A DNA stretch of 55,303 nucleotides, taken from a virus. The first letter of the stretch is position 1; each line of letters opens with the position of its first letter. The stretch is from the UHGV virus genome UHGV-0114783. One strand, written 5' to 3'. Below the pieces are notes generated by a model. That model was not told where the DNA came from. It did not search any database and saw only the letters and a program-made list of their open reading frames with translations. Shown here piece after piece: positions 1-55,303 of this stretch. A program made the translations under genes and the position numbers.

Positions 1-38
1 TTGCAAAAACCGTGCCCTTAAATATTGAATCTCTATTC

Positions 39-55
39 AGAACACTTTCTTAAAT
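39..55. repeat. Left copy of 17-bp direct repeat AGAACACTTTCTTAAAT, candidate attL core
   Basis: Exact 17-bp match with 55249..55265, located about 170 bp upstream of the integrase gene. Confidence 0.5.
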
Positions 56-226
56 TGTCATTTGGCATATTACGAACAATTCCGCGTAAAAACGTTCTGT
101 TACGCTAAACCCTTATCCAGCAGGCTTTCAAGGATGTAAACCATAACACTCTGCGAACTAGTGTTACATTGCGTGTAGCTTTGAGTGGGCAACTTTGTGT
201 ACACTTTTGTGTACCCAAAAACAAAA

Positions 227-1435
227 ATGTGTACCCATTCAATGATCACCGACACAAAGCTCAGGAAGGCGCTCGGCAAGAAAAGAGATGATATCGAGAT
301 TATTTCTGATTCGCACGGGCTCAACGCCAGAATCAGCCAGGCCGGAAAAATATCATTTTTCTATCGGTATCGCTGGGCCGGTAAAGCGGTAAAACTCAAT
401 GTTGGTGATTATCCTGCAATGAGTATCACCCAGGCAAGAGAGCGTCGCCAACAATTCAGAAACTGGTTAACTGAGGGACTGGATCCGCGAGAGCAGGTGA
501 AGCTGGATAAGCAGACCCGACAGGAAGCGATGTCCGTTGCCGAAGCGTTCAATTACTGGATTGAAAGGCACTGTATCGCTAACGGGCTAGTTAAAGTCGA
601 TTACTATCGCCAGGTGTTTGAGAAACATATCGCCGAACCGATGAAGAATGTCAAAGTCGATAACACAGCGAAAATGCACTGGATCAACGTCTTCGATTCT
701 ATAGAAAGCAGGGTGATGGCTCATTACATGCTTTCGCTGTGCAAACGGGCGTTTAGGTTCTGCGTTAACAGAAGTGTGATCGCCTCAAACCCACTCGAGG
801 GATTACTGCCATCTGATGTCGGGCAAAAGCCTAAAAAGAGAACTCGCAGGATGGACGATGACGATCTGCGCAAAATCTATCAGTGGTTGAAAAGCCATAT
901 GTCGATAGAGTCCGTTTTCCTGGTGAAATTTATTATGCTTACCGGATGCCGTACGGCTGAGATTCGACTTAGTGAGAGATCATGGTTTCGATTGGATGAT
1001 AATGAGTGGGTCGTGCCTGCGGGCAGTTATAAAACTCGGGTACATATTAGAAGGGGACTCTCAGACGCCGCCGTTAACCTGGTCAGAAATCACCTCAAGA
1101 AAATAAACACCAATCACCTGGTGACTTCACAACGTAAAATTGATGGCGGGATCAAAGATTCGCCCGTTCATTCACCTGTGGCATCCAATTACGCCCGTTC
1201 TATTTGGAATGGAACAGGTATGGCAGAGTGGTCGCTTCATGATATGAGGCGGACGATAGCCACAAATCTCTCTGAGTTAGGTTGCCCGCCGCACGTAATT
1301 GAAAAGCTGCTCGGGCATCAGATGGTGGGGGTTATGGCGCATTACAACCTTCATGACTATATCGATGATCAGAAACACTGGCTCCGCGTTTGGCAGAGCC
1401 ATCTTGAAGAGATCATCGGAGAGCCCTTCAGTTAA
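227..1435 (+). CDS. int: Tyrosine integrase (P4/CP4-57-like)
   Basis: ORF track 185..1435; N-terminal TDTKLR..FFYRYRW arm-binding-like region and C-terminal R..HxxR..Y-type motifs ([24 protein letters not shown]). Start uncertain (GTG 185, ATG 227 or ATG 242). Confidence 0.85.
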
Positions 1436-1674
1436 TTTATCTTCTTTTTATCCTCCCACTCTTTGATTGACTCAGAGCGCCAGCGGTTAGGGTTGCCGGG
1501 CCAGTCAGGGGGTGGGAACGGGCATACGAAGCCCCGAGGCATTGTGTCTGCACTTTGCCATGACCAAAGGGTTTTGCGTGAAATTTTGTAGCGACTGGTC
1601 AGGTCTGACGTTACCAAAATATCATCCATAGCTCTCTCCAGTTGCCCGTTCGGGCCATTCAAAATCTTTTTCAA
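1432..1674 (-). CDS. Excisionase/AlpA-like small DNA-binding protein
   Basis: 80-aa ORF immediately next to int on the opposite strand; shape typical of Xis/AlpA-like proteins. Confidence 0.45.
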
Positions 1675-1913
1675 CCAACCTGCCCGGGCAGGGAGCGGAG
1701 ACGGCGCATGCCGGTCATCGCTGTGGCCACGTAGCTCGCCTTTCGGTTCACCACCTCCACCCAGACTTTCACGCCTTCAACCTTCACCGTATAAGTCTCT
1801 TTCATCTTGCTTCGCCCATAGTCGCCATATGTTTGCAAGTGAGCTGCCAGCGCGATGTCGCATGCTTGGCGAGCTAAAGGTGATTGCTTACTTCCTCGAT
1901 TGATCAGTCGCAT
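1671..1913 (-). CDS. Hypothetical protein
   Basis: 80-aa ORF in operon with recT/recE-like genes; no recognisable motif. Confidence 0.35.
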   Translation of the reverse strand: MRLINRGSKQSPLARQACDIALAAHLQTYGDYGRSKMKETYTVKVEGVKVWVEVVNRKASYVATAMTGMRRLRSLPGQVG

Positions 1914-1951
1914 ATAATCTCCTTGAGGGAGGGTTACCCCTCCCGGTCTCG

Positions 1952-3070
1952 TCAGGCCACGTATTCCGGTTTCATATCCGCCAGGGTGATGCTGAATTGA
2001 TCGTGCAGTTCATCGCCTAAGTGACGCTTTGAAGATGCAAGCATGCGCTCGGCTTCAGCGAACCGTTCTGCTGCATGCGGCTCGTCGGGCTGGGGCAGGG
2101 ATTTAATAGCCTCCTCAACCTTGTTGCGTGCATCCACTAGGTAATAACGCTTTACGGCTTTGTTTTTCAGCTCGGTGAATAGTGCGGATCCCAGCGTAGC
2201 TTTGGCCGTTTCAATGTCGGCACGCAGCGATTTGGCGCTATCCACGTCCTGAGCAGATTCGATGCGTTCGCGGAAATCATCGGCAAGAGAGTCGACATTT
2301 ACCGACGATTCCTGTGCGCTTTGCGTGGTTGTGACGGTGTCACCTGAGATATCAGCCAGGCTAACGCGTTGCGGCGTTGGGTTGATCTCTTTTTCTGTGC
2401 GCTGTTCAATCTCATCAGGGGTGTACACACCAAGAACAACTGCAGGGCAATATAGGCGCGCCCAGTATTTGAGTGCCAGATAAGCGATCTGCTGTTTCGG
2501 GTTTGATACCCAAAGTGGAGAATTACGTGTGATTACGCTGGAGAGGAAAACAGGCTCTCCCCAGGTGATATCACTTTCACCGCGAATAACGGCACCTACC
2601 CGTACCGACAGTCCTTGTTCATCAGCACTTTCCCAACCGCGTACCATTTCTTTCTTGTCGTACGTCCCGCCACCTTTCGCAGGCTTTTCAACGGTTATCT
2701 CGCGGCTGCTGGCACATTTCGACCAGTCGCCCTCGTACTCATAGTGAAAGCGGCCAACGATGGCGTTTGAGCTGGAGATCACCGCATTAACCAGTTGCGC
2801 TTCGTATCCCAGGACACCGTTAACCAGGTGCGTCTTTTGCGCCACGGCGTAAGGGTTCATACCCCACTGCATCGCCTGCATGATGATGGCCATGCAGTCT
2901 GCCGGATTGCCGCGGAGGTGCTCAGGCACCGTTACGGCTGCCTGTGCCATCAACCCGGCGACAGACTGAAGCTGGGTTAAAGCCTGCACGTTGAAAATGG
3001 CATTGCTGGCTGAGATCGTGTTTGGAGTCTGCTGTTCAGCGGTTACGATATTCGTGTTTTCCATCATCAT
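1952..3070 (-). CDS. recT: RecT-family single-strand annealing recombinase
   Basis: 372-aa ORF directly downstream of the exonuclease gene, sequence character of RecT family. Confidence 0.75.
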   Translation of the reverse strand: MMMENTNIVTAEQQTPNTISASNAIFNVQALTQLQSVAGLMAQAAVTVPEHLRGNPADCMAIIMQAMQWGMNPYAVAQKTHLVNGVLGYEAQLVNAVISSSNAIVGRFHYEYEGDWSKCASSREITVEKPAKGGGTYDKKEMVRGWESADEQGLSVRVGAVIRGESDITWGEPVFLSSVITRNSPLWVSNPKQQIAYLALKYWARLYCPAVVLGVYTPDEIEQRTEKEINPTPQRVSLADISGDTVTTTQSAQESSVNVDSLADDFRERIESAQDVDSAKSLRADIETAKATLGSALFTELKNKAVKRYYLVDARNKVEEAIKSLPQPDEPHAAERFAEAERMLASSKRHLGDELHDQFSITLADMKPEYVA

Positions 3071-3075
3071 TCCCC

Positions 3076-6000
3076 TTATGCCTGAGTACGCAGCGCTTCA
3101 AGGCGGCGCAGGTCGAAGTCGTTCAGTTCGTCGGTGTAGTCAGCAGTGATTGGCGCTGGCCATTCACCTGTGTCGAATCCGGTTGCGATATTGCGCATCG
3201 CTTTGCGGTACTCGAGCATACCCAGCTCCAGTAGTTCAGCGGATGCCTCGATGATGGCGATCCAGTGGTAGTTCTCGTCTTTGTTGACGAAAATCCAGAA
3301 GAACTGATCCAGCGCTGCGGTTTCGCAGTACATAGCCGCGCTCAGGTGATAATCACGTTCAATAATTTCCCGGTGTAGCCTGGCGCGCAGGCTTTCCTGC
3401 TTAACATTCCACATGCTGATGGTTTTCAGGTCTGCACCTATACGCACGCCATCCAGGTCGATCTCAAGGTCAGGGCGCACACGAACTTCCAAGCCCGTCT
3501 CCTCGTCAAAACCAAAGTAGCTCACCTCAACGGCTCGGCTAGGGTGGGTCAGCAGCATGCCGGCGGTCGGGTGTGCCAGAAGCGCTTTTTGAATATTCAG
3601 CGCGGTGCTCAGCTGCTGGCGGGTGACCAGCACTTTTCCTTCCGGGTTATCGCGCCAGGCATCCAGCAGTTCGTCGGCAAATACGGCATCTGGTTTGACT
3701 GCCTTCACGGCCTGGATCATGTCTGCTTTGGTACCGGACACTTTCAGTGGTGCCGGTTTCTGTGCTTCCTGAGCCACAAGGTCAGGGTTGATGATTGCCA
3801 ACTGCTCCAGCAGCGCGTCACGGCTGCCGCTGGTTTTAACCGGCGGCGGCAGGGTGGCGTTGTACTCTTTAATGCATGCCTTCATTGCCGTCGCCGTCTG
3901 CTTCTGGTCACCATCAATACGCTGGAAGTCAGCTGGCAGCGCCATATAGTTCTGTGCCGTTTCTTCCAGGTTAGCGCCAAGCGGAACCTGCGGCGGCAGG
4001 GTGGCGTTGTACTCTTCCAGTAACACCTTGATGTCGTCGGCAGACAGCAGCGCCGGCAGGCTGGCATTGTGCTCATCGATAAAGGCGCGCAGGGTCGCGG
4101 CCGTTGTGAATGCGCCTTCAGGGATCACCGGTTCAACGCTGAATTCTGCGTCCAGTAGTTCAGGCTGCAACGCCAGCGCATGCACCAAGTTGCCCATGTC
4201 CAGCACCGCTGAGCGCTCTTTGACGATGGTTTTCTCTACGTGGCGCGCATTGAAGTACATCAGCGAAACGCGCGCATCTTTCACCTGGGTTGAGCTGATG
4301 CCGTTGGCGGCGTGGTAAACCTCGTTTGGCAGCCCTTCATAGCGGCCTGGCTCGAAATAAGCGGGATAAACAACAGCTGGTTCGTCAGATTGCGCTTCTG
4401 GCTCGGTTTGTGCTGCAACTGGTTCGGTTTGGCTTACAGAATCGCTATTTTTGGCGACAGAATCCGTATTCTGGTCTACATCGTCCTTCTGGCTGGTATC
4501 TGACTCTTCACCAGACTCCAGACTGCTTTCGCCTGGCTGTACTTCATCACCAGCTTGTTTTTCATCACTGACAGTTTCTTGAACCTGCACATTGCTGGTG
4601 GTCTCCGTAGCCTTTTTCGTGCCATGAGTTGCTGAGTTCTGCAGCAAAGCCGTAACGTCGAATATTCCGTTGCCGACATTTTTAACCAGTTCTTGTTCGA
4701 CTTTCTGCGGTTGTGCTGCCGCTTCCTCTGCGCGGCGGCGTGCTCCTTCTTCACGCACGCGTTGCAGGTTCTCTTCGTGAGTGCAGAAGGATTTGCGCGG
4801 AGACTCCTTACCTTCAGGTTGGGGAATTTCCTGTGCTGCGGGTTCAGCCTCATGCAACGGCAATAACTCGACCGCGGAATTGAACGCGGCTGTCATGGTC
4901 TGGTTAACAAATTCCAGGTGAGCGACAGGAGTTAAATGAATATTTTCCGGTGCGATACGTACCAGGTTAAAAATAGCCGTGCGGTTAACACCCAGAACGC
5001 CTGGCTGATTGCGCAGGATGTTGCTCCATGATTTCCATGGTTCTTCTTTTTTGGTCACGATTTCTTTAGCGCGACGAAGAATGCTGCCCGGGATCTCGAA
5101 GTGGTTGAAGTCCATAGGCAGAAGGGCACACGCAATCTCTAAATCGAGAGTGTCCAGTGTGTGGTGTGCGTCAGGTCCACGGTCAGTGACGTAACCGCCG
5201 TCGGCATTAGTGCCGGAATCAGTACGCTGCACACTACTGATGCGATTACCGGCGGCCCATTCGCGAACGAGGATACCGCGGTCGATGTGATCTGTAGCGA
5301 ACCACAATTTCAAAAACTGGATTAAGGTTGCGAGTTCAGGGATTTTTCCATCGACAGGGAAGACTTTCTTAACGGCATTCACGACTTTATGAATATCGTG
5401 CTCAATGGCTTTTTTGAATGCTTCCACATTCTCAGCTGCCAGCAGCAGGTTCTGGACGTACGCGTCATCGGTGTCCATCTCAAGGCGGACAATCTCATTT
5501 TTCTGCCCTGCGTCGATGTGATAGAGATATTCACCATCACCGATGAACTGAGCCAGTACGCGCTGGCGGAATGGCAGGGTGGCAACAACGATCAGGTTCG
5601 GTTGCTGTGTCTGCTGGGATTGCTCTTCGGTATCGACTTCACCATCAACGACGCCACCTTCTGCCCGGCCGTTCTCGTCGGTCTGGATACCGTCCTCAAC
5701 AGTGAGATCTTGACCCGTTGTAACGTCAGCAGCGTTGCTGGTTTCAGTTTTGAGCAACTGCAACTTACCACTGCGCCAGTCTTCTACCAGTTGATTGCGG
5801 TCACCGGCATCGGTGTTCACCCAGTCAGACATGAATGCAGCGATCAATCTTGGCTCGTGCTCTTCGTCTGGTGTGAAAATGTCCTTAACCGCCCGAATCA
5901 TTTTCCACTCAGCATTCAGGCTGAGTTTGGCGGTCGCGGGCACATCGTTCCTTGCCACAAGCAGGCTATGGAGATATGTATTGCCTTCATCCAGTGACAT

Positions 6001-6465
6001 TTCGCTGGCAGCCAACTGCTGCTCTTTAGTGACGTGGGTTTGGTATTTATCGTTCATCAGATGGACGGCAAAGCGGACCGCTGGAGTACGGTTTTCAACC
6101 GGGACAATTTCGGACGCAGTCGCATCTTCAACGATTACGGTCGGAGTAGGTGTGTAGGGGGCGTCAACGGAACCAGTAGACACACCAGCGGCTTTTGGCA
6201 GCCAGGTGCGCCCATCGTCCTGAAGCTCGTAGCGATCACACCAGGTAAAATCAACTTCACCTTCTTTCGGCAGGCCGTCGACAACTGGGAAATCAGTGCG
6301 AATCGGTTTGGCGTAGTCCTTACCCCGACCTGTTTCGATACCTGCATCTTCCAGCGCAACATCCAGCATCAGATTGGCGCGAGCCTCGGTTTTAGCAGTG
6401 AACCAGACCACTGCATCTTGCTTTCCGGATTTCTGAGTGGCTTTAACCACATTAAAGAATTCCAT
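3076..6465 (-). CDS. recE: RecE-like exonuclease VIII (large, with acidic/repeat-rich N-terminal part)
   Basis: 1129-aa ORF upstream of recT; C-terminal region resembles RecE nuclease domain; contains in-frame internal repeats. Confidence 0.65.
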   Translation of the reverse strand: MEFFNVVKATQKSGKQDAVVWFTAKTEARANLMLDVALEDAGIETGRGKDYAKPIRTDFPVVDGLPKEGEVDFTWCDRYELQDDGRTWLPKAAGVSTGSVDAPYTPTPTVIVEDATASEIVPVENRTPAVRFAVHLMNDKYQTHVTKEQQLAASEMSLDEGNTYLHSLLVARNDVPATAKLSLNAEWKMIRAVKDIFTPDEEHEPRLIAAFMSDWVNTDAGDRNQLVEDWRSGKLQLLKTETSNAADVTTGQDLTVEDGIQTDENGRAEGGVVDGEVDTEEQSQQTQQPNLIVVATLPFRQRVLAQFIGDGEYLYHIDAGQKNEIVRLEMDTDDAYVQNLLLAAENVEAFKKAIEHDIHKVVNAVKKVFPVDGKIPELATLIQFLKLWFATDHIDRGILVREWAAGNRISSVQRTDSGTNADGGYVTDRGPDAHHTLDTLDLEIACALLPMDFNHFEIPGSILRRAKEIVTKKEEPWKSWSNILRNQPGVLGVNRTAIFNLVRIAPENIHLTPVAHLEFVNQTMTAAFNSAVELLPLHEAEPAAQEIPQPEGKESPRKSFCTHEENLQRVREEGARRRAEEAAAQPQKVEQELVKNVGNGIFDVTALLQNSATHGTKKATETTSNVQVQETVSDEKQAGDEVQPGESSLESGEESDTSQKDDVDQNTDSVAKNSDSVSQTEPVAAQTEPEAQSDEPAVVYPAYFEPGRYEGLPNEVYHAANGISSTQVKDARVSLMYFNARHVEKTIVKERSAVLDMGNLVHALALQPELLDAEFSVEPVIPEGAFTTAATLRAFIDEHNASLPALLSADDIKVLLEEYNATLPPQVPLGANLEETAQNYMALPADFQRIDGDQKQTATAMKACIKEYNATLPPPVKTSGSRDALLEQLAIINPDLVAQEAQKPAPLKVSGTKADMIQAVKAVKPDAVFADELLDAWRDNPEGKVLVTRQQLSTALNIQKALLAHPTAGMLLTHPSRAVEVSYFGFDEETGLEVRVRPDLEIDLDGVRIGADLKTISMWNVKQESLRARLHREIIERDYHLSAAMYCETAALDQFFWIFVNKDENYHWIAIIEASAELLELGMLEYRKAMRNIATGFDTGEWPAPITADYTDELNDFDLRRLEALRTQA

Positions 6466-6604
6466 GTGAGATCCTCATTTTTGGGTGTTAGAATCCCCGG
6501 ACCATTGATAGCGCCCATTGGGTTAACTTTGGTTTTAATGTTGTTTCCGGTGTAACTTTGGTCGGTACCACCGGACGTAGATCCCGCCTTGCGCGGGGTT
6601 TTCG

Positions 6605-6766
6605 TTATGCTTCGTGGGCCATCTGGTCGAACGAAGCGCAACGTACTGAACAGTAATCACGTTGCTCGCGTTTCAACTGCGTGCCGTGGATAAAGAGCAG
6701 TTCGTTTTTAACTTCCTTCCCTTGCTTGATCGGCTTGCGGCAGTACGCGCATTTTTTCTCCTGCAT
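6605..6766 (-). CDS. Small zinc-ribbon-like protein (53 aa, CxxC..CxxxC)
   Basis: Hand-translated ORF MQEKKCAYCRKPIKQGKEV..., not in ORF track (below the length cutoff); coordinates approximate. Confidence 0.3.
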   Translation of the reverse strand: MQEKKCAYCRKPIKQGKEVKNELLFIHGTQLKREQRDYCSVRCASFDQMAHEA

Positions 6767-6777
6767 AACTCACTCCG

Positions 6778-7086
6778 TTAATGGCTAAGGCCATGTCCTA
6801 AACCGTTTAGATAAACCTCAACCAGCAAATCTTTGGTGTAGGTACGTTCGATGCCACGGTGAAGATACAGGCGACCGCGTGCGTTAGCAGATGCGGTCCA
6901 GGTTGAGTCTTTGTGTTTTACAAGCATCCCCGGCTGAACTGCGCCGCGGTTTACTGTCTGTGTACCGTAGTGCTGATGAACCATGATGTTCTCCAGTTTT
7001 TCTGAGTGAACTTCGCTGGTGGTGCCGCGGCGCTGATCTTCACGGTTGAGCGCTTTAACTCTGCAATTCACCACCGCGAAGCTCAC
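6778..7086 (-). CDS. Hypothetical early leftward-operon protein
   Basis: 102-aa ORF between the immunity region and recE. Confidence 0.35.
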   Translation of the reverse strand: MSFAVVNCRVKALNREDQRRGTTSEVHSEKLENIMVHQHYGTQTVNRGAVQPGMLVKHKDSTWTASANARGRLYLHRGIERTYTKDLLVEVYLNGLGHGLSH

Positions 7087-7593
7087 TTCTGTGCTTTGCC
7101 CTTGTCGCCAAGCTGGCGGAACGTTTCAAACCTACTGCGCGTTTAAGTATTGTTTTGAATACCAAAACCGAGTCAAATCAGCTTTAGTATTGCCACTCTC
7201 AAGTGGTTATCTGTCTTTGAGTTTGTGGATGATGATCTGCATCATCACAGTCCATACCAGATTGGTTATTGCAACCGCTATAGCTGCTGTAGAAACCAAA
7301 GTCGCTAACGAGTAGTTGTCTGCCATAAATCAATCCATCCTTTACATCCTGAGGACGTTTCACCCTTATCGCCTTATCGCCGGCCAGCGGAGTTTTGGGC
7401 CATCTGCGCATTTGTGTGCGTTGTTTGGATGAGGTGATAATAGCTAAAGCGATTATTTGAATCAATCGCCTAAACGATAATATATTTAGATAAAGCGATA
7501 ATTTTATGATTTATAAGATTATTTATTTGTTCGAGAAATGTGTGAGGAAATGACATTAGCGAAGTGATTGGGGGAAATTTAATCTGGTGAGGC

Positions 7594-7618
7594 AATAAAA
7601 AACCCGGCAAGCCGGGTT
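7594..7618 (-). terminator. Rho-independent terminator downstream of the repressor gene
   Basis: GC stem AACCCGGC/GCCGGGTT followed by a T-run on the minus strand right after the repressor stop. Confidence 0.5.
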
Positions 7619-8310
7619 TATGCGAAGCGCTTGTAGTCTATTGATTGTCTCAGTAGCACTTTAGCCATTACGTAGAACTGATCTTCGTCTTCTGACTCAA
7701 TATACCATTTCTCGTAGATAGGGTTGTCTGAGATAACAGCAAGCCGATCTCTTTGCATCTGAAGCCTTTTGACGTGCAGAGTTTTTCCGAACACAAATAC
7801 GTAAACACCATCACCATCAAAATGAGTCACGCCAGTATCAACAAAAATTTGATCTCCTGGTGAGATGGTTCCATCCATGCTGTCGCCGTTCACGGTAATA
7901 ACTTTTACATTAGCTGCGGGGCGATTTCCGAAAAGTGCGCGAGCCTGTTCAGTTGTGTATTCGATTGCTCTTATGGTTTCGATAAAATCGCTGGTAACTA
8001 GCGAGCCAGGACCGGCGCTGGCCTTAACGTCAAGCACATCCACGCGGTATATCTCATTCAAAACTGGTTTAATTTGGTATGGCGTGTTTACTTCGCGAAT
8101 GCCAGATTCAAACATTTCACCTTGTCCTGTTGAAAGCCATTCAGGACGCACACCAAGAACAGATGCGATCTCTACTGTTTTTCGTGAGCCTTTCGCACCT
8201 TTAAGCAATTTATTTACGCTGGACTGAGCCATACCAACATCTTTCGCCAGCTTAGCCTGCGTATATCCAGCGACGTCCATTGCGTGCCCTAAGCGTTCTG
8301 AAAATCCCAT
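7618..8310 (-). CDS. cI: CI-like repressor (HTH plus S24 LexA-like autocleavage domain)
   Basis: 230-aa ORF with N-terminal HTH region (TQAKLAKDVGMAQSSVNKL) and C-terminal S24-like region (GDSM...K), divergent from a Cro-like gene. Confidence 0.8.
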   Translation of the reverse strand: MGFSERLGHAMDVAGYTQAKLAKDVGMAQSSVNKLLKGAKGSRKTVEIASVLGVRPEWLSTGQGEMFESGIREVNTPYQIKPVLNEIYRVDVLDVKASAGPGSLVTSDFIETIRAIEYTTEQARALFGNRPAANVKVITVNGDSMDGTISPGDQIFVDTGVTHFDGDGVYVFVFGKTLHVKRLQMQRDRLAVISDNPIYEKWYIESEDEDQFYVMAKVLLRQSIDYKRFA

Positions 8311-8341
8311 AAAAGCCTCTGTTTAAGTCCCCTTTAAATGG

Positions 8342-8411
8342 TATCGCTAAGGCGATTGCTTGGCAAAAAATCGCATAGGCGATTGACAATCGCTAAAGTG
8401 ATATCCATAAT
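8342..8411 (+). promoter_or_regulatory. Operator cluster (three ATCGC-N-GCGAT-type sites) with PR-like promoter (TTGACA 8383..8388, 17-bp spacer, CATAAT 8406..8411)
   Basis: Repeated TATCGCTAAGGCGAT / AATCGCATAGGCGAT / AATCGCTAAAGTGAT between repressor and cro genes. Confidence 0.5.
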
Positions 8412-8432
8412 CGTTTTAAACTAATAGCTGAG

Positions 8433-8672
8433 GTGATTATGAAGAACCCCGCAGTAGAAAAAGCGATTGCCCTTGTCGGTAGTCAGAAAGAGTTAGCTAA
8501 ACGCTGTGGAAAGGCCCAATCAACGATTTGTGATTGGTTGAATGGGAAGAAGCGTATTTCTCCTGTTCATGTCCCAGACCTTGTTAATGCCGTTAACGGA
8601 GAAATTCAGGCATACGAATTTCGACCTGATCTTCCATCCATTTTTCCACATCCAAATAACCATGCCATTTAG
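8433..8672 (+). CDS. cro: Cro/YdaS-like HTH regulator
   Basis: 79-aa ORF transcribed divergently from cI with HTH-like segment (SQKELAKRCGKAQSTICDWLNGKK). Confidence 0.65.
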   Translation: MIMKNPAVEKAIALVGSQKELAKRCGKAQSTICDWLNGKKRISPVHVPDLVNAVNGEIQAYEFRPDLPSIFPHPNNHAI

Positions 8673-8713
8673 TCAAACCAGTGGCGTAACTCACTTTATG
8701 AGGATTATCACCC

Positions 8714-9034
8714 ATGGAGAACGCAATCGCACGAAAGTTAGACCCGCCAATTATCAATCCGGTTGAGATCGAAAGTGTCCTGCTCAACCGGCTTGCATCA
8801 GTGGGTCAGAAGTCTTACGCCGAGTATATGGGCATAAGCGAGTCGACAGCCAGCAGGCGCAAAGCAGAGGGGCATTTTAGCACCATGGCGAAAGAGCTGG
8901 CCTTCTTGGGTATTCAGGCTGCGCCACCGGAAGCGGTGCTGGTGTCACGTGAATATCTGGCCTCAGTCGAAACGCTCGCTGATATCGGACTGAAAGCCGA
9001 AAGGGCAAGGCCAGGGCCGCTGGGGTGGGATTGA
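8714..9034 (+). CDS. CII-like regulator (putative)
   Basis: 106-aa ORF after cro with HTH-like segment (YAEYMGISESTASRR). Confidence 0.45.
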   Translation: MENAIARKLDPPIINPVEIESVLLNRLASVGQKSYAEYMGISESTASRRKAEGHFSTMAKELAFLGIQAAPPEAVLVSREYLASVETLADIGLKAERARPGPLGWD

Positions 9035-9126
9035 AGATGGCAGAAACCAGAAAAGGCGAAAGCCGCAGTGCACGAACACAAGCGGCTTTCTACGCGAATT
9101 AACTGAACAAATTCACAGGAGTAATT

Positions 9127-10053
9127 ATGGCAAATACTGCTGAAGTAATCAATTTCCCTATCAAAACCGAGCAAACAGGAGGTCCTATGGCCGACCTGTC
9201 CAACGGGTACACCCGGATCGCCAACGAGATTCAGAAGCTCAAACCACGCCTGCGCATGTCGGGGCGTGAATGGCAATGCCTGGAGGCGGTTATCTGGTTG
9301 ACCTACGGATGGAACAAAAAACAGGACCGGGTTACTAATACCGTCATCGCAGGGCTAACAGGCCTGGCTGATACGCATGTATCAGACGCGATCAGTTCTC
9401 TGGCTGAACGTGGAATTATTTTCAGTCACAAGCAGGGCGTGATGAAAATTGTCGGTATAAATACTGACCTGAATGCCTGGATTTTGGACAAACCGAAAAC
9501 GGGAAAACTCTTCCCGAAATCGGGAAAATCCTTCCCGAAAACGGGAAAAACCTTCCCGGAAACAGTAGCCACCCAAGACTATAACAATAACAATATTAAA
9601 AGATCATCGTCAGAGAATTCTGGCGAATCCTCAGACGACCGGCTGAACAAGTTTTTATCAGCTCACCCTGAAGCGGTTATTTACACCCCCAACTTCACCA
9701 AGTGGGGAACAGTTGCTGACCAGCAATGCGCCGAGTGGATCCTCACTCTGCTCGAAAAAGTTAAACCCTTCCCGAAAAAACCCGTCATGGCCGCCTGGGC
9801 GAATGACGTGCGCCTGATGCGCGAGCTGGATGGCCGGAGCCATCGTGAAATCTGCGAGCTTTTCCAGTGGGCCAGCAAGGACGCCTTCTGGCACGCCAAT
9901 ATCCTCTCGCCTGCAAAGCTCCGTGCTAAGTGGGACACGCTCTCACTTCAGCGCGACGCTGCCGCCCGTCGCACCACAACCGGCGGCGTCCCGGGCATCG
10001 ACTTCAACAACACAGACTGGATCAACGAGGTGTTCGATGGAAAGACTATCTGA
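9127..10053 (+). CDS. Replication initiator (lambda O-like) containing the origin iterons
   Basis: 308-aa ORF upstream of the P-like gene; iterons embedded in coding sequence as in lambda O. Confidence 0.65.
   Translation: MANTAEVINFPIKTEQTGGPMADLSNGYTRIANEIQKLKPRLRMSGREWQCLEAVIWLTYGWNKKQDRVTNTVIAGLTGLADTHVSDAISSLAERGIIFSHKQGVMKIVGINTDLNAWILDKPKTGKLFPKSGKSFPKTGKTFPETVATQDYNNNNIKRSSSENSGESSDDRLNKFLSAHPEAVIYTPNFTKWGTVADQQCAEWILTLLEKVKPFPKKPVMAAWANDVRLMRELDGRSHREICELFQWASKDAFWHANILSPAKLRAKWDTLSLQRDAAARRTTTGGVPGIDFNNTDWINEVFDGKTI
9491..9562 (+). repeat. Intragenic origin iterons (CTTCCCGAAA-N-CGGGAAAA units, at least 3 to 4 copies)
   Basis: Tandem roughly 21-bp units visible in DNA and as KTGKLFPKSGKSFPKTGKTFPE in the protein. 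Confidence 0.55.
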
Positions 10054-19943: not shown

Positions 19944-20417
19944 ATGGCTGCATTAAAACCTGATGTGAAAGCCTTCATCATTCAGTCGCTTGCGTGCTAT
20001 GACACGCCATCGCAGGTGGTCGAGGCTGTCCAAAAAGAATTCGGGATCAAGATCACCCGCCAGCAGGCTGAATCTCACGACCCCACGAAGGCCAGCGGTA
20101 AGACGCTCGCCAAAAAGTGGATCGAGATGTTCCACGCGACGCGCGAACGGTTCCTGACCGAAACCAGCGACATTCCGATAGCGAACAAATCCTATCGCCT
20201 CCGCGTGCTTGACCGCATGGCAACCAAAACCGAGGGGATGAAAAACTTCTCCCTGACGGCGCAGCTTATCGAACAGGCCGCGAAAGAGGTTGGCGACGCT
20301 TACACCAATAAGCTGAAGGTTGAGAGCACTGGCAAGGATGGCGGCCCGATCAAGACCGAGACGACCAACCTCACCGCAGATCAGGCCGCAGAGATTTACC
20401 GCAAGATGATGGGGTGA
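19944..20417 (+). CDS. Terminase small subunit (putative)
   Basis: 157-aa ORF directly upstream of and overlapping the large terminase gene. Confidence 0.6.
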
Positions 20418-22042
20418 TCATGCCTCTCCCGTTTGAATTCGATTTCAGAAACCCTGATTACCAGATGGTTTTTGAATGGCGGATGGAGCGCTTACAGCGC
20501 ATTCGCCAGAACCCTGAAATGCTGCCAGCGCTAAAGCAGTTTTATCGCACCAACCCGGCACAGTTCATCATCGACTGGGGTATGACTACTGACCCGCGTA
20601 ACATCGATTATGGCCTGCCGGTCACCATCCCTTTTCTGCTGTTCCCGAAACAGGAAGAGTGGATTCACTGGATCATGGAGCGGCGCGAACGACTGGAGAA
20701 CGGCATCACCGAAAAGAGCCGCGAAATGGGGCTCAGTTGGACCGCGATCGGGCTGGCCTGCTCGCTTTGTCTCTTCAACAAAGAAATGGTTATCGGTTTC
20801 GGCTCCCGTAAAGAGGAATACGTCGACAGCACCGGTGACCCGAAGGCGCTGTTCTGGAAGGCGCGAAAGTTCGTGGAAACACTGCCCATCGAGTTTCGTG
20901 GTTCGTGGGACGAGAAGAAGCATGCGCCGTATATGCGCGTTGAGTTTCCAGATACTGGCGCGGTTATCAAAGGCGAGGCTGGCGACAATATCGGACGTGG
21001 TGACCGTACCACGCTCTACCTGGTGGATGAGGCTGCATTCCTCCAGCGTCCTCTGTTGATTGATGCGGCGCTGTCGCAAACCACCCGTTGCCGTATTGAC
21101 CTGAGCTCGGTTAATGGCATGGCGAACCCGTTCGCGCAGAAGCGCCACGGCGGAAAAATACCAGTATTCACGTTCCACTGGCGAGATGACCCGCGCAAGG
21201 ATGAAGAGTGGTATCGCAGGGAGTGCGAGAAAATCGACAATCCGGTGGTGGTGGCGCAGGAACTTGACCTGAACTACAGCGCATCTGCGGAAGGCGTCCT
21301 GATCCCGTCCGACTGGGTACAGGCTGCCGTCGACGCGCATATCAAACTTGGTATTCAGCCAACGGGCAAGCGACTGGGCGCGATGGACGTCGCCGACGAA
21401 GGCCGGGACAAAAATGCCTTTTCGACCCGTCACGGCTTCCTTCTGGAGAACGTGCGTGAATGGTCCGGCGTGGGCAGCGACATTTACCAGTCCGTTGAGA
21501 AGGTCTTCGGCTTTTGCGAACAGGACAACCTCGAAGAATTTCGCTTCGACGAGGACGGCCTGGGCGCTGGCGTTCGCGGCGATGCACGCGCCATCAACGA
21601 ACTGCGTAACGCTGCGCGCCGACCGTCAATACTCGCCACACCGTTTCGCGGTAGCGGCGCGGTGTTTGATCCGGACGACGAAGCGGTGCGCGGCGACAAC
21701 GGACAGGCCGCCCGCCTGAACAAGGACTTCTTCGCTAACGCCAAGGCCCAGAGCTGGTGGCGGTTACGCAAGCTTTTCCAGAATACCTATCGCGCCGTGG
21801 TTGAGGGCATGGCCTACAACCCGGACGAAATCATCTCAATCAGCAGCGCCATGGCGAGCAAAGACAAACTCATCATCGAGCTGTCGCAGCCGACCTACTC
21901 CATTAACGGCGTGGGGAAAATCGTTGTTGATAAACAGCCTGACGGCACCAAGTCGCCGAACCTCGCCGACTCGGTGATGATCAGCTACGCGCCAATGAAT
22001 TCAGCCCTGAACATCTGGGAGCTGCTAGGGAGACAGGCCTGA
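20414..22042 (+). CDS. Terminase large subunit
   Basis: 542-aa ORF in packaging position, ATPase/nuclease-like organisation. Confidence 0.8.
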
Positions 22043-23511
22043 TGGCACGAAACAAGCAAGCCTCTCAGCGAACGGCGCAGGCCACCGCTGATGGCTATGA
22101 GAACTTTTTCGCCCGCGTGGGGATGCAGACGCCTAACCAGCATTCAGCATCGACCTACCGGGCGAACTTCACCAGCCGCAACCGCATGCTGGTGGAATGG
22201 TCATATCGCGGTTCGTGGGTTATCGGTGAAGCGGTCGACGCTATCCCGGACGATATGACCCGAAAGGGCATTCGCATCACTTCGGAGATTGACGCCAAAG
22301 ACCGTGGCACCCTCGAAGCGCAACTGGATGAGTTGCAGATCTGGGATGCGCTGAACGACGTGCTGAAATGGTCGCGCCTCTACGGCGGCGCGGTCGGCTT
22401 CATCATGATCGAGGGGCAAGCACCAATGACCCCGCTGCGACTCGAAACCATTGGCGAGGGCAAGTTTAAGGGCATTCTCCCGCTCGACCGCTGGATGATT
22501 AACCCGGTGCTGACACGCCGCATTAAAGAGATGGGGCCGGACCTCGGCAAGCCTGAGTTTTACGACGTGGTGACCACCGCAACGGGCATTCCGGCCTGGC
22601 GCATCCATCACAGCCGCCTGATCCGCTTTGATGGCGTCACGCTGCCATTCCAGCAGAAGATGACCGAAAACGAATGGGGAATGTCGGTTGTAGAGCGTAT
22701 CTGGGATCGGCTTACTGCGTTCGATAGCGCTACTGTCGGCGCGGCGCAGCTGGTCTATAAAGCGCATCTGCGTACCTATAGCGTGGAGAAGTTGCGCGAG
22801 CTTATCGCGCTTGGAGGCCCGGCGTTCGAAGCGTTGCTGAAGAACATCGACCTGATCCGCCAGTTCCAGAGCAATGAAGGTATGACGCTCATGGACTCGC
22901 GGGATAAGTTCGAAACCCACCAGTACAGCTTTAGTGGTCTGGATGACATTCTTTCGCAGTTTGCTGAGCAGATCAGCGGTGCCGTTGGTATCCCGCTGGT
23001 ACGCCTGTTCGGTCAATCCCCGAAAGGCTTCTCTACTGGTGATGCAGACCTCGCCAACTATTACGACCGGGTGAGCTCATTGCAGGAGCGCCGCTTACGG
23101 CTGCCGATGCGCCGGATACTGGACATTATGCACCGCTCGGAACTCGGAAAGCCGCTGCCGGACGATTTCACGTTTGAGTTTAACCCGCTATGGCAAATGT
23201 CAGACGTTGACCGATCAACGGTGGCCGTAAACACCACCAACGCGATCAGTACCGCGCTGGGCGACGGATTGATGACGCGTAAGGCGGCGATGACCGACCT
23301 GCGCGAAAACTCTGACGTCACCGGCATCGGGGCATCCATTACCGACGAGGATATCGAGAATGCCGAAGACGAAGCGCCGCCAGGCATCGGCGAACTTGGC
23401 GACAAACCGCCAGAGTCGCCAGGCGGAGATCCGATATCGAACGAGCCTACGGCAGATAGCGCGGGCGGTCGGGGATATCGTAAATGGGCGCTACGATGGT
23501 TCAAACGATAG
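22042..23511 (+). CDS. Portal protein
   Basis: 489-aa ORF immediately after terL, acidic C-terminus. Confidence 0.75.
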   Translation: MARNKQASQRTAQATADGYENFFARVGMQTPNQHSASTYRANFTSRNRMLVEWSYRGSWVIGEAVDAIPDDMTRKGIRITSEIDAKDRGTLEAQLDELQIWDALNDVLKWSRLYGGAVGFIMIEGQAPMTPLRLETIGEGKFKGILPLDRWMINPVLTRRIKEMGPDLGKPEFYDVVTTATGIPAWRIHHSRLIRFDGVTLPFQQKMTENEWGMSVVERIWDRLTAFDSATVGAAQLVYKAHLRTYSVEKLRELIALGGPAFEALLKNIDLIRQFQSNEGMTLMDSRDKFETHQYSFSGLDDILSQFAEQISGAVGIPLVRLFGQSPKGFSTGDADLANYYDRVSSLQERRLRLPMRRILDIMHRSELGKPLPDDFTFEFNPLWQMSDVDRSTVAVNTTNAISTALGDGLMTRKAAMTDLRENSDVTGIGASITDEDIENAEDEAPPGIGELGDKPPESPGGDPISNEPTADSAGGRGYRKWALRWFKR

Positions 23512-24133
23512 CGTCACCGAAATAATGGATGCGCTGGAGCGCTACAGCGAAATCATCACCCCCTGGGCGACGAAGGTTGCTGAGAACTTCACCGCAGACA
23601 TAGCGCGCCAGAATGAAAAGCAGTGGCGTCAGCACAGCCGGAACATCAGCGCAGAGCTGCGCAACATGGTTGACCGCGCCCCGGTAGGCCAGGTGATGAA
23701 ATCCATCGTTGCCGAGCAAATTAAGTACATTAAATCGCTGCCTCTTGAGGCCGCCGATCGGGTGTATGACATTCAGAACAAAGCCATCGAGGCTGTTGTG
23801 ACTGGTGGCCGCGCTGAGCCATTCGCGAAAGAGATAGCTGCGTCCGGTGACGTGTCACGCTCGCGAGCGAACCTTATCGCCCGTACCGAGCTTGGACGCG
23901 CAACCGGCGCGCTCGATCAGGCGCGTGCGCTGTCAATCGGCTCGAATGGTTATATCTGGCGTACAGCCGAAGATGGCGACGTCCGGCATTCTCATCGGGA
24001 GATGGAAGGTAAGTTTGTCGAATGGGGCCGACCTCCAACGCTTGACGGTATGACCGGTCACGCTGGTGAGCTGCCGAACTGCCGCTGTTACAAAGAAATC
24101 GTCTTCCCCAACCCTCATTCTTATCTCGCCTGA
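23360..24133 (+). CDS. Head morphogenesis protein (Mu F / SPP1 gp7-like)
   Basis: 257-aa ORF after the portal gene; overlaps the portal ORF out of frame by about 150 nt, so the start is uncertain. Confidence 0.6.
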   Translation: MPKTKRRQASANLATNRQSRQAEIRYRTSLRQIARAVGDIVNGRYDGSNDSVTEIMDALERYSEIITPWATKVAENFTADIARQNEKQWRQHSRNISAELRNMVDRAPVGQVMKSIVAEQIKYIKSLPLEAADRVYDIQNKAIEAVVTGGRAEPFAKEIAASGDVSRSRANLIARTELGRATGALDQARALSIGSNGYIWRTAEDGDVRHSHREMEGKFVEWGRPPTLDGMTGHAGELPNCRCYKEIVFPNPHSYLA

Positions 24134-24147
24134 ATCGCAGGTAAACC

Positions 24148-25380
24148 ATGAAATATTTTTTCAATACCCGGCTGGGGGAAACCCGCTATCAGCTGGCTGA
24201 CGGCTCGCTGTTGTGTAAAGACGTGCCGATAGGTCGAACGGGTAAGCAGCTCTACGGCGCTGCCGATCTGCCAAACCTCAAACCCGACAAGCTCGGTGAG
24301 ATAGTCGTAACGCGTTCTCCTGAGCAGGTATTCCATCCGGCCACGCTCGCCTCATTCGAAGGGATGAGCATCACGATCCTGCATCCTGAAGATGAAAACG
24401 GGAATGTGCGGCTGGTAAATCCCGAGAACTGGAAAGAGCTTGCTGTCGGGCATCTTCAGAATGTGCGGCGCGGGACTGGTGACCAGTCTGATTTGATGCT
24501 GGCAGACCTTATCGTCAAAGACGAAAGCGCCATTCAGCTTATCGAAGATGGTCTGCGCGAAGTGTCGTGCGGCTATGACGCGGAGTACGAGCAGACCGAG
24601 CCAGGTAAAGCCGAGCAGGTCGATATTACCGGAAACCATGTGGCTCTTGTCCCTAAAGGCAGAGCCGGAAATCGTTGTGCAATTGGAGACAGAGACACAA
24701 TGGCAAATCAAAAGAAAAGCTGGTGGACCCGCATGCGCACGGCCATCAAAACGGGTGACGCTGACACCATGAACGAACTGCTGGACTCTGCGCCAGCGGC
24801 GGTAACGGGTGACGAAGGGGATCTGCCGAGCGGCGTTAACCTCAACATTAACCTTTCACCGCAGCAACCATTGCCGGACAAAAAGCCGGAAATGGGCGGA
24901 GATCCAACCGGCGACGGCGAGGACGATATCAAAACCTTGCTCAAAGCCCTGCTGGCTAAGCTCGAAGGAACTGCGACGGGCGATAACGACAATAAGCCTG
25001 ACGAAAAAGACAAAAAAGATCCGACCGGCGACGGCGAGGACGACGAAGAGGAAACCACGATTACCGGTGACTCTGCCTATCGTGCCGAGGTTATCGTCCC
25101 GGGTATCGATCTGAGCCGTAAGGTGAAACCGACCGCGTTCAAACGTGATGTGCTGGCTGCCGCTGACAAAACACTGGTTCGCCAGGTTGTCGGTGATGCG
25201 GATATCCGCAAATTGCCCAAGCAATCGGTAGATATGGCGTTTAACGCCGTGTCAGAGATTGCCAAAGGGCGAAACACCCGCAGCACCACGGGCGATGCAC
25301 AACGTCCAAATATGGGCATGACCAGCATCGCTTCCCTGAACAAACAAAACGCCGACTTCTGGTCTAACCGCAAAGGATAA
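24148..25380 (+). CDS. Head scaffold/protease-like protein (DUF2213-like) with acidic repeats
   Basis: 410-aa ORF with two DPTGDGEDD repeats, position after head morphogenesis gene. Confidence 0.55.
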   Translation: MKYFFNTRLGETRYQLADGSLLCKDVPIGRTGKQLYGAADLPNLKPDKLGEIVVTRSPEQVFHPATLASFEGMSITILHPEDENGNVRLVNPENWKELAVGHLQNVRRGTGDQSDLMLADLIVKDESAIQLIEDGLREVSCGYDAEYEQTEPGKAEQVDITGNHVALVPKGRAGNRCAIGDRDTMANQKKSWWTRMRTAIKTGDADTMNELLDSAPAAVTGDEGDLPSGVNLNINLSPQQPLPDKKPEMGGDPTGDGEDDIKTLLKALLAKLEGTATGDNDNKPDEKDKKDPTGDGEDDEEETTITGDSAYRAEVIVPGIDLSRKVKPTAFKRDVLAAADKTLVRQVVGDADIRKLPKQSVDMAFNAVSEIAKGRNTRSTTGDAQRPNMGMTSIASLNKQNADFWSNRKG

Positions 25381-25389
25381 TCCAATGAC

Positions 25390-25409
25390 TGCATATCTGT
25401 ACCTTATGC
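25390..25409. repeat. Left flanking repeat TGCATatCTGTACCttATGC (candidate att site of nested element)
   Basis: Matches 38309..38328 at 16 of 20 positions with identical CTGTACC core. Confidence 0.4.
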
Positions 25410-25594
25410 AACTAATATCTATTAATCAGTGCGTTATCGTTCGGAATCATACGGCGTTACTGGCCTGAACCATAAAAATGACACTCCGAACATGTGCGGA
25501 TTTATTCGCCGGATTTCGCTTTGATTCGGTACATGAGGGACTAGAAAGAGAATCATGCGCCGTTTGCATTACATGGTAGCCAGAGAGGTGTTGA

Positions 25595-26824
25595 ATGATT
25601 GTTAGGCCACTAACTAGCGTCGAAGTGAAAAGCGCGAAGGCACAGGGCAAGGATTTCAGTTTGCACGATGGTTTCGGTTTGTTGCTTTACATCACAAGCC
25701 GGGGCGGTAAGTCATGGCGTTTTCGGTATGTACACCCGGTAACGAAGAAGAGACAAACCTATACCATTGGAAGATACCCGGAGTTTACTTTGTCCGAAGC
25801 GAGGGAGGAACGTTCGAAACTGCGCCGTATGGTAGCGCGGGGGATAGATCCGAACGAAGTCAAAAAAGATACCAGGAATGAACAGCGTAAAATGTACGCG
25901 CAGTCATTTCAGGCCGTTGCCGATGAATGGCTAAAAATCAAGATTAAAGAAGGTGCGAGAAGCAACACGCTTGAATCGCACAATGTGACGTTGAAGCATC
26001 TTTCCACGATTTTTAGGCATACCACAGTACATAAAATAAACGCAGCCGATACTATTCAGGCTTTTAAACCTTTCAGGGAAAGGCCATCAACGCTTACGAA
26101 AATGGTTATTACCATCAACGCCATAATGGATTATGCGGTAAATATTGGGGTTATTGAGCACAACCCACTATCGAAAATTGGTAAAGCATTCCCGGCTGAA
26201 AAAAACGAACCAAGAGCGACTTTACAGAAAGAGCGGTTGCCAGAATTTTTAAGCGCATGGAACGAGTTGAGCTTATGGGAGCCATCAAAGCTGGCATTAT
26301 TATTTCAGATCATTACGATGGTCCGACCTTCGGAAGCTGGCGGCGCTCTCTGGAATGAGATTGATTTTGATAATTCAATCTGGCAAATCCCTGCAAGCCG
26401 GATGAAAGGAAAGCGCCCCCACGTAGTCCCATTATCGAGCCAGGCTATAAACGTGCTTAAAGAGGCCGAAAAGTGGAAGCGCTGCGATTATGTTTTCCCC
26501 TCATGGCGAAAAGAAAATAAGCCGATCTCACGATGTGCGACTCAGGCCGGAATACACAAAACGTCGTTTAAAGGAATGATTGTTCCTCATGGGTTCAGGG
26601 CGTTGGCATCTACAGTTTTAAATGACGAGGGGTTCAACCCTGATGTGATTGAGGCTGCACTCGCTCACAAAAGCGCCGATGCGATTCGAAATGTTTATAA
26701 CCGTAGCGACTATCTGGAAAAACGCCGGGTTTTAATGCAATGGTGGGGGGACTTTATCGAGGCCGCAGAGCGTGGAGAGATACTGGAGACCAGCGGCGAT
26801 AAGGGCTTAAGGCTGGTTGTGTAG
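25595..26824 (+). CDS. int: Tyrosine integrase (P4-type) of the nested element
   Basis: 409-aa ORF, ATG with GAGAGG upstream; N-terminal KDFSLHDGFGLLLYITSRGGKSWRFRY and C-terminal HGFRALAST / AHK....R.VYNR motifs. Confidence 0.85.
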   Translation: MIVRPLTSVEVKSAKAQGKDFSLHDGFGLLLYITSRGGKSWRFRYVHPVTKKRQTYTIGRYPEFTLSEAREERSKLRRMVARGIDPNEVKKDTRNEQRKMYAQSFQAVADEWLKIKIKEGARSNTLESHNVTLKHLSTIFRHTTVHKINAADTIQAFKPFRERPSTLTKMVITINAIMDYAVNIGVIEHNPLSKIGKAFPAEKNEPRATLQKERLPEFLSAWNELSLWEPSKLALLFQIITMVRPSEAGGALWNEIDFDNSIWQIPASRMKGKRPHVVPLSSQAINVLKEAEKWKRCDYVFPSWRKENKPISRCATQAGIHKTSFKGMIVPHGFRALASTVLNDEGFNPDVIEAALAHKSADAIRNVYNRSDYLEKRRVLMQWWGDFIEAAERGEILETSGDKGLRLVV

Positions 26825-26966
26825 GGCATATCAATTTTTGGATAATTATGATTTCAAACGGGAATAGCTGGCTTTAAGCCAGCTTTTTTTATGCCCAAAG
26901 CTAACCGGAATGCGTTTTTTTTATTCAAATCATATATAATCATATCGAATATATACGGAGGTTTTT

Positions 26967-27179
26967 ATGTCTATAAGTGGCGGTGATATTCTGCTAAAAG
27001 GTGAAGTGAAAGCGCGTTTACGTTATCGCTCAGACTCGTCATTCTACGAGTTTCTAAAAGACGAGAAAAACGGCTTTCCAATGCCTTTTAAAGTCGGTGG
27101 GCGTAACTGCTGGTATGAAGATGAAGTAGATGCCTGGATAAGTAAACAAAGCGAGAAGCGCGGGATCTGCACATCATGA
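26967..27179 (+). CDS. AlpA-like small regulator/excisionase (putative)
   Basis: 70-aa ORF directly after the integrase gene. Confidence 0.55.
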   Translation: MSISGGDILLKGEVKARLRYRSDSSFYEFLKDEKNGFPMPFKVGGRNCWYEDEVDAWISKQSEKRGICTS

Positions 27180-27318
27180 ATGTTTGCAGATTTGGGAAAG
27201 AGGGCTTGCTAACGGCTATCCGGGCAAGCCCTTTTTATTGTCAGTGGTGGGGATCTGTAACTTACGGCCACCAGCGCCGGTAATCACCTTCTGGCTGGTG
27301 GCTTCACTGGCATGGCTA

Positions 27319-27678
27319 TTACGCTGCCGCATCATCTGAATTGAATTCAATGTGAATTCGGTCATAAGGCAGCACGATTTTTTCGCCGTCTTTGTCCAGA
27401 ACGCCGCCGTTAAGCAGTGACTGAACATCGTTATAAACACCGCGAAAATCACGGTTAACAATGCGTGATAGTTCGCGGATTGATACGGCTTGCGCTCCCT
27501 CCATCGCTTTGATGATCTGCCAGCGGTTAGGGGCAAGCATAGTTTTAGCCAGTTGTTCTACAGTGGGAAAAATCAGTTCGGAACCGATGAAATCCCCGTT
27601 CATTGCGCGGGAGGCGTCGGACATTGTCACCCGGAAAGCATCATCAACGGTCATTACTCTGACGGTCAGCACTCGCAT
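27319..27678 (-). CDS. HTH-containing protein of unknown function (second gene of a two-gene module)
   Basis: 119-aa ORF with HTH-like segment VSIRELSRIVNRDFRGVYNDVQSLL; 4-bp gap from the upstream gene. Confidence 0.45.
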   Translation of the reverse strand: MRVLTVRVMTVDDAFRVTMSDASRAMNGDFIGSELIFPTVEQLAKTMLAPNRWQIIKAMEGAQAVSIRELSRIVNRDFRGVYNDVQSLLNGGVLDKDGEKIVLPYDRIHIEFNSDDAAA

Positions 27679-27682
27679 GGTA

Positions 27683-27964
27683 TTACCTCCTCAACAGGTT
27701 TATGTCAGCCTGAAAGCTGGCGATCAGGTTCTCAATGGTGGTGAATGTCACCGGATATTCCCGATCATGGATGTGTTTGTGGTCGCCTTTGCCACGTTCG
27801 TTGTCGTAACGCATGACGCACTCGCCATCTACGATGTAGGCCAGACTGTACTTGTATTGGTGCTGGCTACCTAAAATTGCCGGGTCTACTTCCAGAATGC
27901 GGATCGAGGCGAAAGCGTTATCAGCTATCTGGATACGGCGGTTCATCAACTCAACAGCGGGCAT
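27683..27964 (-). CDS. Small protein of unknown function (first gene of a two-gene module)
   Basis: 93-aa ORF tightly coupled to the downstream HTH gene. Confidence 0.45.
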   Translation of the reverse strand: MPAVELMNRRIQIADNAFASIRILEVDPAILGSQHQYKYSLAYIVDGECVMRYDNERGKGDHKHIHDREYPVTFTTIENLIASFQADINLLRR

Positions 27965-28204
27965 TGGCTTATCTCCTTGTTGATGTAAATAATAACATCA
28001 CAAACGAATGATGTAAATGATTACATCATTGCGGGTAAGTTACCGATGGCATGAACGGTTCGCTGCTGGTGGCTCTCGATCTCCTGAAATCTCAGGAGAT
28101 TGCCGGGCATGATTTTAATCGGCGGACTTTTCCGCCGATTGAATACGGGCAGTTCGCTCCCTGCGTGTCGGTTTTGTTTGTGGATTATTCGCGTTTCGTT
28201 TCTG

Positions 28205-28310
28205 GTGAATTCGCATTCGCAATTTTTCCGAGAAGCCTTATCCGGCCTGCTTTGAGCAGTGTTCTCTCTTTGCGAATTCGCAATTCCATTCGCACTTTGA
28301 TTCGCAGTTT
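28205..28310. promoter_or_regulatory. Cluster of ATTCGCA heptamer repeats including the palindrome TGCGAATTCGCA
   Basis: Six or more copies of ATTCGCA within about 100 bp of non-coding-looking sequence. Confidence 0.4.
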
Positions 28311-28436
28311 TCAAATGTTCCCATTCCGGGGGCATGGACGATTCGACAGGTGTTACAAACGTTGGTGGTGAAATATCTTCTTGCGCTGGCGGGCAGGGTG
28401 TGGTTATGATTATTTCGCACCTCACAAAACGGGTGC

Positions 28437-28655
28437 CGGGTTTAGCAGCCTGAACGTTCTAGCGGGTAGCCGCTGATTTCCGTATAGCGGTATTTTTACG
28501 CCCGAAAACCAACCACACCCCCGATTTATGGCGGGGCGTGGTGGGGAGGCTTAACGCCTGCTGGTTTCCTAGAACGCCAGTCTGCTAACCCCGCCACGTC
28601 TCGCCACCCATGTTTAGCAGCATCTGGCGAGACTCCTTCAATATGTTCTAGGAGC
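28437..28655 (+). ncRNA. Candidate structured regulatory RNA region with mutually complementary repeats (P4 immunity-like arrangement)
   Basis: TTTAGCAGC...CGTTCTAG at 28441..28462 and again at 28613..28650, complementary block CTAGAACG...TCTGCTAA at 28569..28589, GC hairpin near 28512..28545. Confidence 0.35.
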
Positions 28656-28751
28656 CGCTAAAAATGGCTAGATCCGCACATCCAAAATTCACCTGGCGCT
28701 TTCTCGCGCTTAATCGCCACGACAAAAAAGCCAAACCTTGCCGTTTGTCCG

Positions 28752-29723
28752 TTGAGGCTGCGACCGAACGCGAAGCCCGCCGCATCCTTGCGCCGCACTT
28801 TATTTTGTCTCTGGCCGCACGTCTGCCAGTGCCGGAGGTGCGCCGTGTTTAACCTCCAGACTCTGACAGCCAAAGCCCGCGAGCTGCGCGGCAATGTCGT
28901 TAAAGCGGCGAGCACAAAGGGCAGTCGCACCATGACCCCTGTTTATGACCGCGACGAGCAGCGCAAGCTACGTGAGCGCATCCAGCAGACGCAACCGGAT
29001 TGGGTATTGCTCTGGTGGGATATTGCGACCGTAACCGGCTGGCGTACCAGCGATGTTTGCAACCTGCGCTATTCCTGCGTCAATTGGGAAACGGGGCAGG
29101 CGACAATTATCGTTGCCAAGCAAACCAAAGCCGCCGAAGCGCGGGCAACCCGCAAAGGTATTGAAATTGTGCGCCAGCAGCGCAAGGACGCCGCACGGCT
29201 CGCCGCTGACCATATCGCCTACATGAAGTGGGATAGTATCGGCTGTGATGAACTGGCCGCCGATATGAACGACGAAGAACAGGCGATTGTGTTCGGGCTG
29301 GTGGCAAAGGCTGACGTCAAGCACGACACCAAACAGTTACCGCCCGGCATCATCAAGCGGCTGCGTGACCGGCAGGATCGGAATCTGGTAGAGGACGACC
29401 TGGTATTTTCCCGCTCTCAAATCGAAAGTAACCGTTGTCAACGTCTGGAAGGTAGCGTGACCCGCCAAACCATCTGGCGCAAACTTCATGGCGTCATGGC
29501 GTGGTTTACCCGCTTCATTAACGCTAAATTGCGCCTGAGCGCCTATTCAAGCCGAAAAATAGCAGCCTTTAATCTTATGTCCGCAGGTGGCGAACAGGGC
29601 TTATTGGTGGCGTCTGAAATGCTGGGCCATAGCAACCCGGCGATAACTCGCACTTACCTTCAATTAGGCAGCAAAGCCGCCGCTATCCAGTCCCGTTTAG
29701 CAATGGAGGCCGGAAATGCGTAA
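28752..29723 (+). CDS. Divergent tyrosine-recombinase-like protein (start uncertain)
   Basis: ORF track 323 aa; C-terminal region with TGWRTSD ... LGHSNPAITRTYLQL resembling recombinase boxes; likely real start at an internal GTG/ATG (around 28846 to 28932). Confidence 0.45.
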   Translation: MRLRPNAKPAASLRRTLFCLWPHVCQCRRCAVFNLQTLTAKARELRGNVVKAASTKGSRTMTPVYDRDEQRKLRERIQQTQPDWVLLWWDIATVTGWRTSDVCNLRYSCVNWETGQATIIVAKQTKAAEARATRKGIEIVRQQRKDAARLAADHIAYMKWDSIGCDELAADMNDEEQAIVFGLVAKADVKHDTKQLPPGIIKRLRDRQDRNLVEDDLVFSRSQIESNRCQRLEGSVTRQTIWRKLHGVMAWFTRFINAKLRLSAYSSRKIAAFNLMSAGGEQGLLVASEMLGHSNPAITRTYLQLGSKAAAIQSRLAMEAGNA

Positions 29724-29895
29724 AACCTTCCAGATTGACGGATACGCTGTTAACAGGCGCGGGCATACGGTAGGGATTCACTACACCATGACCAGCACTA
29801 GCCCAGAAACAGCTAAATCTACTGCGCAACTACTGGCGCAGAAGGGCAGCTATAAACACGTTCGCATTACCCGCATTCGTGAGGTGGCAGCATGA
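29716..29895 (+). CDS. Small hypothetical protein (59 aa)
   Basis: Hand-translated ORF with GGAGG ahead of the ATG; overlaps neighbours by a few bases; not in ORF track. Confidence 0.4.
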   Translation: MRKTFQIDGYAVNRRGHTVGIHYTMTSTSPETAKSTAQLLAQKGSYKHVRITRIREVAA

Positions 29896-30155
29896 ACATA
29901 AATACCATCTACCGCCACCCGGCAGAGCTGGAAGCCGAAGCGATGCTATCTCGTAAAGAAGCATACCCGGATGATTTTACGCTGGCAGACCGAACAGCAG
30001 AACGCATGACCCGCGCCCGCAATGGGCTGGCTCACGTTATGACCGATTTAGCCACTCAACTAGACGATGAACAGGCCGCTATCGTGTATTGCTGGCTGAG
30101 TAAAGTCCTGACGATTATCGATATAGCCAGAATTGATGCGGAGGCCAGCGCATGA
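29892..30155 (+). CDS. Hypothetical protein
   Basis: 87-aa ORF, translationally coupled (ATGA overlap). Confidence 0.45.
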   Translation: MNINTIYRHPAELEAEAMLSRKEAYPDDFTLADRTAERMTRARNGLAHVMTDLATQLDDEQAAIVYCWLSKVLTIIDIARIDAEASA

Positions 30156-30373
30156 GCCAGTTACAACTGATTGATGCCACCTGTCAGATTGAACAGGCAC
30201 AGGCTGTTTTATCCATGTGGCTGGAGAGCACCACCAAAGACACTAGCCCCGACCTTCCGCGTCTTATCGGTTCAATCCTCACTTTGCTGCATGGCGTCCC
30301 GGAGGCAATGGAAGAAGCCGAAAGCAAGCTGGCTGACTATGTGATGCGTGAATATCGGGAGGGCAAGTCATGA
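30152..30373 (+). CDS. Hypothetical protein
   Basis: 73-aa ORF, coupled. Confidence 0.45.
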   Translation: MSQLQLIDATCQIEQAQAVLSMWLESTTKDTSPDLPRLIGSILTLLHGVPEAMEEAESKLADYVMREYREGKS

Positions 30374-30960
30374 GCTATCACGCAGAGGCAACGCCGCACG
30401 GCGTCAATATCATGACCAGCAATGATGCCGGGATATATGAGCATGTAGCCATTATAACCTATGAGAGCGCTGTAAGCCGTCTGGATGCGGGAGAGTACGA
30501 CGATACGCCAGATATCGGCTACGCCATTCATTTTGCCGTTGCTGATGGCGGGGCGCGTGGCTGGTTCGACTTTACTGCGCAGCATAACGTCACTATGTGG
30601 CGCTGGCTGATTGCTGCGACGTTCGTTTCTGAGATGAAGCGCGAAAACGGCACAACCTCCGTCACGGAGGCTGACGGCACAACATCGCAGGTGGCGATTT
30701 ACTCCAATGGTAATGCGGGCATGGTGATTTACCCGTTTGCTGAACGGCTGGCGATGGCGAACAACATCGAGGGCGCAATGATTGAGCGATACGGCGTCGA
30801 ACAGGGTACGGAAAACGCCATTGTGTTCTACCGCGCCATGCTGGACACGGAGCGCGGCGAGTTGACCCCGTTCGGGCGTCAGACGCTGGCAGAGCTACAC
30901 GATGGATTCATTGCCGATCTGAATGAAAACGGCTGGCCTGAAATGCCGCTGGCGCACTGA
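30370..30960 (+). CDS. Hypothetical protein
   Basis: 196-aa ORF immediately upstream of the primase gene. Confidence 0.45.
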   Translation: MSYHAEATPHGVNIMTSNDAGIYEHVAIITYESAVSRLDAGEYDDTPDIGYAIHFAVADGGARGWFDFTAQHNVTMWRWLIAATFVSEMKRENGTTSVTEADGTTSQVAIYSNGNAGMVIYPFAERLAMANNIEGAMIERYGVEQGTENAIVFYRAMLDTERGELTPFGRQTLAELHDGFIADLNENGWPEMPLAH

Positions 30961-30973
30961 GGGAGGTACACGA

Positions 30974-33754
30974 ATGCGTAATATCGACCTTATCCGCGAA
31001 GTGACCACCGCCGCAGCAGGGCGCTGGCCTTATGTGCTGGCTGGATTGTCTATCGACGTGCCTGATTCATCGCGCCGCCATGCCCCCTGCCCTGCATGTG
31101 GCGGTACGGATCGCTTCCGGTTCGATGATAACGGGCGCGGCAGCTTTATCTGCAACCAGTGCGGCGCGGGCGACGGGCTGGATTTAATCAAGCGGGTTAA
31201 CAACTGCGACACCACGGAGGCGGCGCACCTTGCCGCTGATGTGCTGGGTATTGATTACCGGGCAGCAGAAACCGACCCGACAGCAGCCAGCCAGAGGCGG
31301 GAGCAAATGGAGTCTGAGCGCCAGCAGCGCGAGCAGGAGCGCCAGAAACAGGCAGCAGAGGACGCAGAGCAGCGAAGGGCTACGTTTGCCAGCCTGTATG
31401 CCGGAATGCGCCAGAGCGTCACACGGGGCGAATCTGAATATCTGATGGCTAAGGGGCTGGACGGGTTCACTTTCCCGCTATTGCCTGATGGTTCAGTCCT
31501 GCTTGAGCTGGTGGATGAGTCCGGCGCAGTGGCAGCCGCACAGACCATCACCCCACAGGGAGAAAAGCGCCTTCTGACAGGTTCAGCAAAGCGCGGGGCA
31601 TATCACGCCGTAAACGCGCCAGAATCGCCGCAGAGCGTTTTAATTGCCGAGGGGCTGGCAACGGCGCTATCCGTTCACCAGATGCACCCCGAAGCGCTGG
31701 CGGTGGTCGCAGTGGACGCCGGAAACCTGCTTTCGGTCGCACAGCTTATGCGCCAAAAGCACCCTAACGCGCGGATCATCATTGCCGCAGACAATGACCA
31801 GAGCGCCGAAAGTGACAGAAGAGGAGGAGTGAAAATTAACACAGGTAAGGAGTGCGCGGAGAAAGCCGCAAAAGCCGTTGCTGGCTGGGCCTCGCTGCCA
31901 CCCGTGGACTACAAAGCGGACTGGAACGATTACCACCAACAATATGGACTGGAAGCCGCTACAGCAGCATTTAACGCCTCAATGTACCAACCGGAGGGTA
32001 AGAAAGTGGGTGTGACACTGGCAGCAATCGACGGCGGCAAGAAAAGCCCTGGTATCGACGACGACCTTAAACCGCGAGTAGAGAGCCGTTCGGATGGCAT
32101 TCACTGGATCACCCCGAAAGTGGACAAAGACACAGGGGAAATTATCAATACCGAGGCGTGGCTATGCTCTCCGCTGGAGATTGCTGGTGCAGGGAGTGAT
32201 AACGCCAGACAGCGCTTTCTGATCCTGCGTTGGGACGTTCCCGGCAATCGGGGGCAAGTTACCCGTGCGCTTCCTTGGGAGGACATTGGCGACCGCGAGG
32301 GATGGCGAACTCTGAAAAACGGCGGTGTCAGTGTGACGACCAAACCATCGTTGCGGGCAATTCTGGCCGACTGGCTACAGCGAACCGGTAGCGGCAAGGA
32401 GTGGCAGATCAGCCACACCACAGGCTGGCACAGCGGGGCGTACATCATGCCGGATGGTGATGTTATTGGTGATCCAGAGATACCGCTTTTATTCAGTGGC
32501 CGCAGTGCGGCGGCTGGTGGCTATACCGTCAGTGGAACGCCGGAAAGCTGGCGTGATTCGGTGGCGCGTCTTGCGTTGGGCAACCCGTCAATGATGCTGG
32601 GTGTTGCTGCTGCGCTGTCTGCACCGCTGATCGGGCTTGTTGGCGCTGACGGTTTCGGTGTTCACCTTTTCGAACAGTCCAGCGCAGGGAAGACGACGAC
32701 CGCCAACATTGCCAGCAGCTTATACGGTGAACCGGATGCCCTGCGCCTCACCTGGTACGGTACTGCGCTGGGTATCGCCAACGAAGCGGAAGCGCATAAC
32801 GACAGCCTGTTACCGCTGGACGAAGTGGGGCAGGGCAGTAGCGCCAAAGACGTTGCCACGTCGGCTTACACGCTGTTTAACGGTGCCGGAAAGTTACAGG
32901 GGGCGAAGGAGGGCGGCAACCGTGAGTTAAAGCGCTGGCGTACCGTGGCGATCAGTACCGGGGAAATGGACATTGAAACGTTTCTTTCTGCTGGTGGGCT
33001 GAAAGTTAAGGCCGGGCAACTGGTGCGACTGCTTAATTTACCGATGGAGAAATCAGTAACGCACCATGAGTACCAGAACGGGAAGCAACACGCCGACGCA
33101 CTCAAAGAGGCTTACCAGACGAACCACGGAGCCGCAGGCCGTGAATGGATTAAATGGCTTGCAGGCCACCAGCAGGAGGCAAAACAAGCTGTCAGAGCGG
33201 CGCAAGAGCGCTGGCGCAGTCTTATCCCCGCTGATTATGGCGAACAGGTTCATCGTGTAGGCGAGCGGTTCGCCATTCTGGAGGCGGCGCTGGTGCTTGG
33301 GATGCCTGTCACTGGCTGGGGGGAGCAGGAAAGCCGGGACGCCATCCAGCATGGCTTTAACGCCTGGGTGAAAGAGTTTGGCACGGGGAACCGTGAGCAT
33401 AAGCAGATCATCGAGCAGGCAGAGGCGTTTCTTAATGCATACGGACTGAGCCGATTTGCACCTTACCCTTATGACCCGGCTGACATGCCGATTCGGGATT
33501 TGGCCGGGTACCGTCAGAAAGGGGCGCATGATGCTGATCCGATAGTGTTCTACACGTTCCCGGCAGCATTCGAAGGTGAGATTGCGAAGGGATTCAACGC
33601 GAAACAGTTTGCCCGTGTGCTGGCCGGGGCTGGGGTGCTGAAACCGCCAGCCAGCGGAAGGGGGTATCAGCGTAAATCCCCGCGAATTGATGGACGCCAG
33701 ATAAACGTTTATGTGCTCCAGCTACGACCCGACGAGATAGAGGGTGAAGAATAA
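30974..33754 (+). CDS. Primase-helicase (P4 alpha-like: zinc ribbon, TOPRIM, Walker-A NTPase)
   Basis: ORF track 30923..33754 trimmed to the ATG at 30974; CPACGG...CNQCG zinc ribbon, TOPRIM-like IAEGLATA...IIIAADND, Walker A GADGFGVHLFEQSSAGKTT. Confidence 0.85.
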   Translation: MRNIDLIREVTTAAAGRWPYVLAGLSIDVPDSSRRHAPCPACGGTDRFRFDDNGRGSFICNQCGAGDGLDLIKRVNNCDTTEAAHLAADVLGIDYRAAETDPTAASQRREQMESERQQREQERQKQAAEDAEQRRATFASLYAGMRQSVTRGESEYLMAKGLDGFTFPLLPDGSVLLELVDESGAVAAAQTITPQGEKRLLTGSAKRGAYHAVNAPESPQSVLIAEGLATALSVHQMHPEALAVVAVDAGNLLSVAQLMRQKHPNARIIIAADNDQSAESDRRGGVKINTGKECAEKAAKAVAGWASLPPVDYKADWNDYHQQYGLEAATAAFNASMYQPEGKKVGVTLAAIDGGKKSPGIDDDLKPRVESRSDGIHWITPKVDKDTGEIINTEAWLCSPLEIAGAGSDNARQRFLILRWDVPGNRGQVTRALPWEDIGDREGWRTLKNGGVSVTTKPSLRAILADWLQRTGSGKEWQISHTTGWHSGAYIMPDGDVIGDPEIPLLFSGRSAAAGGYTVSGTPESWRDSVARLALGNPSMMLGVAAALSAPLIGLVGADGFGVHLFEQSSAGKTTTANIASSLYGEPDALRLTWYGTALGIANEAEAHNDSLLPLDEVGQGSSAKDVATSAYTLFNGAGKLQGAKEGGNRELKRWRTVAISTGEMDIETFLSAGGLKVKAGQLVRLLNLPMEKSVTHHEYQNGKQHADALKEAYQTNHGAAGREWIKWLAGHQQEAKQAVRAAQERWRSLIPADYGEQVHRVGERFAILEAALVLGMPVTGWGEQESRDAIQHGFNAWVKEFGTGNREHKQIIEQAEAFLNAYGLSRFAPYPYDPADMPIRDLAGYRQKGAHDADPIVFYTFPAAFEGEIAKGFNAKQFARVLAGAGVLKPPASGRGYQRKSPRIDGRQINVYVLQLRPDEIEGEE

Positions 33755-33778
33755 AAACACACATACGAGATGTTTTTT

Positions 33779-34073
33779 TGTTGGTTCAGTTGGTTCAGTA
33801 ACTATTTAATTAATATAAGTGTGTGTATTTAATGCATTTACATGCTTGTAAGTGAACCAACACCGAACCAACAAACGCCCATTTTGAACCAACAAATGCC
33901 GCTATTGAACCAACGCCCTTTTCTGGCTGGCCTGTAAATCTTTCCCACTGAACCAACACGAAAATAGCGTTTGTTGGTTCAAAACGGGGCTTTGTTGGTT
34001 CACTCCTAAAGAAATAATCCTTATAAAACAACAATCTTTACAAATTGAACCAACTGAACCAACTGAACCAACA
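33779..34073. repeat. Iteron array, about a dozen GAACCAAC/GTTGGTTC octamers in both orientations (candidate origin of the nested element)
   Basis: Direct reading: TTGGTTCAG x2, GAACCAAC x5, GTTGGTTC x2, then GAACCAACTGAACCAACTGAACCAAC, immediately downstream of the primase gene. Confidence 0.7.
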
Positions 34074-34355
34074 TGTTTTTGCTTATCTATAGAGTTTTTT
34101 CGGAGAGTAATTACTAATTTGGAGGGGCGTCGCCTAAGCGAAAGTATGCGGAAACGGCAACTTTGCGGAGCGGAAAAGAAAAAGCCCGCGCTGGAGAGGC
34201 GAGGGCTTTTGTTAACCATGTTTATGCAATCACACAACGGTGGATCACCGTCATAGTATCACGTCGATTTATCATTTCAATATGCGCAATGATATTTACT
34301 AACATTGCAATTTATGCAATGATCAGAATTTAAACAACGCAAAAGGTTATGAACA

Positions 34356-34919
34356 ATGAAACAGATAACCAATGTTAATCTGGAAAGTGATAACTCTGGT
34401 GGTACCGTCGAGGTGACTTACTCCGATGATACGTTCGAAAGGCTGACCTGCTCGCTTCCTGTGGCTCTCGTCATTGCGAATCTTGCAACGACGCTTAAGC
34501 AGGAACGTGCAACACGCATTGCAACTGGCGACCGCCTGCGTCGGATGTACACCCGCGATAGTGACATGATTACTCGCAGTGGCAGCGGCGCTTCTACGAC
34601 CTCCACCGCGCCAACGTCAATGGACGCTGAATTTATGCGCCTGGTACGCGCGGTAGCACCAAAGTATGACAACGCCCTTCCTGATACCGATCCTCGCCTT
34701 GTTGCGCTCGACGTGCTGCGTTACGCACCCGCTGAGGCATTCAGTGCGGTACATCCGACCCCGCTATCAGAGATTCAGCTTGATCAGGCTATCGACGTTC
34801 TGGAGCAGGTTGGCGACTACATGCGAGTTAACAACGTTTCACCGAAGATTCTCTCCACAGGCGACGCCATTCGCAGCATTAACACCGATAATGCCAGTTT
34901 CTGGCATCGCACGAAGTAA
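34356..34919 (+). CDS. Hypothetical protein
   Basis: 187-aa ORF after the iteron region. Confidence 0.45.
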   Translation: MKQITNVNLESDNSGGTVEVTYSDDTFERLTCSLPVALVIANLATTLKQERATRIATGDRLRRMYTRDSDMITRSGSGASTTSTAPTSMDAEFMRLVRAVAPKYDNALPDTDPRLVALDVLRYAPAEAFSAVHPTPLSEIQLDQAIDVLEQVGDYMRVNNVSPKILSTGDAIRSINTDNASFWHRTK

Positions 34920-34925
34920 GGAGCA

Positions 34926-35120
34926 ATGAGCATGGCTATTTATGACCCGAAATTAGCAGCAGGAAACCCGCAAAGCGCCGGGCGTAAACTCTTTGGCCGT
35001 GAGCATGCCGAGCAGTTACGTATGCGTAACAACTTCAACAACGAATGCCGCAATCTGGAAAAAGTCAACGAAGCGAATGCAAAGTTCTGGAGTGAACAGG
35101 ATGAAAAAGCCAAACGTTAA
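34926..35120 (+). CDS. Hypothetical protein
   Basis: 64-aa ORF. Confidence 0.35.
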   Translation: MSMAIYDPKLAAGNPQSAGRKLFGREHAEQLRMRNNFNNECRNLEKVNEANAKFWSEQDEKAKR

Positions 35121-35268
35121 ACCGGTATTACTTTCTGGCGACCAGTTCGCCGCAATCTGCAAGATCCAGGAGCGCGAACGCCAGCGCTCCGATATTGGCG
35201 TTGCGCCTTCTGTCCATCAAATTGCCCGTGGGCTGGTGGCGAAAGCGCTGGCATCAATTCAGGAATAA
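35101..35268 (+). CDS. Hypothetical protein (55 aa)
   Basis: ORF track 34993..35268 trimmed to the ATG at 35101. Confidence 0.3.
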   Translation: MKKPNVKPVLLSGDQFAAICKIQERERQRSDIGVAPSVHQIARGLVAKALASIQE

Positions 35269-35273
35269 CGACT

Positions 35274-36341
35274 ATGTCATATAACTGGATGCGCCATTTC
35301 GAGCTACAGCTCATCGATGAGAATGGCAAAGGAATTAGCCTTAGTGATTTCAAAGTTACCTTTGATATAGAGCGTAACGATAACAAATGGCCAGCTGTTG
35401 CGACGGTCAAGATCTACAACCTTTCACCAACTACTCAGAACCGTATTATGCAACGTGAGTTTGCCAAAATTGTGTTGATAGCGGGGTATGATGGTCGTGC
35501 GCAGGATGTAAGGGCAAGTGATGTGGGGATTGCACGTGAAATATCAGCAAGCGAAGTGGGCCAGGCTAACGGCGCAAACTACGGAGTCATTTTCAGCGGT
35601 GATATCCGCTTCACTGTGACCGGAAAAGATAACCCTGTCGATTCATGGGTACAGGTGCAGGCTTGTGACTCTGTGGAGGCGTTTACCAGCGCATTTATCA
35701 ACACCACTATCAGCAAAGGCTACACCACAGAAGATATTTATGTTGAGCTTATGAAAAGGCTGGAACCTTACGGCATTTCTCGCGGTATTGTTCCTGAATT
35801 CCCGGCAACGGTATTTCCTCGCGGTCGAGCCCTCTTTGGCTATGTCCATAACTATCTCGATGAAGTGGCCGCGCAGTGCAAAGCCACTTGGCAATTCAAC
35901 TATGGAAAAGTCGATATTGTTCCCAGAGACAAGGCCACTCATGAAGCTGTGGTTCTCAACGCTAATACCGGGCTTATCGGTATGCCTCAGCAGACCATCG
36001 GTGCGGGTGTGAATGTCAAATGCCTGATTAACTCACGGATTCACCTGAACGGGCTTATCCAACTGGATCAGGCTTCGGTATATCGTAGCGCCTTATCTGC
36101 GGATCAAATTGCCCAAGCTGGTGGGCCAATTTCGGTGGAAAGCCAAAACGGAAACCTTGTCACTACTGGATTAACGCAGAGTCCGGCGAGCATTGCTACC
36201 GATGGTATCTATAAGGTTCGGTATATCAGTTACACGGGCGACACGCGCGGTCAAGCGTGGTATATGGATCTGGCGTGTGAGGCTCGCGGGAATTCTGATT
36301 TATTTTCAAGTTCATTTATGAATAAGCAGAGTGAAGAATGA
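35274..36341 (+). CDS. Baseplate hub-like protein, diverged second copy
   Basis: 355-aa ORF colinear with 47449..48513 (shared WMRHFELQL, RFTVTGKDN, AVVLNANTGLIGMPQQT, YTGDTRGQAWYMDL blocks). Confidence 0.65.
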   Translation: MSYNWMRHFELQLIDENGKGISLSDFKVTFDIERNDNKWPAVATVKIYNLSPTTQNRIMQREFAKIVLIAGYDGRAQDVRASDVGIAREISASEVGQANGANYGVIFSGDIRFTVTGKDNPVDSWVQVQACDSVEAFTSAFINTTISKGYTTEDIYVELMKRLEPYGISRGIVPEFPATVFPRGRALFGYVHNYLDEVAAQCKATWQFNYGKVDIVPRDKATHEAVVLNANTGLIGMPQQTIGAGVNVKCLINSRIHLNGLIQLDQASVYRSALSADQIAQAGGPISVESQNGNLVTTGLTQSPASIATDGIYKVRYISYTGDTRGQAWYMDLACEARGNSDLFSSSFMNKQSEE

Positions 36342-36682
36342 AGAAGATTATTTTACTGATTGGTTTATTGGGCGCATCTGGAAGTCATGCTGCGCAGGTT
36401 ATTACCATGCAGTGCGGAAACTTTCGCTTTGAGATGATAGAAAACTCGATGGCGAGAATTAATGGTGAGTATGTAACATCTCAGAAAATTACAGAGTTCG
36501 GACAGAACGGGGCAAAAGTAGAAATGACGCTTATGCCTGCCAGCGATGGGAATCTGTATGGGTTTGAATACATCCATCCTGACGGTAGCAAAAAGCGCTG
36601 GCTGAATGTTGAGCTTATCCGCACCAATATGAATCAGGCGCGGATCATTGGCTCGTTTGATTGTAAGCGCGTGAAGGGGTAA
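36338..36682 (+). CDS. Small secreted protein with conserved QCG.F and DCK...KG motifs (second copy)
   Basis: 114-aa ORF with signal-peptide-like N-terminus, same position between hub and spike genes as the phage copy. Confidence 0.5.
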   Translation: MKKIILLIGLLGASGSHAAQVITMQCGNFRFEMIENSMARINGEYVTSQKITEFGQNGAKVEMTLMPASDGNLYGFEYIHPDGSKKRWLNVELIRTNMNQARIIGSFDCKRVKG

Positions 36683-36690
36683 GGGGAATC

Positions 36691-37353
36691 ATGCCATTCA
36701 TTCGACCCGCAAATGAGCAGGATGTAACACAGCTTGTTCAGGACAATGCTAAAGCATCTGTAACCAATGCGTTACCTGGCATTATTCGTTCGTTCGATCC
36801 CGAAACTGTCACCTGCGATGTTGATATAGCCATTACGGCAAGAATGACGAAGGCTGGCACAATGGGTGAAGATTTCCAGTATGAGTCCGTCCGCTATCCG
36901 ATTCTTAACGATTTGCCTGTGGTTTTTCCGCGCGGGGGCGGAGTTACGCTTACTTTCCCGGTTAAAGATGGTGATGAATGCCTCATCGTATTCTCTTCGC
37001 GTTCGATTGATTTCTGGTGGCAGAACGGCGGTGTGCAGGAGCGAGCTGATGGGCGTATTTTAGATCTGTCTGATGCGTTCGTTATTCCTGGCCCCCAATC
37101 ACAGGTAAAGAAGATATCCAATATCAGTACCAACGCTGCGCAGCTGCGTACAGATGATGGAGCGGCATTTGTAGAGGTGTCCGCTGGTGGAGCCATTACT
37201 ATTACCAGCTCTCAAATCACCCTTAACGGGCCCGTGCAGGTAAACGGAACGATCACTTCCACTGGCGACCAAACGGCCAACGGTATCAGCCAGATTAACC
37301 ATACCCACGGCGGCGTACAATCAGGCGGCAGCAACACAGGAAAACCACAATGA
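36691..37353 (+). CDS. Baseplate central spike protein (gpV-like), diverged second copy
   Basis: 220-aa ORF colinear with 49246..49986 (shared FPRGGG.TLTFPVK.GDECL, DLSDAF, TDDGAAFVEV, HGGVQ.GG..TG.PQ end). Confidence 0.65.
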   Translation: MPFIRPANEQDVTQLVQDNAKASVTNALPGIIRSFDPETVTCDVDIAITARMTKAGTMGEDFQYESVRYPILNDLPVVFPRGGGVTLTFPVKDGDECLIVFSSRSIDFWWQNGGVQERADGRILDLSDAFVIPGPQSQVKKISNISTNAAQLRTDDGAAFVEVSAGGAITITSSQITLNGPVQVNGTITSTGDQTANGISQINHTHGGVQSGGSNTGKPQ

Positions 37354-37529
37354 GCAATATTGAAAAACTGAAACCAGAAGAAAGCGGAGCCAGCCAGAAT
37401 GGAAAGGTTCGTACCTGGCTGGATGATATCAACGGGCAGCCGGAACCAGATGGTATTGGCAGCTTCGGTGAGAGTGCGATCTGCGAAGAATCACGCACAG
37501 CGGAAACCATGCGAAATAACGTAGGGTGA
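37350..37529 (+). CDS. Small hypothetical protein (59 aa)
   Basis: Hand-translated ORF starting at the ATGA overlap with the preceding gene; not in ORF track. Confidence 0.3.
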   Translation: MSNIEKLKPEESGASQNGKVRTWLDDINGQPEPDGIGSFGESAICEESRTAETMRNNVG

Positions 37530-37619
37530 CGGTCAGATGACGTGATCTGTAACTTTAAGTAGCGGTGCAGGGGCAGAACTCAGCACGCTACTTTTATTTT
37601 CTTTGTCAAAAGGTGAACA

Positions 37620-38093
37620 ATGGCGGCATTACCAACAATGGCTAAGGTTATGATTATTCAATCATTAGCTTGCTACGAACCCCCTTCCAGAATCGTTGAG
37701 CTTGTAAAACAAGATTTTGGCATCGTCGTTACCCGGCAGCAGATATCGGCCTACAACCCTGAAAATACAATGGCAAAAAATCTTAGCCAAAAATGGGTAG
37801 AACTCTTTAATCACACTCGCGCCCGCTTCCAGAGTGAAATATCCGAGATCCCTATCGCTAACAAAGCGTACCGGCTGCGTATGCTCGATCGCATGGCTAA
37901 CCGTGCAGAGGCAATCAAGAATTACGCATTAACAGCGCAGCTTATTGAACAGGCCGCGAAAGAGTGCGGGGACGCTTACACCAACAAATTAAAGGTTGAA
38001 ACAACGGGTAAAGATGGTGGTCCGATCAGAACGGAAACAACGAACTTAACCGCCGAAGAAGCCGGGGAGGCATACCGCAAATTTATGGGATAA
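37620..38093 (+). CDS. Orphan terminase small subunit homolog (no adjacent TerL)
   Basis: 157-aa ORF colinear with the phage TerS at 19944..20417, roughly two-thirds identical by eye, nearly identical C-terminal third. Confidence 0.65.
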   Translation: MAALPTMAKVMIIQSLACYEPPSRIVELVKQDFGIVVTRQQISAYNPENTMAKNLSQKWVELFNHTRARFQSEISEIPIANKAYRLRMLDRMANRAEAIKNYALTAQLIEQAAKECGDAYTNKLKVETTGKDGGPIRTETTNLTAEEAGEAYRKFMG

Positions 38094-38308
38094 CCACCAG
38101 CGCCGTGACACGTCACACGCAAAAATAGCACCGCCCATTAATGGGCTGGTGGCACAGCTTGCATATTGAAATTCCCTGTAAATCTTACAGATCTGGTATT
38201 GAGTAACTTACCCCATTCAGCGCCACACATCACAGAGCAGCCTATGGACTACACACAAAATCAGGCTGAAAATAAATCCTTATATTTCAGTTGATTAAAT
38301 AATAGCCT

Positions 38309-38328
38309 TGCATTCCTGTACCGGATGC
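38309..38328. repeat. Right flanking repeat TGCATtcCTGTACCggATGC (candidate att site of nested element)
   Basis: Matches 25390..25409; the ATG within it is the start codon of the next head gene. Confidence 0.4.
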
Positions 38329-38807
38329 CTGTTGGCATTGCCGGGGCTATCTCTCGCCCGCAGGACTTAACCGTCGAACCGGTGATCCTTAAATCCGCTA
38401 ACGCCTTCGCTGCCTATGGTCTGGCTGGCAAATATGACGCTGACGGCTTTTTCGTGCCGCTGGCGGACGGTGACACCGCCGACAAGGTGAAGGGGATCTA
38501 CGTTCGTCCGTATCCGACCACATCGCAGCCAGACATGGTTCGCCAGGTGGGGACGGATAAGAACTTCCCGGGTGACGCCATGAAGCGTGGCTACATGACC
38601 GTTAATCTCGGTTCTGATTTTGATGCCAGCACCATCAAAAAAGGCGACCCGGTATACGTTGTCGTCTCCACTGATGAATCCATAAAAGTGCCGCTGGGCG
38701 GCTTCATGTCCACGTCCGTCAGTGGCAAAAACGTGGCGCTGACCAACGCCGAATTCACAGGGGCCGGTGACGCTAACGGCAATGTAGAAATCTCCTGGAA
38801 GATTTAA
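38325..38807 (+). CDS. Head structural protein (putative decoration/accessory protein)
   Basis: 160-aa ORF directly upstream of the major capsid gene. Confidence 0.5.
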   Translation: MPVGIAGAISRPQDLTVEPVILKSANAFAAYGLAGKYDADGFFVPLADGDTADKVKGIYVRPYPTTSQPDMVRQVGTDKNFPGDAMKRGYMTVNLGSDFDASTIKKGDPVYVVVSTDESIKVPLGGFMSTSVSGKNVALTNAEFTGAGDANGNVEISWKI

Positions 38808-38818
38808 GGAACAGACAA

Positions 38819-39760
38819 ATGATTACTTTTGATCAGGCAACCGTAGATAGCTCCGGTGCCTTTCTCATCGGGGAGCTGGAGCGACTCGACCAGACGCTGA
38901 ACCTGCCTCTGGTGGGGTACACCTGGACCCGAGATATTCAACTGCGTGAAGACGTGTCTATCGCAGATGACATTTCCAGCTGGACGAATACCAGCTTCGC
39001 CGCTGCGGGTACTGGTGCAAATCCGAATGGTAAAAACTGGGTAGGCAAAGACTCCACCGCTATTGCTGGCGTGAACGTGGATATCAGCAAAGACGGCAAT
39101 CCACTGAACCTCTGGGGTATGGAACTGGGCTGGACCGTTGTAGAGCTGGCAGCTGCTCAGCAGGTAGGCCGCCCGATTGATACCCAGAAGTACGACGGGA
39201 TGCAGCTCAAATGGCAGATGGACAACGACGAGCAGGTTTACATCGGTGATGACGCACTCGGCCTGAAAGGTCTGGCAAACCTCGTCGGTGTGACGCTGAA
39301 CAACGCGCCGAAGACCTGGGCGAACTCAACCAACGACGAGATCCTCGATAGCGTGAACAGCATTCTGTCTAATGCCTGGGCAGCATCCGGTTATTCCATC
39401 GTGCCTTCTGATCTGCGCATTCCGCCAGAGCAGTATTCACTGCTGGCGAGCCGTAAGGTTTCCGAAGCGGGTAACCAGTCACTGCTGACCTATCTGGCTG
39501 TGAACACTATCGCTTTCCACCAGAACGGCGTTCCGCTTGAAATCAAAGCGGTCAAATGGCTGAAAGGGCGTGGGGTTGGCGGTAAAGACCGTATGATCGC
39601 CTACACCAACGACAAGAAATACGTGCGCTATCCGCTGGTGCCGTTGCAGAGCGTTCCTGTCCAGTATCGCGGTCTGTATCAGATTGCGACCTACTACGGC
39701 AAGCTCGGTGCGGTTGAGCCAGTGTACAAAGAAACCCTGTCCTACGTGGACGGTATCTGA
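38819..39760 (+). CDS. Major capsid protein (DUF2184-like)
   Basis: 313-aa ORF in capsid position. Confidence 0.65.
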   Translation: MITFDQATVDSSGAFLIGELERLDQTLNLPLVGYTWTRDIQLREDVSIADDISSWTNTSFAAAGTGANPNGKNWVGKDSTAIAGVNVDISKDGNPLNLWGMELGWTVVELAAAQQVGRPIDTQKYDGMQLKWQMDNDEQVYIGDDALGLKGLANLVGVTLNNAPKTWANSTNDEILDSVNSILSNAWAASGYSIVPSDLRIPPEQYSLLASRKVSEAGNQSLLTYLAVNTIAFHQNGVPLEIKAVKWLKGRGVGGKDRMIAYTNDKKYVRYPLVPLQSVPVQYRGLYQIATYYGKLGAVEPVYKETLSYVDGI

Positions 39761-39801
39761 TAACCAGAACGGCCCCGAAAGGGGCCAGAAGGGAACTGAA
39801 A

Positions 39802-40191
39802 ATGGCGAAAGAAAAGCTGGTTACCATCCATGTTCACACCCCGTTTACGCTGACGCTCGGCGATCAGTCAAAAAGGGAGTTTGGCCGGGGACGGCATAAC
39901 GTACCGGAAGAGGTCGCGTCGCACTGGTTCACCCAGGCGCACTCCGAGCTTTCCGAAAGCGTGATTAGCGACACCGATGATCTGCAACCCATTATCGACA
40001 GCCTGCAAGCTCAGATTGCCGACAAAGATAAGCAGATTATCGATAAAGATCAGTTGATTGCCGATCTGCGAGAAGCGCTGCTCAAGCTGCAAGAGCAGAA
40101 CGACAGCCTGCAAGCGCAGATTGCTGCCGCCCAGACTGGCGGTAATGGGGCGAAAGATGCCAAAGAATCAAAGCCTGCCAACAGTAAGTGA
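39802..40191 (+). CDS. Coiled-coil protein of unknown function
   Basis: 129-aa ORF, heptad-like C-terminal half ([44 protein letters not shown]). Confidence 0.4.
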
Positions 40192-40564
40192 TTTTCGGCG
40201 CGACTTTCCACAGTTTGCTGACCCTGCCAAATATCCCGAAGCACAAATCCAGTTTCGTCTGAATCTGGCTGATGTGCTGCTGAGCGAAAACGTCACCGGC
40301 AAAGAGTTGTTTCCGTACTTTGTCGAGTTGTTCGTGGCTCACTACATGACGCTCTGGGCGGCAGATAGCCGGGCAATGCTCGTCGGCGGCCCGGGTGGCT
40401 CAACCAATGGTGTTCAGTCCTCCAAGTCCGTTGACAAGGTAAGCGTCAGCTATGACACCAGCGCGACGCTAAACCCTGACGCAGGCTTCTGGAATAACAC
40501 CCGATATGGCGCTGAATTTTATCAGCTGATCACGATGTTCGGTGCGGGCGGTCGCCAGCTATGA
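40157..40564 (+). CDS. Head-tail connector/completion protein (putative)
   Basis: ORF track 40058..40564 trimmed to an internal ATG near the preceding stop. Confidence 0.4.
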
Positions 40565-41115
40565 GTTTCAAAAGTGGTGTAACAACGAGGGTTGATAACG
40601 CTCAGGCCATTCTGGATGCGCTCCGGTCGCTAACCAAAAAGGATGTGCTTGTGGGCATCCCGGAAGAAGACAGCGAGCGTGAGGATGTTCCGTTTGGTAA
40701 TGCCGGGATCGGTTACGTCAACGAATACGGCTCACCAGCGCAAAACATACCCCCACGCCCGCACCTGATCCCCGGCGTTAAATCCGTAGAGGAACAGACG
40801 GTGCCGCAGCTCAAAGCAGCGGCGCAGGCTGCGCTTGATGGAAATGCGGCGGGTGCGGAAAGAGCGCTTAACCGCGCCGGAACGCTGGCCGCGAATGGCG
40901 TCAGGCGTTACATGACCATTACCGGCTTTACACCGCTTGCTGATAGCACCGTTGAAGCACGCGCACGCCGTGGGCGCAAAGGGGCAAAAGAGGAACTTGC
41001 GCGGCGCGCTGCTGGTGAGTCTCCTGGAACCGATCTGGTGAAACCGCTAATCGACACCGGGCAATATCGCAGAGCTATTACCCATATTGTGAGGGATAAA
41101 GATGCCGACTCTTGA
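40561..41115 (+). CDS. Virion morphogenesis protein (putative)
   Basis: 184-aa ORF, coupled. Confidence 0.4.
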
Positions 41116-41491
41116 TGTAACAGACGTGCTTTTTGACCCCGATTTTTGCGACTTCAACCTGTGGGTAACGCGTCGCGCGCAAACGGTGGACGATGACGGG
41201 ATCGGCAGCGACAGCGAAGTTAAAACGCAGTTTGCCGGGGTTGTTACTGTTGACCGCTCCCTGGAAAACCGCCGCATGCAGGCCGGGCAGGTTATCAGCG
41301 GCGCGATTCTCATCGTGACAACTGAGCGGCTGACGCAGGGGCAGACTGGCCGTGATGCCGATATCGTGACGTATCAGAACCGTGATTATCGCGTGACATT
41401 CGTCGACCCGTATACGGCTTACGGTGCTGGCTTCGTCCAGGCTCATTGTGAATTACTGCCGTTTGATGGGGGAACTCCCATTGAGCAATAA
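41102..41491 (+). CDS. Virion morphogenesis protein (putative)
   Basis: 129-aa ORF, coupled. Confidence 0.4.
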   Translation: MPTLDVTDVLFDPDFCDFNLWVTRRAQTVDDDGIGSDSEVKTQFAGVVTVDRSLENRRMQAGQVISGAILIVTTERLTQGQTGRDADIVTYQNRDYRVTFVDPYTAYGAGFVQAHCELLPFDGGTPIEQ

Positions 41492-42029
41492 CACCAGCAC
41501 AGAGCGCGGCTGGCTGACACCCACCAGCGGCGATCCGGCTTATGACGAAGCGCTCGACAGGCTGCTAAGCCAGTGGATGCGCAATGTTTCCGGCTTGCCG
41601 TCTGGAATGGTTCGTCCGCGCTGGCAGAAAAATCAGCCGCCACTGCCACCCGTTGAAACGAACTGGTGCGCGTTTGGCGTTACCGGGTTGCTCATTGATA
41701 ACAACCCTGCATTCACCAATCAGACCGACGAGGGCGCTCAGCTCTGGCGGCATGAAACGTTCGAGTGCATGGCGTCGTTCTATGGCCCGGCTGGTATGTC
41801 TTATGCGTCCCGTTTTCGCGATGGCATATCTGTCCCGCAAAACAATGCTGAGCTGAACGCGCTTGGTTTGTCTCTGGGCGACTATACCGGTCTGACCCCT
41901 TTCCCCGAACTTATCAACCAGCAATGGGTTCGCCGCTACGACATGACGGTGCGCCTGCGCCGGAAGGTTGTGCGCGAGTACGGTATTAAATCGCTGGTGG
42001 AAGCGCCAGTCACCTTTTTTGGAGAATAA
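41466..42029 (+). CDS. Tail completion-like protein (putative; start uncertain)
   Basis: ORF track 41424..42029 trimmed to an internal ATG. Confidence 0.35.
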   Translation: MGELPLSNNTSTERGWLTPTSGDPAYDEALDRLLSQWMRNVSGLPSGMVRPRWQKNQPPLPPVETNWCAFGVTGLLIDNNPAFTNQTDEGAQLWRHETFECMASFYGPAGMSYASRFRDGISVPQNNAELNALGLSLGDYTGLTPFPELINQQWVRRYDMTVRLRRKVVREYGIKSLVEAPVTFFGE

Positions 42030-42032
42030 ACT

Positions 42033-43193
42033 ATGACGCAGGGCTTACCTGTATCCAACGTTGTAAACGTTGATGTGATCATCTCGCCGAAAGCGGCTAC
42101 TGGTCGTAACTTCGGCGCGCTGCTGATCCTCGGTTCTTCCACTGTCATTCCAGTGCAGGAACGCGTCCGCCTTTATGCGTCCGTTGAGGACATTGGCGAG
42201 GACTTCGGAGTCGACAGCCCGGAATATGAAGCGGCGCAGGTTTTCTTCAGCCAGTCGCCGAAGCCGACGCAGGTTTATGTTGGCCGCTGGCCGAAGACGC
42301 TGACCTCTTCAGAAGGTGGAAGCGTGGAAACCATCGTGCAAGCTGTTAATGCCTGCCTGCAGTATACCAACTGGTATGGGCTGGTTGTCGCTGATGATGT
42401 TGCTGATGGCGATGATGTGCTTGATGCTGACGACGTGATTGAGGTTGCTAAACTCATCGAAGCGTCCAGCCTGAGCCGCATTTTCGGGGTAACGTCAGCC
42501 GACGCTGAGATCATCAGCACGACTTCGACGACCGATGTTGCGTCTAAATTAAAGGCCGGTAAGTATTCCCGTACCTTTATTCAATATTCCACCAGCAGCC
42601 CTTATGCGGCGGTTTCAGCTTTCGGTCGCGCGTTTACTGTCAATTTCAACGGCAGCAATACCACCATTACCCTGAAATTCAAACAGGAACCGAGCGTAAC
42701 CTACGAAACGCTGACGGTAGGACAGGCGGCGGCTGTGGATGCGAAGAATGCGAACGTGTTCGTGTACTACGCCAACGACACGGCGATCCTGCAACAGGGT
42801 GTCATGGCGAACGGTGACTTCTTCGACGAGCGCCACGGGCTCGACTGGTTGCAGAACTACGTTCAGACCAACCTCTATAACCTGCTTTACACCAGCACCA
42901 CCAAAATTCCGCAGACTGATGCCGGTGTGACCCGTCTGCTTTCCAACGTTGAACAGTCTATGGATCAGTCCGTCACGAACGGTCTGGTAGCGGCTGGCGT
43001 GTGGAATGGTGGCCCTATCGGACAGCTGAATTCCGGCAATACGCTGACCAAAGGTTATTACGTGTATGCGCAACCTCTGTCCGAACAGGCGCAGGCCGAC
43101 CGCGAAGCGCGCAAAGCACCGTTAATTCAGGTGGCCTGTAAGCTGGCTGGCGCAGTTCATTATGCCGATGTTCAGATCAACGTGGTTCGCTAA
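42033..43193 (+). CDS. Tail sheath-like protein (DUF3383-like, putative)
   Basis: 386-aa ORF preceding a tube-sized gene and the tape measure gene. Confidence 0.55.
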
Positions 43194-43203
43194 GGAGCGA
43201 TAA

Positions 43204-43644
43204 ATGGCAACTTATTCTTTTCTCGATGTAACCGCGTCGCTCACCGGGCCGACCGGCGTTATCGATCTTGGTCAGGGTTCTGCGAACTCTGAGGAAGGTA
43301 TCACCCAGACTATGGGCGGCAACAAGAACACCATGACCATCGGTGCCGATGGCGAAGTGATGCACAGCCTGCACGCCGATAAGTCAGGCACCATTACGGT
43401 GACGCTGCTGAAAACCTCCCCGGTGAACAAGAAGCTGTCTCTGGCGTATAACGCGCAAAGCCAGTCCTCTGCCACCTGGGGAAATAACGTGATCGTCATT
43501 CGCAACACGGCATCGGGTGATATTTCTACTGCGCGTTCGTGTGCATTCCAGAAACAGCCTGATTTCAATAACGCCAAAGAGGGCGGAACCGTAGCCTGGG
43601 TATTCGATTGCGGCAAGATTGACCAGCTGCTCGGGGAGTTTTAA
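43204..43644 (+). CDS. Tail tube-like protein (putative)
   Basis: 146-aa ORF after the sheath-like gene. Confidence 0.5.
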   Translation: MATYSFLDVTASLTGPTGVIDLGQGSANSEEGITQTMGGNKNTMTIGADGEVMHSLHADKSGTITVTLLKTSPVNKKLSLAYNAQSQSSATWGNNVIVIRNTASGDISTARSCAFQKQPDFNNAKEGGTVAWVFDCGKIDQLLGEF

Positions 43645-43647
43645 CGC

Positions 43648-44073
43648 ATGGAATTCGAAATTAAAGGCGTGAAATATCGCACCGCAAAGCTCAGCGTTTT
43701 CGAACAGCTGAAGGTGTCCCGAAAGCTGTTGCCGGTGCTGGCCGGGATGGTTTCTGACTTCCGGAGCGTTCAGGAGAAGATCAGCAGCAAAGACACCGAA
43801 GGCGCGATGGCTACCATCCTGCCAAAGATTGCCAATGCTGTGTCCGATCTGAGCGATGGCGACGTTGACGCTATCCTGTTCCCCTGCCTTTCCGTTGTTT
43901 CACGCGAGCACATGAAAGGCTGGGTGCCGGTCTGCCAGCATGGCGAAATGGCGTTTGACGATATCGACCTGCTGACCATGCTGCAACTGGTGGCGCGGGT
44001 GGTCGCCGACTCGCTGGGAAATTTTTTGCAAGGACTCCCTACCAGCGAGACGCCCACCCCGCCAGCGGAATAA
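43648..44073 (+). CDS. Tail assembly chaperone (putative)
   Basis: 141-aa ORF between tube and tape measure genes. Confidence 0.4.
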   Translation: MEFEIKGVKYRTAKLSVFEQLKVSRKLLPVLAGMVSDFRSVQEKISSKDTEGAMATILPKIANAVSDLSDGDVDAILFPCLSVVSREHMKGWVPVCQHGEMAFDDIDLLTMLQLVARVVADSLGNFLQGLPTSETPTPPAE

Positions 44074-44250
44074 CCTTCAACAGCCTGCCGGGCGGTGAAG
44101 ACTTTATTCTTCGTCCGGCGCTTGCCTTCCATATTGACCAGAAAGACCTTAACAGCGGTGCGGTAGACCTCTGCCGTATCGCGCTTCTCAATGACTACCT
44201 CGACATGCGCGAGGATAACGACGCCCGGGTAGATAAATGGAGAGCGGCCA

Positions 44251-46518
44251 ATGAGCGGTAACGCAGATACGATTAAAGACTTCCTTGTTTCGCTGGGATT
44301 CGATATCGATCAGGCTGGCGCTAATAAGTTTGAAGCCGTGCTGAAAGGCGTTACCGCAAACGTTCTGAAGGTCGGCGCGGTGGTGGAAGGCGCAGCGCTG
44401 AGCATTGTCGGATTTACCACCCAGATCGCGAATGGTCTGGATAAAATTTACTGGGCATCCCAACGGACGGGGGCCAGCGTCCAGGGCATCAAAGCGCTGG
44501 GCTATGCCGCGTCGCAAACCGGTGCCAGCGCCGAGTCGGCCATGTCCTCCCTCGAAGGGCTGGCCGGTTTCATGCGTAGCAATCCGGGGGCGGAAGGCTT
44601 CCTGAACCGTCTTGGTGTCCAGACCCGAGATGCCAGCGGAAAGATGCGTGATACTGCGGCCATCTTTACTGGCGTTGGGCAAAAGCTCAACAACATGCCG
44701 TATTACCGCGCGAAGCAATACGCGCAGATGCTTGGCATCGATGAAAACACGCTGATGGCGATGCGGCGCGGCATGAATGGCTTTACCGCCGATTACCAGT
44801 CTATGCTGCAAAAGACTGGGTTCAACGCTGATAAGGCGGCTGTGCAGTCCAATAAATTCATGACGTCCATGCGCGGGCTTACGTCGCTGTTCGGCATTAT
44901 GCGGGACAAGATCGGCTCAAACCTCGCTGGTGGTCTTGCTGGTTCGCTGGACAGCCTGCGGCGGCGCATCCTCGACAACTTCCCGAAGATTGAAGAGACG
45001 CTGACCAGAGTTATTAAAGGCGTGATCTGGCTTGCGAACGCCTTCACGCGAATGGCGTGGCGGCTCATACAGGGCGCTGGCTCTGTCATTGACTGGTGGA
45101 AGCGTCTTGACGATGGCAGTAAAAATCTGCTGAAAATATTCGGTGCTCTACTTGTCGCATGGCGTCTGCTTAATTCTGCGTTCCTGAAATCCCCGATTGG
45201 AATTATCACCACGCTGATTCTGGCGATCGGATTACTCTATGACGATTATCAGACGTGGAAAGAAGGCGGTAAAAGCCTGATTGACTGGTCCAAGTGGGAG
45301 CCTGCAATAGAAAAGGCGAAAAAGGCAATTCTCTGGCTGCGCGATAAGCTTCTGGGGCTGAAAGATTCTGTTGGTGGATGGCAGAACTCGCTGGAAATTT
45401 TGGCTACTTTCATCGCTGGGGTATGGGTAACAAAAGTATTGGGAGCATTCGCAAAAATATCCGGTCTTCCGATACCTCCATGGCTTAAATTATGGGGAGC
45501 GTATGCTGGTTACCTGGTTTCAGATCGTGAAAACATAAAAGCCAGTGCTAAATCATCTTTGGACTATACCAAAAGGAACATTGGTGATGCTCTTGCTACG
45601 GTTGGCATCAAAACCGACCTTGGGCGAAAAGATGTTAGCGAGGTAAGAGAATGGCCCGCATGGATGGATTGGCTGCATGGTGGCCCAGGTAAGATTATTC
45701 GTCAGGCGCAAAGCAATGGCGTCGTTTATGGCGATAATGTTCAGCCTGACATTCCCGGGGCGGAACAGCATGTTCGTAGTAATGAAATTGCCCCGCATGA
45801 AAGAGATGAAATAAAAAACCGTCAGCAGGCTGCTAATGGTTATCTTGAAAAAATCTCAGACGGGATTGCCAAAATCGGTAATTTATTTTTCTCCCCGGCT
45901 GGAGCTGCTGAAATCTCTCCAAATATATCGGGTGACCCCTCCCAGTTTGCGCAATCAGTCAAACGTCCACAGGCCACAGCCCAGGGCAAAGTATTGCTCG
46001 ACTGGATGGGGCCAATGTTCAATAAACTTGAGTCGCTTTATCAACTTCCAGCTGGTCTATTGAAAAGTGTGGCGATAACCGAGTCAGGTGGTAACCAGTT
46101 CGCCATGTCCGGCGCGGGTGCAAAGGGGCTGTTCCAGTTAATGGATGGCACGGCGCGAGACATGGGCCTGCGTGGTAACGATGTGTTCGACCCGGAAAAG
46201 TCAGCTCAGGCAGCCGCTAAGTACCTTAGCCAGCTATTGCGGCAGAACGGCGGAGACCTTAGCAAAGCACTTGCATCATATAACTGGGGAATCGGGAACG
46301 TTCAACGTTATGGAATGGGGCTAATGCCGCAGGAAACGCGCAATTACATTCCGAAAGTAATGAGCAATATGCCCACCAGCGCCCCGGTGATTCAGCAGGA
46401 AACGAACATTAACATCCACGGCGTTTCCGATCCTCGCGAAGCTGCCCGTTTGACTGTTGACCGTCAAAAGGGTGTGAATTCACAGTTAACCCAGCAACTC
46501 CCCGCAGGACCGAGATAA
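44251..46518 (+). CDS. Tail tape measure protein with C-terminal lytic transglycosylase (SLT-like) domain
   Basis: 755-aa ORF; hydrophobic central segments; SLT-like motif AITESGGNQFAMSGAGAKGLFQLM. Confidence 0.75.
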   Translation: MSGNADTIKDFLVSLGFDIDQAGANKFEAVLKGVTANVLKVGAVVEGAALSIVGFTTQIANGLDKIYWASQRTGASVQGIKALGYAASQTGASAESAMSSLEGLAGFMRSNPGAEGFLNRLGVQTRDASGKMRDTAAIFTGVGQKLNNMPYYRAKQYAQMLGIDENTLMAMRRGMNGFTADYQSMLQKTGFNADKAAVQSNKFMTSMRGLTSLFGIMRDKIGSNLAGGLAGSLDSLRRRILDNFPKIEETLTRVIKGVIWLANAFTRMAWRLIQGAGSVIDWWKRLDDGSKNLLKIFGALLVAWRLLNSAFLKSPIGIITTLILAIGLLYDDYQTWKEGGKSLIDWSKWEPAIEKAKKAILWLRDKLLGLKDSVGGWQNSLEILATFIAGVWVTKVLGAFAKISGLPIPPWLKLWGAYAGYLVSDRENIKASAKSSLDYTKRNIGDALATVGIKTDLGRKDVSEVREWPAWMDWLHGGPGKIIRQAQSNGVVYGDNVQPDIPGAEQHVRSNEIAPHERDEIKNRQQAANGYLEKISDGIAKIGNLFFSPAGAAEISPNISGDPSQFAQSVKRPQATAQGKVLLDWMGPMFNKLESLYQLPAGLLKSVAITESGGNQFAMSGAGAKGLFQLMDGTARDMGLRGNDVFDPEKSAQAAAKYLSQLLRQNGGDLSKALASYNWGIGNVQRYGMGLMPQETRNYIPKVMSNMPTSAPVIQQETNINIHGVSDPREAARLTVDRQKGVNSQLTQQLPAGPR

Positions 46519-47144
46519 TGGATATTTTATCAGCGATTTTTCGCCAGCAATCACGGCGAATTGGCCTGCTGATCCCCAGCGTGGTCGTTTCCGAAAAGCA
46601 TTCTGATGCGCTCGAAATTACTGAGCACCCGGTGGAGAAGCCAACAACGAATAGCGCCTCGGGTTTCATCGCCGATCATGCGTATAAGCGCCCCAGTGAA
46701 GTCACAATGGAATGCGGCTTCGCTGGGGGCGGTTCGTTGCTGGACTTCATTGATACATCTTCAATCGGTCTTAGCGCTGGGCTTAGCCCAAAGGAGACAT
46801 ACCAAAAGCTGCTGGATATGCAGCTTGAGCGCGTACCGTTCGATGTGGTTACCGGGAAGAGGGTGTACACCAATATGCTGGTGCGAGCCATTGAGGTGAC
46901 GACCGATAAAACCAGCGAGAACGTGCTGAACTGCACGCTTACCCTGCGTGAAGTCATCATAACGCATACAAAAAATGTCACCGTTGCTGATAAATCCGAT
47001 ATGCAGGACGGGGTTAGTACATCTGCGGTGCAGAATTCCGGGACTAAATCCACCACCCCAGTAAATGAATCGGTAATTAAGTCAACAGGGTGGTTTGATG
47101 GACTAAAAGGAACCAGTCTTGGTAACTCTATAGGTATCCAATGA
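46518..47144 (+). CDS. Baseplate/tail protein (putative)
   Basis: 208-aa ORF after the tape measure gene. Confidence 0.4.
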   Translation: MDILSAIFRQQSRRIGLLIPSVVVSEKHSDALEITEHPVEKPTTNSASGFIADHAYKRPSEVTMECGFAGGGSLLDFIDTSSIGLSAGLSPKETYQKLLDMQLERVPFDVVTGKRVYTNMLVRAIEVTTDKTSENVLNCTLTLREVIITHTKNVTVADKSDMQDGVSTSAVQNSGTKSTTPVNESVIKSTGWFDGLKGTSLGNSIGIQ

Positions 47145-47446
47145 ATGTAACTGAAATCCCTTTATCGCCGGATAACCAGCTATTTCGCATTCAGTTAGCA
47201 GAGACAACATACACGCTGAGAGTCATTTGGCGTGATTCTGCTGGCTGGATTCTGGATGTACAAGATAGCAGTGGCGAACCGCTTCTTTCTGGCGTGCCGC
47301 TGGTAACCGGTGTAAATCTTCTTGAGCAATATCCTCAACTAGGTATTAACGGGGCGCTGCTCGTTGGCTGCGATGTAGGCGCACCGGACGAGCCCACCAA
47401 AACCAACCTCGGCACATACAGCCACCTCATTTTCGTGCAGGAGTAG
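47141..47446 (+). CDS. Baseplate/tail protein (putative)
   Basis: 101-aa ORF, coupled. Confidence 0.4.
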   Translation: MNVTEIPLSPDNQLFRIQLAETTYTLRVIWRDSAGWILDVQDSSGEPLLSGVPLVTGVNLLEQYPQLGINGALLVGCDVGAPDEPTKTNLGTYSHLIFVQE

Positions 47447-47448
47447 AA

Positions 47449-48513
47449 ATGTCTCTTAACTGGATGCGCCATTTTGAGCTGCAACTGTTGGACCAGAACG
47501 GGCAGGGCGTTTCCCTGTCTGATTTTAAGGTCACGTTCCAGATCGAGTGGGCAGATACACGCTGGCCGCGAGTGGCGAACGTGAAAATTTACAACCTTTC
47601 GACCGATACCACGAACAAGATACTGGGGCAGGAGTTTGCAAAAATTCGCATCATTGCCGGGTATGACGGTATTGCGCCGGATGTTGATGCGAGCCAGGTC
47701 GGCGTCGCCCGAGAGATTTCACCAGACCAGATAGGGCAGGTGAACGGTCAGAACTACGGCCTGATTTTTGACGGTGATATTCGCTTTACCGTAACCGGGA
47801 AGGACAACATTACCGATTCCTGGGTGTTGATTCAGGCTATTGGAGATCATGAAGCGTTCCTCTACGCGACTACCATCACTACGCTTGCCGCTGGCTATAC
47901 CGTTGCGGATCTGCACCGGGCGACGATGCAGGATTTCAACGTGTTCGGCGTGACACAGGGCATTACCGGCGATTTTCCTGATACCGTGTTTCCTCGTGGC
48001 CGCGCGATTTACTCATCCACTCGTAACGTGATGGATAATATTGCAGCGCAGTGCAAAGCGACATGGCAGCTGGTGGATGGTCAGGTCCAGATGGTGCCGG
48101 AGGATAAATATATTCACGAAGCCATTGTGTTGAATGCCAATACTGGCCTGATTGGTATGCCGCAACAGACGATGGGCGGCGGCGTAAACGTGCGGTGCCT
48201 GATAAACCCAAACATCCGCATTAATGGTCTTATCCAGCTCGATCAGGCTTCGGTGTACCGCGCGTCGCTCGGTAATAGCGAAATCGCACAGTCGCCCGGG
48301 CGTATCACCGAAACTGAAGAGAACGGCAACCGTGTGCTGACCGGCACGACGTCACAGGCTGCCAGCATTGCGACGGATGGCGTTTATATCGTCAAAGCTA
48401 TCGACTATACTGGCGACACCAGAGGTCAGGCGTGGTACATGGATTTGATGTGTTTTGCGCGTGGCAGTCGTGATTTAGTTAATGCTGGTGCTATGCAAAA
48501 AACAAACTACTGA
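47449..48513 (+). CDS. Baseplate hub-like protein (phage copy)
   Basis: 354-aa ORF in hub position, diverged second copy at 35274..36341. Confidence 0.65.
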   Translation: MSLNWMRHFELQLLDQNGQGVSLSDFKVTFQIEWADTRWPRVANVKIYNLSTDTTNKILGQEFAKIRIIAGYDGIAPDVDASQVGVAREISPDQIGQVNGQNYGLIFDGDIRFTVTGKDNITDSWVLIQAIGDHEAFLYATTITTLAAGYTVADLHRATMQDFNVFGVTQGITGDFPDTVFPRGRAIYSSTRNVMDNIAAQCKATWQLVDGQVQMVPEDKYIHEAIVLNANTGLIGMPQQTMGGGVNVRCLINPNIRINGLIQLDQASVYRASLGNSEIAQSPGRITETEENGNRVLTGTTSQAASIATDGVYIVKAIDYTGDTRGQAWYMDLMCFARGSRDLVNAGAMQKTNY

Positions 48514-48523
48514 GGTACGGGAC

Positions 48524-48862
48524 GTGAAACTCGTAATTTTTACCATTGCAGCATTATTTTCTTTCCAGGCTATTGCTGATTCTCAGTGTGGTGATTTCAA
48601 CATCCATTGGGCTGATGATGGTTTCGCTCGCGTAAACGGAGCTAAACCTGAATCGCAAAAAGTGACATTTCTTAAAAATGACGGTGATTATAACAACGTC
48701 AAAATTGAATGGCGCTTAGCGACCAATCAACCAGGGCGATGGGTAGGAATGGAGTTTATTGGCCGTAATGGTAAAGCAATCCTGAATGCTCAGTGGCTGC
48801 AAGCAAATATGGATGCACCACGTCAGTATGCAACTTATGACTGTGTAAAAATAAAAGGATAA
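48524..48862 (+). CDS. Small secreted protein with QCG.F and DC...KG motifs (phage copy)
   Basis: ORF track 48482..48862 trimmed to the GTG at 48524 (GAGG upstream); signal-peptide-like N-terminus. Confidence 0.45.
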   Translation: MKLVIFTIAALFSFQAIADSQCGDFNIHWADDGFARVNGAKPESQKVTFLKNDGDYNNVKIEWRLATNQPGRWVGMEFIGRNGKAILNAQWLQANMDAPRQYATYDCVKIKG

Positions 48863-48867
48863 AATTA

Positions 48868-49188
48868 ATGAAAGGATTTGTATCTCTTCTTTTTCTGCTA
48901 TCCACCTCCGTTTGCGCTGGAACGTTAAGTGATTTTTTTGTAAAACATCCAGATTTGGATAATAACCTTGCTATACACACCGCGATTTCTAAAGCTTCTG
49001 GCATGGAGGCTGCTGGATTTGCACGCAGAGAGGGTGGCAGCGAAAAAGAGTTGATGAGTAGTAAAGGTGATCAATTCGCAGTGCTCGGGTTTCGTCGAGT
49101 GAAAATGTATTGTAGCTATCCTGAATCAGCTCAAATGACTGGTCTAAGCGCTGAAGATTTTAAGCTTGTGCTTAGTAAGAACCTATAG
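48868..49188 (+). CDS. Small secreted protein of unknown function (moron within the baseplate cluster)
   Basis: 106-aa ORF with signal-peptide-like N-terminus MKGFVSLLFLLSTSVCAGT, followed by its own terminator. Confidence 0.45.
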   Translation: MKGFVSLLFLLSTSVCAGTLSDFFVKHPDLDNNLAIHTAISKASGMEAAGFARREGGSEKELMSSKGDQFAVLGFRRVKMYCSYPESAQMTGLSAEDFKLVLSKNL

Positions 49189-49207
49189 TTTCATTTCAAG
49201 TATGAAT

Positions 49208-49236
49208 TTAACCCGCCACCGAGCGGGTTTTTTTAT
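49208..49236 (+). terminator. Rho-independent terminator
   Basis: Stem ACCCGC-CACCGA-GCGGGT followed by TTTTTTT. Confidence 0.55.
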
Positions 49237-49245
49237 GGGGTTTTT

Positions 49246-55303: not shown

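What the first reader, a model, noticed from the sequence alone, without database searches (positions are those of the whole stretch)
35274..37529. Nested element carries its own diverged baseplate hub, small secreted protein and central spike
A hub-like gene (355 aa), a small secreted protein (114 aa) and a gpV-like spike (220 aa) inside the insert are colinear, in the same order, with the phage genes at 47449..49986, but clearly diverged. Islands that piggyback on helper phages are known to encode packaging or capsid functions; a hub-spike pair is not a typical cargo. It could swap the cell-puncturing tip of helper tails, or be a relic of recombination with a related phage.
Basis: partly seen in the sequence, partly recalled or inferred. 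Interest (0 to 1): 0.7.

Follow-up and report, generated by a model that had tools for sequence, protein, structure and literature searches.

The report
Phage satellite carrying its own tail tip
A 12.9-kb parasite of a phage (a P4-like satellite) sits inside its helper prophage and carries its own, long-diverged versions of the tail's central hub and membrane-piercing spike. The same gene set marks a widespread, apparently undescribed satellite lineage in enterobacteria, which probably builds hybrid tails.

Summary
Window 35274-37529 holds intact, tightly packed genes for a baseplate hub (355 aa), a small exported protein (114 aa), a Gp138/gpV-type central spike (220 aa) and a 59-aa ORF. The first three are paralogs of the prophage genes at 47449-49986 (62%, about 31% and 51% identity).

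They lie inside a 12,905-bp insert (25404-38308) that is absent from the 99%-identical Citrobacter phage Omnitron. The insert has an integrase, AlpA, a P4-type C4 immunity RNA, a primase, an iteron origin and its own DUF2280 small-terminase-like gene. It is therefore a helper-embedded, P4-like satellite.

The module is not a recent relic. Hubs from satellites form a separate branch (bootstrap 100/100). All 40 satellite-branch hubs examined lie in satellite contexts, and all 33 phage-branch hubs lie in prophages. dN/dS is 0.05-0.11. Relatives extend the module upstream (Dit-like, plug, tape measure) but never downstream of the spike.

The most likely function is assembly of chimeric tails on a satellite-encoded central core. 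This has been shown only for Vibrio PLE satellites (Nature 2026) and is inferred here, not tested. I rate it a new variant of a known kind, of fairly high interest.

The parts
25390..25403 (+). attL core (TGCATATCTGTACC), 10 nt after the stop of the helper's DUF2213 head gene
   Evidence: The empty site in phage Omnitron joins 25403 to 38309 with a 14-bp overlap. The insertion is intergenic.
25595..26824 (+). Satellite tyrosine integrase (409 aa)
   Evidence: Pfam Arm-DNA-bind_3 and Phage_integrase. It is 53-82% identical to integrases of other helper-embedded relatives, with subclades following the insertion site.
26967..27179 (+). AlpA/Vis-like regulator (70 aa)
   Evidence: Pfam Phage_AlpA E 4e-4, just under the cut-off. 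The identical protein in E. coli EC2001 is annotated as AlpA family.
28417..28611 (+). P4-type immunity RNA region: isrK-like (28417-28497) and C4 antisense RNA (28524-28611)
   Evidence: Rfam C4 scores 76.1 bits (gathering score 45), E 9e-14. isrK scores 44.6 bits, below its gathering score of 50.
28752..29723 (+). Second, degenerate integrase-like protein ('INT2'); the most conserved backbone gene of the family
   Evidence: Pfam Phage_integrase 1.5e-10. It is 86-98% identical across satellites.
30923..33754 (+). Primase-helicase (Zn-ribbon, Toprim, DUF927), 943 aa
   Evidence: Pfam.
33773..34073 (.). Iteron cluster (14 or more copies of TGAACCAAC in both orientations); probable replication origin
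   Evidence: the repeat finder. The origin role is inferred from its position next to the primase gene.
34356..35268 (+). Conserved pre-module genes: a 187-aa protein (annotated XRE-family in a relative) and two small ORFs
   Evidence: No Pfam or PHROG match. A regulatory role is a guess.
35274..36341 (+). Satellite baseplate hub (gp27/gp44-like), 355 aa
   Evidence: It falls in the satellite-specific branch. dN/dS is 0.06-0.11.
36338..36682 (+). Small exported protein (114 aa): signal peptide, 7-stranded beta fold, two invariant cysteines
   Evidence: phrog_3443; alignment A1; AlphaFold model with pLDDT 90; no solved-structure match. dN/dS 0.07.
36691..37353 (+). Satellite central spike (Gp138_N OB domain, short beta-helix, HxH apex), 220 aa
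   Evidence: dN/dS 0.06-0.10.
37350..37529 (+). 59-aa satellite-only ORF that overlaps the spike stop codon
   Evidence: It is conserved in satellites (98% in E. coli G5, 35-45% in others). It is not a remnant of the phage sheath-initiator gene.
37620..38093 (+). Satellite DUF2280 protein (157 aa), probable small terminase
   Evidence: Pfam DUF2280 3e-39. It is a 65%-identical paralog of the helper gene that lies directly upstream of TerL.
38309..38322 (+). attR core (TGCATTCCTGTACC), 3 nt before the helper's cement-protein gene
19944..20417 (+). Helper DUF2280 (small-terminase position), counterpart of the satellite copy
44251..47446 (+). Helper tape measure (with SLT domain), Dit-like protein and Pam3_gp18-type plug. 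These genes are not duplicated in this insert but are present in relatives' modules.
   Evidence: Pfam; relatives.
47449..49986 (+). Helper hub (47449-48513), small exported protein (48482/48524-48862), moron ORF (48868-49188) and spike (49246-49986)

Best explanation
The insert at 25404-38308 is a P4-like phage satellite integrated, co-oriented, inside the late operon of its helper. The helper is a SEN34/Omnitron-type (Brunovirus-like) temperate myovirus with an E217/Pam3-style simple baseplate.

The satellite's late module encodes the proteins on the tail's central axis: the hub trimer and the spike trimer that plugs it. It also encodes a co-inherited small exported protein, a 59-aa ORF and a small-terminase paralog.

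Proposed mechanism. During helper induction the satellite genes are transcribed at late times. Read-through of the helper's Q-antiterminated late transcript is one likely route. The satellite hub-spike complex then nucleates baseplate assembly with helper wedges, tube, sheath and fibres, giving chimeric tails whose puncturing core is specified by the satellite. The terminase paralog directs satellite DNA into helper capsids, probably as roughly three-copy headfuls.

What is shown: satellite identity, boundaries, homology, lineage specificity, purifying selection and modular exchange. What is inferred: expression timing, incorporation into tails, and the selective benefit. The benefit could be escape from an inhibitor or exclusion factor aimed at the helper's own core, or a change in penetration.
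For: Satellite identity. The empty site in phage Omnitron defines a 12,905-bp insert with 14-bp att repeats. The insert carries an integrase, AlpA and a primase, a C4 immunity RNA, iterons and a DUF2280 paralog of the helper's small-terminase-position gene at 65% identity. The same element type stands alone at tRNA-Thr in E. coli G5 with no prophage around it.

Identity of the module proteins.

Lineage. The NJ tree of 125 hubs splits 50 against 75 sequences with bootstrap 100/100. Every hub examined on the first branch lies in a satellite: 13 from genomes and 27 from IMG/VR. Every hub examined on the second branch lies in a full tail operon: 4 and 29 respectively.

Selection. dN/dS is 0.05-0.11 for the hub, 0.07 for the small protein and 0.06-0.10 for the spike, measured at unsaturated dS. 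The spike keeps its full beta-helix and HxH apex in all satellites, which a mere assembly poison would not need.

Modularity. The cassette starts 4 nt before the hub ATG. It is shared at 90% DNA identity with Enterobacter satellites that have a different primase. The otherwise 95-98% identical EC2001 satellite carries a different five-gene cassette.

Shape of the module. It always ends at the spike and extends upstream to Dit-like, plug and tape measure. It never includes the sheath initiator, wedge or fibres.

Precedent. PLE satellites of ICP1 encode their own tape measure, chaperone and hub and were shown to build chimeric tails (PMC12987554).

Regulation. All insert genes are co-oriented with the helper late genes. 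The helper encodes a Q antiterminator. No + strand terminator-like sites were found across the module.
Against: There is no expression, proteomic or genetic data for this element, so incorporation of the satellite hub and spike into particles is untested.

The helper's own hub and spike are intact, so the satellite copies are not needed for tail formation as such.

The satellite hub is no closer to its own helper's hub (62% here, 49% in EC2001) than to other phages' hubs. Compatibility with helper wedges is therefore assumed, not shown.

Related satellite backbones without any tail module are common in E. coli, so the module is optional for this kind of satellite.

The small exported protein cannot be a cytoplasmically assembled virion part if its signal peptide is real, and its role is unknown.

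The tree covers only the closest 120 database clusters plus 5 reference sequences, and it is unrooted.
Confidence: 0.6

Rival explanations
1. Interference only. The satellite hub and spike act as dominant-negative decoys that poison baseplate assembly of the helper or of related invading phages. That would be a defence or competition function rather than construction of working tails.
For: Satellites commonly sabotage helper assembly. PLE11 combines its own tail parts with an inhibitor of the phage tape measure. The hub is the nucleation point of the baseplate, so a mismatched hub could titrate helper wedges. This last point is inference.
Against: The satellite needs tails for its own transfer. 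The spike keeps its whole beta-helix and metal-binding apex under dN/dS of about 0.06-0.10, although a poison would need only the interaction domains. Relatives add a tape measure, Dit-like protein and plug, which amounts to a complete axial set that looks built to function.
Confidence: 0.15
2. Neutral or back-up cargo. The genes are late genes captured from a helper, as proposed for helper-embedded PICIs, and are kept only transiently or as a spare copy of nearby helper genes.
For: Late-gene capture by embedded satellites, including clusters of up to 17 genes, is described in PMC10111431. Cassettes are clearly exchanged by recombination. The C-terminal tip of the spike is mosaic between phages and satellites.
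Against: No sequenced phage has a hub closer than 62%. The satellite hubs form one branch with 100/100 support and are under strong purifying selection. The same module occurs whatever the integration site, whether intergenic head site, capsid gene, baseplate J gene, tRNA or other chromosomal loci, so it does not back up the interrupted gene. In this window no helper gene is interrupted.
Confidence: 0.08
3. Helper-range adaptor. The satellite's own hub-spike core, sometimes with tape measure, Dit-like protein and plug, lets one satellite use the outer tail parts of several different helper phages. This would be analogous to the head-tail adaptors of capsid-forming PICIs.
For: The same cassette (100% identical hub) is found in satellites embedded at different sites, L019 and L021. 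Free-standing copies occur in genomes with no detectable related prophage hub, such as G5 with only one place. The terminase paralog type varies (DUF2280 or Terminase_2) while the module stays.
Against: A hub must fit the wedges of each helper, so bringing one's own hub narrows compatibility rather than widening it. This is a structural inference. There are no data on helper range.
Confidence: 0.1

Closest known systems
Vibrio cholerae PLE satellites of phage ICP1 (chimeric tails: satellite TMP, TAC and hub BhuB; PMC12987554)
   Same: A satellite encodes diverged paralogs of the helper's axial tail proteins, including the baseplate hub. The helper supplies tube, sheath, outer baseplate and fibres. 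Not all family members carry the same subset.
   Different: The backbone is unrelated (P4-like here) and so is the host clade (Enterobacterales). The helper is a temperate Brunovirus-like prophage, not a lytic phage. The constant parts here are hub, spike and a small exported protein. A tape measure is optional and no chaperone was seen. The PLE paper does not report a satellite-encoded spike. Divergence from the helper is 62% here against 41% for BhuB. Function here is untested.
Helper-embedded PICIs (HE-PICIs; Tommasini, Mageeney & Williams 2023, PMC10111431)
   Same: The satellite is integrated, co-oriented, inside the late region of its helper prophage. It has the same zone order: integration, Bro/immunity RNA, replication, late. 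Integrase subclades follow insertion sites, and the late zone holds captured phage late genes.
   Different: Their 14 sites are in cognates of lambda late genes. Here the helpers are contractile-tailed SEN34-like phages, with sites at DUF2213|cement, the PF09950 capsid gene and Baseplate_J. The words baseplate, hub and spike do not occur in the main text, and DUF2280, DUF2213, DUF2184 and Gp138 do not occur in the held supplements. In this window the site is intergenic and interrupts no gene.
Satellite P4 of phage P2
   Same: It has an integrase, a Vis/AlpA, a CI/C4-type immunity RNA, an alpha-type primase and an iteron origin. The helper is a contractile-tailed temperate phage.
   Different: No sid, delta or psu capsid-size genes were detected. 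The element carries tail-core genes and a small-terminase paralog, which P4 lacks.
Capsid-forming PICIs (cf-PICIs)
   Same: These are satellites that encode part of the virion themselves and steal the rest.
   Different: The division of labour is the reverse. cf-PICIs make heads and steal whole tails. This family steals heads and most of the tail and supplies only the tail's central core.
Mycolicibacterium EPIP satellites (tape measure in a satellite; PMC12822802)
   Same: A satellite carries an axial tail gene.
   Different: EPIPs carry a tape measure only. The helper is a siphovirus and the genome type is different. No hub or spike is present.

Membership tests
Phage satellite, P4-like backbone | A discrete integrative element with its own integrase and att sites, absent from otherwise identical helper or host DNA | tested here: met
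   Phage Omnitron has the empty site, so the insert is 12,905 bp with a 14-bp imperfect repeat. The integrase was identified.
Phage satellite, P4-like backbone | Own replication module (alpha-type primase-helicase plus origin) | tested here: met
   A Zn-ribbon/Toprim/DUF927 protein lies next to an iteron cluster at 33773-34073. Origin function is inferred.
Phage satellite, P4-like backbone | CI/C4-type immunity RNA | tested here: met
   Rfam C4 scores 76.1 bits against a gathering score of 45. The isrK-like match just upstream is below its threshold.
Phage satellite, P4-like backbone | AlpA/Vis regulator next to the integrase | tested here: inconclusive
   Pfam Phage_AlpA scores 20.5 bits against a cut-off of 21. 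The identical protein is annotated as AlpA family in RefSeq.
Phage satellite, P4-like backbone | Sid-Delta-Psu capsid-size and transactivation operon | tested here: not met
   No Pfam or PHROG match in the 18 insert ORFs scanned; the 106-aa + strand ORF at 28051-28371 and the 59-aa ORF were scanned with PHROGs only. The element is therefore P4-like in backbone only, not a P4 family member in the SatelliteFinder sense.
Phage satellite, P4-like backbone | Lacks the structural and lysis genes needed to form particles, and so depends on a helper | tested here: met
   The insert has no capsid, portal, TerL, sheath, tube, wedge, fibre or lysis genes. It does carry two tail-core genes. Helper dependence itself cannot be tested with these tools.
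Helper-embedded PICI (HE-PICI) | Integrated inside the helper prophage's late region, in the same orientation | tested here: met
   The insert lies between the DUF2213 and cement/capsid genes of a complete prophage, and all its genes are on the + strand.
Helper-embedded PICI (HE-PICI) | Interrupts a helper late gene without carrying a replacement (regulated gene integrity) | tested here: not met
   In this window the site is intergenic: the DUF2213 stop is at 25380 and the next gene starts at 38325. Relatives do split the capsid gene (L019/L020) or Baseplate_J (L016-18, L021).
Helper-embedded PICI (HE-PICI) | Integrase belongs to the 11capE integrase clade | not tested
The embedded integrases here form their own group with site-specific subclades.
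PLE-type chimeric-tail system | Satellite-encoded, diverged paralog of the helper's baseplate hub | tested here: met
   The satellite hub is 62% identical to the helper hub and the hub fold is confirmed.
PLE-type chimeric-tail system | Satellite-encoded tape measure and tail assembly chaperone | tested here: not met
   Neither is present in this insert. A tape measure is present in relatives, but no chaperone was seen in any.
PLE-type chimeric-tail system | Satellite proteins replace the helper's in satellite virions | not testable with these tools
   This needs virion proteomics or genetics.
gp27/gp44-like baseplate hub | Hub fold and sequence family | tested here: met
   phrog_196 at 5e-82; Pam3 gp19 at 1e-10; Foldseek hits to PhiTE, E217, Mu and T4 hubs down to E 3e-19. 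Pfam E217_GP41 scores 26.3 bits, just under its cut-off of 27.
Gp138/gpV-type central spike | N-terminal OB domain, trimeric beta-helix and apex with HxH motif | tested here: met
   Pfam Gp138_N 1.4e-37 and Apex 1.2e-7. The HTH apex is conserved in all copies. PDB relatives were found.

The most novel reading that the evidence does not exclude
The satellites carry a self-contained DNA-entry device: spike and hub, with plug, Dit-like protein and tape measure in the larger versions. This device is paired with a cognate periplasmic protein that acts as an entry-exclusion or immunity factor.

On this reading, satellite particles can inject into cells that already carry the helper and are closed to helper-type tips. 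The satellite's own exported protein closes the door to rivals with the same tip. The swappable cassette would then be a lock-and-key system for entry specificity, separate from receptor binding.
Probability: 0.2. Interest if true: 0.85.

Novelty: new variant of a known kind. Interest (0 to 1): 0.7.

Why it matters
Satellites are usually defined, and searched for, by the absence of tail genes. SatelliteFinder treats tail profiles as forbidden for PICI and cf-PICI, so elements like this one are likely to be missed or called defective prophages.

Chimeric tails were reported in 2025-26 as a first, for Vibrio PLEs only. This lineage would show that supplying the tail's central core is a recurrent satellite strategy. 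It is found in Klebsiella, Enterobacter, Citrobacter, Escherichia, Raoultella, Serratia, Pantoea, Pectobacterium and others.

The system is also experimentally tractable, because both parasite and helper sit in one inducible prophage. It bears on what limits transduction between strains, on how baseplates tolerate foreign hubs, and on engineering phage or tailocin tips.

Tried and rejected
1. I spent the single genome-contig scan on the small protein. Its patterns were too unspecific and gave only one locus, L004. I recovered context through the look-up of encoding contigs and IMG/VR instead.

3. The 59-aa ORF is not a remnant of the phage sheath-initiator gene: no similarity was found.

4. 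dN/dS between distant satellites was unusable because dS was saturated. I repeated it with closer relatives.

5. The simple promoter and terminator scan found nothing informative on the + strand.

6. I asked whether embedded satellites always carry a spike tip type different from their helper's. They do in 4 of 4 pairs, but with three tip types that is not significant.

7. The idea of a back-up for an interrupted helper gene is rejected, because the module is independent of the insertion site.

8. Literature searches for enterobacterial satellites with hub, spike or baseplate genes found none. The library does not hold all journals.
Full report
**1. What is in the sequence**

Window 35274-37529 contains four tightly packed + strand ORFs:
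- a 355-aa protein at 35274-36341
- a 114-aa protein with an N-terminal signal peptide at 36338-36682, whose start overlaps the previous stop
- a 220-aa protein at 36691-37353
- a 59-aa ORF at 37350-37529, again overlapping

Each is preceded by a Shine-Dalgarno-like motif.

BLASTP against the prophage genes further down gives the following. Hub versus 47449-48513: 62% identity without gaps, E 4e-166. Small protein versus 48482-48862: 31%, E 2e-17. Spike versus 49246-49986: 51%, E 1e-72, with the differences concentrated in gaps in the C-terminal beta-helix.

The phage set has one extra ORF (48868-49188) between the small protein and the spike, which has no counterpart in the insert.

**2. Identity of the proteins**

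Hub:
- It matches PHROG 196 'baseplate hub' at 5e-82.
- It matches Pam3 hub gp19 and phi92 gp137 among solved structures.
- Its AlphaFold model (pLDDT 75) matches the hub chains of the PhiTE, Bas63, E217 and Pa193 baseplates at E 1e-14 to 3e-19. More distantly it matches Mu gp44, T4 gp27 and VgrG.

Spike:
- It has the Gp138 N-terminal OB domain at 1e-37 and the GpV apex motif. The tool prints this family name as 'xxxxx'.
- It matches the solved spikes of E217 (gp43), phi92 (gp138) and Pam3 (gp20).

Small protein:
- It belongs to PHROG 3443, of unknown function.
- An alignment of 39 homologs shows a signal peptide and two invariant cysteines.
- The model is a confident seven-stranded beta structure (pLDDT 90) with no match among solved structures.

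**3. The insert is a satellite embedded in its helper**

Megablast of 25000-39000 against phage genomes matches only the two ends. Citrobacter phage Omnitron is 99% identical to window 19238-25403 and about 98.6% identical to 38309-44765. It joins these two blocks directly with a 14-bp overlap: TGCATATCTGTACC at 25390-25403 and TGCATTCCTGTACC at 38309-38322. The insert is 12,905 bp.

It lies between the stop of the DUF2213 head gene (25380) and the start of the cement-protein gene (38325). In this window it interrupts no gene.

The window as a whole is a complete prophage. It has an integrase, RecT/RecE, a CI-like repressor, an O protein, a Q antiterminator, DUF2280, TerL, portal, capsid, sheath, tube, tape measure, Dit-like protein, plug, hub, spike, sheath initiator, Baseplate_J, wedge, fibre and a fibre chaperone.

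The insert carries:
- a tyrosine integrase, an AlpA-like protein, a second degenerate integrase-like protein, DUF4222 and a Zn-ribbon/Toprim/DUF927 primase-helicase
- a C4 antisense RNA of the P4 CI type at 28524-28611 (76 bits against a gathering score of 45), with an isrK-like element just upstream
- at least 14 copies of the iteron TGAACCAAC immediately after the primase gene
- a DUF2280 protein at its right end, which is a 65% paralog of the helper gene directly upstream of TerL

There is no capsid, portal, large terminase, sheath, tube, wedge, fibre or lysis gene, and no sid, delta or psu. This is a P4-like satellite backbone with a PICI-style terminase-paralog strategy.

The same kind of element stands alone next to tRNA-Thr in E. 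coli G5, with no prophage around it. It has the same late genes: hub 79%, spike 90%, 59-aa ORF 98% and DUF2280 96% identical.

**4. The module is a satellite lineage, not a recent relic**

A search of the large protein collection with the satellite hub gave 508 relatives at E below 1e-40. A neighbour-joining tree of the best 120 plus five reference sequences splits into 50 and 75 sequences. This bipartition has 100/100 bootstrap support. Mean identity is 67% and 73% within the two groups and 55% between them.

I then looked at genomic context.
- First branch, genome sample. The genome-derived members are the window, EC2001, G5, Serratia H1w, K. pneumoniae, Pectobacterium, K. quasipneumoniae, Pantoea, S. 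liquefaciens, C. freundii, Enterobacter, Raoultella/Klebsiella and a metagenomic contig. Where the upstream DNA is on the contig, each lies downstream of a satellite replication module. The short S. liquefaciens contig (L012) shows only the module, a DUF2280 gene and host genes.
- Second branch, genome sample. Four members all lie in complete tail operons.
- Independent sample. 56 IMG/VR loci gave the same result: 27 of 27 and 29 of 29. On a few short contigs only the module and the DUF2280 gene are visible.

No sequenced phage has a hub closer than 62% to the satellite hub, and that closest phage is the helper type itself.

With relatives close enough for synonymous sites to be informative, dN/dS is 0.05-0.11 for the hub, 0.07 for the small protein and 0.06-0.10 for the spike.

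About a third of hub positions (111 of 355) are conserved in both branches. Eight positions separate the branches, mostly in residues 160-215.

**5. Anatomy and dynamics of the module**

Across satellites the module has nested extents that always end at the spike (plus the small ORF) and grow upstream in phage gene order:
- hub, small protein, spike
- Dit-like protein added
- Dit-like protein and plug added
- tape measure and Dit-like protein added, with or without the plug

It never includes the genes that follow the spike in phages (sheath initiator, Baseplate_J, wedge, fibres). No tail chaperone was seen. So the module is the set of proteins on the tail's central axis.

It behaves as a cassette.
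- Homology between this satellite and Enterobacter satellites that use a different primase (D5 type) begins 4 nt before the hub start codon and runs to 37427 at 90% identity.
- The E. coli EC2001 satellite sits at the same site and is 95-98% identical on both sides. Yet it carries a different five-gene cassette whose hub is only 61% identical.

Within the spike, the N-terminal hub-binding domain follows the satellite/phage split and includes a diagnostic three-residue indel. The C-terminal beta-helix and apex occur in three types that are shared between phages and satellites. In this window the satellite has the short tip and the helper the long one. All copies keep the HxH apex.

**6. Relatives show further embedded sites**

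Close relatives of this satellite are embedded elsewhere in SEN34-like prophages. Some are inside the PF09950 major capsid gene, splitting it into 153- and 180-residue pieces. Others are inside the Baseplate_J gene.

The integrases of embedded elements are 53-82% identical to each other and group by site. The tRNA-targeting ones are only about 33% identical to them.

This matches the pattern described for helper-embedded PICIs in lambdoid prophages (PMC10111431). That paper's main text never uses the words baseplate, hub or spike, and its held supplements do not mention DUF2280, DUF2213, DUF2184 or Gp138.

**7. How it most likely works**

In simple contractile tails the hub-spike complex is the nucleus around which wedges assemble, and the tube and sheath grow from it. 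This is established for P2, Mu, T4 and E217-type baseplates.

A satellite that supplies this nucleus at late times would obtain tails that are helper-built except for the central core. I propose that this is what happens.

Transcription could come from the helper's Q-antiterminated late transcript reading through the co-oriented insert. This is inference: Q is present, and no + strand terminator-like sites were found across the module.

The DUF2280 paralog would redirect packaging to satellite DNA. The insert is about one third of the helper genome, so about three copies per headful is plausible. This too is inference.

The only experimental precedent is the Vibrio PLE family. There the satellite tape measure and hub replace ICP1's in satellite virions, and PLE11 additionally inhibits the phage tape measure (PMC12987554). 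[quoted passage not shown] A later preprint adds a tape measure in Mycolicibacterium EPIPs.

The benefit here is unknown. Candidates are:
- escape from an inhibitor or exclusion factor aimed at the helper's own core
- altered envelope penetration
- competition with the helper

The small exported protein is the most diverged member of the set (31% against 62% and 51%). If its signal peptide is real it cannot be a cytoplasmically assembled virion part. An entry-exclusion or immunity role is attractive but has no direct support.

**8. Rivals**

- Pure interference is less likely. The satellite needs tails itself, and the whole spike, including its tip, is conserved.
- Neutral capture or back-up is contradicted by the lineage structure, by purifying selection and by independence from the insertion site.
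- A helper-range adaptor role cannot be excluded.

**9. Novelty and limits**

Helper-embedded satellites and satellite-built chimeric tails are each known, so this is not a new category. I found no description of an enterobacterial satellite lineage defined by its own hub-spike core. Seven full-text searches found none, though the library is incomplete.

Current satellite finders use tail genes as exclusion criteria, which may explain the gap.

Related backbones without the module are common in E. coli, so the module marks a sub-lineage.

All functional statements are inferences from sequence, context and analogy. The tree is unrooted and samples only the nearest relatives.

Noticed in passing
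L016-L018, L021, L026 (Baseplate_J gene); L019/L020, L050/L051 (PF09950 capsid gene); window 25390-25403 / 38309-38322, L001, L052 (DUF2213|cement intergenic): Relatives of this satellite are embedded at three or more different late-region sites of SEN34-like prophages, and two of these sites split a helper gene. Integrase subclades follow the site. This extends the helper-embedded satellite pattern from lambdoid prophages to contractile-tailed helpers.
   Followed up: partly
window 28417-28611: A P4-type C4 antisense (CI-like) RNA scores well above the Rfam threshold. An isrK-like element just upstream scores below its threshold. Both lie between the AlpA gene and the second integrase-like gene.
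   Followed up: partly
window 33773-34073: A dense cluster of 14 or more copies of TGAACCAAC / GTTGGTTCA, in both orientations, lies directly after the primase gene. It is a probable satellite replication origin.
   Followed up: partly
window 28752-29723: A second, degenerate tyrosine-recombinase-like protein (323 aa) is the most conserved backbone protein of the family, at 86-98% identity even between satellites with different primases. Its role is unknown.
   Followed up: no
window 48868-49188; L001 38057-39608; L022 11459-12450: In the phages, the gap between the small exported protein and the spike is a slot for unrelated inserted genes. Here it holds a 106-aa ORF. EC2001 has two Arc-like repressors and an antirepressor there, and another prophage has a YafO toxin. 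The satellites have nothing at this position.
   Followed up: no
L025 (E. coli STN0717-20, yicC-dinD locus) and about 900 E. coli genomes: A related satellite backbone (integrase, AntA, DUF4222, Icd-like, DUF927 primase, SSB, PerC) without any hub-spike module is very common in E. coli. The tail-core module therefore marks only a sub-lineage.
   Followed up: partly
L011 12146-12742 (Pantoea stewartii): One satellite with the same hub, small protein and spike module ends with a Terminase_2-type small terminase instead of DUF2280. The packaging module appears to be swapped independently of the tail module.
   Followed up: no
L031 (IMG/VR contig, 14,964 bp): The gene order is unusual: integrase, the 187-aa protein, tape measure, Dit-like protein, plug, hub, small protein and spike, with the primase at the far end. 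It may be a rearranged, tandem or permuted form. No terminal repeat was found.
   Followed up: partly
window 19292-19912: The helper encodes a putative phage metallopeptidase (PF18894) just upstream of its DUF2280 and TerL genes.
   Followed up: no
window 8703-19238 versus 19238-55023: The prophage is mosaic relative to phage Omnitron. The late region is 91-99% identical, while the early region shares only two short segments.
   Followed up: no

What the first reader, a model, noticed from the sequence alone, without database searches (positions are those of the whole stretch)
37620..38093. Orphan diverged TerS copy at the edge of the nested element
A 157-aa protein colinear with the phage TerS (19944..20417), roughly two-thirds identical by eye and nearly identical in the C-terminal third, sits at the right end of the insert with no TerL after it. 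A conserved C-terminus with a diverged N-terminal DNA-recognition half is what would be expected of a satellite TerS that keeps the helper TerL interaction but recognises its own packaging site, as established for SaPI-type islands.
Basis: partly seen in the sequence, partly recalled or inferred. Interest (0 to 1): 0.75.

Follow-up and report, generated by a model that had tools for sequence, protein, structure and literature searches.

The report
Embedded phage satellite's own small terminase
A 12.9-kb phage satellite sits inside a head gene of its helper prophage and carries its own, well-conserved copy of the phage's DNA-packaging "small terminase", which keeps the tail that docks to the helper's packaging motor but has a different DNA-binding body. 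This is a new example of a known way to hijack a phage, not a new mechanism.

Summary
ORF 37620..38093 and phage ORF 19944..20417 are both 157 aa and 65% identical without gaps (residues 1-100: 55%; 101-157: 82%). The surrounding "insert" is real: Citrobacter phage Omnitron has the empty site, and a 14-bp direct repeat (25390-25403 / 38309-38322) bounds a 12,919-bp element. That element has an integrase, AlpA, a C4 immunity RNA, Icd, a primase, and captured baseplate hub and spike genes, with terS as its last gene.

It resembles the helper-embedded PICIs of Tommasini et al. 2023, but sits at an unlisted site (the 5' end of the head cement gene) and lacks their attP motif.

Both proteins are Pfam DUF2280, which is not annotated as terminase. 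Comparative evidence says they are small terminases. They occupy the slot before TerL, their C-terminal tail type tracks the TerL type almost one-to-one (ARI 0.88), and the last 38 residues are shared with genuine Terminase_2 proteins that pair with the same TerL.

The element copy is under very strong purifying selection (dN/dS 0.02-0.05).

The most likely function is redirecting the helper TerL to satellite DNA. The satellite's pac site was not found, and some relatives lack a matching TerL. Novelty: new member of a known kind.

The parts
25390..25403 (.). attL core (TGCATATCTGTACC), left boundary of the 12,919-bp element. The displaced RBS and first 7 codons of the phage cement gene lie at 25372-25405.
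   Evidence: Three-way alignment with the empty site of phage Omnitron; sequence.
25595..26824 (+). Element tyrosine integrase (arm-binding, central and catalytic domains).
   Evidence: Pfam Arm-DNA-bind_3, Phage_int_M, Phage_integrase.
26967..27179 (+). AlpA-like regulator/excisionase.
   Evidence: Pfam Phage_AlpA at 20.5 bits, just under the cutoff. The ortholog in the E. coli loci is named AlpA family by PGAP.
28524..28611 (+). C4/CI-type antisense immunity RNA.
   Evidence: Rfam RF01695, 76.1 bits against a gathering score of 45.
28664..28852 (+). Icd-like cell-division inhibitor, followed by a second integrase-like ORF that runs to 29723.
   Evidence: NCBIfam NF033153, 79.8 bits; Pfam Phage_integrase on 28752..29723.
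30923..33754 (+). Primase/replicase (Zn-ribbon, Toprim, DUF927).
   Evidence: Pfam.
35274..37353 (+). Captured late genes: baseplate hub (35274..36341), 114-aa protein (36338..36682), central spike with apex motif (36691..37353). They are diverged paralogs of phage genes at 47449.., 48584.. and 49279...
   Evidence: PHROG/Pfam; tblastn against the rest of the window gives 62%, 33% and 51%.
37536..37619 (+). Conserved 84-bp leader of the element's terS. It holds a terminator-like hairpin (37557-37593) plus a T-run, then a small hairpin that includes the Shine-Dalgarno sequence (AAGGTG, 37610-37615).
   Evidence: Conserved in 6 elements whatever gene lies upstream. Consensus fold has one compensatory pair.
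37620..38093 (+). Element small terminase (DUF2280, 157 aa): diverged core (aa 1-~119) plus a TerL-docking tail (aa ~120-157) of the same type as the helper's.
38094..38322 (.). Right arm of the element (non-coding, probable attP arm) and the attR core TGCATTCCTGTACC (38309-38322).
   Evidence: This arm is kept in ABWA45, where terS is deleted, and is absent in G5, which uses another att site.
38325..38807 (+). Helper head cement/minor capsid gene, cut off from its RBS and first 7 codons by the insertion.
   Evidence: Pfam Phage_cement/XM1_gp53 matches start at profile positions 8-9; phrog_563; junction alignment.
19944..20417 (+). Helper phage small terminase (DUF2280). Its stop overlaps the TerL start by 4 nt.
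   Evidence: It is 100% identical to Omnitron's and 99% to ECONIH5's.
20414..22042 (+). Helper large terminase (542 aa), the predicted partner of both TerS proteins.
   Evidence: phrog_2; PDB 8dkr large terminase E 1e-34; Sf6 gp2 E 5e-28.
15330..16112 (+). Helper Q antiterminator, the likely driver of read-through late transcription into the embedded element.
   Evidence: Pfam PF03589, 146 bits. The role is inferred.

Best explanation
Window 25390-38322 is a 12.9-kb phage satellite with a P4/PICI-type backbone: integrase, AlpA, C4 immunity RNA plus Icd, and a primase. It is integrated, in the same orientation, into the 5' end of the head cement gene of its lambdoid helper prophage, a helper-embedded configuration. 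Its last gene (37620..38093) encodes a satellite-specific small terminase of the DUF2280 family.

The protein is modular. Residues ~120-157 form a portable tail that docks onto the helper's 542-aa Sf6-like large terminase; it is the same tail type as the helper's own TerS. Residues 1-~119 hold a three-helix N-terminal DNA-binding region and a helical oligomerisation core. They belong to a different lineage (55-60% identity).

After induction, Q-antiterminated late transcription reads through the embedded element, including the terminator-like hairpin in front of terS. The satellite excises and replicates from its own primase. Its TerS then recruits helper TerL to a satellite-specific pac site, so that headful concatemers of satellite DNA (about three copies per helper-sized head) are packaged into helper capsids.

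Shown here: the element boundaries, the gene content, the modular tail and its link to TerL type, and strong purifying selection. Inferred: DNA-binding specificity, the pac site, the transcription route and the packaging outcome.
For: - Insertion and att sites.
- Satellite gene set, with no capsid, portal, TerL or lysis genes.
- The same element family occurs at the same site in other prophages and at tRNA-Thr with another integrase. In all 14 terS-bearing elements seen, terS is the last gene, while the late cargo varies.
- DUF2280 sits in the TerS slot. It lies directly upstream of, or overlapping, a large ORF in nearly all of the 56 loci, and portal follows in the contigs checked.
- Tail type and TerL cluster correspond almost 1:1 (ARI 0.877, n=53, maximum in permutations 0.171).
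- Core identity does not follow tail type. The element core is closer to cores that carry other tails (68-71%) than to cores of phages with this TerL (58-60%).
- Terminase_2 small terminases that pair with the same TerL (97% identical) share only the last 38 aa with DUF2280 (hhalign probability 98%, E 3e-13), and they show the same alternative tails.
- The TerL is genuine and related to the headful terminase of Sf6.
- The two window copies are saturated at synonymous sites (pS 0.8-0.9), while pN falls from 0.31 to 0.11 toward the C-terminus. This points to old divergence under selection, not a recent duplication or gene conversion.
- Among element copies dN/dS is 0.015-0.055, and terS has the lowest pN/pS in the element (0.03, against 0.15-0.30 for the other genes).
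- The secondary-structure layout matches the usual TerS plan.
- The helper has a Q antiterminator, and the element is co-oriented within the late operon.
Against: - No pac site was identified, so nothing shows directly that the two TerS proteins bind different DNA.
- DUF2280 has no experimental or curated terminase annotation (Pfam DUF, phrog_546 'unknown function', no source name).
- The structure model is of low confidence (pLDDT 61) and the fold search found nothing significant.
- In ET791 the element lies in a prophage with an unrelated PBSX-type TerL. Neither ET791 nor G5 has a detectable matching TerL elsewhere. The tail/TerL match is therefore not universal for the family. In ABWA45, which has the same mismatch, terS has been lost.
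- The association test is weakened by linkage, because tail and TerL are adjacent and co-inherited. Only the mosaic core/tail pattern and the Terminase_2 case argue for function rather than mere adjacency.
- The terminator-like hairpin immediately upstream could mean terS is poorly expressed.
Confidence: 0.62

Rival explanations
1. Interference or decoy. The element's TerS mainly blocks helper packaging. It would do so either by titrating helper TerL through the shared tail or by forming mixed, non-productive rings with the helper TerS, rather than (or besides) packaging satellite DNA.
For: The tail is the same type as the helper TerS tail. The central helical region is 58-65% identical, so co-assembly is conceivable. 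Satellites commonly interfere with helper packaging: SaPI Ppi and PICI Rpp (my own knowledge; Rpp is cited in PMC10111431, ref. 7).
Against: A pure decoy would not need a conserved N-terminal DNA-binding region, yet pN is 0.00 over codons 1-45 in the window, ET791, ECONIH5 and Apirhabdus versus G5 comparisons (0.01 for EC2001). The element needs some route into capsids, and no cos-like DNA is shared with the helper.
Confidence: 0.15
2. Passive cargo. The gene is a leftover of 'late gene capture' from a former helper and has no specific role in the satellite's life cycle.
For: HE-PICIs and PICIs capture clusters of helper late genes (PMC10111431). Hub and spike paralogs lie beside it. Some copies have no matching TerL in the genome, and one relative has lost the gene.
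Against: It is the only late gene kept in every terS-bearing variant, always in last position. It is the most constrained gene in the element (pN/pS 0.03). It forms its own lineage, 94-99% identical across Escherichia, Apirhabdus and metagenomes, and no phage-borne close relative was seen: the relatives at 68-69% whose contexts were checked (P0008, P0010) are ordinary phage copies, while the few closer database relatives (75-87%) were not examined.
Confidence: 0.1
3. DUF2280 is not a small terminase. It would be a DNA-binding regulator or accessory packaging factor encoded next to TerL, and the element copy would manipulate helper late gene expression.
For: There is no curated terminase annotation and no significant structural match. 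In phages the gene is strongly linked to an upstream metallopeptidase gene (53/56 loci).
Against: No other TerS candidate lies between the lysis genes and TerL. The stop and start codons overlap with TerL. A genuine Terminase_2 protein replaces it in the same slot and carries the same tail.
Confidence: 0.08
4. Artefact: the second copy results from misassembly or from tandem or duplicated prophages.
For: None beyond the presence of two homologous genes in one window.
Against: The att junctions are clean and an empty site exists in a sequenced phage. The same architecture occurs in several independent complete genomes. The two copies are saturated at synonymous sites.
Confidence: 0.01

Closest known systems
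SaPI small terminase (TerS-S of SaPI1/SaPIbov1, Staphylococcus aureus pathogenicity islands)
   Same: In both cases a satellite-encoded homolog of the helper's TerS works with the helper's TerL, and no TerL is encoded by the island. That the SaPI TerS redirects pac-type headful packaging to island DNA is from my own knowledge; the PICI 'terS' core component is described in PMC10085698.
   Different: The host phylum, the TerS family (DUF2280) and the backbone (P4/GN-PICI-like with AlpA and C4 RNA rather than Stl/Str) all differ. This element is embedded in the helper prophage. No capsid-size redirection genes were detected. Nothing has been tested experimentally here.
Helper-embedded PICIs (HE-PICI; Tommasini, Mageeney & Williams 2023, PMC10111431), model element Eco567.11capE
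   Same: [quoted passage not shown] Both interrupt the target gene without supplying a replacement sequence. Both show the four-zone layout: int+AlpA, immunity RNA zone, replication zone, and a late zone with captured helper late genes. Relatives at chromosomal sites exist.
   Different: The target site (5' end of the cement gene of an E217-like head module) is not among the 14 listed sites. None of the terms 'cement', 'DUF2280' or the accessions of carrier genomes occur in the paper or in its held supplements. The clade-specific doubled attP motif TGTATTGC-N4-TGTATTGC is absent. 11capE lacks terS and is presumed to be cos-packaged, whereas this element carries a TerS and its helper has an Sf6-like TerL.
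Gram-negative PICIs as modelled by SatelliteFinder (de Sousa et al. 2023, PMC10085698)
   Same: Four of the five core components are present in the canonical order (integrase, alpA, primase-replicase, terS), and the size is 10-15 kb.
   Different: The element carries tail (baseplate hub and spike) genes, which are 'forbidden' components in that model, and it is surrounded by prophage genes. It would therefore be rejected by the tool. No capsid-morphogenesis gene was found.
Satellite P4
   Same: Both have an arm-type integrase, a C4/CI-type immunity RNA, an Icd/Kil-like gene after the RNA, and a large primase.
   Different: No sid, psu or delta homologs were detected. P4 is cos-packaged and has no TerS. 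The helper here is lambdoid with an E217-like virion module, not P2-like.
C-terminal TerL-binding segment of P22 gp3 and other small terminases
   Same: A short C-terminal segment of TerS mediates docking to TerL, while the N-terminal and central parts bind DNA and oligomerise (my own knowledge). Here this is inferred from the link between tail and TerL type.
   Different: The 38-aa tail here is shown only by comparative genomics. It is shared between two unrelated cores (DUF2280 and Terminase_2).

Membership tests
Small terminase (TerS) | Encoded immediately upstream of the large terminase in the packaging module | tested here: met
   The phage copy overlaps the TerL start by 4 nt. Nearly all 56 DUF2280 loci have a large ORF (about 360-547 aa) starting within roughly -49 to +350 nt. 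Portal follows in the contigs examined. The element copy is the exception by design, since no TerL follows it.
Small terminase (TerS) | Sequence or structural membership in a characterised TerS family | tested here: not met
   The only matches are Pfam DUF2280 and phrog_546 'unknown function'. There is no NCBIfam hit and no PDB sequence hit. Foldseek found no significant hit with a low-confidence model. hhalign to Terminase_2 aligns only the last 38 aa.
Small terminase (TerS) | C-terminal segment specific for the cognate TerL | tested here: met
   Tail cluster versus TerL cluster gives ARI 0.877 (maximum in permutations 0.171). The same tail is found on Terminase_2 proteins paired with the same TerL. 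This is comparative evidence, not biochemical.
Small terminase (TerS) | Binds a pac or cos site and stimulates TerL | not testable with these tools
   No pac site could be identified.
PICI (SatelliteFinder definition, PMC10085698) | Core components: integrase, alpA/stl-type regulator, primase-replicase, capsid morphogenesis, terS | tested here: inconclusive
   int, AlpA (borderline Pfam score), primase and terS are present. No capsid-morphogenesis gene was recognised.
PICI (SatelliteFinder definition, PMC10085698) | Absence of tail and holin genes ('forbidden' components) | tested here: not met
   Baseplate hub (phrog_196) and central spike genes lie within the element.
Helper-embedded PICI (PMC10111431) | Integrated within, and disrupting, a helper prophage late gene, co-oriented, without a replacement sequence in attP | tested here: met
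   The att core lies in codons 2-6 of the cement gene. The RBS and first 7 codons are left at attL. All major element genes are on the + strand like the late operon.
Helper-embedded PICI (PMC10111431) | Doubled attP motif tgTGTATTGCantgTGTATTGCa at about -81 and +132 bp from the attP centre | tested here: not met
   The only match in the window lies far from the element (18558), has 3 mismatches, and is at chance level. Different repeats are present at 25431-25474.
Helper-embedded PICI (PMC10111431) | Integrase belongs to the HE-PICI integrase clade | not tested
Absence of the motif and of carrier genomes from their tables suggests the integrase lies outside the clade they surveyed.
P4-like satellite | sid/psu/delta capsid and transactivation genes, plus the alpha primase and integrase | tested here: not met
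   Only the integrase, primase, C4/CI RNA and Icd-like gene are present. No hits to sid, psu or delta families appeared in the Pfam, PHROG or NCBIfam scans of element ORFs.

The most novel reading that the evidence does not exclude
The element could be a satellite that re-equips helper virions at both ends. Its own TerS would choose which DNA is packaged, and its own baseplate hub and membrane-puncturing spike would alter the tail tip. The 38-aa C-terminal tail would act as a plug-in adaptor that moves between unrelated TerS cores. A satellite could then parasitise any phage carrying this TerL, whatever TerS that phage uses, while keeping a private DNA-recognition core taken from a lineage its helpers do not use.
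Probability: 0.25. Interest if true: 0.7.

Novelty: new member of a known kind. Interest (0 to 1): 0.5.

Why it matters
Three things would follow if the reading is right.

1. It gives the DUF2280 family a function. More than 1,500 database proteins, including the TerS slot of the prophages that carry this TerL type (found in about 6% of complete E. coli genomes), are currently labelled 'unknown'. It also defines a 38-aa TerL-docking module that can be tested directly by tail swaps.

2. It adds a pac-type, TerS-bearing case at a new late-gene site to the recently described helper-embedded satellites. The published model element is cos-type and has no TerS.

3. It shows a blind spot. Satellites that carry tail genes and sit inside prophages are excluded by design from current satellite finders, and they inflate 'prophage' calls. 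This 55-kb window is really a 42-kb phage plus a 13-kb satellite.

The helper/satellite pair, with two TerS proteins sharing one TerL, is a convenient natural system for studying how packaging specificity is divided between TerS core and tail.

Tried and rejected
- Structure route. The AlphaFold model of the element TerS had pLDDT 61. Foldseek against the PDB gave no hit with E<1; G20c and P74-26 TerS chains appeared only among the noise. This neither supports nor contradicts the TerS reading.
- PDB sequence search with the phage TerS found nothing.
- pac-site hunt, part 1. Repeats near the element ends gave only short arm-type repeats at attL and an 8-bp inverted repeat after terS.
- pac-site hunt, part 2. 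Synonymous divergence is lower in terS codons 1-90 than in 91-157, and significantly so. The whole element is a recombination mosaic relative to G5 (pS from 0.05 to 0.86 between neighbouring genes), so this does not indicate an embedded cis-site.
- pac-site hunt, part 3. A 50-nt island is 90% identical between the two terS copies. Family-wide synonymous conservation there equals the rest of the gene (0.47 vs 0.46, p=0.37), so there is no evidence for a shared site.
- The 'M41 peptidase' upstream of terS in ET791 might have been the counterpart of the phage metallopeptidase that precedes phage terS. It is not (E 1.9).
- A chimeric query (terS + TerL) seemed to show phage terS genes whose 3' half was element-like. 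This was a megablast extension artefact: that phage's TerS is the ordinary helper type.
- PADLOC found no defence genes among the element's accessory ORFs.
- The first tail clustering with blastp-short merged all tails through the shared linker. It was redone with the last 16 residues.

Full report
**1. The observation**

ORF 37620..38093 (+) and ORF 19944..20417 (+) both encode 157-aa proteins. BLASTP aligns them end to end without gaps: 65% identity, 82% positives, E 2e-81. Identity is 52% for residues 1-50, 58% for 51-100 and 82% for 101-157; the least similar stretch is residues 41-60 at 30%. The upstream copy overlaps by 4 nt the start of a 542-aa protein (20414..22042), which is followed by the portal gene. 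The downstream copy is followed by 215 bp of non-coding DNA and then by head genes. 'Nearly identical C-terminal third' is a mild overstatement.

**2. The insert is real and has precise ends**

Citrobacter phage Omnitron (CP115737, 41.9 kb) matches window 19238-25403 at 99% and window 38309-39800 at 97%, and these two segments abut in the phage record. A three-way alignment shows a 14-bp direct repeat: TGCATATCTGTACC at 25390-25403 and TGCATTCCTGTACC at 38309-38322. The phage has a single copy. The element is therefore 12,919 bp.

The core lies in codons 2-6 of the phage gene that encodes the head cement/minor capsid protein (Pfam Phage_cement/XM1_gp53, phrog_563). In the window, that gene's ribosome-binding site and first seven codons stay at attL, and the remaining ORF (38325..38807) starts at an internal ATG.

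The insert has no megablast match among 50,697 phage records.

**3. What the insert is**

Gene content, left to right:
- an arm-type tyrosine integrase;
- an AlpA-like gene;
- a reverse-oriented gene pair annotated elsewhere as TumE-like toxin-antitoxin;
- a C4/CI-type antisense RNA (Rfam RF01695, 76 bits);
- an Icd-like gene (NCBIfam, 80 bits);
- a second integrase-like ORF;
- small ORFs;
- a 943-aa Zn-ribbon/Toprim/DUF927 primase;
- a baseplate hub, a 114-aa protein and a central spike with apex motif;
- the DUF2280 gene.

There is no capsid, portal, TerL, tail tube/sheath or lysis gene.

The helper is a lambdoid temperate phage. It has an integrase, RecET, an S24-type CI repressor, an O protein, a Q antiterminator and lysis genes, followed by an E217-like virion module.

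Related elements occur in E. coli.
- In EC2001, ET791, ABWA45 and ECONIH5 they lie at exactly the same site of related prophages.
- In strain G5 a relative with a different integrase lies at the chromosomal tRNA-Thr site with no prophage around it.
- Apirhabdus apintestini repeats the window's arrangement.
- Eight IMG/VR contigs add five embedded copies and at least two non-embedded ones.

The late cargo varies among these elements (M41-like protein; hub and spike; baseplate, plug, hub and spike; an IS5). The DUF2280 gene is always the last gene, except in ABWA45, where it has been deleted.

**4. Comparison with published satellites**

This architecture matches the 'helper-embedded PICI' concept of Tommasini, Mageeney and Williams 2023 (PMC10111431). 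Shared features are integration within a helper late gene, co-orientation, no replacement sequence, and four zones: integration, immunity RNA, replication, and a late zone with captured helper late genes.

There are differences.
- The clade-specific doubled attP motif is absent.
- The cement-gene site, the term DUF2280 and the accessions of carrier genomes do not appear in the paper or its held supplements.
- The published model element lacks terS and is presumed to be cos-packaged.

SatelliteFinder treats tail genes as forbidden components of PICIs, so it would reject this element.

**5. Is DUF2280 a small terminase?**

No library says so. Pfam lists it as a DUF, phrog_546 is 'unknown function', NCBIfam has no hit, and none of the listed database relatives (the best 120 of 1,505) is named terminase by any source. 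There is no PDB sequence match. The AlphaFold model is of low confidence and the fold search was uninformative, although the predicted secondary structure follows the usual TerS layout: three short N-terminal helices, long central helices, a beta-hairpin and a terminal helix.

The comparative evidence is strong.
- Position. In 56 genome loci the gene sits directly before a large ORF, usually overlapping it, and portal and head genes follow where this was examined. The 542-aa partner is a genuine large terminase: PDB 8dkr E 1e-34, Sf6 gp2 E 5e-28, phrog_2.
- Tail variants. The conserved core ends at ...AAKE[CV]GDAYTN and is joined to at least seven recurrent, unrelated C-terminal tails.
- Tail/TerL link. 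Clusters of the last 16 residues correspond almost one-to-one to clusters of the downstream TerL (adjusted Rand index 0.877; maximum 0.171 in 2000 permutations; n=53). Core similarity does not follow tail type, so core and tail recombine as modules.
- A natural swap. In EC2001 the same TerL (97% identical) is preceded by a 205-aa Pfam Terminase_2 / phrog_51 small terminase instead of a DUF2280 protein. Its last ~33 residues match the DUF2280 tail.
- Two cores, one tail. Across relatives, Terminase_2 proteins carry the same alternative tails as DUF2280 proteins. Profile-profile comparison aligns only residues 120-157 of DUF2280 with 168-205 of Terminase_2 (probability 98%, E 3e-13).

Two unrelated cores sharing a set of interchangeable tails that track the TerL type is what a TerL-docking module would look like.

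**6. The element's copy**

Element-borne proteins form one tight lineage, 94-99% identical across E. coli, Apirhabdus and metagenomes. This lineage is distinct from the helper lineage, in which the window, Omnitron and ECONIH5 copies are 99-100% identical. All element copies carry the tail type found only with the 536-542-aa TerL class.

Their core is 58-60% identical to the cores of phages with that TerL, but 68-71% identical to some cores that carry other tails. The protein therefore looks like a foreign core joined to the helper-compatible tail.

Selection data point to a functional gene.
- The two window copies are saturated at synonymous sites over the whole gene (pS 0.80-0.92), while pN falls from 0.31 to 0.11 toward the C-terminus. 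The conserved C-terminus is maintained by selection, not by recent gene conversion.
- Among element copies dN/dS is 0.015-0.055.
- terS has the lowest pN/pS of all element genes: 0.03, against 0.15-0.30.

The gene has a good Shine-Dalgarno sequence. It is preceded in all elements by a conserved 84-bp leader whatever gene lies upstream. The leader contains a terminator-like hairpin with one compensatory change, followed by a T-run.

**7. Mechanism proposed**

The helper's SOS-sensitive repressor triggers induction. Q-modified RNA polymerase then transcribes the late operon and reads into the co-oriented element, through the hairpin, and expresses terS late. The element excises, which restores the cement gene, and replicates. 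Its TerS brings helper TerL to satellite DNA for headful packaging.

The composite, at 54.8 kb, is about 131% of the phage genome. The helper therefore cannot be packaged intact unless the element leaves. All of these steps are inferred from anatomy and from the published behaviour of 11capE and of SaPI-type TerS. None was tested here.

**8. Limits and counter-evidence**

No pac site was found.
- The 5'-to-3' gradient of synonymous divergence in terS is explained by the recombination mosaic of the whole element.
- The 50-nt island of 90% identity between the two copies shows no family-wide synonymous constraint.

The tail/TerL match is not universal.
- ET791 and ABWA45 carry the element in prophages with a PBSX-type TerL, which shows only 35% identity confined to the C-terminal domain.
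- A chimeric-query search found no matching TerL elsewhere in ET791 or G5, whereas EC2001 and ECONIH5 have one (at megablast sensitivity).

Such copies may be waiting for a helper, as chromosomal PICIs do, or they may be stranded. Loss of terS in ABWA45 fits the second reading, but it is a single case.

The matching TerL is common (352 of 5,426 complete E. coli genomes). The terS cassette is rare (5 of 5,426 have part of it, and 4 of these keep terS).

**9. Verdict**

It is a new member of known kinds: a satellite TerS of the SaPI/PICI type carried by a helper-embedded satellite. Its useful specifics are a functional assignment for DUF2280, a defined 38-aa TerL-docking tail shared across TerS families, a new late-gene integration site, and captured baseplate hub and spike genes. 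Interest is moderate (0.5).

Noticed in passing
window 35274-37353 (compare 47449-49986): The satellite carries its own diverged baseplate hub (62% to the phage's), a 114-aa protein (33%) and a central membrane-puncturing spike with apex motif (51%). EC2001 and one IMG/VR relative additionally carry baseplate and plug genes. Tail-tip genes in a satellite are unusual and are 'forbidden' in SatelliteFinder's PICI model. Their role (altered tail tip, interference, or passive capture) is unknown.
   Followed up: partly
window 28524-28852: A C4/CI-type antisense RNA (Rfam RF01695, 76 bits) lies immediately upstream of an Icd-like gene and a second, shorter integrase-like ORF. This is a P4/P1-type immunity region inside the satellite.
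   Followed up: partly
window 25372-25405 and 38325-38807: The insertion separates the helper's head cement gene from its RBS and first 7 codons. The attR copy of the core differs by one base (A to T), so excision resolving to that version would change Tyr4 to Phe. The remaining ORF has no obvious Shine-Dalgarno sequence.
   Followed up: partly
window 37536-37619: A conserved 84-bp leader precedes the element's terS. It has a terminator-like hairpin with a T-run, and a second small hairpin that sequesters the Shine-Dalgarno sequence. This suggests expression depends on antitermination and/or translational control.
   Followed up: partly
window 19292-19912; loci L008-L062: In 53 of 56 genomic loci the phage DUF2280 gene is preceded by a 'putative phage metallopeptidase' gene (PF18894; PHROG labels it 'transposase'). 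This linkage is much tighter than that with any one TerL type, and the element copies lack it. The reason is unknown.
   Followed up: no
L002 3227-3844; proteins P0121-P0240: Terminase_2-family small terminases carry the same alternative C-terminal tails (…AAEAYKKMMG or …EMLEDDDC) as DUF2280 proteins. Tails appear to be exchanged between unrelated TerS cores according to the partner TerL.
   Followed up: yes
L004 (E. coli ABWA45) about 20600-21250; L003 (ET791): Where the resident prophage has a PBSX-type TerL, one element has lost terS (only the att-proximal arm remains) and the other keeps it intact. This may be an example of decay after a helper mismatch, but only two cases were seen.
   Followed up: partly
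window 27319-27964 (- strand): The only reverse-oriented genes of the element are a 93-aa/119-aa pair annotated in E. coli relatives as DUF6516/TumE-family toxin-antitoxin. They have no PADLOC hit.
   Followed up: partly
window 20414-22042: The helper's large terminase has no Pfam-A or NCBIfam hit at all, despite clear similarity to PDB large terminases (8dkr, Sf6 gp2). Profile-based annotation misses this TerL class.
   Followed up: yes
window 25431-25474: A tandem pair of 21-nt repeats (GCGTTATCGTTCGGAATCATA / GCGTTACTGGCCTGAACCATA) lies 30-70 bp inside attL. These are candidate integrase arm-binding sites and differ from the published HE-PICI motif.
   Followed up: no

What the first reader, a model, noticed from the sequence alone, without database searches (positions are those of the whole stretch)
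48524..49236. Two small secreted proteins embedded in the baseplate cluster, one with its own terminator
Between hub and spike genes lie a 112-aa protein with signal-peptide-like N-terminus and QCGDF / DCVKIKG motifs (matching the insert copy at 36338..36682) and a 106-aa secreted-looking protein found only in the phage copy and followed by a strong terminator. Secreted proteins inside a tail module are unusual; they may be lysogenic-conversion or exclusion factors, or periplasm-acting tail-tip components.
Basis: partly seen in the sequence, partly recalled or inferred. Interest (0 to 1): 0.45.

Follow-up and report, generated by a model that had tools for sequence, protein, structure and literature searches.

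The report
Secreted-protein moron island in baseplate operon
Between the baseplate hub and spike genes of this prophage lies a small AT-rich accessory island whose two genes encode proteins exported to the periplasm; they are real, conserved genes of unknown function, most likely envelope-acting accessory factors such as blockers of incoming phage rather than parts of the tail.

Summary
Gene 1 (48524..48862, 112 aa) and gene 2 (48868..49188, 106 aa) both start with Sec-type signal peptides. An intrinsic terminator (49210..49236) follows them. They form a ~750-bp low-GC mosaic island (about 48469..49222) between hub and spike, which are adjacent in the solved minimal baseplate of Pam3.

Gene 1 belongs to a narrow Enterobacterales family (phrog_3443): an 8-stranded beta-barrel with two invariant cysteines. 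It sits right after the hub in 83 of about 86 close relatives and 52 of 69 species-level relatives. Ten distant relatives have hub abutting spike, so the slot is dispensable.

Gene 2 (phrog_13007, helical, 20 clusters) is one of many alternative cargoes at the second position, alongside DUF4236, EACC1, Phd/Doc and HEPN-like genes.

The terminator belongs to the slot, not to gene 2. It is conserved with compensatory changes whatever the cargo.

Both genes are under purifying selection. Gene-1 alleles are old and shuffle independently of hub, spike and tape measure.

No known family or fold match identifies a function. My best reading is a moron island encoding periplasmic accessory proteins, most likely acting against superinfecting phage; that function is inferred, not shown. 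Novelty is modest.

The parts
48469..49222 (+). Low-GC mosaic island between the conserved hub and spike genes. It includes the last ~15 hub codons, gene 1, gene 2 and the 5' half of the terminator.
   Evidence: Nucleotide identity to relatives with other gene-1 alleles drops from 95-100% to 47-70% at about 48469. It returns at 49205-49223. GC is 0.36-0.46 inside against 0.52-0.60 in the flanks. Eleven relatives show the same GC dip.
48524..48862 (+). Gene 1 ('slot 1'): 112-aa precursor of a periplasmic 8-stranded beta-barrel protein, phrog_3443, function unknown.
   Evidence: ORF and RBS. 112 homologous clusters, all Enterobacterales, no Pfam domain. C22 and C107 are invariant. AF2 model has pLDDT 85 and eight strands. 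phrog_3443 match, E 3.5e-44. dN/dS about 0.05.
48524..48577 (+). Predicted Sec signal peptide of gene 1 (residues 1-18, VKLVIFTIAALFSFQAIA | DSQC).
   Evidence: The n/h/c architecture is read from the sequence and a heuristic. The region varies in sequence but stays hydrophobic across the family. In relatives it is replaced by lipoprotein signals in fused versions.
48868..49188 (+). Gene 2 ('slot 2' cargo): 106-aa precursor of a small helical periplasmic protein, phrog_13007, function unknown.
48868..48918 (+). Predicted Sec signal peptide of gene 2 (residues 1-17, MKGFVSLLFLLSTSVCA | GTLSDFF).
   Evidence: Heuristic test. The mature start A-G-T/N is invariant in the family alignment.
49210..49236 (+). 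Rho-independent terminator 10 nt upstream of the spike ATG, a conserved feature of the slot.
   Evidence: 7 pairs, 5 of them GC, then a T-run. dG -11.1 to -13.3 kcal/mol. Present in nearly all relatives regardless of cargo. 95% of cells paired, with compensatory changes at 3 pairs across 27 sequences. Only sub-threshold Rfam hits, all driven by this hairpin.
47449..48513 (+). Baseplate hub gene (left flank).
   Evidence: PF22759 E217_GP41 match just below the gathering score (26.7 against 27 bits). phrog_196 'baseplate hub', E 3.5e-82.
49246..49986 (+). Baseplate spike gene (right flank).
   Evidence: PF18352 N-terminal spike domain, E 8e-42, and PF18946 GpV Apex motif.
36338..36682 (+). Diverged second copy of gene 1 (114 aa) between the hub and spike copies carried by a 12.9-kb satellite-like insert. 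It has no gene 2 and no terminator.
   Evidence: 33% identity, E 2e-13. phrog_3443 match, E 6e-40. Its ATG overlaps the hub stop (ATGA), and the spike starts 9 nt after its stop.
15330..16112 (+). Q-type antiterminator of the prophage. It is the context for read-through of the internal terminator during late transcription.
   Evidence: PF03589 Antitermination protein Q, E 3e-43.

Best explanation
The region is a moron-type accessory island inserted between two baseplate genes that are otherwise neighbours.

Its two genes are made as Sec precursors and end up in the periplasm. Gene 1 gives a roughly 94-residue 8-stranded beta-barrel, probably closed by a C22-C107 disulfide. Gene 2 gives a roughly 89-residue helical protein. 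They cannot enter virions, which assemble in the cytoplasm.

The terminator at 49210..49236 stops any transcript that is not Q-modified. Q-antiterminated late transcription reads through it into spike and the wedge genes.

The first position after the hub is reserved for an exported protein. The second is a free cargo slot.

Most likely the products act in the periplasm on the tail tip of incoming related phages (tape measure, spike or the host factors they use). That would make them superinfection-exclusion or entry-blocking factors. Old allele classes are kept in circulation by recombination.

Shown: the gene structure, the signal-peptide-like N-termini, conservation, dispensability of the slot, mosaicism, the terminator and the Q gene.
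Inferred: export and the disulfide, absence from virions, read-through, and above all the exclusion function.
For: Island and composition.

Hub and spike are adjacent elsewhere:
- 10 of 69 species-level relatives have gaps of only 3-103 nt.
- The solved Pam3 baseplate has them as neighbours (PMC9942802).

Export:
- Signal peptides in 47 of 48 and 9 of 9 family members.
- In about 12 close relatives the gene-1 domain is the C-terminal part of a 265-296-aa lipoprotein.
- Where the family is missing but a gap exists, the first gene after the hub is still a lipoprotein or signal-peptide protein (7 of 7 loci; also L026 type and L096).

Cargo slot:
- More than 10 alternative occupants in either orientation, including EACC1, Phd/Doc or Fic pairs, a HEPN-like protein and DUF4236.

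Terminator conserved independently of cargo. Q antiterminator.

Allele behaviour typical of specificity or conflict genes:
- Mature gene 1 has a median identity of 74% to the window copy, against 96% for hub, 98% for spike and 98% for the sheath initiator.
- Alleles assort independently of the spike, plug and tape-measure C-terminal alleles.
- Close pairs nonetheless show dN/dS of about 0.05.

Link to the tape measure:
- The N-terminal domain of the fused lipoprotein versions carries a Cys-flanked stretch that is 65% identical over 23 aa to tape-measure residues 328-350 (pairwise E 2e-6).
- That tape-measure motif is conserved across variants.

A streamlined satellite keeps hub, gene 1 and spike together in two diverged elements.

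Precedents, from my own knowledge: HK97 gp15, TP-J34 Ltp and T4 Spackle.
Against: - There is no experimental or homology-based link to any exclusion protein. Pfam, NCBIfam and PADLOC give nothing.
- BFVD gives nothing significant.
- No convincing promoter was found: 9/12 matches are no more frequent than in shuffles. Expression in the lysogen is therefore unproven, and the genes may only be late genes.
- The tape-measure-mimic motif is in relatives, not in this window.
- Co-resident prophages carry different gene-1 alleles, but no more different than random pairs. This gives no signal for self-exclusion.
- Gene 1's near-universal presence next to the hub, including on a satellite, could also mean a function tied to hub or spike biology that I have not imagined.
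Confidence: 0.4

Rival explanations
1. The proteins are lysogenic-conversion or host-fitness factors aimed at the bacterium's environment rather than at phages. Examples would be a periplasmic inhibitor of host lysozyme (like PliC/MliC), a ligand-binding barrel, or a stress or serum-resistance factor like lambda Bor.
Against: PliC ranks only about 51st, behind avidins and other generic barrels. There is no Pfam MliC or other hit even at E<=1 and no PDB sequence-profile hit. The family was found only directly after the hub of this one tail module in every context examined. A general fitness factor would be expected to spread more widely. Only 69 representatives exist among 1.84 billion proteins.
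Confidence: 0.2
2. The proteins have a late lytic-cycle envelope function. Made with the tail proteins, they would modify the periplasm or outer membrane of the dying cell, for example to stop progeny from injecting into infected cells or debris, or to tune lysis.
For: Gene 1 is tightly or translationally coupled to the hub gene. There is an ATGA overlap in the insert copy and in several relatives, and a 10-nt spacer here. No clear private promoter was found. T5 Llp and T4 Imm/Sp are precedents for infection-phase exclusion (own knowledge).
Against: The lysis cassette lies elsewhere: a glycoside-hydrolase endolysin candidate is at 17905..18519. A soluble periplasmic protein cannot mask outer-membrane receptors. 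The conserved terminator is easier to explain if some transcription here is not antiterminated. This rival overlaps the best explanation and differs mainly in timing.
Confidence: 0.15
3. Gene 1 and/or gene 2 is a Spackle-like inhibitor of the lytic transglycosylase (SLT) domain carried by the tape measure protein. It would block cell-wall penetration by superinfecting phage.
For: The window's tape measure has an SLT domain (PF01464, E 1e-24). T4 Spackle is a small periplasmic helical protein that inhibits the tail lysozyme (own knowledge). Gene 2 is small, periplasmic and helical.
Confidence: 0.07
4. The proteins are structural or assembly components of the tail tip, and the hydrophobic N-terminus is a membrane-insertion segment used during infection.
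For: The genes sit between hub and spike. Gene 1 is present in most relatives and is retained with hub and spike on the satellite.
Against: Ten relatives have no gene at all between hub and spike. The complete Pam3 baseplate structure has no such part. The N-termini are canonical cleavable signal peptides, and lipoprotein signals in fused relatives. Low GC, allele shuffling and replacement by unrelated exported proteins do not fit a fitted structural part.
Confidence: 0.05

Closest known systems
Phage morons in tail operons (concept of Juhala/Hendrix; examples lambda lom and bor, HK97 gp15)
   Same: Extra genes lie between two structural genes that are adjacent in relatives. Base composition is deviant, a terminator follows, and the contents vary. 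The products go to the envelope. The surrounding late operon is under a Q antiterminator.
   Different: No private promoter could be shown. The first position is occupied in most relatives by one family instead of being sporadic. The proteins are unrelated in sequence to lom, bor or gp15.
HK97 gp15 superinfection-exclusion moron (Cumby et al. 2012, cited in PMC11364771)
   Same: A small envelope protein is encoded inside the tail gene cluster of a temperate phage. It is proposed here to interfere with tape-measure-dependent DNA entry of the phage's own kind.
   Different: gp15 is an inner-membrane protein. These are soluble periplasmic proteins (or lipoproteins in relatives). There is no sequence similarity, and the function here is untested.
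TP-J34 Ltp lipoprotein (PMC3952083)
   Same: An exported prophage protein acts outside the cytoplasm, and its reported target is the tape measure protein. In relatives, lipoprotein versions of gene 1 carry a tape-measure-like motif.
   Different: Ltp comes from a Gram-positive siphovirus, has a helical repeat fold and lies in the lysogeny module. There is no homology.
T4 Spackle (Sp)
   Same: A small periplasmic protein with a signal peptide, encoded by a myovirus, that acts on the tail tip of superinfecting phage. Gene 2 is likewise helical.
   Different: No structural match. There is no correlation with a tail lysozyme or SLT domain.
PliC/MliC periplasmic lysozyme inhibitors
   Different: No sequence-family match. 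Many unrelated barrels score higher. The family is restricted to one phage tail module.
Defence/cargo hotspots of prophages and satellites (Rousset et al. 2022, cited in PMC11364771)
   Same: The second position behaves as a hotspot. It has fixed flanks (the gene-1 stop and the terminator) and interchangeable cargo, including toxin-antitoxin pairs and EACC1 or HEPN-like genes.
   Different: The location between baseplate hub and spike of SEN34-like tails is not one of the hotspots I know to be described. PADLOC recognises none of the cargo tested, apart from one weak HEPN hit.

Membership tests
Moron (accessory transcription unit inserted in a phage operon) | Lies between two genes that are adjacent in related phages | tested here: met
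   Hub abuts spike (gap 3-103 nt) in 10 of 69 species-level relatives. Pam3 hub gp19 and spike gp20 are adjacent. Gap length ranges from 411 to 2477 bp in close relatives.
Moron (accessory transcription unit inserted in a phage operon) | Base composition differs from the flanking genes | tested here: met
   GC is 0.36-0.46 inside against 0.52-0.60 in the flanks. The same holds in 7 relatives.
Moron (accessory transcription unit inserted in a phage operon) | Own terminator | tested here: met
   Terminator at 49210..49236. It is conserved with compensatory changes. It belongs to the slot rather than to gene 2.
Moron (accessory transcription unit inserted in a phage operon) | Own promoter, expressed from the prophage | tested here: inconclusive
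   Only 9/12 sigma-70 matches were found (48383..48411, 48662..48691, 48837..48865). Such sites are no more frequent than in shuffles: 16 found against 13.1 expected. No expression data are available.
Sec-exported (signal peptidase I) proteins | N-terminal basic residue, hydrophobic core of 8 or more residues, small residues at -3/-1 | tested here: met
   A heuristic passed 47 of 48 gene-1 and 9 of 9 gene-2 family members; under the same test two of eight neighbouring tail proteins (the tape measure and the Dit-like protein) also met the thresholds, but only through internal hydrophobic stretches starting at residues 11-15. Cleavage sites AIA|DS and VCA|GT are read from the sequence. SignalP was not available.
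Bacterial lipoproteins (as Cor, Llp, Ltp, Bor) | Lipobox ending in Cys at the end of the signal peptide | tested here: not met
   Neither window copy has a lipobox. Relatives do have lipoprotein versions (LLSGC, VLSGC, VLVSC) fused to the gene-1 domain.
MliC/PliC lysozyme inhibitors | Match to the family profile or conserved inhibitor motifs | tested here: not met
   No Pfam hit at E<=1. The PDB profile search found nothing related.
MliC/PliC lysozyme inhibitors | 8-stranded antiparallel beta-barrel fold | tested here: inconclusive
T4 Spackle-type tail-lysozyme inhibitor | Structural similarity to Spackle, and co-occurrence with a tail-borne muralytic domain | tested here: not met
Baseplate structural protein of Pam3/E217/SEN34-type tails | Present in all phages with the module and assembled in the cytoplasm | tested here: not met
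   Absent from 10 relatives and from the Pam3 structure. Signal peptide present. Virion proteomics is not available for any relative; the SEN34 paper has none.
PHROG families phrog_3443 (gene 1) and phrog_13007 (gene 2) | Significant match to the family profile over its full length | tested here: met
   E 3.5e-44 (positions 6-114 of 115) and E 3.3e-16 (8-114 of 116). Both families are annotated 'unknown function'.
Known anti-phage defence systems (PADLOC) | Match to any PADLOC model | tested here: not met
   No hit for gene 1, gene 2, the insert copy or the lipoprotein variants.

The most novel reading that the evidence does not exclude
The position right after the hub in SEN34/Brunovirus-type contractile tails may be a dedicated 'periplasmic guard' slot. 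The gene-1 barrel family, its lipoprotein fusions displaying a disulfide-framed copy of a conserved tape-measure loop, and the unrelated exported proteins that replace it would together form a new class of periplasmic entry blockers. These would neutralise or decoy the tape measure or tail tip of incoming phages of the same tail type, with gene 2 as an optional partner. Satellites that carry their own hub and spike bring their own guard allele.
Probability: 0.25. Interest if true: 0.6.

Novelty: new member of a known kind. Interest (0 to 1): 0.38.

Why it matters
If the genes block phage entry from the periplasm, they add a compact and easily testable pair of proteins to the short list of Gram-negative exclusion factors that act on the tail tip. 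They would also identify a previously unlisted cargo hotspot, between hub and spike, in a prophage group that is common in E. coli, Klebsiella, Salmonella, Serratia and Pantoea. That would be useful for predicting phage-therapy host range and for mining defence genes.

If they turn out to be conversion factors or late envelope proteins, the result is ordinary. As it stands, this is a clean, well-delimited moron island with two uncharacterised exported proteins, not a new kind of system.

Tried and rejected
1. MliC/PliC or Spackle-like inhibitor of the tape-measure SLT domain. I rejected this as the main idea because gene-1 alleles, including an identical one, occur with SLT-negative tape measures. 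There is also no family or specific fold match.

2. Family searches. Pfam, NCBIfam, PADLOC, a PDB sequence-profile search and BFVD gave nothing for either protein. AFDB50 was not available.

3. Exhaustive profile search of 1.84 billion representatives. It found only the same narrow family. The long Gram-positive repeat proteins among the hits look spurious.

4. Literature.
- The SEN34 paper has no virion proteomics.
- No paper mentions the RefSeq accessions or locus tags.
- The Tai tail-assembly-interference systems lie in other hotspots and, as far as the passages I read show, are unrelated to this slot.

5. Positive selection as the cause of gene-1 diversity. Rejected: close pairs give dN/dS of about 0.05, and the diversity comes from old alleles moved by recombination.

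6. Covariation of gene-1 alleles with spike, plug or tape-measure alleles. None was seen.

7. Co-resident prophages carrying especially different alleles. They are no different from random pairs.

8. Mimicry of window tail proteins by gene 1 or gene 2. No significant in-window similarity exists apart from the insert copy.

9. Apparent truncation of gene 1 in Serratia AS12. This was a gene-calling artefact; the gene is intact with a GTG start.

10. Known RNA families. Only sub-threshold hits were found, all driven by the terminator hairpin.
Full report
**What is there**

The window holds a lambdoid-regulated myovirus prophage. Its Q antiterminator is at 15330..16112 (PF03589).

The tail module is of the Pam3/E217/SEN34 type:

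| Coordinates | Gene |
|---|---|
| 44251..46518 | tape measure with a C-terminal SLT domain |
| 46518..47144 | Dit-like tube initiator |
| 47141..47446 | plug |
| 47449..48513 | hub |
| 49246..49986 | spike (N-terminal spike domain plus GpV apex motif) |
| 49986..50339 | sheath initiator |
| 50340..51539 | baseplate J |
| 51536..52216 | wedge |
| from 52198 | fibre genes |

- Gene 1 runs from GTG 48524 to 48862 (112 aa), with GAGG upstream. RefSeq uses the same start in a 99.6% identical E. coli prophage.
- Gene 2 runs from ATG 48868 to 49188 (106 aa).
- A hairpin AACCCGC/GCGGGTT plus T-run at 49210..49236 follows, ending 10 nt before the spike ATG. It is the best terminator-like site in 11 kb, with dG -11 to -13 kcal/mol.
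- GC drops from about 0.53-0.55 to 0.36-0.46 over the region.

**Are they real, and are they exported?**

Both are real genes.
- Gene 1 has 112 homologous 90%-identity clusters, all in Enterobacterales and none with a Pfam domain.
- Gene 2 has 8 clusters by single-sequence search and 20 by profile search. Nearly all are 106-108 aa (one is 118 aa), and all are in Enterobacterales.
- Against close relatives, dN/dS is about 0.05 for gene 1 and 0.09-0.14 for gene 2, compared with 0.11 for the hub.

Both begin with a basic residue, a hydrophobic core and small -3/-1 residues (AIA|DS and VCA|GT).
- A crude n/h/c test passes 47 of 48 gene-1 and 9 of 9 gene-2 family members. Most of the neighbouring tail proteins fail it; the tape measure and the Dit-like protein met its thresholds only through internal hydrophobic stretches.
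- Across the family the N-terminal segment varies in sequence but stays hydrophobic. The mature part has invariant C22 and C107.
- In about a dozen close relatives, and in two 50%-cluster representatives, the gene-1 domain is the C-terminal part of a 265-296-aa protein with a canonical lipobox. This independently places the domain outside the cytoplasm.

SignalP was not available, so export is a strong inference and not a measurement.

**Folds**

- The AF2 model of gene 1 (pLDDT 85) is an 8-stranded up-and-down barrel. C22 lies in the first strand and C107 in the last, which are presumably neighbours, so a barrel-closing disulfide is plausible (inference).
- BFVD and a PDB sequence-profile search give nothing.
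- Both match PHROGs of unknown function: phrog_3443 and phrog_13007.
- NCBIfam and PADLOC find nothing.
- An exhaustive profile search of 1.84 billion representatives returns only 69 hits for gene 1, and these belong to the same narrow family.

**Comparative anatomy of the slot**

I collected several sets of relatives:
- 4 E. coli prophages
- 5 phage records: Omnitron, SEN34, Mulock, vB_EcoM-683R1 and ST405-OXA48phi1.2
- 80 IMG/VR loci with hubs 83-99% identical
- 80 species-level GTDB loci with hubs 36-97% identical

*Position 1.*
- A gene-1 homologue directly follows the hub in 83 of about 86 close relatives.
- It does so in 52 of 69 species-level loci that contain both hub and spike.
- In 7 further loci the first gene after the hub is an unrelated lipoprotein or signal-peptide protein. 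The same holds for the L026 type and Pantoea L096.
- In 10 loci, those with the most distant hubs, hub and spike are separated by only 3-103 nt.
- In the solved Pam3 virion, hub gp19 and spike gp20 are adjacent genes and the baseplate has no further central component (PMC9942802).

The slot is therefore an addition to the module and not part of it. When the slot exists, its first gene always encodes an exported protein.

*Position 2 is free cargo.* Occupants seen:
- the window's gene 2, in 10 of the loci
- a reverse DUF4236 gene (23 loci)
- a reverse EACC1-domain gene (8 loci)
- a 128-aa signal-peptide protein, as in Omnitron (7 loci)
- a membrane-anchored zinc-ribbon protein (7 loci)
- Phd/Doc or Fic pairs (5 loci)
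- a HEPN-like pair
- Arc/HicB/KilA-N/ANT genes
- nothing at all (L086, L087)

Gene 2 was found between the gene-1 position and the spike in all six contexts examined. Its start is usually within a few nucleotides of the preceding stop.

*The terminator.* It is present just upstream of the spike ATG in nearly all relatives, whatever the cargo and even with gene 1 alone. Stem variants include CCAGC/GCTGG, GCCGC/GCGGC and CCCAC/GTGGG. Across 27 sequences, 95% of cells are paired and 3 pairs show compensatory changes. It is a feature of the slot, not of gene 2.

*Boundaries.*
- Against relatives carrying other gene-1 alleles, identity falls from 95-100% to 47-70% at about 48469, which is the last ~15 hub codons.
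- It recovers at 49205-49223, inside the terminator.
- Cargo exchange happens between about 48850 and about 49205-49222.

**Allele behaviour of gene 1**

- Median identity to the window copy is 74% for mature gene 1. For the same loci it is 96% for hub, 98% for spike and 98% for the sheath initiator.
- Gene-1 allele classes (about 100, 95-97, 79-80, 72-74, 68-69 and 61-65%) combine freely with the two spike classes, the two plug classes and the tape-measure C-terminal variants.
- Close alleles show strong purifying selection. The diversity is therefore a set of old alleles moved by recombination, not rapid adaptive change.
- Prophages that co-reside in one genome carry different alleles, but no more different than random pairs.

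**Testing specific ideas**

*Inhibitor of the tape-measure SLT domain.* I first suspected a periplasmic inhibitor of this kind, like Spackle or MliC. This fails on co-occurrence.
- L016 has a 100% identical gene 1 but a tape measure without SLT.
- Mulock, 683R1, ST405-phi1.2, L008 and L089 also lack SLT.
- One exact gene-1 protein (P0047) sits beside both SLT-positive and SLT-negative tape measures.

*A different link to the tape measure.*
- The N-terminal domain of the lipoprotein fusions contains DDC-(Q/N)TWK.(G/K)GKSLI(D/N)WSGE.C.
- This stretch is 65% identical over 23 residues to tape-measure residues 328-350, LLYDDYQTWKEGGKSLIDWSKWE (pairwise E 2e-6).
- That tape-measure motif lies just after a hydrophobic segment and is conserved in all tape-measure variants inspected.
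- The similarity is in relatives, not in this window, and its meaning is untested. It does point to the incoming tail tip as the business partner of this slot.

**Mechanism proposed**

*Shown:*
- A two-gene, low-GC island with fixed boundaries.
- Signal-peptide-like N-termini.
- A dispensable slot.
- A conserved terminator.
- A Q antiterminator in the same phage.

*Inferred from established lambdoid biology:* Q-modified late transcription reads through the terminator, while any unmodified transcript stops there. This is the classical moron arrangement.

*Inferred from the pattern above:* the products act in the periplasm, most likely on the tail tip or tape measure of incoming phages with this tail type. 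That would be superinfection exclusion, analogous to HK97 gp15, TP-J34 Ltp and T4 Spackle.

I put about 0.8 on 'accessory exported proteins, not virion parts' and about 0.4 on the full statement including exclusion.

*Weak points:*
- No promoter could be distinguished from chance.
- No homology ties the proteins to any characterised factor.
- No expression or proteomic data exist for any relative.

**Rivals**

- A conversion or fitness factor such as a lysozyme inhibitor: 0.2.
- A late envelope function: 0.15.
- An SLT inhibitor: 0.07.
- A structural tail-tip part: 0.05.

Details and refuting results are given in the Rival explanations section.

**Comparison with what is known, and verdict**

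This is a moron-type island plus a cargo hotspot. Both are known kinds of thing. The two proteins belong to uncharacterised, taxonomically narrow families.

What is mildly new is the regularity. An exported protein always comes first after the hub, a conserved terminator closes the slot, a tape-measure-like loop appears on the lipoprotein variants, and a satellite retains hub, gene 1 and spike together.

I rate it as a new member of a known kind, with interest of about 0.4.

Noticed in passing
window 25404..38308 (junctions at 25390..25403 and 38309..38322): A 12.9-kb P4-like satellite is integrated inside the prophage, between the DUF2213 head gene and the next head gene. It is flanked by an imperfect 14-bp repeat (TGCATATCTGTACC / TGCATTCCTGTACC), and phage Omnitron has the empty site. 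It encodes an integrase, a second tyrosine recombinase, a TOPRIM/DUF927 primase, its own baseplate hub, a gene-1 copy and a spike, and a DUF2280 protein. A related element with the same gene order sits at tRNA-Thr next to proA in E. coli G5. A satellite that brings its own hub and spike deserves its own study.
   Followed up: partly
relatives P0123, P0142, L028:4069-4959, L132:5086-6210, compared with window 45232..45300 (tape measure residues 328-350): Lipoprotein versions of the slot-1 protein carry a Cys-framed stretch that is 65% identical over 23 aa to a conserved tape-measure motif, DDYQTWKEGGKSLIDWSKWE (pairwise E 2e-6). This may be a tape-measure mimic or decoy.
   Followed up: partly
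window 49159..49161 (gene 2 residue 98): The window copy of gene 2 has Phe where all 9 other aligned family sequences have a Cys, presumably paired with the invariant C82. A 98% identical cluster (P0113) still has Cys. The putative disulfide is lost in this copy.
   Followed up: no
window 44251..46518 and relatives L016, L008, L010-L012, L089, L180-L182: The C-terminal SLT (lytic transglycosylase) domain of the tape measure is present in some members of this phage group and absent in others that are otherwise near-identical. The tape-measure C-terminus is therefore itself a mosaic module.
   Followed up: partly
window 52646..53964 and 54487..55128: The tail-fibre C-terminal and assembly-gene segment is inverted relative to phage Omnitron. 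It is flanked by oppositely oriented tail-fibre-assembly-like ORFs (53112..53714 + and 53686..54159 -) and by a gene whose N-terminal sequence (MIYGYARVSTNHQDTELQ) resembles those of serine invertases; that resemblance is my recollection, not a database match. This looks like a Gin/Pin-type host-range switch.
   Followed up: no
window 48469..48513 (last ~15 codons of the hub gene): The recombination breakpoint on the left of the island lies inside the hub gene, so the hub's C-terminal tail changes together with the gene-1 allele. Whether this reflects a functional link or just the crossover site is unknown.
   Followed up: no
relatives L003:2500-2850 (-), L031/L182, L065, L178, L153: Cargo at the second position in relatives includes an EACC1-domain protein, Phd/Doc or Fic toxin-antitoxin pairs, a HEPN-like pair, Arc/HicB/KilA-N/ANT genes and a membrane-anchored Mu-F-like zinc-ribbon protein. 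The hub-spike gap acts as an accessory and defence hotspot in this prophage group.
   Followed up: partly
L128 (GTDB record titled Chryseobacterium sp. 18061): This is the one non-Enterobacterales record with this hub (63% identity). The locus otherwise looks like the enterobacterial ones, so contamination or mislabelling is likely.
   Followed up: no
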